Assembly: GCA_944350335.1 (NCBI GenBank)
Contig: CALVOQ010000003.1
Location: 1 to 34,683, forward strand
DNA from: an uncultured Bacilli bacterium
GTDB taxonomy: Bacteria; Bacillota_I; Bacilli_A; RF39; UBA660
Length of the DNA stretch: 34,683 nucleotides
Direction of reading: 5' to 3'
Below, piece after piece: positions 1-34,683 of this stretch; position 1 is the stretch's first letter, and each line of letters starts with the position of its first letter. The notes beneath the pieces are model-generated. The model ran no database searches. It had not been told where the DNA came from and worked only from the letters and a program-made list of their open reading frames with translations. The translations under genes and the position numbers were made by a program.

Positions 1-4
1 AATT

Positions 5-559
5 ATGAAAAAAATTGATAGAAGAACGAAATATACACTAAATGTTATCAAAAGCACAATATTGAAATTAATGGAAGAAAAAGAAGCGAGCAAAATCACT
101 GTAACTGAATTATGCAAAATCGCTGATATTAATCGCGCTACATTCTATAAATACTATGTTGATATATATGATTTAATAGAAAAAATAGAACTTGAATTAT
201 ATAACAGCATAAAAAAAAGTATTGAAACTATAGAAAATGAAGAAAGTATCAAACCTTTTATAAATAACATTATAAAGATAATATATGAAAACCAGGATGC
301 TTGTAAAGTATTGTTTGGTCCATACGGAAATAAAGAATTTATAAAAAAAGTTGTATACTTAGCATATGTTAAAAGTGCAACAGAATGGAAAAGAAAATTA
401 GAAAAATATTCTACTGATCAAATTGATTACATTTTTAATTTTTTTGCATTTGGTAGCGTAGGTATAATAGAAAATTGGATAGGAAATAATTTTTTAGAAA
501 AGCCTAAAGAAATATCGGATTTAATAGTTACTTTATGCGATAATTTACTAAACAACTAA
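5..559 (+). CDS. TetR/AcrR family transcriptional regulator
   Basis: N-terminal TetR HTH pattern DRRTKYT...ITVTELCKIADINRATFYKYY; 184 aa. Confidence 0.9.
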   Translation: MKKIDRRTKYTLNVIKSTILKLMEEKEASKITVTELCKIADINRATFYKYYVDIYDLIEKIELELYNSIKKSIETIENEESIKPFINNIIKIIYENQDACKVLFGPYGNKEFIKKVVYLAYVKSATEWKRKLEKYSTDQIDYIFNFFAFGSVGIIENWIGNNFLEKPKEISDLIVTLCDNLLNN

Positions 560-583
560 AAAAACATTAATTTATAATATTTT

Positions 584-1501
584 TTAATTCATAAAACCTT
601 TAATAATTTCTATTTCAGCTTCTTCTTTAGTTAATCCCAATGTTTGTAACTTTAACAACTGATCCTTATTTATTTTCCCAATCGCAGCTTCATGCGTCAA
701 TTCAGATTCAATATTATTAGCAATAATTTTAGGAGTGGAAGCAACTTTAGCATTATCCATTATAATTGCATCACATTCTATATGACCAAAACATTTATTA
801 TTACCTACCATTTCACTTATGAACTCTTGAAAACTATTATTTTTAGCAATACTTCTAGATATTAAATTAGCTTTGCAATTTTCACCTTTAAGATTTATGT
901 CATATGTTGATATTACTTCGTCACTTGAAGCAGTCATTAATTTTTCAAAAATATCAAGGACACTATTTTTTTCTAAAACTGCATTTGTTTTTCTGATTGA
1001 TTTATCAACGCCACTAATTTGAATAGTCTCTATTTCTAAAATAGAATTTTCTCCTAAATTGACAAAAGTATCAGTGTTTATAACTTTATTAGAATCAATT
1101 TGTCCACATCCATAATGTTTTTCAACATATTTTACTTTACAATTTTTCCCTATGTTAAAAGTATGAATTCCCGAATGCATACTAGTTATCTCACAATCGT
1201 TATGTATTGCGCAACCAGCAACTATAGTTATTTCAGCATCATCTTTAACATTATAATCATTATAAACGGTATCGTTAAAACCTTCTGTAGTAAGTAAAAC
1301 CGGGATTTGAACATATTTACCTTTTGAACCTTTTTTAACATTTAATTCTATACCTGCTTTATCTTTCTTAGTTACAATATTAACCTCATCCGTAGAATGT
1401 CTACTAATAACTTCACCATTTTTTCTAATATTATGAATGCTATTAGAATCAATTTCTTCATTTAATATATTAAATAGTATATCATTATCTTCTCTATTCA
1501 T
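584..1501 (-). CDS. sufB: SufB/SufD-family Fe-S assembly protein (SmsB-like)
   Basis: SufBD beta-helix C-terminal motifs GHIECDAIIMD and LTHEAAIGKI...L..LGL..EEAE..II.GF. Start moved to ATG 1501 behind GAGG (1507 is an alternative). Overlaps the sufC-like gene. Confidence 0.8.
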   Translation of the reverse strand: MNREDNDILFNILNEEIDSNSIHNIRKNGEVISRHSTDEVNIVTKKDKAGIELNVKKGSKGKYVQIPVLLTTEGFNDTVYNDYNVKDDAEITIVAGCAIHNDCEITSMHSGIHTFNIGKNCKVKYVEKHYGCGQIDSNKVINTDTFVNLGENSILEIETIQISGVDKSIRKTNAVLEKNSVLDIFEKLMTASSDEVISTYDINLKGENCKANLISRSIAKNNSFQEFISEMVGNNKCFGHIECDAIIMDNAKVASTPKIIANNIESELTHEAAIGKINKDQLLKLQTLGLTKEEAEIEIIKGFMN

Positions 1502-2207
1502 CTTCATCCCTCATACATTTCTTACATTTAGATTCATTTAAATATTTTTTAATTTTATTTTTATTTCCTATTTCTTTAATTACCCCATCATCAAAGACAA
1601 CTACTTTATCAGCAATATCAAATAACCTTTCTTGATGAGAAATAACAACTAATCCATTTTTTTTATCCTTTTTTATATCCCGAAATATCTTGGTCAAATC
1701 TTCAAAACTCCATAAATCAATGCCAGCTTCTGGTTCATCAAACAATAAATATTTACCTTGTTTTGCCAAAGCAGTAGCAATTTCAATACGTTTTAATTCT
1801 CCACCACTTAAATTATTATTAACTTCTCTATTTAAATATTCTTGTGCACAAAGTCCTACTTTCTTTAAAAGTTCACGGCCAACATAATCATCATAGTAAT
1901 AAGACCTACTAATACATAGTAAATCTCTCACAGTTAATCCTTTAAAATTAACAGGTGTTTGAAAAGTAAATGTTATTCCCATATTAGCTCTTTCATATAT
2001 TAATTTATCTGTTATATCACAACCATCCAAAATAACTTTACCAGAGGTAGGTTTAACTAAACCCATAATTATTTTTAACAATGTGCTCTTACCACTCCCA
2101 TTAGGCCCTGTAATTACTATAAAATCACGCTCATTAATAGTCAAATTGATATCATTAAGTATGACCTTATCATTTATTTTATAACTAATATTTTTTAGTT
2201 CTAACAT
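1494..2207 (-). CDS. sufC: SufC-like ABC ATPase (SmsC-like) with C-terminal CxxC
   Basis: Walker A GPNGSGKST, signature LSGGELKRIE, Walker B LLFDEPEAGID, C-terminal CKKC. ATG 2207 preceded by GGTGA. Confidence 0.8.
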   Translation of the reverse strand: MLELKNISYKINDKVILNDINLTINERDFIVITGPNGSGKSTLLKIIMGLVKPTSGKVILDGCDITDKLIYERANMGITFTFQTPVNFKGLTVRDLLCISRSYYYDDYVGRELLKKVGLCAQEYLNREVNNNLSGGELKRIEIATALAKQGKYLLFDEPEAGIDLWSFEDLTKIFRDIKKDKKNGLVVISHQERLFDIADKVVVFDDGVIKEIGNKNKIKKYLNESKCKKCMRDEDE

Positions 2208-2226
2208 TTTTATCACCAACAAAAAA

Positions 2227-2255
2227 ATTATATAATATATAAAAGACTAAGTCAA
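2227..2255 (-). promoter_or_regulatory. sigma-A-type promoter of the sufC-sufB pair
   Basis: TTGACT-17 nt-TATAAT on the minus strand. Confidence 0.7.
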
Positions 2256-2258
2256 AAA

Positions 2259-2283
2259 AATACTATAGAATAACTATAGTATT
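2259..2283 (-). terminator. Intrinsic terminator after cotJC
   Basis: AATACTATAG-5-CTATAGTATT inverted repeat followed by a T-run on the minus strand. Confidence 0.65.
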
Positions 2284-2296
2284 AAAAAAATAAACA

Positions 2297-2857
2297 TTAT
2301 CTTAATCCATTCTTTTTATATTCATCATGTAATTCTTTAAATCTATTAAAATGCACAACTTCCCTTTGTCTTAAAAAACTTAGTGGCGCTAATAAATCAG
2401 TATCATCCGTTAAATCCATAAGATTTTCATAAGTAGCTCTAGCCTTTTCCTCTGCAGCCATATCTTCTTGTAAATCTACTATAGCATCACCAGTAGATTG
2501 AAAATAAGCAGCAGTAAATGGAACACCATTAGCATCTACTGGATAAATACCTTTTTTATGTTGTACAAAGAATGTATCTAACCCAGCATCCTTTAATTCT
2601 TTTAAAGAAGCATCTTTAGTCAATTGATAAATCATAGTTTGTATCATTTCAATATGTCCAAACTCTTCCACAGCTATATCTGTGAGTAATGCTTTACCTT
2701 TTGCATCAGGCATAGTATATCTTTGGCAAAAATACCTTAGCGATGCGCTAAGTTCACTATCCGGTCCACCCAACTGAGCCATAAGTAACTTAGCCATGCG
2801 TAAATCTTTTTTTCTTATATTAATTGGATATTCTAACATTTTTTCATATTTAAACAT
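2297..2857 (-). CDS. cotJC: Spore coat protein CotJC (manganese catalase family)
   Basis: YEK.LEYPINI, QLGGPDSEL, DIAVEEFGHIE, EDMAAEEKAR, FLRQREVVH..RF; directly downstream of the cotJB-like gene. Confidence 0.9.
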   Translation of the reverse strand: MFKYEKMLEYPINIRKKDLRMAKLLMAQLGGPDSELSASLRYFCQRYTMPDAKGKALLTDIAVEEFGHIEMIQTMIYQLTKDASLKELKDAGLDTFFVQHKKGIYPVDANGVPFTAAYFQSTGDAIVDLQEDMAAEEKARATYENLMDLTDDTDLLAPLSFLRQREVVHFNRFKELHDEYKKNGLR

Positions 2858-2858
2858 T

Positions 2859-3386
2859 TTAATTACCCCCTTTATCCCAAGGCCATGGATTCATGTACCA
2901 ATTATATTTATCTCCCATCACAGAAAATGAACATAAAGGTCCATATTTTTTTTCATAAGTTTCTTTAATTGCTTCTAATTCTTTACTATAAGATCTATAC
3001 TTTTCAAACATTTCCATATCAGATGGGTACACATCCAAATACAAATTCAAATCTTTTATTGCAAATGTCAACTCCTGTATTTTAAGAAGCATTTCATCTC
3101 TTTCACCTTTCACAACAACTTTATAAATATGACTTTTATAAGGATCGTATATATTCTTAAACATTCCACCTTTATTCAAACCATCTTTAGGTATACTTAG
3201 TTCATTTGACATATTTTCTCTATAATTATTAATATTTATATTATTTATGTCATATATTTTGTTATTTTTAAAATGATATACTTCATGATTATTGATTTCA
3301 TTATAATCTTTATCTTCAACTTTTAAATAATTATTTGTCTCTTCCCCAACATAATCCAAATTATTATCTCTTTCATCAAAATACAT
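2859..3386 (-). CDS. cotJB: Spore coat protein CotJB with N-terminal CotJA-like segment
   Basis: CotJB motifs DLNLYLDVYP, YEKKYGPL, W...PWPW; upstream GLNKGGMFKNIYDPY resembles CotJA; GGAGG RBS. Confidence 0.8.
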   Translation of the reverse strand: MYFDERDNNLDYVGEETNNYLKVEDKDYNEINNHEVYHFKNNKIYDINNININNYRENMSNELSIPKDGLNKGGMFKNIYDPYKSHIYKVVVKGERDEMLLKIQELTFAIKDLNLYLDVYPSDMEMFEKYRSYSKELEAIKETYEKKYGPLCSFSVMGDKYNWYMNPWPWDKGGN

Positions 3387-3525
3387 TTTTTTAAACCTCC
3401 CTAATGTATAGTATGATTAATTAAATACCAAGAAAAGGCATATGACTAATTTTTTATATGTAAAGGTTTAAAAATATATTGTCCAAGACATATTATTAAT
3501 GTTAAAATGTAATTATGGTGATTTT

Positions 3526-3975
3526 ATGGAATACAAAATAACAACAAATAGTGAAGAAGAAACAATCGAATTAGCGCAAAATATAGAAAGCGAGAAATTT
3601 CCAAATATGATAATATGTTTACAAGGTGATTTAGGTAGTGGCAAAACAGTTTTTACAAAAGCATTTGCCGCATCTATGGGCATAGAAGACAACATTACTT
3701 CTCCGACATTTACAATTATAAAAGAATACGATAGTGATATTAAATTATTCCATATGGATGTATATAGATTAAATGAAGTAAAAGAAGATATTGGTATATC
3801 AGAATACTTTAATAAAAAAGGTGTATGCATTATTGAATGGTCAGATTTAATTGAAGACATCTTACCAAAAAACAGGCTAGATATAAAAATAAACATAATT
3901 GATGAGAATACAAGAATCTTTAAAATAATTCCACATGGAACAAAATACGAAGATTTATGCGAAAGAGTGCTATAA
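3526..3975 (+). CDS. tsaE: tRNA threonylcarbamoyladenosine biosynthesis ATPase TsaE
   Basis: L.GDLGSGKT, ITSPTFTI, HMDVYRL, IIEW motifs; ATG 3526 behind GGTGA. Confidence 0.95.
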   Translation: MEYKITTNSEEETIELAQNIESEKFPNMIICLQGDLGSGKTVFTKAFAASMGIEDNITSPTFTIIKEYDSDIKLFHMDVYRLNEVKEDIGISEYFNKKGVCIIEWSDLIEDILPKNRLDIKINIIDENTRIFKIIPHGTKYEDLCERVL

Positions 3976-3981
3976 CTCTTT

Positions 3982-4938
3982 TTAATTTAAATCTTTTTTT
4001 AAAAATAATAAAGAAGAAATAACAAAACCCAATATAGCATACACAAATAACAATAAGTTTCCATTAAACAAAGATAAATTAGTGCCATACTGCATATTAA
4101 ACTCTACAAGACTTAACCTATCGTTAAATATAGTATAATCTAAATAGGGCAAAAAACTATACATTAAAAAACTTATATCAAAGTTTAATAACCACTGAAA
4201 AATAACTAAACCAAAAACATTTACAAAAAACATAAAACTTATTGAAAATACTTTATTAAATAGTGCCAAAGAAATAAAAAACGATAAAATACCTACAAAT
4301 ATGATTGGTAAAGAATTACAGATAAATTTTGTAAAAGTTAAATAATAATAATTTATATCTACAACTTTATCATTTAATACAACAGATTTAGTAATATATA
4401 ATAAATCAAACGACTTATCCACACAAATCATTGAAAGTGTGTATGAGATAAATAAAAATAAATTTATCAACAATACTAGCAACACTACAGTTAAAAAGAA
4501 AGCAAAATATATTTTAAATCTACTATACTTTTTTACTAAAAAATGTTTAATTGTACCACATTTGAATTCATTCATTAATAATGATGATCCAACAATTATA
4601 GATATTATAGACAAAAACACTTGAAATTGATAAATTGTATCAAAAGAATATAAATTATTAACAATTTCATAATTATTTAATTTTGTCGCTTTAATAACTT
4701 CATCAATATAATCTTCGTAAAGTTCTACATATCTATTATAATTTCTATTTGGATATAATTTTAAAAACTCTTCTTCATTTAATTTGGATTGAACGTTAAT
4801 AAGATTATTATCACTTTCATAATGGTTATAAGACAAAAAATTTACGACAAATGAAGCAATGAGTATTATTGCCAAAATTATAATAAAATAACTCTTTTTA
4901 ATTTCTCTAAAAAACAATAAGTTTACCAATTTTAGCAT
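3982..4938 (-). CDS. ABC-2-type transporter permease
   Basis: Multiple hydrophobic segments, EFK.GTIK..L....SR motif; overlaps the upstream ATPase gene. Confidence 0.8.
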   Translation of the reverse strand: MLKLVNLLFFREIKKSYFIIILAIILIASFVVNFLSYNHYESDNNLINVQSKLNEEEFLKLYPNRNYNRYVELYEDYIDEVIKATKLNNYEIVNNLYSFDTIYQFQVFLSIISIIVGSSLLMNEFKCGTIKHFLVKKYSRFKIYFAFFLTVVLLVLLINLFLFISYTLSMICVDKSFDLLYITKSVVLNDKVVDINYYYLTFTKFICNSLPIIFVGILSFFISLALFNKVFSISFMFFVNVFGLVIFQWLLNFDISFLMYSFLPYLDYTIFNDRLSLVEFNMQYGTNLSLFNGNLLLFVYAILGFVISSLLFLKKDLN

Positions 4939-5618
4939 ACATTTACCACACTTCCTATTACTTTTCCCTCCAAATCAGAAGAAAAATCCGAGTTATTTAT
5001 TATGTCAACAATTTCACCTTTTTTTATTAACATCAATTTGTCACAAATCTTATTTAATTCTTTTATATCATGTGATGAAATTATAATTGTTGTATCATTT
5101 ATAGATAATAATAATTTTCTTAAGTTAACTACACTTTTTATATCCAAAGCATTAAAAGGTTCATCTAAAATTAAAAAGTCTGGTTTATTCATCAAAGCTA
5201 TAATAATTCCTAATTTTTGTTTCATACCTAAAGAATACTTTTTAACTTTCTTATGCAAATCTAATTCAAACATATCTATTAATTTTTTTACATAATCATA
5301 GTCAAAATCACCATAAAATTTTGCCCAAAATTTTAAGTTTTTAATACCAGTCCAATTATAATAAAGATTTGGACTTTCAATTAAAAAACCAACATTATTT
5401 GGCAAAATTTTATATATTTTAGATTTTCCATCAAACAAAACCTCCCCATCAAAATTAACGAAGCCTAATATACATTTTAGTAATGTTGTTTTACCACTTC
5501 CGTTAAGCCCAATAATTCCTATAATATCACCTTTCTTTATGTTCATATTAATATTTTTTAATATAATATTATCTTTTACATTTTTATTTAATTTTTTTAT
5601 CTCTAAAAAATCATTCAT
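4932..5618 (-). CDS. ABC transporter ATP-binding protein (BcrA-like exporter)
   Basis: GLNGSGKTT, YSLGMKQKLG, LILDEP, ISSH; ATG 5618 behind GGGAGG. Confidence 0.9.
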   Translation of the reverse strand: MNDFLEIKKLNKNVKDNIILKNINMNIKKGDIIGIIGLNGSGKTTLLKCILGFVNFDGEVLFDGKSKIYKILPNNVGFLIESPNLYYNWTGIKNLKFWAKFYGDFDYDYVKKLIDMFELDLHKKVKKYSLGMKQKLGIIIALMNKPDFLILDEPFNALDIKSVVNLRKLLLSINDTTIIISSHDIKELNKICDKLMLIKKGEIVDIINNSDFSSDLEGKVIGSVVNVC

Positions 5619-5694
5619 AAATCCTCCCATTGAGCAAAATATAACACATACGTAGATAACTTACAAATCACTAAAATTCAATTTTATAACAAAA

Positions 5695-5729
5695 AAAATC
5701 AAATATTATTTATACAAATATTTGATTTT
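5695..5729 (-). terminator. Intrinsic terminator after glyA
   Basis: AAAATCAAATATT...AATATTTGATTTT inverted repeat with T-run on the minus strand. Confidence 0.55.
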
Positions 5730-5756
5730 AATACACTAAAATATTTCAATTTTTAA

Positions 5757-6977
5757 TTAGTTATACAATTTAAATTTTTTTAATAAATCTATAATATTAC
5801 TTCTTATATCAGTTAACACTTCATGATTGTCTTTATTTTTAAGCGCCTTAATTATATATTCGCCAATAAGTTCAAATTCCTTTTCCTTAAACCCTCTAGT
5901 AGTCATCGCTGGAGTGCCGAGTCTTATCCCACTAGTTTTAAAAGGGCTTTCGCTGTCAAAAGGAATACTATTTTTATTACATGTTATGTTAACACTTTCT
6001 AATATTTGTTCTGCTTCCTTACCATTAAGGTTAAAACTTGTTACATCAACCAAAATCAAATGATTATCCGTGCCACCTGTAATAACTCGTAATCCACCTT
6101 CTGAAATCTTTTTTGCTAATGCTTTGGCATTTTTTATAACTTGTTTTTGATAAACTTCAAAAGTTGGATCAAGTGCTTCTACAAAACATACAGCCTTCGC
6201 AGCAATAACATGCATCAAAGGCCCACCTTGAATGCCCGGAAAAACAATCTTATCAATTTTCTTTGATAATTCTTCATCATTGGTCAGAATTATTCCACCT
6301 CTTGGTCCTCTCAAAGTCTTATGAGTAGTACTAGTAACTATATCAGCATATTCACAAGGATTTGGGTGAAGTCCTGTTGCGACCAGCCCTGCGATATGCG
6401 CCATGTCAACCATCAAATATGCTCCAACTTTATCCGCTATTTCTCTAAAACGTTTAAAATCAATAATCCTAGAATAAGCACTAGCGCCAGCAATTATCAT
6501 CTTTGGTTTCTCTTCTAATGCTATTTTTTCTACTTCGTCATAATCTATAAGCTCCGTATCTTTATTAACACCATACGATATAACTGTGTAATCTAAACCA
6601 CTAAAATTAATGGGATGCCCATGAGTTAAGTGCCCACCAGCACTTAAATTCATTCCAAGTACTTTATCACCAATATTTAAAAGCGCTTTGTAAACAGCCA
6701 TATTAGCCGAACTCCCTGAATGAGGTTGAACATTAACATATTTAACATTGAATAATTTCTTTAATGTATCTCTAGCAATATTCTCTATTTCATCAACAAA
6801 TTCGCAACCACCATAATATCTTTTTGATGGATATCCCTCTGCATATTTATTGGTTAAAACGCTTCCTTGAGCCTTCATAACATTCAAAGAAACAAAGTTT
6901 TCCGAAGCAATTAACTCAACATTATTTTGTTGTCTATATAATTCGTTATCAATATTATCAAAAATCTCTTCTATCAT
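5757..6977 (-). CDS. glyA: Serine hydroxymethyltransferase
   Basis: [31 protein letters not shown]-lysine motif [12 protein letters not shown]. Confidence 0.98.
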
Positions 6978-6990
6978 ACAACACCCATCC

Positions 6991-7944
6991 TCAGCTTAAA
7001 ACAGCTCCTTCATCACTAATAACATCTTTAAAATATTCTTTAAACTTAACTAATTCTTTTTTCTTAACATCTTCATAAACATTTTTTGCGTTCTTAATTG
7101 CATTATACACGTGATGTATTTTTAAAACATTTAGATTTTCAAAAACAGCATTAGAAAAAGCATTACCTAATAGAGCTAAAGAAATATCTGGATACCTATT
7201 ACCAATTTCATATATACGTTTATATTCATCCGTCATTTGAACTAAAAATTCACAAATTCTTTGTTTAATATAATCAGTATATGTAACTTTCACACCAGTT
7301 TGTTGTTCAATTTTAGGCATTGTGCCTAATAAAATTTGTATAGTTTCTTCTTGCGTTGGTTCAGCAACATCTACTCTTTGAAAACGTCTTAAAAAAGCAC
7401 GATCTCTCAAAATATAATATTCATATTCTTCAGTAGTTGTTGCACCTATCATTTTAATGGTACCTCTATCTAATCCAGGTTTTAACATATTCGCAAAATC
7501 CACATTCAAATTTGTAGTATTTCTACTTACAAGTAAATGAACTTCATCAATAAAAAGAATTATATTAGATCTTTCTTTTAATTCATCGACTAGTAACTGT
7601 AACCGATTCTCATTCCTACCTTCACTAACTGCATTACCTAATAAACTAGTAATATTAACTTTTATCAACTCGTAGTTTTTTAAAGCATCAGGCACTTCCC
7701 CTTTTTGCATTCTATAACCCAAACCTTCAACAATAGCAGTTTTACCAATACCTGGTTTACCAGTAAGTAAAGCACTTTTTTCAGGAGTTAACAAAATTAG
7801 TATCATCTCATTAATTTCTTTGTCTCTTCCAATTGCTGGATTAGTAATATAAAACTTTTTACTTAAATTTTCGCCATAAGTCTCTAAAATACTAAACTTT
7901 TGTTTTGAATTATCAAAATTAACAACTTCCACATTATCATTCAT
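6991..7944 (-). CDS. Stand-alone ClpA/B/C first nucleotide-binding domain (AAA+ ATPase)
   Basis: [46 protein letters not shown]; no Clp N-domain and no second NBD. Confidence 0.85.
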
Positions 7945-8007
7945 TTGTATCCACCAATTATATTATAATAAAAAAAAAGTAATATTACAATTTTTTTTAT
8001 AAATTGG

Positions 8008-8036
8008 TTGACTTTATAAAACTAATTTAATATAAT
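8008..8036 (+). promoter_or_regulatory. sigma-A-type promoter of tRNA-Asn
   Basis: TTGACT-17 nt-TATAAT ending 11 nt upstream of the tRNA. Confidence 0.8.
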
Positions 8037-8047
8037 ACTTATGCAAT

Positions 8048-8123
8048 GCCTGATTAGCTCAGTTGGTAGAGCACACGGCTGTTAACCGTTAGGTCGCAGG
8101 TTCGAGTCCTGCATCAGGCGCCA
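8048..8123 (+). tRNA. tRNA-Asn (GTT)
   Basis: Cloverleaf: GCCTGAT/ATCAGGC acceptor stem, GCTC/GAGC D-stem, CT-GTT-AA loop, GCAGG-TTCGAGT-CCTGC T-arm, encoded CCA. Confidence 0.97.
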
Positions 8124-8126
8124 TCT

Positions 8127-8158
8127 AAAAAAAATACAATTCATACGAATTGTTTTTT
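8127..8158. terminator. Bidirectional terminator between tRNA-Asn and the small Zn-ribbon gene
   Basis: ACAATTC-ATAC-GAATTGT hairpin flanked by an A-run and a T-run. Confidence 0.6.
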
Positions 8159-8345
8159 ATTTGTTATCAATTGTTTTCCATTCAGTAGTACCACAAGTCT
8201 TACAAATTGATGGTCTTAAAACTTTAACACCTTTAGGTAGTATCTTTTCTTCAAACGTAATACATAAAAGTCCGCTTTGATGATCTATATAAGCAAAACC
8301 TAATTCACTATTATTATCACAGTTTGAACATCCCGGATTTTTCAT
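8157..8345 (-). CDS. Small zinc-ribbon-like protein (62 aa)
   Basis: CSNC...CKTCG pairs; strong AGGAGG RBS. Confidence 0.7.
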   Translation of the reverse strand: MKNPGCSNCDNNSELGFAYIDHQSGLLCITFEEKILPKGVKVLRPSICKTCGTTEWKTIDNK

Positions 8346-8477
8346 TAAATTACCTCCTATTATTTATATTGACAAATGAATATAATAATATGCAAAAAAA
8401 GACAAATATTTAACATAAAATGCTTTTTTAATAATAAAATCATTTACAAAAACCATAAAATATCATATAATATATAT

Positions 8478-8555
8478 GTTCTTGAAAAAAGAACAAATAT
8501 TCACAAATGTGTTCAACAACACAAAAACTCTAGTCTAATCTAGAGTTTTATTTTG
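8478..8555 (+). ncRNA. Candidate small RNA (or leaderless 20-aa ORF 8476-8538)
   Basis: TTTACA-17-TATAAT (8443-8471) points into a GTTCTT-GAAAA-AAGAAC hairpin, a C/A-rich stretch and an AAAACTCTAG/CTAGAGTTTT terminator. Confidence 0.4.
8524..8549. terminator. Intrinsic terminator, probably bidirectional
   Basis: AAAACTCTAG-TCTAAT-CTAGAGTTTT perfect 10-bp stem. Confidence 0.7.
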
Positions 8556-9590
8556 TTAAATAAAGTTAATTTTATTTTTATCTTTTTCGTTTATATAAAT
8601 AGTGATATCATATCTTTTTAATTCATTCAAATTATAAATGCTTTTTTGTTTAAGTCCATCTATTAAAGTACTTATAACGTCACGACTATTTACATGGAAT
8701 GATACGTAGAGATCATTTCTATTCTTTTTTATTACTAAATCATAATAATTTCTATAATAATTTGCAACTATTTTAATCTCGTTATCCAAACTATCGTCAT
8801 ACTTAATATTATATTTATTATCATAAATATGATTAAACTTAACATTAACCTCATCAGAATCAATGTCAAACATATTAGTTTCACGAGACATTGTATAATA
8901 CTCAGAAAAATCATCTACTTCTTCTAATCTATAAATATCAAACATTAAATATCCAAAGCTACAACCTAGTAAAGAAATTAATATAATATAATAACGGTTA
9001 TACTTTTTAAAATTAAAAACACCAATATTTAATTTATCAACAATACACCTTAAAGAAAAACATACAATAAGTATCAAAACAAAAGAAATTAAAATAAAAC
9101 TATAAAGTTCTATTCCATCTAAAAATGCTACAACATTTATAAAAAATATAATCCCTAGAAAAAATAAAACAATATATAAAATAATACCAACAATAAATAA
9201 AATAATTTTATTGGATTTTGAAAAAACATAAGTGTTCTTACTATAAGAAGTTACCCCATTAGTTTTATTTTTCTGATGAAAAACACTTTTCTCAGCTTTA
9301 CTAGTTTTTTTTCTAACAGTTTTAAACAATTTAAGTTTCTCTTTTAAAACACAAAAAAACTTATTAAAACTATTTTTAATTCTTTTAAAAAAAAGTTTGG
9401 TTTTATAAATTGCCATTTCTTTTTTTACAATAAAGTCCAAATTTAAAGATTTAATTACATCTTTTTCTTTCACTTTAATCATCTTTTTACAAATCATATT
9501 GTCATATTTTTGTAAAATATCTTTTTTACTTCTGTCATCTAAAAATAAAAGTTTCTTATTTAATATTTCCAAAAACTTCTTTTTTCGCAT
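8556..9590 (-). CDS. Membrane protein with DUF1700-like N-terminus
   Basis: M.K..FL..L...L..L......DIL..Y start, three hydrophobic segments, soluble C-terminal domain. Confidence 0.6.
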   Translation of the reverse strand: MRKKKFLEILNKKLLFLDDRSKKDILQKYDNMICKKMIKVKEKDVIKSLNLDFIVKKEMAIYKTKLFFKRIKNSFNKFFCVLKEKLKLFKTVRKKTSKAEKSVFHQKNKTNGVTSYSKNTYVFSKSNKIILFIVGIILYIVLFFLGIIFFINVVAFLDGIELYSFILISFVLILIVCFSLRCIVDKLNIGVFNFKKYNRYYIILISLLGCSFGYLMFDIYRLEEVDDFSEYYTMSRETNMFDIDSDEVNVKFNHIYDNKYNIKYDDSLDNEIKIVANYYRNYYDLVIKKNRNDLYVSFHVNSRDVISTLIDGLKQKSIYNLNELKRYDITIYINEKDKNKINFI

Positions 9591-9783
9591 AATTTCACCT
9601 TTACTTACAAGACTATTTTATCAGATGAATGATAATAACTCAACATTCAAACTTTTTTATTAATCAAAAATTGGTAAAAAATGGTAAAATATAAAATAAA
9701 AGTTATTTATTAGCAAATTAGTCATACATATAGTGACTAAATGGGTGGCGGTTTTATGAGAAAATTAAATAGGTGAAGTAGTA

Positions 9784-10026
9784 ATGGTATATATTAAAGA
9801 AAAACCTAAAACTAGAAATATATATACAATAGTTGGAAAAAATATTCAAAAGTTCCGAAAGCAAAGAGGTTTAACTGGTGAAGATTTAGCCGAATTATGT
9901 AATTTGTCTTATGGATATATAAAAAACTTAGAGTCATCAAAAGTACAAGCAACTATATCAATAGAAACATTAAAACTTATTGCTGATAAATTAGAAATAA
10001 AACTTGGAGATTTTTTTGAAGAATAA
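9784..10026 (+). CDS. XRE-family helix-turn-helix regulator
   Basis: GKNIQKFRKQRGLT.EDLAE...LS..YI..LE...SIETL..IA..L; AGGTG RBS. Confidence 0.9.
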   Translation: MVYIKEKPKTRNIYTIVGKNIQKFRKQRGLTGEDLAELCNLSYGYIKNLESSKVQATISIETLKLIADKLEIKLGDFFEE

Positions 10027-10073
10027 TCTCTTTTATTTTGCATAAAATATTTATGTGAAAAAAATATGAAATA

Positions 10074-10100
10074 TTAGCACTCTTTATTGACAAGTGCTAA
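10074..10100 (+). promoter_or_regulatory. CIRCE element (HrcA operator) overlapping the hsp20 promoter
   Basis: TTAGCACTC-N9-AAGTGCTAA, one mismatch to the consensus; contains -35 TTGACA (10087-10092), with TATATT 17 nt downstream. Confidence 0.9.
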
Positions 10101-10138
10101 CAAAAGTAGTATATTTAAAATTGTAAGGAGGGATAAAT

Positions 10139-10525
10139 ATGAGTTTATTGCCAGAAAGATTTTATCTTGATAACTTCTTTAATGATTTTCTAGATGAAAA
10201 AACAACAGCAATGAAATGCGATATCTACGAAAAAGATAACAATTATCACGTTGAAATGGATATCCCTGGTTTTAACAAAGAAGACATTTCAATAGATTTA
10301 AATGATGGTTACCTTACAGTAGAAGCAACTAAAGGCGAAGACAAAGAAGAAAAAGATAAAAATTACATCAGAAGAGAAAGATCTTATGGAAAAATTAAAA
10401 GACAATTTTATGTTGGCAATGTTGACGCAGACAAAACAAAAGCAGAGTTTCATAATGGAACACTAAAAATTATTATTCCAAAGATTACAGAAAAAGAAAC
10501 AAAAAAACTTATCAACATAGACTAA
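10139..10525 (+). CDS. Small heat shock protein (Hsp20/alpha-crystallin)
   Basis: DIYE......DIPG..KEDI, RRER.YG...R.F, A.F.NG.L.I..PK; upstream CIRCE. Confidence 0.95.
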   Translation: MSLLPERFYLDNFFNDFLDEKTTAMKCDIYEKDNNYHVEMDIPGFNKEDISIDLNDGYLTVEATKGEDKEEKDKNYIRRERSYGKIKRQFYVGNVDADKTKAEFHNGTLKIIIPKITEKETKKLINID

Positions 10526-10549
10526 AAAATGCCCGAACAAGGCATTTTT
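10525..10549. terminator. Bidirectional terminator hsp20/trxB
   Basis: AAAAATGCC-CGAACAA-GGCATTTTT between convergent genes. Confidence 0.7.
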
Positions 10550-11438
10550 ATTTATCTAAATATTTAAGTGCTTTAATCGCTGCAATAGTTCCATCGCTCA
10601 CAGCGGTAGTAACTTGTCTTACTTCCTTATCTCTGCAATCACCTGCGACAAAAATTCCTTCAATATTAGTTAATGTTTCGTTACTAAGATAATAATTATT
10701 GTTATTTGTTTCTATATCACATGTTATATTATTTTCTGGAACCATGCCAATAGCCAAAAATATTCCATCAAGCTTTAATAAAGTTTTTTCATTATTAACC
10801 TTTATTACAACACTTTCCAAAGTTTTATTGCCACAATACTCAGTAATAATGCTATTAAAAAGTACTTGGACGTTACTATTCGTCATCACTTTTTCTTTTA
10901 GACTATTTTCACATTTTAACTTGTTTCCACGACATATTAAGTATACTTTCTGGCACAAATTTGAAAGATATATCGCGTTTATCACTGCAGTATTTCCACC
11001 ACCAACGACAGCAACAGTTTTATTTTTATAAAATGAGCCATCACATGTAGTGCAAAAATGTATGCCAAAACCTATTAAATCATTTTCATTTTTTAAACCT
11101 AATAGCCTATGTTTAACACCCGTTGCAATAATTACAGCTTTAGCACTATAGACCGAATTATTAGTCGTTACTTTTTTTATTTTTCCGTTTTCTATAGAAA
11201 TAACTTCATCAATTTCTATATCAACACCTAATTTTTGAACTTGTTCATAAAATAAATCCGATAATTCACTACCACTTATTTGCTCATATCCAGGGTAGTT
11301 TTCTACCAATGGTGATGATGCAATTTGACCGCCTATACCTTCCTTTTCTAAAATTAATGTCTTAGCACCACCACGCGCTAAATAAATGCCAGCGGTTAAT
11401 CCAGCAGGCCCAGCACCGATAACAATTACATCATACAT
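10548..11438 (-). CDS. trxB: Thioredoxin reductase
   Basis: GAGPAG FAD motif, ENYPG, redox CTTCDG, GGGNTA, AGD; start overlaps the nrdD stop. Confidence 0.9.
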   Translation of the reverse strand: MYDVIVIGAGPAGLTAGIYLARGGAKTLILEKEGIGGQIASSPLVENYPGYEQISGSELSDLFYEQVQKLGVDIEIDEVISIENGKIKKVTTNNSVYSAKAVIIATGVKHRLLGLKNENDLIGFGIHFCTTCDGSFYKNKTVAVVGGGNTAVINAIYLSNLCQKVYLICRGNKLKCENSLKEKVMTNSNVQVLFNSIITEYCGNKTLESVVIKVNNEKTLLKLDGIFLAIGMVPENNITCDIETNNNNYYLSNETLTNIEGIFVAGDCRDKEVRQVTTAVSDGTIAAIKALKYLDK

Positions 11439-13773
11439 TACAAACCACTTTTTCGTTAATATACTTTTTGATTTCTGATATATTCTTTATTAATTCAACC
11501 TCTCCATTTTGAGCAATTACTAGACTAGGAGCTTGTTTTATTCCATATCTTTTAGTCAAATCGGCCTCTTTTTCAGCATCAATATACGTATAACTAACTT
11601 TAGCCTCGTCCAAAACTTTTTTTGCCATTTTACAATTAGGACAAGTTTTTGTACCAAACAACATAATTCCGTCTTTAGAATTCCCTACTGAATGCGGTTC
11701 TTTGGAGCAATTTAAATCATAAAGTTTGCGCATCTTGTATTCTTTAGCTTTACCATCATTCCAGTTTTTAACAGGCCTATAATATCCTGTAATTCTACTA
11801 TAAACTTCCGTTTCTTCATCACAAACTGGACACTTAAATATTTCACCTGCAAAATATCCATGTTTTTTACAAACTGAATAAGTTGGACTCAAAGTATAGT
11901 AAGGTAACTTATAATTCTCAGCAATTTTTCTAACTAAATTAGCTGCAGATTTCCAATCAGGAAGTCTTTCGCCCAAAAACGCATGGAAAACTGTACCTGA
12001 AGTATATAATGTTTGTAACTCATCTTGAATATCTAAAGCTTCAAAGATATCGCTTGTAAATCCAACTGGAAGATGTGAACTATTAGTATAATATGGTGTT
12101 TCATCATCCGACGCAGTAATTATATTAGGATATAAAGTCTTATCTTTTTTTGCTAAACGATATGATGTACTTTCAGCAGGAGTTGCCTCCAAATTATACA
12201 AGTCACCATATTCTTCTTGATAATCAGATAATTTTTCTCTCATAAAGTTTAATACATCTTTAGTAAACTTCTGAGCTTTTTCATGTGTCAAATCTTCTTT
12301 TATCCATTTTGCATTTAAACAAGCTTCATTCATTCCAACTAATCCAATAGTAGAGAAATGATTGCTAAATGTACCCAAATATCTTTTTGTATATGGATAT
12401 AATCCTTCTTCTAACAATTTAGAAATTACATTTCTTTTGACTTTCAAACTTCTAGCAGAAATATTCATCATTTTTTCTAATCTATCGTAGAAATCTTTTT
12501 CATCTTTTGCAAGATAAGCAATTCTTGGAATATTGATAGTTACAACACCTATTGATCCAGTTGATTCTCCACTTCCAAAATATCCACCAGATTTTTTACG
12601 CAATTCTCTTAAGTCCAATCTCAACCTACAGCACATACTTCTAACATCACTTGGCTCCATATCGCTGTTGATATAATTTGAAAAATAAGGTGTTCCATAT
12701 TTTGCAGTCATTTCAAATAATAATTTGTTGTTTTCTGTTTCGTTCCAATCAAAATTACTAGTTATAGAATATGTAGGGATAGGATATTGGAAACCTCTAC
12801 CATTCGCATCTCCTTCAATCATTATCTCAATAAATGCCTTGTTAACCATATCCATTTCTTTTTGACAATCTTTATATTTAAAATCAACTTCTTTACCACC
12901 AATTATACAATTTAGTTCTGCTAAATCATTTGGTACTACCCAGTCCAAAGTGATATTTGTAAAAGGTGCTTGAGTCCCCCATCTACTAGGAGTATTAACT
13001 CCATAAACAAATGATTGAATACATTGTTTAACTTCGTTTTGAGTTAAATTATCAATTTTAACAAAAGGCGCTAAATAGGTATCAAAAGAAGAAAATGCTT
13101 GAGCGCCAGCCCATTCGTTCTGCATTATACCTAAAAAGTTTACCATTTGATTACATAAAGTACTCAAATGTTTAGCAGGACTAGATGTGATTTTACCAGA
13201 AACACCACCCAAACCTTCTTGAATTAATTGTTTTAAACTCCACCCCGCACAATAACCTGTTAACATTGATAAATCATGTAAATGTATATCACAATTTCTA
13301 TGTGCATCAGCAACGTCTTTATCATAAACTTCACTTAACCAATAATTAGCTGTAATCGCACCAGAATTACTTAGTATTAATCCACCTACAGAATAAGTAA
13401 CTGTTGAATTCTCTTTAACCCTCCAATCAGTAACATTAAGATAACTATTAACTACATCTTTATAATCGAGAATTGTTGACTGCATTGCGCGCTGTTTCTC
13501 GTGAAGTTTACGATACAAAATATATGCTTTCGCAACATCTGCATATCCAGCTTGTGAAAGAACTCTTTCGGCACTATCTTGTATATCTTCAACATCAATA
13601 ATGTTATCCTTAACTTTACTTTCAAAATCAGCAGTAACTTTCAAAGATAAAAAATCTATAACATTTTCATCATAATTCTTATTCTCAGCTTCAAAAGCTT
13701 TCGTAATAGCATCCCCTATTTTTTTAATATCAAATGATACAATTTTACCATCTCTTTTTCTAACTTTATACAT
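11431..13773 (-). CDS. nrdD: Anaerobic (class III) ribonucleoside-triphosphate reductase with ATP-cone and C-terminal glutaredoxin/NrdH-like domain
   Basis: ATP-cone VRKRDG; finger loop SMCCRL; ATPAES; Zn site CKKHG...CPVC; glycyl radical motif SRITGYY; terminal TCPNC domain. Confidence 0.95.
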   Translation of the reverse strand: MYKVRKRDGKIVSFDIKKIGDAITKAFEAENKNYDENVIDFLSLKVTADFESKVKDNIIDVEDIQDSAERVLSQAGYADVAKAYILYRKLHEKQRAMQSTILDYKDVVNSYLNVTDWRVKENSTVTYSVGGLILSNSGAITANYWLSEVYDKDVADAHRNCDIHLHDLSMLTGYCAGWSLKQLIQEGLGGVSGKITSSPAKHLSTLCNQMVNFLGIMQNEWAGAQAFSSFDTYLAPFVKIDNLTQNEVKQCIQSFVYGVNTPSRWGTQAPFTNITLDWVVPNDLAELNCIIGGKEVDFKYKDCQKEMDMVNKAFIEIMIEGDANGRGFQYPIPTYSITSNFDWNETENNKLLFEMTAKYGTPYFSNYINSDMEPSDVRSMCCRLRLDLRELRKKSGGYFGSGESTGSIGVVTINIPRIAYLAKDEKDFYDRLEKMMNISARSLKVKRNVISKLLEEGLYPYTKRYLGTFSNHFSTIGLVGMNEACLNAKWIKEDLTHEKAQKFTKDVLNFMREKLSDYQEEYGDLYNLEATPAESTSYRLAKKDKTLYPNIITASDDETPYYTNSSHLPVGFTSDIFEALDIQDELQTLYTSGTVFHAFLGERLPDWKSAANLVRKIAENYKLPYYTLSPTYSVCKKHGYFAGEIFKCPVCDEETEVYSRITGYYRPVKNWNDGKAKEYKMRKLYDLNCSKEPHSVGNSKDGIMLFGTKTCPNCKMAKKVLDEAKVSYTYIDAEKEADLTKRYGIKQAPSLVIAQNGEVELIKNISEIKKYINEKVVCNV

Positions 13774-13800
13774 TTATATTTCCTCCCATTCGTATAAAAT

Positions 13801-14484
13801 CTATATTCCTCTAACGATAACATTAGGAAATTTTTTATTTAATTTATTTACTAACTCAATAAGTTCAGATTTATCAAAACCATTTAACTTTTGATTCAAA
13901 ACATTAGAACTATTTTCAAAGTTCTGTATATAATATTTTGCATTTTTACCTAAATACTCACAAATGTTATTCAAAATCTTATAATTATGATATTCTTTAA
14001 CTATTGTTGTTCTAAACTCATAATCAATTCCAGATTTTTTTATATAGTCCACGCTTTCAATTATCTTATTATAATCGATATCAATTCCACTGACTAAGGA
14101 AAAATTTACCTTATCAGCTTTTATATCCATAGCAATATAATCAATCAATTTTTCATCAATAAGTTTTTTAAGAACATTTGGATTGTAACCATTCGTATCC
14201 AATTTAACCTTTAAGCCTAAGTCTTTTATACTTTTTATAAAAAACATTATATCTTTTTGCATCGTAGGCTCTCCACCAGTAATTACAACACCATCTAACA
14301 TTGACTTTCTCTTTTTCAAATAATCCATAACATCAGTTTGAGATATGTTTCCTTTTCCAAAAGTGATTAAATCACTATTATGACAAAATGGACATTTAAA
14401 ATTACAACCTTTAGTAAACACAATACATGCAATATGACCAGGATAATCAGTTAAAGTCAATTTTTCAAAACCACTAATTTCCAT
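13801..14484 (-). CDS. nrdG: Anaerobic RNR activating enzyme (radical SAM)
   Basis: CNFKCPFCHN, ITGGEPT, KLDTNG, EFRTT; adjacent to nrdD; ATG overlaps the upstream stop (TGATG). Confidence 0.93.
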   Translation of the reverse strand: MEISGFEKLTLTDYPGHIACIVFTKGCNFKCPFCHNSDLITFGKGNISQTDVMDYLKKRKSMLDGVVITGGEPTMQKDIMFFIKSIKDLGLKVKLDTNGYNPNVLKKLIDEKLIDYIAMDIKADKVNFSLVSGIDIDYNKIIESVDYIKKSGIDYEFRTTIVKEYHNYKILNNICEYLGKNAKYYIQNFENSSNVLNQKLNGFDKSELIELVNKLNKKFPNVIVRGI

Positions 14485-16436
14485 CACGTCACATCCTTAG
14501 TAATAAACTTTAAAAAACCTACATCACTATCAAATATATTAAAAATAAGTTCTTCTAATTTATTAACTGTCATATTTTTATTTACTTTTATTTCTAAAAT
14601 ACTACCACCACTTACTAATTTTTGAATTTCACCAATTAAACTATAATTGTTTTTAATTTCTGGCAAGTTACTGATTAAATCGTACATACATTTATTTTTA
14701 AGTTCTTTTCTATTTCCATAAATTGACTTATCCAAAGCAATTAATTCTTTAGAAGCCGCACTTTTATAAGGTTCATATAAATAAAAGTTTAATTTAGTTT
14801 CTTCTCTAAAGATCATACATTTTTTATTTAAAAACTTAAGTATACCTTTTAATAATTCATATTGCTTAGTAGAGTCTTTTTCTAATAACTGAACACACTC
14901 ATTTAAGCCAATCAGTCCTATTAATAAATTACCATTTTTAATTATCTTTCTTATTTTTTGTCCTCTTTCTAATCTATCATCACTCATAATATTGTTATTA
15001 AAAACAAATTCATAATTGTCTTTATTCTTATTTCCTATTGTTTCAAAACTTAATAGCAACTCACTTTTAACAATTTCAACAATAAAATCTAATTTATTAT
15101 AAAAATTTTTAATATTATCATTTTCAAACTCTAAACCAAGTCTGGCAAAATTAATATTTGTTAAAGCAACAACCATTCTACCTTCAGAACTACTAACATC
15201 TTCATTATTATTTTCGTAAATACGTACTCCATCTGAGAAATATTCAACCTCATTATTTCCTTTATTATATGAAGTTTTATTATTAGATACCATAACATTT
15301 TTATTATTAATAATTAACGAACATATTTCGCTCATATAACTCGCATTATCTTCATTTAGTTTAAAAATAACTATAACATTATTTAATCTACCTAACTCAT
15401 TTAATACTTCTAGCAATGTCTTATTAATACAATTTCCAATAGAACTATCATTTGTACCAAAACTAAACGAATAAGACTTATTAAACATTGAAAGATCTTC
15501 AAACATTTTCTTTAAATTATAATATAAGTCAGATTTACATTTTTCATAGGCATCTTTATAGGCACTATCAAAAATATTTTCAACTTGTTCAGACAACATA
15601 TAAATTGAATAATTTGACATATCAAACGTTATATCCTTTTCTTTGTTAATTAATTCAATAATTTTCTTCAAATTAATATATTTATCAAAACCTGAGACTT
15701 TTAAATAATTAGATAAATATTCAATATATAACAATTTAAACTTTTTAATAGAATAATTTTCTAATAATTTATCTAACGACGGAACATTGATTTCCCCACT
15801 TATTTCAGTAGATAAATCCTCTAACTTATAAACAACGTTTTCAAAACTATTATTCTCTAAAAAATTATTTAAATTTATATGAGTATTTGATAACCTACCT
15901 AAAGAAAAATCACACATATCGTTAATATAAATATTACCTTCGTCATGCTCCCTTAAAAACTTATTATCTATTATATATGACTTTGTAATTTCATTGACTA
16001 CCATCAAGCCATAATTCTTAACGATATCCTTAATTTTACATGAATTATCATTAAGCAAAATATTATCATCATTTATTTTTTCTATGGCCTTTAAGAACTT
16101 ATGTTGTTGTTTCTGAGTAAAAATTTTTCTACTAGCAGCTCTCTTTTTTCTATATTCACTAAATGCATTGTACACTTCTTTAAAGTTACTTTCTTCCAAT
16201 TTTGATTCAATTATATCCTGTATGTCTTCAACATTTATTGTTTTTCTGTTAGCATAATTTATTTCAATATACTTTAGTACGTTTTCATATATTTTATTAA
16301 TCTTTGTTTCTTCACTATTATCATAAACACTATCAAAGGCATTCTTAATTGCAACAGCAATCTTATAACTATTAAAGTTTACTCTTTGACCACTTCTTTT
16401 TACAACAACAAGTTCATCAAAAACATCTTTTTGCAA
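14484..16436 (-). CDS. ATP-cone-containing degenerate NrdD paralogue (predicted catalytically inactive)
   Basis: Intact ATP-cone VVKRSG...VEDIQD; barrel motifs NINFARLG and IGLIGLNEC; no finger-loop Cys, no Zn site, no glycyl-radical motif; TTG start behind GGAGGTG. Confidence 0.8.
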   Translation of the reverse strand: MQKDVFDELVVVKRSGQRVNFNSYKIAVAIKNAFDSVYDNSEETKINKIYENVLKYIEINYANRKTINVEDIQDIIESKLEESNFKEVYNAFSEYRKKRAASRKIFTQKQQHKFLKAIEKINDDNILLNDNSCKIKDIVKNYGLMVVNEITKSYIIDNKFLREHDEGNIYINDMCDFSLGRLSNTHINLNNFLENNSFENVVYKLEDLSTEISGEINVPSLDKLLENYSIKKFKLLYIEYLSNYLKVSGFDKYINLKKIIELINKEKDITFDMSNYSIYMLSEQVENIFDSAYKDAYEKCKSDLYYNLKKMFEDLSMFNKSYSFSFGTNDSSIGNCINKTLLEVLNELGRLNNVIVIFKLNEDNASYMSEICSLIINNKNVMVSNNKTSYNKGNNEVEYFSDGVRIYENNNEDVSSSEGRMVVALTNINFARLGLEFENDNIKNFYNKLDFIVEIVKSELLLSFETIGNKNKDNYEFVFNNNIMSDDRLERGQKIRKIIKNGNLLIGLIGLNECVQLLEKDSTKQYELLKGILKFLNKKCMIFREETKLNFYLYEPYKSAASKELIALDKSIYGNRKELKNKCMYDLISNLPEIKNNYSLIGEIQKLVSGGSILEIKVNKNMTVNKLEELIFNIFDSDVGFLKFITKDVT

Positions 16437-16464
16437 TTAATCACCTCCTATGTTGACTAGATTA

Positions 16465-16493
16465 ATAGTACTAAATATATATACTTATGTCAA
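16465..16493 (-). promoter_or_regulatory. sigma-A-type promoter of the nrd operon
   Basis: TTGACA-17 nt-TACTAT on the minus strand. Confidence 0.75.
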
Positions 16494-16581
16494 TGTTTTT
16501 TTTATCAAAAAAAACAAAAAAAATTAAAACGTATTTTTTAAAAAAAGGTTTTTTGCCAAAAAAAACATAGTTTTTCAAACA

Positions 16582-16611
16582 AAAAAGTCAATTAAATTAA
16601 ATTGACTTTTT
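16582..16611 (-). terminator. Intrinsic terminator after the acyl-CoA ligase gene
   Basis: AAAAAGTCAAT-8-ATTGACTTTTT inverted repeat. Confidence 0.7.
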
Positions 16612-16637
16612 ACACAACTTTACAGATCATAGAAATT

Positions 16638-18395
16638 TCACTTTTTGTTTTCATCCATCAATTCTGTAAAAGCGACTTTACCTACAAGTGTTCTTGGCAA
16701 TGAATCTCTAAACTCATATTCACTAGGCAAAGAATATTTTGCCAAATTCTTTTTACACAAATCTTTTATCTCGCTCTTTATTTTTTCACTAGGATTAATA
16801 CCTTCTTTTAAAACAATATATGCCTTAGCAACTTGAACCTTATATGGATGATCTATCCCAATAACTGTACAAGTAAGTACATCAGGATGTGAACAAATTA
16901 CATTTTCAATATATGTCGGATAAACATTGTACCCAGAAGAAATAATCATGCGTTTTAACCTTTGCTTGAAATATACAAACCCATCTTCATCCATTGAAGC
17001 AATATCTCCCGTATGAAGCCAAAGAAGTCCATCTTTGTGTTCTCTCAAAGTTTGCATAGTTTCTTTAACATCATTCAAATATCCCATCATAACACTAGGA
17101 CCATGAATACATATTTCACCATCCTCGCCATATGGTACCTCATCATGGGTCCCAATTTTAACAATCTTATAATATGTATCTGGAAAAGGAATTCCAATTG
17201 TTCCATCTCTATATTCGTTTGTAGGAGTCAAACAACTAGCTGCGCTACCTTCAGTTAAGCCATAACCAATTCTCACTTTTGCATTTGAACCGTATTCTTC
17301 TAAAAACCTGTCTATTTTTCGTTTTAATTCAGGTTGCATCATGTCCCCACCAGAAACAACACAAGTCAAACATGCCAAATCATTTTTCTTAATATCTTTA
17401 TTCTTTAATAAACCCTCAAACAAAGTTGGAACTCCAACAATAAAATCGGGTTTATGTTTTTTTATCAAATTTCCAAACTTTTTATAATTAAACTGCGGAA
17501 TTAATATACATTTCATTCCACATATAAGTGGTGTATGAATACAAACACCCAAACCAAAGCCATGAAATATTGGCATAATAGATAAAACAGAATCACCTGC
17601 TTTACTAGGATCAGCCATCAAATGACTTTGAATTGCCAAAGCATTAAAATTATTATTAGATAATAAAATACCTTTAGGTTTTCCCGTAGTTCCACCACTA
17701 TATAAAATTACTGCTGGATCATATTTGCTTCTTTTAACCGAATATTCTTCATTAAACATATATCCAAAATCTATAAAATCTTTCCAAGACATTATATTAT
17801 CTCTATCAAAAGGGATTTTATTTTTTCTACCTTGAATTAACCAATACAACGCAGAAGTAATAATAGGCATATTACCATTTACAGTCATTACTACAATTTT
17901 TTTAATTTTTGTTTTATCCACTATATTTAACAACTTGTCACATGCAATATCTATAGAAAAGATAAAAGTACTATTAGAAATTGTCAAATAATTTAATATT
18001 TCATTTTCAGCAGATAATGGATGAATCAAATTCGCAACTGCACCAACCATATTAATAGCATAAAACATTACTATTGATTGTGGCATATTAGGTGCACAAA
18101 TAGTAACGACATCATTTTCACCAATACCTTGTGCTTTTAATGCCCTAGCAGCTTCATGTATCATACTAACAAACTTAGAATATGTTATTTCCTGCCCAAA
18201 ATATTCAAGCGCGATATAATTAGGATACATTTTAGAAGCATCCTCTACTAGTTCCCACATCATCATATCTGGGTAATTTATATGAGCAGGAACGTCATTA
18301 TAAAACTTTATCCAAGGATTTTTTAATTTTTTTTCCAATTTATTTTCTTTTTTTTCTTCTTTAGTTAGCTTAATTTTTTCTTTCAATCTTTTCAC
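16638..18395 (-). CDS. Long-chain fatty acid--CoA ligase (AMP-binding enzyme)
   Basis: YSGGTTGKPKG, GYGLTE, WLHTGD, R.K.MI..SGYNVYP, LP.T.VGK. Confidence 0.9.
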   Translation of the reverse strand: MKRLKEKIKLTKEEKKENKLEKKLKNPWIKFYNDVPAHINYPDMMMWELVEDASKMYPNYIALEYFGQEITYSKFVSMIHEAARALKAQGIGENDVVTICAPNMPQSIVMFYAINMVGAVANLIHPLSAENEILNYLTISNSTFIFSIDIACDKLLNIVDKTKIKKIVVMTVNGNMPIITSALYWLIQGRKNKIPFDRDNIMSWKDFIDFGYMFNEEYSVKRSKYDPAVILYSGGTTGKPKGILLSNNNFNALAIQSHLMADPSKAGDSVLSIMPIFHGFGLGVCIHTPLICGMKCILIPQFNYKKFGNLIKKHKPDFIVGVPTLFEGLLKNKDIKKNDLACLTCVVSGGDMMQPELKRKIDRFLEEYGSNAKVRIGYGLTEGSAASCLTPTNEYRDGTIGIPFPDTYYKIVKIGTHDEVPYGEDGEICIHGPSVMMGYLNDVKETMQTLREHKDGLLWLHTGDIASMDEDGFVYFKQRLKRMIISSGYNVYPTYIENVICSHPDVLTCTVIGIDHPYKVQVAKAYIVLKEGINPSEKIKSEIKDLCKKNLAKYSLPSEYEFRDSLPRTLVGKVAFTELMDENKK

Positions 18396-19227
18396 TCACT
18401 TTCGTATCTAACAAATAAGGATTTTGTAAAATATACTCGAATAATTTAATAGATTTAACAAAATAAACACCATCAGCTATTCTTTCATCAACATTTACAC
18501 CAAAATCACACACATCTCGAATTTGAACACTTCCGTCTTCCATTACTAGTTGTTCTTTATGAATTTTACCAATAGTCATCAAAATAGAATTTGTACCAAA
18601 ATCAGTCAAATTGTGATAGATAGCACCACAACCAATACTTCCCAAATTAGATAGTATTACTGTACTATGATATATATCATTTTCTATTAAACTATAAGGA
18701 ATTAACCCATGATTATCCAACTTTTTGAGTAACCACATAACAAAAACTCTTAAAAAACGAGGAAGTTTACCTACTAGATTAACTGCATTATCAGTTCCAT
18801 TTTTTGAATCACTTCTCACTTTTTTTACAGTCCCAATAATTTTATTTTTAACTTCACGCAATGTATCATCTTTATCAACACGTATGACATTTAAATACTC
18901 AGGAGAGTCATCCGTAAACTCAACCTTCGCTACAAATGACAAACTAACCTCTTTTCTATCATAAAAGTTTTTGTTTAAAACATACCTATTTAATAACGGT
19001 CTATTGTAAATTACTTTAGAAATTGCAGTAGAAAAAACATGAAAAAAAGTTAAATCTTCTTCATCTTTTCTCCTCTTATTTACATACTTTACCAATTCTG
19101 TAACATCAATTTTCTGATTAATATAAACATCTGAATCTGCTCTTAAAGGCTTTATGTCACACATAATCATGTGCACACCATCCATATTACGAACTCTTAC
19201 AGCATCTTTTCTATCTCTAAAACTCAA
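18370..19227 (-). CDS. Stand-alone 2-oxoacid dehydrogenase E2-type acyltransferase domain protein
   Basis: P.LNR, SNLGSIG, DERIADG (canonical DHR..DG); no lipoyl domain; TTG 19227 behind GGAGG. Confidence 0.8.
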   Translation of the reverse strand: MSFRDRKDAVRVRNMDGVHMIMCDIKPLRADSDVYINQKIDVTELVKYVNKRRKDEEDLTFFHVFSTAISKVIYNRPLLNRYVLNKNFYDRKEVSLSFVAKVEFTDDSPEYLNVIRVDKDDTLREVKNKIIGTVKKVRSDSKNGTDNAVNLVGKLPRFLRVFVMWLLKKLDNHGLIPYSLIENDIYHSTVILSNLGSIGCGAIYHNLTDFGTNSILMTIGKIHKEQLVMEDGSVQIRDVCDFGVNVDERIADGVYFVKSIKLFEYILQNPYLLDTKVSEKIERKN

Positions 19228-19283
19228 AATAATTACCTCCAACTATTAATTATTATATTAAAAAAAGATCTTTTTTTCAACTT

Positions 19284-19808
19284 TTAGTGACCATGACCTT
19301 CAATTCCAAAACATTTAGTAATAGGATCTAAAAAAATAAAGTTTTTTAATGGAAAATAAGTAAATGAAAAATACATAAATAACAATATTAAAATACCTAA
19401 AATCCCTATAAAGTTATAATTAAAATTGAATGATATGTTATTTAAATAATAGTTTAAAAAAATAGCTACAAAAAGTGAAAAAACAAATATGATTACATCA
19501 AGAATTAAAAAATGTTTTTTTGTTACTAATTTATATGAATAAAACAAAATTGGAATTAATAAGACAAATGCAAATAACGATAACATTTTATTAAACCAAA
19601 AATTAGCAATTTGACCATACAAAAAGTAATCAACAATAGTAAATATGAATAATGGAGTCAAACCTATCTTAATGTGTTCCCAAGTGCTCTCATTAACTGC
19701 AAAAAATATTGCTACAATTTTATTATGATTACATAGTTCATACAAAAAATGTCCAAGACCACCTAAAATTAGACAAAAAACAAAACTTATAATATAAAAT
19801 AATAACAT
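19284..19808 (-). CDS. Membrane protein, DUF6512-like
   Basis: HFLYE, VNESTWEH.K motif, about five hydrophobic segments. Confidence 0.65.
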   Translation of the reverse strand: MLLFYIISFVFCLILGGLGHFLYELCNHNKIVAIFFAVNESTWEHIKIGLTPLFIFTIVDYFLYGQIANFWFNKMLSLFAFVLLIPILFYSYKLVTKKHFLILDVIIFVFSLFVAIFLNYYLNNISFNFNYNFIGILGILILLFMYFSFTYFPLKNFIFLDPITKCFGIEGHGH

Positions 19809-19828
19809 ATTCCCACCATTAAATAATA

Positions 19829-20590
19829 TTAAAAACCATTTCCTTTTTTAACCTGAATTCGATATCCGATTTTTAATAACCACTTTGTACAAATAAATCT
19901 TTGAAAAAATATTCCTAATTTTATTGTAAAACCTGGTATAATTAACAATTTGTTCTTGAACATTTTTTCTACCGCGTACTTTGCAACATACTCACTACTT
20001 AAAGATTTCAAATTAAAAGAAGCTCCAGCTATCTCATTAAAGTTTGTATTAACTGGTCCAGGACATAATATAGATATATGCACATTGCTTCTATCTCTTC
20101 TATTTTCCTCATAAATACCTAAAGATAAACTCCTAACGTAACTTTTAGTAGCATAATAAGAACTCAAAAGTGGACCACCTGCCATTAATCCAGCTGATGA
20201 TGAAACATTTAAAATGTGTCCATCATTTTTTGTTTTCATGAGTTTATAAACTTCTTTGGTTAACCTATGAAGTGCAACAACATTAACTTTTAACATATTT
20301 AATTCTGAATTTATATCAGTTGCCAAAAAATTACCATACACACCAAAGCCAGCATTATTAACTAAAACATCAATATTTTCAGTTAAACATTTCGATATAA
20401 CTTTATCAACATCACTATCATTAGATAAGTCCGCAATTAAAATTTCCCCATTACCATTTAAATCTTTTAATAATTCGTTTAACTTTGATTCGCTTCTAGC
20501 AACTAAAATAACATAATATCCTTTTTTTGATAAACATCTCGCAATATCTCTTCCAATTCCAGAAGAAGCACCTGTAATTAAAGCTTTCAT
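19829..20590 (-). CDS. Short-chain dehydrogenase/reductase
   Basis: TGASSGIG, NNAGFG, YYATK, LCPGPV.T. Confidence 0.95.
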   Translation of the reverse strand: MKALITGASSGIGRDIARCLSKKGYYVILVARSESKLNELLKDLNGNGEILIADLSNDSDVDKVISKCLTENIDVLVNNAGFGVYGNFLATDINSELNMLKVNVVALHRLTKEVYKLMKTKNDGHILNVSSSAGLMAGGPLLSSYYATKSYVRSLSLGIYEENRRDRSNVHISILCPGPVNTNFNEIAGASFNLKSLSSEYVAKYAVEKMFKNKLLIIPGFTIKLGIFFQRFICTKWLLKIGYRIQVKKGNGF

Positions 20591-20664
20591 TCAATCATCT
20601 CCATAATAATTATATCATGAATTAAATGATAAAAAATGTCAATAATAATCATAGGTGATTAAAT

Positions 20665-21114
20665 ATGAGCAATCAAGATGAATTAATTATATATATACAC
20701 GAAAACATTAAAATGGGACTTTCAAGCACTACAAAATTAATAAAAATCCTAAAAAACAAAGACAATAAAATTAAAAAGGTTTTAGAAAGTTACATAAAAA
20801 CATATGAAAATTATCTGAAAAGAGCAAATTTATTAAAACAAAAATATAAAGTTAAAATAAACAAAAATAAAATAATGCAAAAATTCATGGCCAACGCCAT
20901 GATGGAAGAAGAAATAAAAAAAGATAATAGCGATAGTAAAATTGCCAACATATTAATACGTGGTTTTACAATGGGAGAAATTGATTTAGAAAAACGTATT
21001 AAGGATTATGCTGACAATTTAGATAAAAAAGAAAAAAACGACATTATAAATCTCGCAAAAGAATTACATGCTTTTAATAAAAGTAGTATAGTAGAACTTA
21101 AAAATTATCTATGA
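20665..21114 (+). CDS. Hypothetical helical (ferritin-like bundle?) protein
   Basis: 149-aa ORF with AGGTG RBS; N..MG and DS.IA..LI.G..MG repeated-helix pattern. Confidence 0.6.
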   Translation: MSNQDELIIYIHENIKMGLSSTTKLIKILKNKDNKIKKVLESYIKTYENYLKRANLLKQKYKVKINKNKIMQKFMANAMMEEEIKKDNSDSKIANILIRGFTMGEIDLEKRIKDYADNLDKKEKNDIINLAKELHAFNKSSIVELKNYL

Positions 21115-22895
21115 ACAATTTGCTTATAAAGTAATGGTATTATAACAGGTAAAGTAAATGTTAAAGGCAAAATATATCTAAAATATGTATTTGCAGGGCC
21201 TGCCACACAAGTTAAAAGTAGTACAAAACCAGGCATCAATGTAAATATATATTTTTTATTTTTATTCAAAATACACACGCATAACATAAACAAATATAGC
21301 CAAGTTGTAAACCCAATATTAACAATCAATCCTAAAAATGGAATTCTAGGGAAAGCATTACCAAAAGCACTTAATCCCTCTCTAATCAAATCCAAATCGT
21401 TAAAATGATAATCAAAACCAGCTTCTTCTAATTTAGTATTGTACTTATTATAAATATACCACTGAGTTGTGTTAGGATAAAAGTAACCATAAATATTATT
21501 TAGCGTTGCATCTATATAAATTATCGGCTCTTTAATTAAATATTTAAACCAAACCATAAAATATTGTGTTAAATCTTCACTTGTCGCATATTTATTGAAC
21601 TTATTTTTTACATCATCGCTTAAATTAGGATCATATCTCTCAGCTAACGAATCATAATCTAAGATTACATCAATAATTTTTCTATCTTCTGATGTAATTA
21701 TTTTATCTTTATATTTCACTAATCTCGCAGTTTGTTGAAAAGGAATTGACAACGCTTCTCTAACACTCGTACCTGTTATTTCAAAATAAGTTAACGTTTT
21801 ATTATACCCTATATAAGTAAGAATAGGTAAAACTAGCACTATACTTAAGCCAATCCTTTTATCTTTTAAAGCTATTATCATAAAAGGCACCACTAATAAT
21901 AAAATATATATACCATTATTTCTAAATAACATCATAAAAACTATTATTATAAAGAAAACCAAATAATCTTTTTTAGATACATCATATTTAATAAACTTAA
22001 AAATGTATATAACAAGTAACAATATAAAACAGGAAAAAATAACATCTTTAACCGTTGTCATAGCGTACATAGGAAAAACAGGAATTAAAGCAAATATTAA
22101 TAAAGAAGTTAATAAATATTTAGTTTTAATACCTTGCTTATACATAAAACTAATAGCATAAGAAAAAGTAAAAATTACAAAAGAAACCTGAATTATACTA
22201 TATAAAAACAAACCAAAATTAACACTACCCAAATTATAACCCAACTTAAATAAACCGCCTAGCAATAAAGTATGTAAGACGGGATTAAAATTAGTAATAA
22301 AAACGTCCTCATTAATTAGTACTACACTATCCATATATCTAGTATGAACACCCATTACTTCTTTTATTTGGTTAGCAGCATCATAATTTATAACAGCAGG
22401 GTAATAAATTATCATATATGGTACATAGCATATAAATAGTATAATTAAAGAAAATAGAAATGGATGTTTTTCAAAAGTTTTAACAAAACTATTTTTATGC
22501 TTGAACTCTTTAAAATTATAACTAATAATAAAATTATAAATAACATTTAAAGTAACATTAAAAAATACAAAATAACCTATTAATTTTAAGCAACATAAGA
22601 AAAATAGAAAAAAACTACCAACAATAAGTTCGTTACTATTAGTAACATCAAAACTATAACCTATTACCATAAAAAGACTAAAAAGAAAAGCTAAAACAAT
22701 AAAAGTTCGTCTATATTTTAAATTAAACAAATACTTTTTATAATAAATAAACATAAAAATAATAAACACCAAATATAATAAAAATGAATTATTGTTTTGC
22801 GTAAATACTAATCCTGATAAATTAACTGGCGTAATAAATGATACAGTTGTTAATAAAGATACTAAAACTAACAAAATAAATCTATTTTTTTTCAT
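21105..22895 (-). CDS. Polytopic membrane protein, DUF6020-like / putative GT-C glycosyltransferase
   Basis: About 12 TM segments, YYP....D...Q, KD..FS, FRNNG, LSIPFQQTAR, RY..P; ATG 22895 behind AAGGAG. Confidence 0.7.
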   Translation of the reverse strand: MKKNRFILLVLVSLLTTVSFITPVNLSGLVFTQNNNSFLLYLVFIIFMFIYYKKYLFNLKYRRTFIVLAFLFSLFMVIGYSFDVTNSNELIVGSFFLFFLCCLKLIGYFVFFNVTLNVIYNFIISYNFKEFKHKNSFVKTFEKHPFLFSLIILFICYVPYMIIYYPAVINYDAANQIKEVMGVHTRYMDSVVLINEDVFITNFNPVLHTLLLGGLFKLGYNLGSVNFGLFLYSIIQVSFVIFTFSYAISFMYKQGIKTKYLLTSLLIFALIPVFPMYAMTTVKDVIFSCFILLLVIYIFKFIKYDVSKKDYLVFFIIIVFMMLFRNNGIYILLLVVPFMIIALKDKRIGLSIVLVLPILTYIGYNKTLTYFEITGTSVREALSIPFQQTARLVKYKDKIITSEDRKIIDVILDYDSLAERYDPNLSDDVKNKFNKYATSEDLTQYFMVWFKYLIKEPIIYIDATLNNIYGYFYPNTTQWYIYNKYNTKLEEAGFDYHFNDLDLIREGLSAFGNAFPRIPFLGLIVNIGFTTWLYLFMLCVCILNKNKKYIFTLMPGFVLLLTCVAGPANTYFRYILPLTFTLPVIIPLLYKQIVHR

Positions 22896-23325
22896 AAATC
22901 TCCTTTTTAACAAATATAAACTTTTTTTGAACAAAATAATTTATTACAAAAATTATAACATCAACAGGAATTTTAATCAAAGTTTCGTTAAAATTAGTCA
23001 ATAAATATAAACATTGCACACTCAACAAAGAAGCAAACATTTGGAGTACGGCTAAAGTATAATATTTCACCAAATTTTTATTTTCAATTGCTTTTTTATT
23101 GCTTTGAAAAACAACATTACCATTTAATAAGTAGTTAACAAATGAACTTAATATTCTAGCAAATATAGTTGCTAAAACTACAAAATAAGTTTCAAAATAC
23201 TCCTTTAACAAAAACGAAAATATTGAAAAAAGAACAATGTCTATAGCAAATGAAATACCTGCAGAAAACAAATATTTTATAAATATTTTATATTTTTTAT
23301 AATTTTTACAAATAATCTCTATCAT
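22882..23325 (-). CDS. GtrA-family flippase-like protein
   Basis: FIKYL......ID, NY..N...VF, NYFVQKKFIF; four TM segments. Confidence 0.85.
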   Translation of the reverse strand: MIEIICKNYKKYKIFIKYLFSAGISFAIDIVLFSIFSFLLKEYFETYFVVLATIFARILSSFVNYLLNGNVVFQSNKKAIENKNLVKYYTLAVLQMFASLLSVQCLYLLTNFNETLIKIPVDVIIFVINYFVQKKFIFVKKEIYEKK

Positions 23326-23665
23326 CCAATTCTTTAACCTTCTTATTTAATATAGCCATTTCCTGTGTTAATGCAACAATTTTTTCATTCTGCCTAGATA
23401 TTATGGAAGTAAGTACAAATGTAATTATCATCAATAACACAAAACCTATTAAAAATACCATATTACTTGGAGCCTCAAAACCAAGAAACTTTGATACATA
23501 AAAAACCTGATTATGAAATAACAAACTTATAAATATCATAAAAACAAATGTAATCCATAATAACGAATATTTTAACGACATCTTATTCTTTTTAATAACT
23601 AAAAATACTAATATTAAAAGAAATAAACATAAAATTGATAAAAATACAATTAAACTAGTCTTCAT
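23306..23665 (-). CDS. DUF2304 family membrane protein
   Basis: KYSLLW, LGFE.PSN, L.QE.A.L; follows a GT2 gene. Confidence 0.8.
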   Translation of the reverse strand: MKTSLIVFLSILCLFLLILVFLVIKKNKMSLKYSLLWITFVFMIFISLLFHNQVFYVSKFLGFEAPSNMVFLIGFVLLMIITFVLTSIISRQNEKIVALTQEMAILNKKVKELDDRDYL

Positions 23666-24380
23666 ATTCTTTCTCCTTTTCAGTACTAATGCCAGAAATA
23701 ATAATTGCTAGCGAAACTTTAATCATATAGTAAATTGATTTAAATGCATTAATTGAACTCACCCCATTTTTTCTCTCATTCATTTTGACAGGTATTTCAA
23801 TTACTTTATAACCTTTTTTTAACACTGTAACTATTGTATCCGGTTCAGGATAATCAATAGGATATTTACTAGCAAATAATTCTATCAACTTCCTATTACA
23901 ACCTCTAAAGCCACTTGTAGGGTCTGTTATTTTCTTTTTAGTAAATACTTTAATTAAAAAAGACAATATAGATTTGCCAAATCTTCGCAATTTAGTTGAT
24001 TTAAATTCACTTATTTGATTAATAAATCTTGATCCAATTACCAAATCAACGCCTTTTTCTAGTTCTGATATTAATGGTTCAATATATTTTGCATTATGCT
24101 GACCATCACCATCAAATTGAATAGCATAATCATACTCATTATATAATGCATACTTATATCCAGTTTGAACTGCACCACCAATACCTAAATTTAATGGTAA
24201 ACTTATATAATTAAAACTATTATCAACACATACTTGTTCTGTTTTGTCTTTTGAACAATCATTTATAACAACATAATCAACTATGCAATAGTCACTTTCA
24301 ATAGTTTTAACTGAATTTACAGTATCAATGATGTTTTTTTCTTCATTATAAGCTGGTATTATAATTAATAACTTCTTCAT
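23655..24380 (-). CDS. Glycosyltransferase family 2 (polyprenol-phosphate glycosyltransferase-like)
   Basis: IIPAYNEE, INDCSKD, NLGIGGAVQTG, QFDGDGQH, DPTSGFR; ATG 24380 behind AGGTG. Confidence 0.92.
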   Translation of the reverse strand: MKKLLIIIPAYNEEKNIIDTVNSVKTIESDYCIVDYVVINDCSKDKTEQVCVDNSFNYISLPLNLGIGGAVQTGYKYALYNEYDYAIQFDGDGQHNAKYIEPLISELEKGVDLVIGSRFINQISEFKSTKLRRFGKSILSFLIKVFTKKKITDPTSGFRGCNRKLIELFASKYPIDYPEPDTIVTVLKKGYKVIEIPVKMNERKNGVSSINAFKSIYYMIKVSLAIIISGISTEKEKEYED

Positions 24381-24496
24381 ACAAACACCTACAAGACATT
24401 CTACCACAAATAATAGATAAAGTCTAACGCGTGATTTTGACATAACTATAATAATTTGATAAGATTAAAAATATACTATAAGTAATAGGTGATTAC

Positions 24497-25138
24497 ATGA
24501 TATCAAAATATATTATCATTTTCTTCATATATTCAGTATTAGGTTATATATGCGAAGTGATTAATTGTTGGATCGTAAGTAAAAAATTAAAAGATCGCGG
24601 ATTTTTATTAGGACCTTATTGTCCAATATATGGAGTAGGCGCAGTTTTATTAACTCTTTTACTTACCAAATATAAAAATGACTTTTTGATTCTATTTTCA
24701 ACATCGATATTAATATGTGGTATTTTAGAATATTTTACCAGTTATTTACTAGAAAAAATATTTAATATGCGATGGTGGGATTACTCAAAACGAAAACTTA
24801 ATATTAATGGTAGAGTATGTCTTGAAACACTTATGCTATTTGGAATCGGTAGCATCATAATTATTCAATTTATAAACCCATTACTAATAAACTTAATATC
24901 AAAAATAAACATTAACATTATTCACATATTAGCTTTTATAATCAGTAGTATAATAATAATTGATTTAATAATATCATTAAATATCGCAAGCAATTTCAAG
25001 AAAATTGCAAAAAAAGCAAAAAAAGATTCAACTGATGATATAAAAGATTATATTCAAAAACATATTCTTAACAAATACTTATACAAAAGACTACTAAATG
25101 CATTCCCAAACTTAAAACACCTAAAAAATAAAAAATAG
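24497..25138 (+). CDS. Putative ABC transporter permease (CmpB/DUF1113-like membrane protein)
   Basis: RGFL.GP.CPIYG.G, RWWDYS....NINGRVCL motifs. Confidence 0.85.
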   Translation: MISKYIIIFFIYSVLGYICEVINCWIVSKKLKDRGFLLGPYCPIYGVGAVLLTLLLTKYKNDFLILFSTSILICGILEYFTSYLLEKIFNMRWWDYSKRKLNINGRVCLETLMLFGIGSIIIIQFINPLLINLISKININIIHILAFIISSIIIIDLIISLNIASNFKKIAKKAKKDSTDDIKDYIQKHILNKYLYKRLLNAFPNLKHLKNKK

Positions 25139-25201
25139 TTTATTTATTACTAAAAATATTATATTATAGACTTATTATTTTGTTTTTTGGGGGCAAAACT
25201 T

Positions 25202-25609
25202 ATGAATAATATCAGACATAAATATCCATATTTAAATTTACTAGTAACAATCAACAGTAGAATTGTAGGGAATATTAATACTTCTAATTTGAGATTTACA
25301 GATGAAACCGATTTAGGGCACTTGAATAACATAGTAAAGTCGATCTTTCATAGTTTAATAGTACAAAACAAAAATGAAGCATTATTAACACTATTAAATT
25401 CTAGTGGACATTTACTATATTACCAGCCCTTTTTTGATGGTAATAGTAGAACGATTAAAATATTTATAAAACTAATTTTAAACAAACTGAAATTTAATTT
25501 TAAATATGAACTCGATGCACACCTTATTCCTATGCTCTTTGATGGTGAAAATTGTACAAATGAAGACATAATAAAATTCAAAAAAAACGTAAACTTATCT
25601 ATAAAATAA
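25202..25609 (+). CDS. Short degenerate Fic/Doc-like protein
   Basis: YQPFFDGNSRT resembles HPFxDGNGR; start uncertain (TTG 25187 or ATG 25202). Confidence 0.55.
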   Translation: MNNIRHKYPYLNLLVTINSRIVGNINTSNLRFTDETDLGHLNNIVKSIFHSLIVQNKNEALLTLLNSSGHLLYYQPFFDGNSRTIKIFIKLILNKLKFNFKYELDAHLIPMLFDGENCTNEDIIKFKKNVNLSIK

Positions 25610-26100
25610 ATTATTGAGCATTTGAAAATCATCAAACGTTTTTCATTTAATATAACTAATTTATACTTGTATTTAATTAATACTTTTAGTCTTTACTATT
25701 TCTGACTTTACCAACAATAATTTTTGTGTTAAAGGGTTAACACAATACTAATAATAAAAAGCATTACTATAATTTTTAAATTATAAAGCTAAACAAAGAA
25801 CTGTTCGTTCCACAGAAATTTAAAATTTTAAACACAAACATTTAAATAACAATAAAGTTTTAGAAGTAAGTTATGAAAAAATAGCAATGGAAAAAACAAA
25901 AAAAATAACAGACGTACCTATAAATAACGTATGGATTTTCTATTCGCTAATATTTTAACACTACTATTCAGCATTAAAAACTGATTATTAGTTATAATCC
26001 CCCTATTCCTTACTTCATCTTCTAACATCAATAATTATAAAATATATACATCATGAGGAATCAAGTTCATAATAATTTTATTATTAAAATGTACATTAGT

Positions 26101-26418
26101 TTAACTAATACTATAACTACCATCATTATTTAATGTAAATAAAGTTTTTCAGTGTAAGTTTCTCCGACTGATTCATAATTACCAAGATCTCTAAACATTG
26201 TCATCTCTCAATAAAAACTATCACTTCTACATAAATATTCATCAATAGCGCTTTTATTAATATTTTTACAAATGCACATCTTCAGATATTTCTGGTTTGG
26301 TTAGTGTATTTTTTGTATTGCTTGTTTCACCCCATTTAAATATAAAATAACTTGCTATTAAACAGACAACAAAACTTATGATTACAGTTATAGAAAATAT
26401 TTGAACTTTTTTATACAA
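26101..26418 (-). pseudogene. Frameshifted remnant of a membrane-anchored/secreted protein gene
   Basis: AAGGAG + TTG opens MYKKVQIFSITVIISFVVCLIASYFIFKWG... (50 aa, stop at 26266); protein-like fragments continue in other frames. Confidence 0.4.
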
Positions 26419-26553
26419 AAAACTCCTTTAATTATTTATTATAAACACTCAGCTTAGATAATTTACTTAACTAAGTGTTTATTAATTAAGTGTACAAAAC
26501 CACTTTAAAACAGACAATATTTTGTCTGCTCTATTCATCGTTTTTTATCTTTA

Positions 26554-27825
26554 TTACCACTCTTTTTTAACATTTAGCAATTCTTTTATGTATCCCACTA
26601 GACAACTAGGAGCTAAGATAAAAGCATAAAATAAAGCATAAAATATAAAAGCAAGAAAACTTCTTCTTTTCAATTTACAATTAACTTCCTTAAATACATT
26701 TCTTCTTTTTATTTCTATTACAAAGCATAAAATTAGACCAAGTAATATTACTATTAAAGTAAGAATTCCCATGAATAAGTGATTATTAAATAGTAAAAAA
26801 ATTATTCCCAAAGGTACAAATATTAAAAGTGCTAAATCTATAAATGGAAATAGCGTATTCATACACATCAAAAATTTAGATTTTTTACTTAATTTTTTAG
26901 AAGTTATAATACGTACTTTTTTAAATGCTTCAATCATTCCTCTGGCCCATCGTTTTCTTTGCTTAAACAAACAATTAAATGATTCTGGAACTTCAGTAAA
27001 GGCAATCGCATTTTTAGCAAAGTTAATTTTATATCCTTTAGATAACAATTCCCATGTTAAAACAATATCTTCACCAATACAATTTTGCCAACCACAGTTA
27101 GCCTTTATAATATTTGTTTTATAAGCACTAAAAGCGCCTTGTGCTACTAAAGTAGAATCATAACTTCCTTGATATAGTTTTACTCCAAAAATTCCTAATG
27201 TATAATCCCATTGTTGCAATTTTGTTACAAAATTCTTTTTATCATTTTGAACAATTATAGTTCCAGCAGTTGCAGCAACATCTTTTTTTGAGTTTTCCAA
27301 TTTGTCTATAATATTTTGAACTGCTAACGGATGCATAATTGTATCACTATCAAGAGTTATAAAATACTTTGTTTTGACATATGTTAAACCAACATTTAAA
27401 GCATAAGATTTACCACTATGCTTTATTTTTAATATTGTAATATCAAAACAACAATTCATTTTCTTTAATAATTCTAAGGAATTGTCAGTTGATCCATCAT
27501 CAATTACTATAATATGGATTTGACCACAATATTTTTGCTTAATTATTGATTTTATTGTTCTTTCTATACAATGTGAAGCATTATACATTGGTATTAATAT
27601 TGTTACATCACAATTGCTTTTATTACATACTTTTCTTTCTTTTTTAGTAAATAATATACTCATTAAAGTAAACATATAAATAAAACTTGGTATAAGAGCT
27701 ACAAAAACTACAATATATATTGCTAAAGGATAATTGAAATAAGCTGCTATTTCATGAATCCAATTAATGTTAATAAAAGTTGCAAATATAAGATAAATAA
27801 GTGAAATAATAAATACTACAAACAT
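26554..27825 (-). CDS. Processive GT2 glycosyltransferase, IcaA/PgaC-like
   Basis: DDGSTD, GKS.ALN, DSD, GED, QRKRW motifs with N- and C-terminal TM helices. Confidence 0.88.
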   Translation of the reverse strand: MFVVFIISLIYLIFATFININWIHEIAAYFNYPLAIYIVVFVALIPSFIYMFTLMSILFTKKERKVCNKSNCDVTILIPMYNASHCIERTIKSIIKQKYCGQIHIIVIDDGSTDNSLELLKKMNCCFDITILKIKHSGKSYALNVGLTYVKTKYFITLDSDTIMHPLAVQNIIDKLENSKKDVAATAGTIIVQNDKKNFVTKLQQWDYTLGIFGVKLYQGSYDSTLVAQGAFSAYKTNIIKANCGWQNCIGEDIVLTWELLSKGYKINFAKNAIAFTEVPESFNCLFKQRKRWARGMIEAFKKVRIITSKKLSKKSKFLMCMNTLFPFIDLALLIFVPLGIIFLLFNNHLFMGILTLIVILLGLILCFVIEIKRRNVFKEVNCKLKRRSFLAFIFYALFYAFILAPSCLVGYIKELLNVKKEW

Positions 27826-27914
27826 TCTATCACCCCACTGTATCTTATGAAGTTAAGAAAGTAAGGTGTCGGTTTTTAAAACAGAGAATATTATATAATG
27901 GAGACGAATTACTT

Positions 27915-28700
27915 ATGAAATATAAAACGCCTTTATTTATTTTAATTTTTTTGATAACTATAATTTTTTTATTTATTACTTTAAAACCACTTCAAAAAAA
28001 TATTGATATACCTATACTTTTATATCACGATTTTACACTTATTCTTCCTGATGAAGATCCTGATAATTTCAATTATATAAACACTCCAAAAAGTTTTGAA
28101 GAAAATATTAAAACATTATTAGATAATGGTTATACATTTTTATCATTTAAAGACTTAAATGATGCTTACCTAAATAAAAAAGATTTACCTAATAAACCAA
28201 TTTTATTAACTTTTGATGATGGGTATTATAGTAATTATGAATATATTTTTCCTCTTTTAAAAAAATATAATATAAAAGCAGCAATTTTTATTGTTACTGA
28301 TAATATTGGAAAAACTATTGATGATAAAAAATATTTAACTTGGGAACAATGCCAAGAAATGTATAATAGTAACTTAGTAGAAATTTTTAGTCATAGCACA
28401 AGACATGTTTTTTATGATAAATTACCAGTATATGAATTACAAAAAGATGTTTTAAAATCTTATGAAATAATTGAAAAAAACTTAGGAAAACAAGAATTAA
28501 AAGTATTTGCTTATCCCCATGGAGCATATACTGATGAAAGTATTTTAGTTTTAAGATTAAACGATATTGATATGCAAGTCTATGATATAGGTGTAAATAA
28601 TTTTAAAAACTTTAATAAAAACTATATAAAAAGAATTAATATTCCTTGTGAAATGACGGGAAAAGAAATTATAGAAGAAATTAATTCTTCAAATTATTAA
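27915..28700 (+). CDS. Polysaccharide deacetylase (CE4, IcaB/PgaB-like), N-terminally anchored
   Basis: PILLYH, LTFDDGY, SHS..H, AYPHG; N-terminal hydrophobic segment. Confidence 0.92.
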   Translation: MKYKTPLFILIFLITIIFLFITLKPLQKNIDIPILLYHDFTLILPDEDPDNFNYINTPKSFEENIKTLLDNGYTFLSFKDLNDAYLNKKDLPNKPILLTFDDGYYSNYEYIFPLLKKYNIKAAIFIVTDNIGKTIDDKKYLTWEQCQEMYNSNLVEIFSHSTRHVFYDKLPVYELQKDVLKSYEIIEKNLGKQELKVFAYPHGAYTDESILVLRLNDIDMQVYDIGVNNFKNFNKNYIKRINIPCEMTGKEIIEEINSSNY

Positions 28701-28812
28701 TCAATTTTTCATTAGTCATATTTTTCTACTAAATATTTTATTATTTTATCTCTCTTCTAAGATAAAATAAAAACCATAGAAACCCATGGTTTGTATGGTC
28801 AAATATATGTTT

Positions 28813-28832
28813 ACTCCAAATAATTTTGGAGT
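28813..28832. terminator. Hairpin downstream of tRNA-Trp
   Basis: ACTCCAAA-TAAT-TTTGGAGT inverted repeat; further hairpins at 28741-28770 and 28771-28792. Confidence 0.45.
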
Positions 28833-28839
28833 TATTAAC

Positions 28840-28915
<76 letters not shown>

Positions 28916-28929
28916 AACATGGCAAAAAA

Positions 28930-28958
28930 ATTATAACACATATATTTTCTTTTTTCAA
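28930..28958 (-). promoter_or_regulatory. sigma-A-type promoter of tRNA-Trp
   Basis: TTGAAA-17 nt-TATAAT with TG extended -10. Confidence 0.7.
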
Positions 28959-29012
28959 TCAAACTAAAAACATTTTATAATAAATTACATATTATTTATT
29001 AGGTGATAAAAA

Positions 29013-29435
29013 ATGTTAATAAATTATACTGAAAAAGAACTAGATTTATGTGCTAGATTAATGCGCTCAGAAGCACTCAGCGAAGGAGATCTAGGCATGC
29101 TAATGGTAGGAAATGTAATAGTTAATCGGGTTTTAGCAGACTGTATGACATTTTCAAACTTAAGAACTATAACAGATGTAATATATCAAAAAAACCAATT
29201 TAGCGGAATAAACAGTTCGCTATTTTATAGTTCATCTACAACAAAAGAAAAATCTTTGGCAAAAAGAGTCTTAAAAGGAGAATACTATCATCCTGCTACA
29301 AATTCATTATGGTTTTATGCTCCAGGAAATAATACTGCTTGCAAAAGTACTTGGTATGATCAAAACTTCTCGGGTCGATACAAAAGTCATTGCTTTTATG
29401 AACCTGATCCCGGAATTTGTAAAGATTTACACTAA
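29013..29435 (+). CDS. cwlJ: Spore cortex-lytic enzyme CwlJ (Hydrolase_2)
   Basis: ARLMRSEA..EG..GML.VGNV..NR...C..F..LRTI...IYQ and SLWF...C...WY.Q....R.KSHCFY.P match the CwlJ pattern; no signal peptide. Confidence 0.88.
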   Translation: MLINYTEKELDLCARLMRSEALSEGDLGMLMVGNVIVNRVLADCMTFSNLRTITDVIYQKNQFSGINSSLFYSSSTTKEKSLAKRVLKGEYYHPATNSLWFYAPGNNTACKSTWYDQNFSGRYKSHCFYEPDPGICKDLH

Positions 29436-29460
29436 AAAATGTGAAATATATTCACATTTT
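29436..29460. terminator. Bidirectional terminator cwlJ/fic
   Basis: AAAATGTGAA-ATATA-TTCACATTTT perfect 10-bp stem at convergent gene ends. Confidence 0.65.
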
Positions 29461-30099
29461 AATTTTATTTACATCATCCGGACTAACTAATGCTTTCTCA
29501 AATTCCATATCTATCGCACTTCTAAACGCAATCGCAAATTGAATATTATTTAAAACTGTATCCCCATTAAATCTAGACCAATCTAACTCTAAAGGTCCAA
29601 AAGGCAAATCCTTAGTTTTTTCTACAACAAACTCTCGTAAAAACTCCCTCGCACTTCTTCCATTTCCTTCTCTAAAAGGATGTATTGCCATTAGTTGCAC
29701 ATAATAAGTAGACAAAAACATTGCTAAAGCAGATCTATTACTTACGTTTAAAAATTCGCCATGCATTAATTCTAATTCTCCATTCAAATATTTTTCAATA
29801 TTTCTATAATCAGTAAAGCCTGTTTGTTTTTGCATATTAACTGTTCTGTATTCACCTGCCCAGTCATATAAATCTCCAAACAAATATTTATGTATATTTC
29901 TTAAATGCAAACTATCAAAATTACCCACGATTGGATTTTCATATAATTCCACTAACTTCTCAAAGGTAATTTCTGATTCTTTCACTTGTAATTCATCATA
30001 ATCAGTTATATTTAATTTATTTTTTAACGTATTAGTATTGGGATAAAAATAAGCTTTCCATCTTTCGTCTTCCAAGCGTTTTTCATCTGACATTTCCAT
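29452..30099 (-). CDS. Fic-domain protein (FicT-like AMP transferase)
   Basis: Canonical HPFREGNGRSAR; YP.T.TLKNKL.I, IH..LF.D.YDWAG..R; ATG 30099 behind GGTGA. Confidence 0.92.
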   Translation of the reverse strand: MEMSDEKRLEDERWKAYFYPNTNTLKNKLNITDYDELQVKESEITFEKLVELYENPIVGNFDSLHLRNIHKYLFGDLYDWAGEYRTVNMQKQTGFTDYRNIEKYLNGELELMHGEFLNVSNRSALAMFLSTYYVQLMAIHPFREGNGRSAREFLREFVVEKTKDLPFGPLELDWSRFNGDTVLNNIQFAIAFRSAIDMEFEKALVSPDDVNKIKM

Positions 30100-30265
30100 T
30101 TTTATCACCACTCTTCAATACTAATCTAGGAGTTTCACATAATTCTTCAATAACTTTTTTCTTATATGAATCAAGAAAATTCTGAGTTAGATAAATCCCA
30201 TCAATTTTTAAAGTTGCTAAGGCTTGAATAATTGCTTTTCGTTTTTTATCAATTTTTACTTCCAT
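30083..30265 (-). CDS. Putative FicA/VbhA-like antitoxin
   Basis: 60 aa, overlaps the fic start, TLKIDG resembles inhibitory (S/T)xxxE(G/N); GAGG RBS. Confidence 0.65.
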   Translation of the reverse strand: MEVKIDKKRKAIIQALATLKIDGIYLTQNFLDSYKKKVIEELCETPRLVLKSGDKNGNVR

Positions 30266-30282
30266 AACAATACCTCACTTTT

Positions 30283-30311
30283 ATTCTAACAAAACAAATA
30301 TGCTTATTCAA
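30283..30311 (-). promoter_or_regulatory. sigma-A-type promoter of the ficAT pair
   Basis: TTGAAT-17 nt-TAGAAT with TG extended -10. Confidence 0.6.
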
Positions 30312-30314
30312 CTT

Positions 30315-31466
30315 TTATTTTGTAGGAATTATCAATTCTTGACCAATAGATAAATTAGTACTATTTAAGTTATTAGCTTTCATTAAATCATTAACTGTAA
30401 TTCCATATTTATTAGAAATATTCCATAAAGTATCCCCTTTTTGAACAGTATAATTAGCATAATCTTTAGTTCCTGGTATTACTAATATCTGGCCAATATT
30501 TAACAAATTAGAAGTTAAATTATTAGCGCTTTTAATTTCATCCACTGTAACATTATATTTATTAGCAATACTATATAGATTATCTCCTTTAACCACTACA
30601 TATTTTATTTCCCCCGTGTCTTCATCTTCTTCTGGCTCGACAGTAACATTTTTTGCCGGTATAATTAACTCCTGATTTATTGATAATGCGTTAGAAGTTA
30701 AATTATTAGCCTTTTTTATCTCGTCTACAGTAACACCATAACTATTTGCGATTTTCCATAAAGTATCTCCACTTTTTACTATATAAGTGATTTGCTCACT
30801 TTCGCCCACATCAATATCCAAATCTTCTTCCTTAGGTATTAATAATTGTTGATTAATTTGTAACGTAGAACCACTTAGATTATTTAGTTTTTTTAGCGTC
30901 TCTACAGTAGTTTTATACTTATTAGCAATACTCCATAAACTATCTCCTGCTTGAACCGTATAAACTAGATAATCACTTGGAACAATCTCTTCACTTTTTT
31001 GAACTTTTAATGTTTGACCTACCTTTAAAATATTAGAACTAAGATTATTTAATTCTTTCAAATCATCCACTGTAATACCAAACTTGTTAGCGATACTCCA
31101 CAAGCTGTCTCCTTTTTGGACAGTATAATAACCACTATCAGCAGGCGCTACGTAATTTAAACCTTTGTATTCCATAACTGCTCTTACAACCGCTTCTGCG
31201 TAATCTTCATAATTGTTTTTCAATTGATTTATGTCATCTTTAGGACTATCCAAAAAACCATATTCAATAATTATTGCCTCTGTATTAGGAGTATCTCTGT
31301 GTATAAAATAATAATCTTTTGAAGGATTGCTAGGTAATCTCTGTTGATAATATTTTCTTATGTTTTGACCTTCCTTCTCTATTTCATTTAATATTTTAGA
31401 TGATAGCTTACTATCATTACGTAGCGCATAAATTACTTCCGCACCGTCGCCACCTACCGTGTTCAT
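30315..31466 (-). CDS. 3' portion of an N-acetylmuramoyl-L-alanine amidase (Amidase_3) with five LysM repeats, N-terminally interrupted
   Basis: Begins at GGDGAEVIY (normally right after SxHxN); has IIIEYGFLD; five YTV..GD.LW.IA-type repeats; lacks the GHGG/E/H zinc ligands; no clear RBS. Confidence 0.85.
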   Translation of the reverse strand: MNTVGGDGAEVIYALRNDSKLSSKILNEIEKEGQNIRKYYQQRLPSNPSKDYYFIHRDTPNTEAIIIEYGFLDSPKDDINQLKNNYEDYAEAVVRAVMEYKGLNYVAPADSGYYTVQKGDSLWSIANKFGITVDDLKELNNLSSNILKVGQTLKVQKSEEIVPSDYLVYTVQAGDSLWSIANKYKTTVETLKKLNNLSGSTLQINQQLLIPKEEDLDIDVGESEQITYIVKSGDTLWKIANSYGVTVDEIKKANNLTSNALSINQELIIPAKNVTVEPEEDEDTGEIKYVVVKGDNLYSIANKYNVTVDEIKSANNLTSNLLNIGQILVIPGTKDYANYTVQKGDTLWNISNKYGITVNDLMKANNLNSTNLSIGQELIIPTK

Positions 31467-31479
31467 TTACCATTAGTAA

Positions 31480-32013
31480 TTATTTTATATCTATTATATT
31501 ATTTTCTTTTAAATATTGATAAACAGTATTTGCTGATTCCTCAATGTTTTGATTTGCAATACTTATTTTAGGAATATCCTTAAATTCTTGATAACTTGCT
31601 ACCTGATCCCTCTTTATTTCTCTCATATAATAATCCTTATGCCTTTCTTTGTATTCTAAAGCATCCTCCCCTTCAAGAATTAATCTATCATAAATTGCTT
31701 CTGGTGTATCTATAATTTCTATTGATTTAGTGTTAGTCATTAATAATTCTTCTACTATATTTTTTGAAAATATAGGTGAAACTGCCATTATAAAACTTTT
31801 TTCACCATTTTCTATTATATTAAGCATTATTAGTTCTTTAATATCGAATCTATTATAATCATTAGGAAATTCTTCTTGAAATAAATCTATACTACCATAT
31901 ATTTTAATAATTTCATCATCTATATCATAAAATTTACAATTAATTTTTTTTGCTAATTCTTTTCCTATTGTTGTTTTTCCAACATTAGATATTCCCCATA
32001 TTAATAATCTCAT
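31480..32013 (-). CDS. P-loop kinase (shikimate kinase/AAA-like)
   Basis: GISNVGKTTIGKELA......FYDID. Confidence 0.8.
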   Translation of the reverse strand: MRLLIWGISNVGKTTIGKELAKKINCKFYDIDDEIIKIYGSIDLFQEEFPNDYNRFDIKELIMLNIIENGEKSFIMAVSPIFSKNIVEELLMTNTKSIEIIDTPEAIYDRLILEGEDALEYKERHKDYYMREIKRDQVASYQEFKDIPKISIANQNIEESANTVYQYLKENNIIDIK

Positions 32014-32015
32014 AT

Positions 32016-32615
32016 CTATTCACCATATTCATATCCATATTTAATTTTATAAAAATATCTTCGTACACGTAGATTATTCTTACTTAAATCAAAGTTTCTG
32101 TAATCATATATTTTACTATGCCTTCCATCCATTTCTAATGCATAGTAGTCTGATTTACCCGTTTTATCAATATTATCAACAACCTTTTTTAATTCATCAC
32201 TAGTAATATCATCAATCATACCAGAACCTTTTCCATCTATAATATATGGATAATGCATTCCATTTCCTTTTTCGAATTCACTAGAGCCTAAATATGTAAT
32301 TTTAAATGTAGTAGTTGAACCTGTATCATATTCCATTATCATAGTATCATTTTCTTTTAAACCAATACTACTTAATTTAGTCACAACAGCATTTATAGGT
32401 GGAATTTCACTATGATCATCTTCTATACAAACCCAACAGTCATATACTTTATTCTTATAATTAATTGAATACAAATGATAAGCTAACGATTCAAATGATG
32501 CAAGTATACTATATGCCAAGTCAGCAATAGTCCTTTTATCTGTTATTTCAATTTTTCTCCAAATTTTAGTTTCTAAACCATCAATTTCAACTTTAAAAGT
32601 TAATACTTTTGTCAT
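32016..32615 (-). CDS. Plasmid pRiA4b ORF-3 / IS1096 passenger TnpR-like protein
   Basis: KIWRKIEI, HLY, YD.G..T.F.I, YP.IIDG.G....DD pattern. Confidence 0.7.
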   Translation of the reverse strand: MTKVLTFKVEIDGLETKIWRKIEITDKRTIADLAYSILASFESLAYHLYSINYKNKVYDCWVCIEDDHSEIPPINAVVTKLSSIGLKENDTMIMEYDTGSTTTFKITYLGSSEFEKGNGMHYPYIIDGKGSGMIDDITSDELKKVVDNIDKTGKSDYYALEMDGRHSKIYDYRNFDLSKNNLRVRRYFYKIKYGYEYGE

Positions 32616-32638
32616 ACCAGCACCTCACTTGAAGAATA

Positions 32639-34300
32639 TTATACATTATTTTTACCTTTTCTGCCATATGGATTCCTTGCTAAATTCCTATTTTCATATT
32701 TAAAATTTATTTCTGGCACAACATCATATTTATATTTAATAGTAATGTTTCTGTTTTTATCAATTACTATTCTGTCTATCAAAGTATCAATTAATTCTTT
32801 TTTAGGTTTATTTAAATCCAATAGTTTTTTAATTTTTTTTGTATATTCTGGTAAAACACTACTTTTATTTTTTATTTTATATTTTTTTACTTGTTCATTT
32901 TCAATACTTTCATTTATCTGTTTTAATTTGTTTTCCGATTCACTAGCTAATACCTTATAAGTATCTACAGAAATTGCACCATCACACCTATCATTATATA
33001 GAGTTGTTAATCTATTAGTTATTTTATCTTTTTCAATTTGTAAGTCCTTGATAACTTTATCTATATCAGTTGTTTCTTTATGAATATTTTTAACAACTTC
33101 ATTATTTAATTTATTTACATCAAGTTCTTTAATTAATTTAGATACTGATCTATTAATTTGTTCTAGTATTTGTTCTTCTAAATAATTATATGGATAAAAA
33201 TGTGAATAGCATCTTCCTCTTACTGGATCTCTAGAATATCTATTACAATTAACTGACCAGTAATCTAATTTTTTTCTATAAAGAACTGTTAGTCTATTTT
33301 GACATTCTTTACAGAATAGTTTTCCTTCTAACAATCTTTTTTCTCTGTTTGTCTTAACTTCATAATTTCTAGTATTTCTTCTTCTTAAAGTATTAACATA
33401 ATTAAAAGTATCTTTATCTACTAGTGCTTCATGTGTATTTTCAACTATTATCCACAACTTTTCATCTAAAGTTATTTTCTTTTTTGATTTATAATTAACT
33501 TTTGTTTGAGTATGTTGTACTAAATCTCCTGTATAAATTCTATTAGATAGAATCTTTTTTACTGTGGAGATATTCCAATTATCTCTATCAATTAATCTTG
33601 ATGAATAATTAGTCTTTTTATAGCCACTTGGTGTTGAAACTTTTTCTTTATTAAGTCTATTTGCTATTTCTGTAGGTCCAATTCCGTCTGCTCTCCATTT
33701 GAATATTTTTTTTACAATAGGTGCAGTTTCTGGGTTAGGTATTAAGTGTCCTTTATCTTCTGGATCTCTCATATAGCCAAAACATGGCAAACTTCCAACA
33801 AATTTTCCATTTTTTCTTTTTTCATTTAATACATTTCTAATCTTAACAGAGTTTTGCTTACTATAATAATCGTTACAAGCAATTATAAATGTAGATGAAT
33901 CATTACTAGCTTGATTTTTGAAACTATCATAAGATTCTAATATAGACATAAATCTTATATGATTCTCTGGAAAAAATGTTTCAATATAATATCCAGTCAT
34001 TACATGATCTCTACCTAATCTAGATAAATCTTTAACTATGACACAGTTAATCTTTTTATTATTTATATCTTCTAACATTTTTTGAAATCCTGGTCTTTCA
34101 AAATCAGTTCCAGAATATCCATCATCAACATATTCTTTAACTAAATTAAAACTATTATTTTTAACAAAACTCTTTAATAATTCTCTTTGATTTATTACAC
34201 TTTCACTATCAGATTCATATTTTTTATCTTTATCTTCTTGAGATAATCTTATGTAGATTCCAACATTGAAATCTACTCCAGTTAAGTAAGTATTATACAT
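32639..34300 (-). CDS. Large serine recombinase (resolvase + recombinase + Zn-ribbon + coiled-coil)
   Basis: YIRLSQED catalytic Ser, DDGYSG..F.RP, KDLSRLGR, IL.NRIYTG, THEALVD, C.EC...C...C. Confidence 0.95.
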   Translation of the reverse strand: MYNTYLTGVDFNVGIYIRLSQEDKDKKYESDSESVINQRELLKSFVKNNSFNLVKEYVDDGYSGTDFERPGFQKMLEDINNKKINCVIVKDLSRLGRDHVMTGYYIETFFPENHIRFMSILESYDSFKNQASNDSSTFIIACNDYYSKQNSVKIRNVLNEKRKNGKFVGSLPCFGYMRDPEDKGHLIPNPETAPIVKKIFKWRADGIGPTEIANRLNKEKVSTPSGYKKTNYSSRLIDRDNWNISTVKKILSNRIYTGDLVQHTQTKVNYKSKKKITLDEKLWIIVENTHEALVDKDTFNYVNTLRRRNTRNYEVKTNREKRLLEGKLFCKECQNRLTVLYRKKLDYWSVNCNRYSRDPVRGRCYSHFYPYNYLEEQILEQINRSVSKLIKELDVNKLNNEVVKNIHKETTDIDKVIKDLQIEKDKITNRLTTLYNDRCDGAISVDTYKVLASESENKLKQINESIENEQVKKYKIKNKSSVLPEYTKKIKKLLDLNKPKKELIDTLIDRIVIDKNRNITIKYKYDVVPEINFKYENRNLARNPYGRKGKNNV

Positions 34301-34345
34301 TTATCCTCCTTTTCTTCTTACTTAATTGGGTATTAAGACTCATCC

Positions 34346-34374
34346 ATGATAGCATCATCTTATTAGATTTGCAA
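34346..34374 (-). promoter_or_regulatory. sigma-A-type promoter of the recombinase
   Basis: TTGCAA-17 nt-TATCAT with TG extended -10. Confidence 0.55.
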
Positions 34375-34378
34375 ATCA

Positions 34379-34480
34379 TTAATTAGATGAATCTCCTTTT
34401 TCTTCTTTTATTATCTCTTCAATTAGATATTTTAAAATAAGATCCTTAAATGTAGTGTTAGTCAAATAGGTATCCTCCAT
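34379..34480 (-). CDS. 33-aa micro-ORF upstream of the recombinase (TnpW-like?)
   Basis: AGGTGG RBS + MEDTYLTNTTFKDLILKYLIEEIIKEEKGDSSN; not in the ORF track. Confidence 0.45.
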   Translation of the reverse strand: MEDTYLTNTTFKDLILKYLIEEIIKEEKGDSSN

Positions 34481-34683
34481 TATTAAACCACCTATTTAAA
34501 TTTATGTTTAAATTATTTATTATTGATATTTTTATTTGCATTTATCAAACTCCCTTCTAGTTATTAACTAGTTATATATTTAAACTAGTTAATTTATAAT
34601 ATTAATTTTTTTATATTCTATTTATTATATTATTATGGATATAAAGATCCATTGAATGTAAAATATACATCCAATTAATTAGA

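Follow-up and report, generated by a model that had tools for sequence, protein, structure and literature searches.

The locus described here raises the question of what an intact nrdD-like gene, lacking the catalytic residues of its family, does at the head of a class III ribonucleotide reductase (RNR) operon. The gene, which we refer to as pseudo-nrdD (product, pseudo-NrdD), lies in a window of 34,683 nucleotides, the whole stretch of DNA analysed, from an uncultured bacterium of the Bacilli (contig CALVOQ010000003.1), whose genome is 0.82 Mb in size and has class III as its sole RNR.

Gene organization and expression signals

The pseudo-nrdD coding sequence (positions 14484 to 16436, minus strand) is an intact ORF of 650 aa with a TTG start, and the Shine-Dalgarno sequence GGAGGTG (16442 to 16448, minus strand) was read five bases 5' of that start. 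The operon is preceded by a promoter-like TTGACA-17-TACTAT (16465 to 16493, minus strand), a consensus match only, which sits within the 201-nt spacer following an upstream acyl-CoA-synthetase-like gene; it is the best-scoring site of the region (10/12), promoter-like sites as a whole not being enriched (53 found versus 43.5 ± 7.5 in shuffles). The stop codon TGA of pseudo-nrdD overlaps the start of nrdG (GTGA or TGATG), which encodes a radical SAM activase of the NrdG2 type (13801 to 14487, minus strand; TIGR02495, 214.4 bits versus a cut-off of 131.15). The next gene (11431 to 13773, minus strand) encodes an active NrdD with an MCCR finger loop, RITGY and a C-terminal glutaredoxin-like domain (PRK08270, 1139.3 bits; PF13597, 641.4 bits over model positions 1-562; PF00462 at residues 703-754). 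The last gene of the operon (10548 to 11438, minus strand) encodes a thioredoxin-reductase-like flavoprotein (Pyr_redox_2, 165.5 bits; TIGR01292, 322.6 bits, slightly below the cut-off of 343.45). A terminator-like hairpin at the 3' end (10525 to 10549, listed on the plus strand with no strand assigned), with A/T runs flanking the stem on both sides, is common to the operon and a convergent hsp20-like gene. An initial annotation, made from the DNA letters, had described the promoter, ribosome-binding site, 650-aa ORF and TGATG coupling, and we found all four at these positions on the minus strand; the motifs it quoted, HDEGNIYIND, SFSFGTNDSSIG, EGRMVVALTNINFARLG, GNLLIGLIGLNE, EVEYFSDGVR and VGFLKF-ITKDVT, are all present in the translation.

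Domains and predicted fold

Pseudo-NrdD matched two Pfam families only, the same two to which it had been assigned by eye: an ATP-cone at residues 10-100 (16137 to 16409, minus strand; PF03477, 58.4 bits) and a degenerate NrdD ten-stranded barrel core at residues 145-644 (14505 to 16004, minus strand; PF13597, 101.5 bits versus a cut-off of 26.2, covering model positions 19-504 of 562). All 35 family members scanned contained the PF03477 ATP-cone, and no additional Pfam domain was found in any of the 35. The protein fell below every NCBIfam equivalog cut-off, the best being PRK07111 (143.4 versus 764). Its AF2 model (pLDDT 86.1) matched the NrdD fold in Foldseek (E 1.7e-28) and, in VIA-align, was superimposed on Prevotella copri NrdD (PcNrdD; 8p27_A) with a Z of 39.9 and an rmsd of 2.8 Å over 485 residues, and on T4 NrdD (1h7b) with a Z of 37.2. 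The best structural match was dATP-inhibited PcNrdD, in which, according to excerpts of its description, the glycyl-radical domain is disordered (PMC11226230); the C-terminus of pseudo-NrdD falls at the same last barrel strand at which that ordered structure stops.

Loss of catalytic features

Alignments located the finger loop, EVEYFSDGVR, at residues 396-405 (15222 to 15251, minus strand), with Asp402 in place of the Cys of Y-M-G-C-R (the thiyl Cys) and Phe400 in place of the Met. Among 31 rows of the pseudo family, the thiyl column held Asp in 15, Asn in 12 and Ser in four, the Met was replaced by Phe in all 31, and the column of the beta-A Cys held Ser, Asn or His. At the thiyl column, Cys is absent from all 76 orthologous ORFs, each of which ends before the Zn ribbon; in a wider set, the thiyl Cys was absent from 78 of the 80 representatives of 560-720 aa. 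Pseudo-NrdD terminates at the last barrel strand, and the columns of the Zn ribbon (CxxC...CxxC) and of RxxG[YF] are gaps in all pseudo rows, in line with the earlier reading that the protein has no thiyl Cys and stops before the Zn site and RxxGY. A set of 27 active NrdDs, spanning four types, shares 66 columns conserved to at least 90%; 28 of these persist in the pseudo family (16 in the ATP-cone) and 32 have been lost from it. Other losses include the TPAE and YTNS motifs and the Gln of GxQ, which corresponds to Gln225 of StNrdD and Gln114 of T4 NrdD and contacts the effector base (excerpts of PMC12662201). With neither the thiyl nor the beta-A Cys, and devoid of the finger-loop Met, the Zn ribbon and the glycyl-radical domain, pseudo-NrdD is unable to reduce ribonucleotides.

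The nearest active relatives are split enzymes, consisting of a large ORF and a glycyl-radical ORF of 52-63 aa. Split enzymes of this kind occur in sister genera, and pseudo-NrdD might work in the same way, as a large subunit to which a glycyl-radical peptide is supplied in trans to give an active NrdD. We regard this as extremely improbable, since the protein has no thiyl Cys, beta-A Cys or Zn ribbon, and a six-frame profile search of the 92%-complete genome found no stand-alone glycyl-radical peptide, the sole match to the glycyl-radical-domain profile being the C-terminus of the real NrdD (E 1.2e-17; next best, 0.22). A search of the same genome with one 59-aa glycyl-radical ORF also gave no match, a query that missed the real NrdD as well. 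Thus, neither the Cys at the loop tip nor the separate glycyl-radical partner that the initial annotation had associated with a split enzyme is present.

Phylogenetic origin

The pseudo family is monophyletic (SH-aLRT 100) and branches from within the active YMGCR-type NrdDs of this bacterial family; many relatives carry the YMGCR type as their sole NrdD. The phylogeny thus places pseudo-NrdD as a descendant of the resident formate-type (MGCR) enzyme. Identity of its core to the D-type enzyme is only about 21%. The suggestion that the gene is closer to the YMGCR type than to its MCCR neighbour, and may be the displaced resident gene, is borne out by the nested position of the clade and by the relatives having the YMGCR type alone.

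Distribution and selection

Relatives of pseudo-NrdD are encoded in 254 species genomes. In 80 loci examined, 76 of the 77 complete copies are single intact ORFs; the exceptions to full-length, uninterrupted copies are one in two ORFs (L062) and three shortened to 564-565 aa. Internal stops flagged in four genomes were dismissed as matches that overran the natural stop, the ORFs being intact, and matches as long as about 2.9 kb, at L069 and L089 among others, do not reflect insertions but arose because the cone of the query also matches that of the downstream real NrdD. The usual gene order is pseudo-nrdD, nrdG, nrdD::grx and trxR, with nrdG directly after pseudo-nrdD in 74 of the 76 complete intact copies (4-nt overlap in 28). 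The active NrdD adjoining the pseudo gene is of the D-type in 74 of 76 loci and of the MGCR-type in the other two (L093 and L099), where it, and not nrdG, comes after the pseudo gene. In one genome (G012), the pseudo gene stands alone, apart from nrdG-nrdD-trxR, and three D-type operons (G031, G033 and G028) have no pseudo gene.

The dN/dS ratios were 0.089-0.190 for pseudo-nrdD, 0.17-0.39 for nrdG, 0.15-0.20 for trxR and 0.04-0.06 for nrdD, the values for pseudo-nrdD being comparable to those for nrdG and trxR. With the catalytic residues lost and yet the ORF intact, conserved across species and showing a dN/dS well below 1, pseudo-nrdD is a pseudoenzyme gene under selection and not a decaying pseudogene. 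A non-functional relic, either an as yet undecayed pseudogene or a gene kept only for polar or translational-coupling effects on nrdG, could account for the faster evolution relative to the neighbours (mean pairwise distance 0.86, versus 0.61 for NrdG, 0.58 for TrxR and 0.20 for NrdD), for the one copy in 77 that is in two ORFs and for the three shortened copies. This explanation is very improbable, however, as it is contradicted by the selection data (dN/dS 0.09-0.19), by the length and C-terminus kept in 119 of the 120 listed clusters, by the well-predicted fold, by the four stop-flagged genomes proving intact and by retention of the gene in genomes of 0.8-1.5 Mb. The initial annotation had proposed selection as a non-catalytic protein and had weighed a decaying pseudogene against it; our survey of orthologues, synteny and dN/dS upholds the proposal, the orthologues being neither sporadic nor broken and the family without the Cys comprising at least 78 representatives at 50% identity. 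Pseudo-NrdD is, with little remaining doubt, a full-length, folded NrdD paralogue that is incapable of ribonucleotide reduction and is kept under purifying selection.

Shift of constraint onto the ATP-cone

In the pseudo family, conservation is highest in the ATP-cone and connector and lowest in the catalytic core (residues 1-125 have a mean column identity of 0.64-0.79, and most of the core one of 0.41-0.55), whereas active relatives show the opposite profile, with the cone and connector less conserved than the core. The family keeps 16 of the 17 cone columns conserved in active NrdDs and, as judged by alignment, the Lys, Arg, Tyr and Arg used by PcNrdD for two nucleotides (excerpts of PMC11226230), from which we infer that the cone binds ATP/dATP. 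Two stretches, the remodelled finger loop (EYF-x-[DN]-G-x-R-I-F-E-N) and residues 455-515, show new conservation specific to the family. The initial annotation had offered a nucleotide sensor, an inhibitor, an NrdG partner or a non-catalytic subunit as candidate roles; taken together, the comparative evidence favours an ATP-cone-centred role tied to NrdG or NrdD.

Possible roles and partners

Judging from these sequence comparisons, pseudo-NrdD is most likely a regulatory or scaffolding partner rather than an enzyme, namely a non-catalytic, nucleotide-sensing accessory subunit of class III RNR that probably associates with NrdG, a partner suggested by gene context. Given that conservation is now highest in the ATP-cone and connector, these may carry out the work of the protein, with the cone binding ATP/dATP and the dead barrel offering the activase NrdG a docking scaffold or a pseudo-substrate; installation of the glycyl radical on the real NrdD, or holoenzyme assembly, would in this way become coupled to the ATP/dATP ratio. 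We give this NrdG-adaptor role somewhat less than an even chance; the evidence for it consists of the gene order and an independent fusion of a dead NrdD to NrdG.

The fusion was found in a second dead NrdD lineage (G036 and P0121-P0133; Acholeplasmataceae-like genomes), in which the NrdD portion is joined to an intact NrdG domain (TIGR02491, 135 bits versus a cut-off of 126.1). The dead portion has no Cys and carries Asp for Gly in RRINDLL, but keeps the Zn ribbon; its cone is the best-conserved stretch of the NrdD-derived portion, the NrdG domain being equally conserved. At the one locus examined (G036), the fusion adjoins a D-type NrdD::Grx, and the only other activase-like gene of that 99%-complete genome sits beside a PFL gene. 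AF2 prediction of the 908-aa fusion from 13 sequences gave a poor model (pLDDT 63.5, pTM 0.41). Branches with a support of 99 and an AU test (p = 5e-6) support inactivation of this lineage independently of the pseudo-NrdD clade. The two lineages are alike in being MGCR-derived, catalytically dead and linked to NrdG, with the cone among the best-conserved regions. They differ in that the fusions retain the Zn ribbon and what is left of the radical motif (Gly replaced by Asp), and in that their NrdG is of the TIGR02491 type and covalently joined, whereas that of pseudo-NrdD is of the TIGR02495 type and translationally coupled. It is possible, though not probable, that class III RNR has twice independently recruited a dead, cone-bearing NrdD as an activase partner gating radical installation by ATP/dATP. 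If true, allosteric control would act on activation rather than turnover, which is undescribed for any RNR.

We also looked for a feature of NrdG specific to operons with the pseudo gene, but the candidate, a C-terminal x-L/V-R-G-[IY] tail, tracks the D-type NrdD with or without the pseudo gene. As D-type operons without a pseudo gene occur and their NrdG has the same tail, NrdG2 does not need the pseudo protein. Since the real NrdD::Grx carries its own conserved ATP-cone, a second sensor is not obviously needed.

Further observations run against an NrdG adaptor: the unlinked copy in G012, the two loci (L093 and L099) without nrdG directly after the pseudo gene, and a crude mirror-tree analysis (57 operons, non-independent pairs) in which the partial correlation of pseudo-NrdD was higher with NrdD (0.46) than with NrdG (0.31).

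The higher correlation would fit a different arrangement, in which pseudo-NrdD hetero-oligomerises with the active NrdD::Grx through cone-cone contacts or the core dimer interface and tunes or inhibits it by ATP/dATP, comparable to the pairing of Rnr4 with Rnr2 in yeast. Such a partnership, which we hold possible but not probable, agrees with the pseudo gene always adjoining an active NrdD of either type (the G012 copy being unlinked) and with the intact cones of both proteins. According to excerpts of the literature, class III cones pair and mediate dATP-dependent tetramers (PMC11226230, PMC12662201), and glycyl radical enzymes (GREs) carry fewer than two radicals per dimer (PMC12662201), so that a half-dead dimer would be workable in principle. 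A canonical core heterodimer is made doubtful, however, by the core identity of only about 21% to the D-type and by the loss of the specificity-site Gln at the dimer interface, and the dead NrdD::NrdG fusion is left unexplained. Contact with NrdD or NrdG may also be dispensed with altogether: pseudo-NrdD might be a free-standing nucleotide sensor or buffer, or have a new function, such as sequestration of dATP/ATP or binding of another ligand in the barrel. This is unlikely, since linkage to nrdG and nrdD is near-universal and the 35 members scanned have no extra Pfam domain, although the new conservation in the remodelled finger loop and residues 455-515 and the solitary copy in G012 would suit it.

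Significance and comparison with known systems

RNR is among the best-studied allosteric enzymes. Our full-text literature search brought up no account of a class III subunit without catalytic function, and none is mentioned in the excerpts of RNR-family analyses and of a 2026 GRE review that were covered. A member of the family is carried by about 250 species-level genomes, from gut Bacilli with small genomes and class III as sole RNR. The named clusters (six among the 120 listed) are all called anaerobic ribonucleoside-triphosphate reductase, and RNR inventories thus over-count active enzymes. Two independent dead lineages that keep the cone offer a natural experiment on an ATP-cone uncoupled from catalysis, and nucleotide-gated activation or assembly is a hypothesis testable with four recombinant proteins.

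Pseudo-NrdD shares the N-terminal ATP-cone, connector and ten-stranded alpha/beta barrel of MGCR NrdDs (P. copri 8P27/8P23 and T4 1H7B), but lacks their thiyl Cys, beta-A Cys, Met, specificity Gln, TPAE/YTNS, Zn ribbon and glycyl-radical domain. In yeast, Rnr4 is a dead class Ia beta paralogue that pairs with Rnr2 and helps cofactor assembly in the beta-beta' heterodimer. Like pseudo-NrdD, it descends from an RNR subunit and is itself inactive, and it has been kept as a partner that the active enzyme needs or is helped by; it belongs, however, to another subunit and RNR class, whereas the partner of pseudo-NrdD is deduced from context and its conserved module is the allosteric ATP-cone. NrdR also senses ATP/dATP with an ATP-cone outside a catalytic context, but is a protein of about 150 aa that lacks a barrel and binds DNA through a Zn-ribbon domain. 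TIGR00244 (NrdR) was absent from the NCBIfam matches of pseudo-NrdD (eight families, E up to 0.01). NrdR was considered as a correlate of the pseudo gene and rejected as non-discriminating, being above the cut-off in one of 41 related genomes irrespective of that gene. Among GREs, BSS beta/gamma, HPAD gamma and GrcA have no catalytic function of their own and act as partners that influence activation or activity (excerpts of PMC13450708; PMC12590467). The BSS and HPAD subunits differ from pseudo-NrdD in being small and of a fold unrelated to the catalytic subunit, whereas GrcA is the converse case, with a glycyl-radical domain but no barrel, where pseudo-NrdD has a barrel but no glycyl-radical domain.

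The ribonucleotide reductase operon

We found a four-gene RNR operon on the minus strand of the window, consisting of an NrdD-like ORF of 650 aa with a TTG start (14484-16436; pseudo-nrdD), which matches the ATP-cone and, weakly, NRDD; nrdG (13801-14487; TIGR02495, 214.4 bits, cut-off 131.15); the gene of a bona fide NrdD with an MCCR finger loop and an RITGY motif (11431-13773; PRK08270, 1139 bits), which carries a C-terminal glutaredoxin-like (Grx) domain (residues 703-754, PF00462); and, overlapping the latter gene, a thioredoxin-reductase-like gene (trxR, 10548-11438). Pseudo-NrdD scored 58.4 bits for the Pfam ATP-cone and only 101.5 bits for NRDD, at model positions 19-504 of 562; the active neighbour scored 641.4 bits across the entire NRDD model, and is 34% identical to pseudo-NrdD over the cone and about 21% over a segment of the core. 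In the genome carrying the window (G000; 0.82 Mb, 92% complete), NRDD matched these two proteins alone, and no large-subunit domain of class I or II was found.

The promoter, RBS and TGATG junction described in the initial annotation were all found; promoter-like hexamers showed no enrichment in the AT-rich region (53 observed against 43.5 +/- 7.5 in shuffles). An AT-rich hairpin and T-run at 16581-16610 (minus strand), directly after the upstream acyl-CoA-synthetase-like gene, is probably the terminator of that gene and would insulate the RNR operon; having few G-C pairs in its stem, it is absent from the terminator-scan listing. The Grx domain on the active NrdD, together with the overlapping trxR-like gene, suggests a self-contained electron path from NADPH through TrxR and the Grx domain to NrdD, not from formate. 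The NrdD::Grx and trxR arrangement is conserved in 61 of 80 loci.

Loss of catalytic residues and shift of constraint

Alignment of 27 active NrdDs of four types with 31 pseudo-family members gave 66 columns conserved in at least 90% of the actives, of which the pseudo family keeps 28 and has lost 32. The first 17 of these columns all lie in the ATP-cone, and 16 of them are kept. Specifically, Ser, Asn or His stands in place of the beta-A Cys, and the finger loop reads Phe-x-Asp/Asn/Ser-Gly where active enzymes have Met-x-Cys-Arg, with Asp402 at the thiyl position of the window protein. Neither TPAE nor YTNS is retained, and the Gln of GxQ is Ile; this column is equivalent to StNrdD Gln225 and T4 NrdD Gln114, both of which touch the specificity effector (PMC12662201). 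Both the Zn ribbon and the glycyl-radical domain are wholly missing, the C-terminus D-[IV]-G-F-x-K-F being the last barrel strand. No Cys occupies the thiyl column in any of the 76 orthologues examined in other species, and one family member, P0058, has no Cys anywhere. As judged from sequence, pseudo-NrdD is catalytically dead.

The AF2 model of the protein is confident (pLDDT 86.1, pTM 0.75) and superposes on class III RNRs, best on the dATP-bound P. copri NrdD (PcNrdD) dimer 8p27_A (Z 39.9, rmsd 2.8 A over 485 residues; model 133-646 against chain 120-675). In dATP-bound PcNrdD the glycyl-radical domain is disordered beyond residue 676 (PMC11226230); pseudo-NrdD thus corresponds to the cone and core of an NrdD that lacks its radical domain.

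We compared mean column identity in 77 pseudo sequences and 13 active relatives. The pseudo family reached 0.64-0.79 over residues 1-125 (cone and connector) and mostly 0.41-0.55 in the core, with more conserved islands at residues 151-175 and 426-500; the active relatives had 0.7-0.9 in the core and 0.6-0.7 in the cone. In the alignment, the pseudo-NrdD cone retains equivalents of PcNrdD Lys7, Arg8, Tyr83, Arg87 and Arg91, which hold two nucleotides (PMC11226230). In addition, the family shares a conserved sequence in the remodelled finger loop (E-Y-F-x-[DN]-G-x-R-I-F-E-N), which points to a new constraint rather than drift. By these alignment-based measures the ATP-cone is the focus of constraint in pseudo-NrdD.

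Naturally split class III RNRs were observed in sister genera (G006, G007, G008, G011, G014, G015, G022 and G024), in which a large ORF of 757-774 aa with YMGCR, ending just past the Zn ribbon, is followed by an ORF of 52-63 aa with the glycyl-radical motif FERIRRITGYL and by a 182-188-aa NrdG (for example, locus L044: 1060-3372, 3392-3571 and 3573-4133). A glycyl-radical partner completing pseudo-NrdD, which the initial annotation had named, together with a finger-loop Cys, as evidence against a non-catalytic role, was sought with a profile of eight split small ORFs and eight C-terminal domains in all 9070 six-frame segments of G000. No separate glycyl-radical peptide was found there, the sole match being the C-terminus of the active NrdD (E 1.2e-17; next 0.22), so that pseudo-NrdD as the large subunit of a split enzyme was rejected.

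Distribution and selection

A word-indexed search revealed at least 120 clusters of relatives at 43-100% identity; among the 120 listed, 119 were of 627-685 aa and one was a 371-aa fragment, and all had the C-terminal motif. An exhaustive search of a 50%-identity library gave 113 representatives at E <= 1e-30. Among the 144 listed matches new to this search, 80 span 560-720 aa, and 78 of these lack the thiyl Cys, the two exceptions resembling active NrdDs or fragments thereof. Relatives are encoded by 254 genomes of a species-representative collection, with hosts labelled uncultured Bacilli, Mollicutes, Tenericutes and 'Clostridium sp. CAG' gut MAGs. When 201 genomes of the order were sampled evenly, pseudo-sized ORFs occurred in about 31 and active MGCR-type enzymes in about 99; all four matches flagged there for an internal stop proved intact.

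In 80 kept loci the gene was a single ORF in 76 (three shortened to 564-565 aa), cut by the contig end in three and in two ORFs in one (L062). The single-ORF loci had the order pseudo-nrdD, nrdG, nrdD::grx, trxR in 61 cases (one with trxR in two ORFs), ran into the contig end after nrdD in 12 and after nrdG in one, and had an active MGCR-type NrdD directly after the pseudo gene in two (L093 and L099); 28 of the 76 have a distance of -4 nt from the pseudo stop to the next start. Within the genus, pairwise dN/dS by the Nei-Gojobori method was 0.089-0.190 for the pseudo gene, with 0.17-0.39 for nrdG, 0.15-0.20 for trxR and 0.04-0.06 for nrdD. The selection on a non-catalytic NrdD proposed in the initial annotation is borne out by this ratio, by the preponderance of single ORFs and by the lack of the thiyl Cys in 78 representatives; the gene is both widespread and under selection.

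Origin and other inactive lineages

In a maximum-likelihood tree the pseudo family forms one clade (SH-aLRT 100), with a long stem and long terminal branches, nested within the active YMGCR-type NrdDs of its own bacterial family, a split enzyme being its sister (support 95). The YMGCR type is the sole NrdD in several relatives, and the MCCR::Grx type in its place is near-constant in pseudo-bearing genomes; the earlier suggestion of a displaced resident gene, later repurposed, fits this pattern. In L099, pseudo-nrdD (2785-4812) precedes an active unsplit 782-aa MGCR-type NrdD (4833-7181) and a small-type NrdG, and in L093 it precedes a similar unsplit enzyme, within which the contig ends; both loci lack the usual nrdG-nrdD::grx-trxR cassette. 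Since the pseudo gene is still paired there with an active MGCR-type enzyme, a duplication may have preceded displacement, or the catalytic cassette may have been exchanged later.

A 908-aa ORF in G036 (99% complete; L137:2874-5600), at the one locus examined, lies directly downstream of an MCCR-type (D-type) NrdD::Grx and comprises an ATP-cone, NrdD core, Zn ribbon and NrdG domain. Both the beta-A Cys and the finger-loop Cys are missing (YGATRNR), and the radical Gly is Asp (RRINDLL versus RRITGYL); the fused NrdG domain is intact (CxxxCxxC; TIGR02491, 135 bits, cut-off 126.1), and the sole other activase-like gene of G036 adjoins a PFL gene. Thirteen clusters (P0121-P0133, 892-931 aa) share all these features, with conservation highest in the cone (0.83-0.88) and in the fused NrdG domain (0.82-0.88). 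In the tree this lineage clusters with active NrdDs of Acholeplasma and Haploplasma (support 99), apart from the 650-aa family, and placing every dead form in one clade is rejected by an AU test (p = 5e-6, for a group defined after the tree was seen); by this phylogeny, the dead fusions were inactivated independently.

Active NrdD::NrdG fusions were also found. A 526-aa ORF in G017 (L132:2737-4317; ATP-cone 63.7 bits, fragmentary NRDD 121 bits), directly upstream of an MCCR-type nrdD-nrdG pair, may represent a further reduced or independent dead NrdD. Proteins P0135-P0137, P0140 and P0141 (781-792 aa) fuse NrdD to NrdG and retain the catalytic Cys residues, with no Pfam ATP-cone and no glycyl-radical motif in the alignment; they may represent a further kind of split or rearranged enzyme. 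In G028 (L133:943-2514) and G037 (L134:1686-3170), ORFs that match NRDD weakly (20-29 bits; about 495-523 aa) lie beside radical-SAM activase-like genes.

Possible role and comparison with known systems

Dead, folded, under selection and embedded in an RNR operon, pseudo-NrdD would sense ATP/dATP and act via protein contacts. NrdG would be the favoured partner, because the pseudo gene is near-universally coupled to nrdG and because a second dead lineage, of independent origin, carries NrdG as a fused domain. Against this, the pseudo gene is unlinked in G012, precedes nrdD instead of nrdG in L093 and L099, and is missing from D-type operons in G031, G033 and G028; comparison of NrdG with and without the pseudo gene revealed no pseudo-gene-specific feature. 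A crude mirror-tree analysis also gave a slightly better correlation with NrdD. The rival reading is hetero-oligomerisation with NrdD via cone-cone contacts, such contacts being documented for homo-oligomers (PMC11226230 and PMC12662201); we consider this close in likelihood to partnership with NrdG, which we still prefer.

The split NrdDs resemble an NrdD whose own radical domain is detachable and 'GrcA-like'. NrdD::NrdG fusions are already known from eukaryotes (PMC3019208). Our literature search on catalytically inactive NrdD paralogs, pseudoenzymes and glycyl-radical-less NrdD returned nothing relevant. Section 2.5 of an RNR finger-loop survey reports no motifs other than MGCR and MCCR in 1,375 class III sequences (PMC9669993), and passages of a 2026 GRE review describe accessory subunits only for BSS, MASS and HPAD (PMC13450708); the supplements of both may list Cys-less sequences. 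In these sources we found no description of a non-catalytic NrdD paralogue that bears an ATP-cone and would serve as an accessory protein encoded in the RNR operon.

Follow-up and report, generated by a model that had tools for sequence, protein, structure and literature searches.

In this uncultured member of the Bacilli, an amidase gene breaks off after the codons for ...SNHINAG-G and resumes at G-DGAEV..., and the insert is an integrative element, not a phage, that is at least 11.5 kb long and carries a large serine recombinase (LSR) together with restriction-modification/defense cargo. The window (the whole 34,683-nucleotide stretch analyzed) holds the 3' half of the gene and the adjoining part of the element (Table 1), and the 5' half lies on a second contig, C14, of the same genome (G000). 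The overall explanation that we consider best, and rate as somewhat probable, is that a spore-type amidase has been split by an LSR island that would be excised in the terminal mother cell to rebuild the enzyme.

Table 1. Features at the interrupted amidase gene and in the adjoining element (window coordinates)
Feature	Position	Strand	Basis
3' part of split amidase gene (Amidase_3, C-terminal half; LysM x5)	30315..31454	-	Pfam; collinear with intact G021 gene from ...NAG|GGDGAEVIY on
attR core AGG	31453..31455	.	Common to 5' junction (C14 ends ...GGGAGG)
Four element-derived codons ATG AAC ACG GTA, fortuitous in-frame start	31455..31466	-	Junction sequence
Right arm of element (attP-derived half-site)	31455..31499	-	Imperfect inverted repeat of C37 left arm
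Cargo: P-loop kinase-like protein, 177 aa	31480..32013	-	Pfam SKI 2e-10, AAA_18
Cargo: PRiA4_ORF3-like protein, 199 aa	32016..32615	-	PF07929, 6.7e-20
LSR, 553 aa	32639..34300	-	Pfam Resolvase 15-166, Recombinase 190-309, Zn_ribbon_recom 323-383
Promoter-like site, housekeeping type, before LSR gene: TTGCAA, 17 nt, TATCAT	34346..34374	-	Read from sequence; putative function
Micro-ORF, 33 aa (MEDTYLTNTTFKDLILKYLIEEI...), including stop codon; candidate recombination directionality factor	34379..34480	-	Conservation and modeled binding
Rest of element to contig end, including palindrome TTAACTAGTT...AACTAGTTAA upstream of micro-ORF	34481..34683	-	Sequence
CATAAATTT box, then AGGTGG	34498..34506	-	26 nt before micro-ORF start; conserved block

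The interrupted gene and its junctions

The initial annotation had described the 383-amino-acid (aa) open reading frame (ORF) at 30315 to 31466 on the minus strand (N terminus MNTVGGDGAEVIY; stop codon at 30315 to 30317) as a truncated amidase split by a serine-recombinase element. Pfam bears this out: the ORF matches only positions 85 to 172 of the 174 in the Amidase_3 profile, plus five LysM repeats, and directly upstream on the same strand lie the kinase-like, PRiA4_ORF3-like, and LSR genes that had been named as its neighbors. The 5' half, predicted to end near S-x-H-x-N-A-G, exists at C14:18007-18267, where the sequence matches profile positions 1 to 78 and terminates at the contig end with ...VISNHINAG plus GG, so that the GG-containing core is common to both halves; no other copy of the split amidase was found in G000. 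C14 overlaps a third contig, C37, by exactly 77 nt and stops at the last base common to attL and attB, whereas C37 passes from ...AATGCGGGAGG into element sequence and carries the element's left end.

The junction had been placed at about 31454, and the AGG core indeed falls there, with the first four codons of the ORF derived from the element. This core includes the crossover dinucleotide. When the left arm is compared with the reverse complement of the right arm, 24 of 45 positions are identical at shift 0, and an inner block of the repeat, read by eye from the sequences, matches at 14 of 15. A precise attL x attR exchange at the common core, performed in silico, restores the frame as expected, reading NAG-G-G-D-G-A-E, and the rejoined gene is collinear with its uninterrupted counterparts in empty-site relatives, such as the 467-aa gene of G021. 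As reconstructed, the whole gene, of which the ORF forms the 3' part, encodes about 466 aa: Amidase_3 and five LysM repeats, with no signal peptide.

It is very improbable that the gene is really intact and that the junctions arose by false joining of host contigs to a separate element. The 66-contig assembly leaves room for such an artifact, as C14 stops right at the junction and the element runs off the end of the window, but attL is internal to C37, attR lies within one contig both in the window and in six other genomes, and the junction recurs in 66 independent public assemblies and in the Logan contigs of four runs. In these six genomes the contig with attR holds both amidase halves, 8.2 to 12.8 kb apart. 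Some run contigs do break at the site: in run X1 a host-side contig ends at 31455 and an element-side contig starts at 31447, and in run X5 one contig starts at 31450. Among the loose contig ends listed for the runs, none was at the junction. Together with the end of C14, these breaks point to heterogeneity at the site, as excision would produce; they could equally stem from strains living side by side in which the site is empty or otherwise occupied.

The further suggestion that a catalytically dead LysM binder is made in the integrated state has become weak. The ATG of the ORF (31466 to 31464) follows the kinase stop codon (31480 to 31482) by 13 nt, and no ribosome-binding site is visible before it in the junction sequence. 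An in-frame ATG at attR occurs in 1 of 16 diverse junctions and in 17 of 66 junctions with close LSR relatives, and the attP arm sequence yields it as a by-product.

A mobile guild of islands at one site

The LSR has a coiled-coil hairpin formed by helices 395-439 and 445-482, and its R18 and S20 are invariant in 34 sequences; the promoter-like hexamers before its gene are identical in G003. Among the cargo, the kinase-like protein had no PADLOC match and fell below the cut-off of all shikimate-kinase models, and the PRiA4_ORF3-like protein matched neither NCBIfam nor PADLOC. The element extends past the window end at 34683, where none of the contigs compared overlaps, and an 8,498-nt contig of run X7 continues beyond that point. 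Across the islands the cargo consists of variable defense genes (restriction-modification, Pycsar, AbiE, OLD-like, nSTAND3-Mrr, RloB, and PDC-S53), and no phage structural genes were found with Pfam.

We surveyed 201 genomes of the family, one per genus, counting the amidase 5' half at E ≤ 1e-22. It is present in 140 genera, and the open frame ends within 150 aa in 64 of these and is long in the other 76. The first 22 5' ends that were read comprised 14 interrupted and 8 intact genes; reading 20 further short-frame ends brought the interrupted ones to 34. In 33 of these, element sequence follows directly after NAG-G, and the remaining one stops at the end of a contig. At least four junction classes use the site. 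In a close-relative set of 80 loci with LSRs 69 to 96% identical, the amidase 3' half, from query residue 1, lies within 3 kb downstream of the LSR in 66; of the 14 loci lacking an adjoining 3' half, the flank is shorter than 1.5 kb in 8. A comparison of 61 relatives found LSRs of at least 49% identity in 12 genomes, each of which has a split-type amidase, and in 0 of 13 genomes with an intact one. The hosts of these islands belong to a family of small-genome, spore-gene-bearing gut Bacilli.

At 12 loci the LSRs are at least 92% identical but the amidase halves only 51 to 73%, and over the 66 loci the two identities correlate at r = -0.42. One contig in runs X7 and X9 agrees with the element from 31455 to 33840, while its amidase side (31341 to 31440) holds at least 30 listed differences. 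Near-identical LSRs beside very different amidases mean that the elements move horizontally, and the element studied here is one of a large guild of LSR islands that spread horizontally and have exactly this codon stretch as their attB.

These observations are also what one would expect if ordinary mobile islands carried recombinases that happen to recognize a conserved stretch within an amidase gene that is dispensable or redundant, excised sporadically for transfer only, and left their carriers without the enzyme, an explanation that we hold to be possible but on balance doubtful. It fits the near-identical LSRs in distant hosts, the identical element end in another amidase background, and the variable defense cargo; since 76 of the 140 genera have the gene uninterrupted, a switch is needed by no host. 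Many genomes have paralogous Amidase_3 genes, and excision was not seen in the run contigs. In G005, a congener whose genome is 66% complete, the 3' half is decayed and contains a TAA, and the LSR of G015 carries an internal TAA. Loss of cwlC alone is mild in Bacillus subtilis, so a plain knock-out could be tolerated here as well. Against this stands the state of the split genes themselves. Over 188 codons of the catalytic domain, dN/dS is 0.022 to 0.057 in 6 of 6 pairs from four congeneric species, every one of which has the gene split, and G005 is the single exception among 16 genomes whose 3' halves otherwise remain open (265 to 391 aa). The split halves are thus under strong purifying selection; the argument is weakened by the recent mobility of the elements, as some insertions may be young.

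Sporulation context and a candidate excision switch

G000 has Spo0A and SpoIVA as well as a sigK-like gene (296 bits; cut-off, 298.65), and so do 4 of 4 tested relatives. The cotJ and cwlJ genes noted earlier are likewise borne out in the window, as cotJB with a Mn-catalase/CotJC-type gene at 2300 to 3386 and a CwlJ/SleB-type Hydrolase_2 gene at 29013 to 29435. Of 22 amidase genes, both split and intact ones, 20 have a CATAnnnT(A/T) box 23 to 29 nt ahead of the start codon; the strict form AC-N16/17-CATAnnnTA precedes 14 of the 22 compared with 6 of 596 background upstream regions. In G000 the box-to-ribosome-site layout precedes 31 of 655 ORFs, including homologs of YlbD_coat, SpoVS, YabP, Spore_GerQ, CotJB, and Hydrolase_2. 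By analogy with the consensus sequences of B. subtilis, the box would be read by a mother-cell sigma factor, and the amidase would be a mother-cell gene. The "promoter" before the amidase and the micro-ORF is a -10-like nonamer only, so near the ribosome-binding site that transcripts would start at the box.

CwlC, the mother-cell lysis amidase of B. subtilis, offers a parallel: an N-terminal Amidase_3 domain, no signal peptide, a C-terminal peptidoglycan-binding module, and a late-sporulation type promoter, the corresponding box here being putative. The module consists of five LysM repeats here and of SPOR in CwlC, and the likeness is one of layout. Amidase_3 proteins without a signal peptide are also typical among phage endolysins, and the gene could in principle be a remnant endolysin or a vegetative autolysin, the CATA box something other than a mother-cell promoter, and the split unrelated to development. 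The best NCBIfam amidase model, CwlD, scores 81.6 bits against a cut-off of 221.55, and a -35 element was not found. We nevertheless think this unlikely: phage genes are absent beside both halves, which are flanked by a histidine kinase upstream on C14 and by a Fic/Doc pair and the cwlJ-like gene downstream; the presence of the gene in 140 of 201 genera suggests vertical inheritance; and the box keeps its distance in 20 of 22 orthologs and, in the same layout, also precedes cotJB, gerQ, yabP, spoVS, ylbD, and cwlJ-like genes.

The excision switch that we favor also draws on the micro-ORF upstream of the LSR. Such an ORF, of 27 to 41 aa and 2 to 87 nt upstream of the LSR, occurs in 9 of 9 elements examined; 39 distinct variants were collected, and F11, K12, L14-L16, L19, I20, I23, and K25 are invariant in 25 sequences. 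The CATAAATTT box precedes it with the same box-to-ribosome-site layout as the amidase gene and spore genes of G000. A CATA box is present before the micro-ORF in 38 of 38 close loci, and it lies at -22 to -26 in 6 of the 9 elements, or in 8 if G015 and G035 are counted from the second ATG. One promoter-like box on both the amidase and the LSR-adjacent micro-ORF, spanning element classes with LSRs only 49 to 57% identical, and common to spore genes as well, speaks against a merely dispensable target. A search of 65 loci, covering the sequence before the LSR and before the longest ORF that precedes it, gave the strict sigK-type pattern (AC at -35) in 0 of them.

In structural models, binding of the micro-protein to the LSR scored 0.66, 0.67, and 0.66, and the best control scored 0.00; 58 of 80 solved complexes attain that mark, as do 2 of 110 mismatched pairs. 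Contacts agreed between runs by at least 87%, with a partner pLDDT of at least 64. The modeled interface (LSR residues 389-406, 486-507, and 524-528) lies away from the tip of the coiled coil, at its DBD2-proximal ends, and it is at these ends that the verified directionality factors described in PMC12286644 bind. The models thus suggest that the micro-protein of ~30 aa is the directionality factor of the LSR.

The promoter box, the purifying selection, the boxed candidate directionality factor, the sporulation genes of the host, and the lack of a signal peptide together favor, indirectly, a skin/SPbeta/gin-like switch. The LSR would be made from its housekeeping-type promoter and would be unable to excise the element alone; the micro-protein, transcribed from a mother-cell-type box shared with the amidase, would supply directionality. 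Loss of the island from the chromosome would thus be confined to the terminal mother cell, where excision would rebuild the amidase and lead to lysis of the mother-cell wall, while the spore chromosome would retain the island. This proposed logic is that of SPbeta/spsM, skin/sigK, and gin/gerE.

Comparison with known interrupted genes

One close counterpart is gin, a non-phage island in gerE of Bacillus cereus ATCC 10987 that carries a restriction-modification system, is excised by a serine recombinase with a partner protein (GirC/GirX), and is described as identical in different strains, pointing to recent transfer by an unknown route (Abe et al. 2017, PMC5595907). The islands here resemble it in being non-phage, in their restriction-modification cargo, and in hitting a small stretch of what would be a late mother-cell gene. 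They differ from gin, as it is described there, in their target (a wall amidase rather than the regulator gerE), in having one LSR rather than three, in their size (8 to 13 kb against 31 genes), and in their hosts, uncultured small-genome gut Bacilli rather than B. cereus. The site also differs in its four or more junction classes and its occupation in 64 of 140 genera. For gin, excision in sporulation is demonstrated; the islands here are known from contig sequence alone.

In SPbeta, which is 134 kb long, timing is set by expression of the directionality factor and not of the integrase, paralleling our model of a CATA-boxed micro-ORF beside an LSR with a housekeeping promoter. SPbeta is an active phage, however, whereas the islands here have no phage structural genes by Pfam, and the candidate factor here is only ~30 aa. 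The LSR of SPbeta, SprA, is reported to integrate into the mother-cell gene spsM, and excision to need the small directionality factor SprB (PMC4191935; PMC5499854).

The skin elements in sigK, with SpoIVCA or, in C. difficile, CD1231 and its directionality factor CD1234 (PMC5025042; PMC10747680), likewise carry an LSR and split a late mother-cell gene, and they are described as excised in the mother cell and kept in the spore. They are degenerate prophages of largely vertical descent, whereas the elements here are diverse and cross genera, and the target here is not the sigma factor but an effector enzyme that acts at the pathway's very end. The yin element interrupts yabG, a sigK-regulon gene, in Clostridium botulinum; a putative small directionality factor, found by structure modeling, and a putative SigK promoter are described for it, with integrated and excised forms together in one culture (PMC10747680). 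That prophage is reported from a single strain, whereas the site here is occupied family-wide.

The window LSR matches the NCBIfam model of XisF (NF041201) at 1.7e-23; at 83 bits against a cut-off of 375, it is not an XisF equivalog. XisF belongs to another phylum and another developmental program, that of Anabaena heterocysts, where as an LSR it frees a gene of the fdxN element in cells that have differentiated terminally.

The split amidase gene and its junctions

The initial annotation described a truncated amidase-LysM5 ORF beside a kinase, a pRiA4b-ORF3-like gene and a large serine recombinase (LSR) gene, and ORF and Pfam analysis leaves that observation as written. The 383-aa ORF matches only positions 85-172 of the 174-position Amidase_3 profile (PF01520) before its five LysM repeats; the N-terminal half of the catalytic domain is absent, and the ORF alone does not span the full domain. 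The window is the whole of contig C3 of the host genome G000 (66 contigs, 818 kb, rated 92% complete), and a profile search of that genome found Amidase_3 in exactly two places, the window (85-172, 28.5 bits) and the end of contig C14 (1-78, 63.4 bits). Combined, the two halves make up the full catalytic domain, including the N-terminal zinc-ligand part.

Coordinates of the features discussed (window positions unless a contig is named)
Feature	Position	Strand	Remarks
cotJB and CotJC-type Mn-catalase genes	2300-3386
CwlJ/SleB-type hydrolase gene	29013-29435
Examples of the CATA-box layout	2862-3386; 29013-29432; 26557-27825	-; +; -
Amidase 3' half ORF	30315-31466	-	383 aa, start MNTVGGDGAEVIY
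P-loop kinase-like gene	31480-32013	-	Pfam
PRiA4_ORF3-like gene	32016-32615	-	Pfam
LSR gene	32639-34300	-	553 aa; Resolvase, Recombinase, Zn_ribbon_recom
Micro-ORF	34480-34382	-	MEDTYLTNTTFKDLILKYLIEEIIKEEKGDSSN
Helicase-like protein	C37		907 aa; PADLOC candidate PDC-S53, full-length, 1094 bits
Phd-like ORF	C37		82 aa
Eco57I-type N6 methylase	C37
C5 methylase	C37
HNH_2 protein	C37		470 aa
Spo0A, SpoIVA, sigK-like gene set	G000 C13:16447-16758, C41:4683-5393, C29:7374-8042

Contig C14 ends in MALTGIVIDAGHGG...DVIVISNHINAG, with GG as its final two bases, and its final 77 bases are identical to the first 77 bases of contig C37, which departs from the amidase frame (...NAGG AEFTYHYII*) and continues into foreign genes. 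On the window side, the 3' junction (attR) reads ...TAATGGTAAATGAACACGGTAGG, then TGGCGACGGTGCGGAA; AGG is common to attR and to the 5' junction (attL). The host coding sequence is thus interrupted by an element, with Amidase_3 halves on C14 and in the window and element sequence between them. Rejoining C14 GGA GG to window T GGC GAC in silico gives NAGGGDGAEV in frame, the same layout as the uninterrupted 467-aa gene of the relative G021 (...SNHINAG GGDGAEVIY...), and precise excision would accordingly be predicted to restore an intact reading frame. The sequence-level checks proposed in the initial annotation were borne out: a 5' half lies elsewhere in the genome, a GG-containing core is shared, the rejoin (NAG-G-G-D-G-A-E) is in frame, and a relative with an empty site is collinear with the rejoined product.

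The same annotation had suggested that an element-supplied ATG might allow a catalytically dead LysM binder to be made in the integrated state. The in-frame ATG of the window ORF does derive from element arm sequence (...AAATGAAC...), but such an ATG occurs at only 1/16 diverse and 17/66 close-relative junctions, and no ribosome site is discernible before it in the window sequence; with so little support, we dropped this idea.

The element ends are imperfect inverted repeats (24/45 positions identical at shift 0; 14/15 in the inner block by eye), the pattern that a pair of attP half-sites of a serine integrase should show, and the att sites appear as short, imperfect inverted arms around the small shared AGG core, as for large serine recombinases. 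A sequence similar to GGGTATTAAGACGGCTATATTTAAAC is present ~35-60 nt in from the left end, both on C37 (~110-135) and in G007, G013, G003, G019, G227, G093, and G069; because it is shared by two junction classes that differ in their first 25-30 nt, it falls outside the expected attP half-site.

The site-specific recombinase is encoded inside the element, 1.2 kb from attR. All three Pfam domains of the LSR score over cut-off, R18 and S20 are invariant (S20 being presumably the serine nucleophile, going by its motif), and the predicted structure has a helical hairpin at residues 395-482; this domain order and coiled coil fit the definition of a large serine recombinase. A second large serine recombinase gene in the genome (C20:8054-9649) encodes a protein with 39% identity to the window LSR, and nearby DNA (C20:8043-8396) shares 66% identity with window 33952-34311. 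The element has a minimum length of 8,304 + 3,229 = 11,533 bp, as no contig examined overlaps the right end of the window and the gap to C37 is unbridged. An assembly artefact, in which the split would have no counterpart in the cell, is very unlikely, given that many independent assemblies contain the junction within a single contig; in six relatives, both amidase halves lie on a single contig, separated by 8.2 to 12.8 kb.

Some contig ends bear on whether more than one form of the site is present. C14 stops at the last base common to attL and the rejoined host site (attB); when contigs of a k = 77 assembly stop with a 77-nt overlap, the assembly branches at that base. Among metagenome runs examined as Logan contigs, X1 has a host-side contig ending at 31455 and an element-side contig starting at 31447, and X5 has a contig starting at 31450. 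None of the 24 loose contig ends listed, out of 148 in four runs (contigs only), falls at 31453-31456. RNA runs contained 0.06 to 0.12 of the words searched. The breaks are compatible with a site that is empty or differently occupied in the same sample and fall short of showing excision, because the runs consist of contigs, in which a junction-spanning alternative could not be displayed.

Distribution, mobility and cargo of the elements

The 5' half is found at E<=1e-22 in 140/201 genomes (one per genus, same family), and its open frame ends within 150 aa in 64 of them (46% of genera) and is long in 76. The first 22 loci comprised 14 interrupted and 8 intact genes. With a further 20 short-frame 5' ends examined after these, 33/34 interrupted 5' ends break after ...NAG-G into element sequence, the remaining one being a contig end. 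At least four classes can be told apart on the element side of these junctions, so the site is used by several element lineages. In G221 (C34:6164-7643, in tandem), G120, G116, and G148, an interrupted amidase gene coexists with an intact paralogue.

Scanning 185,579 species' genomes for the LSR returned 80 loci (LSR identity, 69 to 96%), and 66 of these have the window's arrangement, with the amidase 3' half beginning from query residue 1 at most 3 kb downstream on the same strand; 8 of the other 14 have less than 1.5 kb of flank. Record titles give the hosts as uncultured Bacilli or Tenericutes from the guts of mouse, rabbit, human, goat, and others, including "Mycoplasma sp. CAG:877," and we take them to belong to the order RF39. 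Of 61 relatives, 12 have an LSR at least 49% identical to that of the window, and every one of these has a split-type amidase; 0/13 genomes with an intact gene have such an LSR.

The elements move between hosts. At 12 loci where the LSR is at least 92% identical to that of the window, the amidase halves are just 51 to 73% identical to the window's, and across the 66 loci LSR and amidase identity correlate at r = -0.42. In X7 and X9, metagenome runs of different studies, a single contig aligns with the element between 31455 and ~33840 and has at least 30 listed differences on the amidase side (31341-31440), with alignment lost beyond 31309; this element end is therefore also present in the amidase gene of a different host.

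All compared elements have in common only the LSR and a short stretch upstream of it. The two cargo genes beside attR (kinase-like and PRiA4_ORF3-like) match no NCBIfam or PADLOC family above cut-off, and C37 carries the helicase-like, Phd-like, methylase, and HNH_2 genes listed in the table. The inserts of the six single-contig relatives hold other defense genes: type II and III restriction-modification systems, a Pycsar cyclase with PycTM, AbiE, an OLD-like ATPase, nSTAND3-Mrr, RloB with an AAA_21 ATPase, Schlafen-type helicases, HEPN, and Fic. Pfam searches of the elements found no phage structural or conjugation genes. One element class (G035 and G015) opens with a TnpV-family gene (PF14198, up to 2.7e-36) and a conserved 99- to 116-aa ORF. 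It recalls the clostridial Tn4451 family, which likewise uses a large serine recombinase.

Most element ORFs (67/76) are co-oriented with the amidase. We considered read-through from the amidase promoter as an excision trigger and dropped it, because the first gene past attL is variable cargo in every class except the TnpV one and replication bias would also produce co-orientation. Directly downstream of the amidase, outside the island, a Fic/Doc-family gene (29452-30265, minus strand; PADLOC candidate PDC-S04, 5e-50) has its start overlapped by a 60-aa ORF, possibly forming a toxin-antitoxin or defense pair.

The CATA box and a candidate directionality factor

Spo0A_C, SpoIVA, and a sigK-like gene are present in G000 and in 4/4 relatives tested, the sigK-like match in G000 (296 bits) lying just below the 298.65 cut-off. 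The host also carries cotJ and cwlJ, as the initial annotation stated, in the form of cotJB/CotJC-type and CwlJ/SleB-type genes. RF39 bacteria are predicted to be able to form spores (excerpts of PMC10868615). The relatives' genomes measure 0.8 to 1.3 Mb and that of G000 ~0.82 Mb (92% complete), still with Spo0A, SpoIVA, and the sigK-like gene; if true sporulators, these bacteria would have some of the smallest genomes of any spore former.

A CATAnnnT(A/T) box lies 23 to 29 nt before the amidase ATG in 20/22 orthologues, split and intact alike, and the stricter AC-N16/17-CATAnnnTA pattern is found in 14/22 amidases versus 6/596 upstream regions of long G000 ORFs. The layout of CATAnnnT(A/T), 1 to 12 nt, ribosome site, and start codon precedes 31/655 G000 ORFs, including cotJB and the window's cwlJ-like gene. 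In the 20 of these 31 ORFs that were scanned, four match sporulation-named families (YlbD_coat, SpoVS, YabP, and Spore_GerQ), and others encode a D-Ala-D-Ala carboxypeptidase, a collagen-repeat protein, two LysM proteins, and an M23 peptidase. The -10 elements of the Bacillus subtilis mother-cell sigma factors are CATAcanT (sigE) and CATAnnnTA (sigK). The box resembles these elements and could be read here by such a factor; no clear -35 element was found, and the box is so near the ribosome site that transcripts would start there. The layout may mark the mother-cell regulon of the lineage, and would then offer a handle on that regulon in organisms not yet grown.

The catalytic domain begins at residue 6 of the amidase 5' half, leaving no room for a signal peptide. 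From this and from the box shared with cotJB, gerQ, yabP, and the cwlJ-like gene, the interrupted amidase may be a mother-cell sporulation gene. CwlC, the mother-cell lysis amidase of B. subtilis, acts on the mother-cell wall and has a C-terminal SPOR domain, whereas the C-terminal part of the window ORF consists of five LysM repeats with no Pfam match to SPOR, so the amidase is not classed as CwlC. Nor does the intact G021 orthologue reach the CwlD equivalog cut-off (TIGR02883; 81.6 versus 221.55 bits). By analogy, the split amidase may nonetheless act in a CwlC-like manner.

Large serine recombinases require a partner protein for attL x attR recombination (excerpts of PMC12286644). Directly upstream of the LSR gene (by 2 to 87 nt), 9/9 elements have a micro-ORF of 27 to 41 aa; 39 distinct variants occur beside close LSRs, with ten positions invariant in a 25-sequence alignment. 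Models of the LSR with the micro-protein scored 0.66, 0.67, and 0.66, versus 0.00 for the best control, with at least 87% contact agreement between runs and a partner pLDDT of at least 64; the mark is reached by 58/80 solved complexes and 2/110 mismatched pairs, counts that are rough and come with author-built alignments as input. The modeled contacts fall at LSR residues 389-406, 486-507, and 524-528, and a separate LSR model (mean pLDDT 67, higher in the contact region) places the coiled-coil hairpin helices at 395-439 and 445-482. The peptide would therefore sit at the two DBD2-proximal ends of the coiled coil, away from its tip, which is where verified directionality factors bind in a virtual-pulldown study (excerpts of PMC12286644). 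These models make the micro-protein a candidate directionality factor of the LSR.

The same CATA box as at the amidase, recognized only after the upstream regions of the micro-ORFs were aligned, precedes the micro-ORF at -18 to -30 in 38/38 close loci. Across the nine elements, it lies at -22 to -26 in 6/9, or in 8/9 if G015 and G035 are counted from the second ATG, and the box-bearing elements include classes whose LSRs are just 49 to 57% identical to the window's. The block AACATAAnTTTAAATAGGTG is conserved even at loci with unrelated flanks and at loci without an upstream ORF to account for it. Searches of 65 loci for the strict sigK pattern (AC, 16 to 17 nt, CATAnnnTA), either before the LSR or before the longest ORF preceding it, gave 0/65 matches, and 12 element pieces have only 4 scattered matches; a housekeeping-type site (TTGCAA, 17 nt, TATCAT) lies between the micro-ORF and the LSR. 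Taken with the modeled binding, the box makes the micro-protein a candidate directionality factor that may be controlled by sporulation. Another tiny ORF, 26 to 28 aa long (34301-34390, minus strand), is conserved in G001, G003, G004, and G031 as well; it overlaps the LSR promoter region and start codon (gap, -8 to +5 nt) and could be a leader peptide or simply spurious.

Selection on the split gene and a possible excision switch

Four species of the window's genus all have split genes, occupied by elements of different classes, and their six pairwise dN/dS values are 0.022 to 0.057 (dS, 0.16 to 1.5; 188 catalytic-domain codons). In 15/16 genomes, the 3' half of the split gene remains an open frame of 265 to 391 aa; the exception is a 66%-complete congener, G005 (C12:4644-4900), with a fragmented 3' half containing a TAA. 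A gene that was dead whenever occupied would not stay so conserved unless occupation was always brief, and such brevity fits poorly with a site occupied in all congeners sampled and in 46% of genera. Selection on the halves thus offers indirect support for regular reconstitution.

The main alternative is that the elements are tolerated knock-outs of a dispensable amidase, excising sporadically and for transfer only. The recent mobility of the elements and the 76 genera with an intact gene agree with this, as do the decayed G005 copy and an LSR gene in G015 with an internal TAA (C6:96285-97823), both signs that some copies are decaying or immobilized. The low dN/dS values and open 3' halves are hard to square with a gene that is dead when occupied, and we consider the knock-out explanation less probable than a switch.

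We lean slightly toward a developmental excision switch at the amidase. In growing cells and the forespore, the island would stay integrated, since the LSR alone could not excise it. In the mother cell, one and the same sigma factor would drive the amidase promoter and the micro-protein, and the latter, with the LSR, would remove the island from the mother-cell chromosome. The rebuilt, signal-less amidase would then act on the mother-cell wall as CwlC does, and the spore would retain the island.

Mobile elements of this kind, which split sporulation genes of the mother cell and which serine recombinases take out again, are known (skin, SPbeta, vfbin, vrin, gin, and yin), with sigK, spsM, spoVFB, spoVR, gerE, and yabG as targets (excerpts of PMC4191935, PMC10747680, and PMC5595907). 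The word "amidase" is absent from PMC4191935 and PMC10747680, and among the titles listed by full-text literature searches of main texts, none deals with an amidase gene split in this way. Nearest in concept is gin in gerE, a non-phage element with restriction-modification genes and identical copies across strains (excerpts of PMC5595907). What is new here is the target, the host group, the scale, the defense-island cargo, and the very small candidate directionality factor. A real switch would add a wall amidase, and with it the last sporulation step, and an uncultured host group to the short list of genes rebuilt by excision.

More tentatively, and with some doubt that all its parts hold together, the observations can be joined into one reading. 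Mobile LSR defense islands would have colonized the zinc-site codons of a mother-cell amidase in about half of the genera of a family of uncultured spore-forming Bacilli with genomes under 1.3 Mb, with a directionality factor of ~30 aa wired to a mother-cell sigma factor. The island would exit only in the doomed mother cell, rebuilding the enzyme that opens that cell, and the DNA circle would be released with the spore, which keeps its own copy. One switch would then couple spore release, germ-line retention, and the horizontal spread of defense genes. The occupied site illustrates a concrete safe-harbor strategy for defense islands in very small genomes.

With dozens of genera and at least four junction classes, the elements provide a natural collection of matching LSRs, attB and attP sites, and micro-proteins, which could be useful for studying site choice and direction in serine integrases and as a source of new integrase tools. 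Elsewhere in the window, two anaerobic ribonucleotide reductase (NrdD-type) genes flank an activase gene (11434-16436, minus strand), the second copy having a much weaker profile match than the first (6e-29 versus 2e-192).
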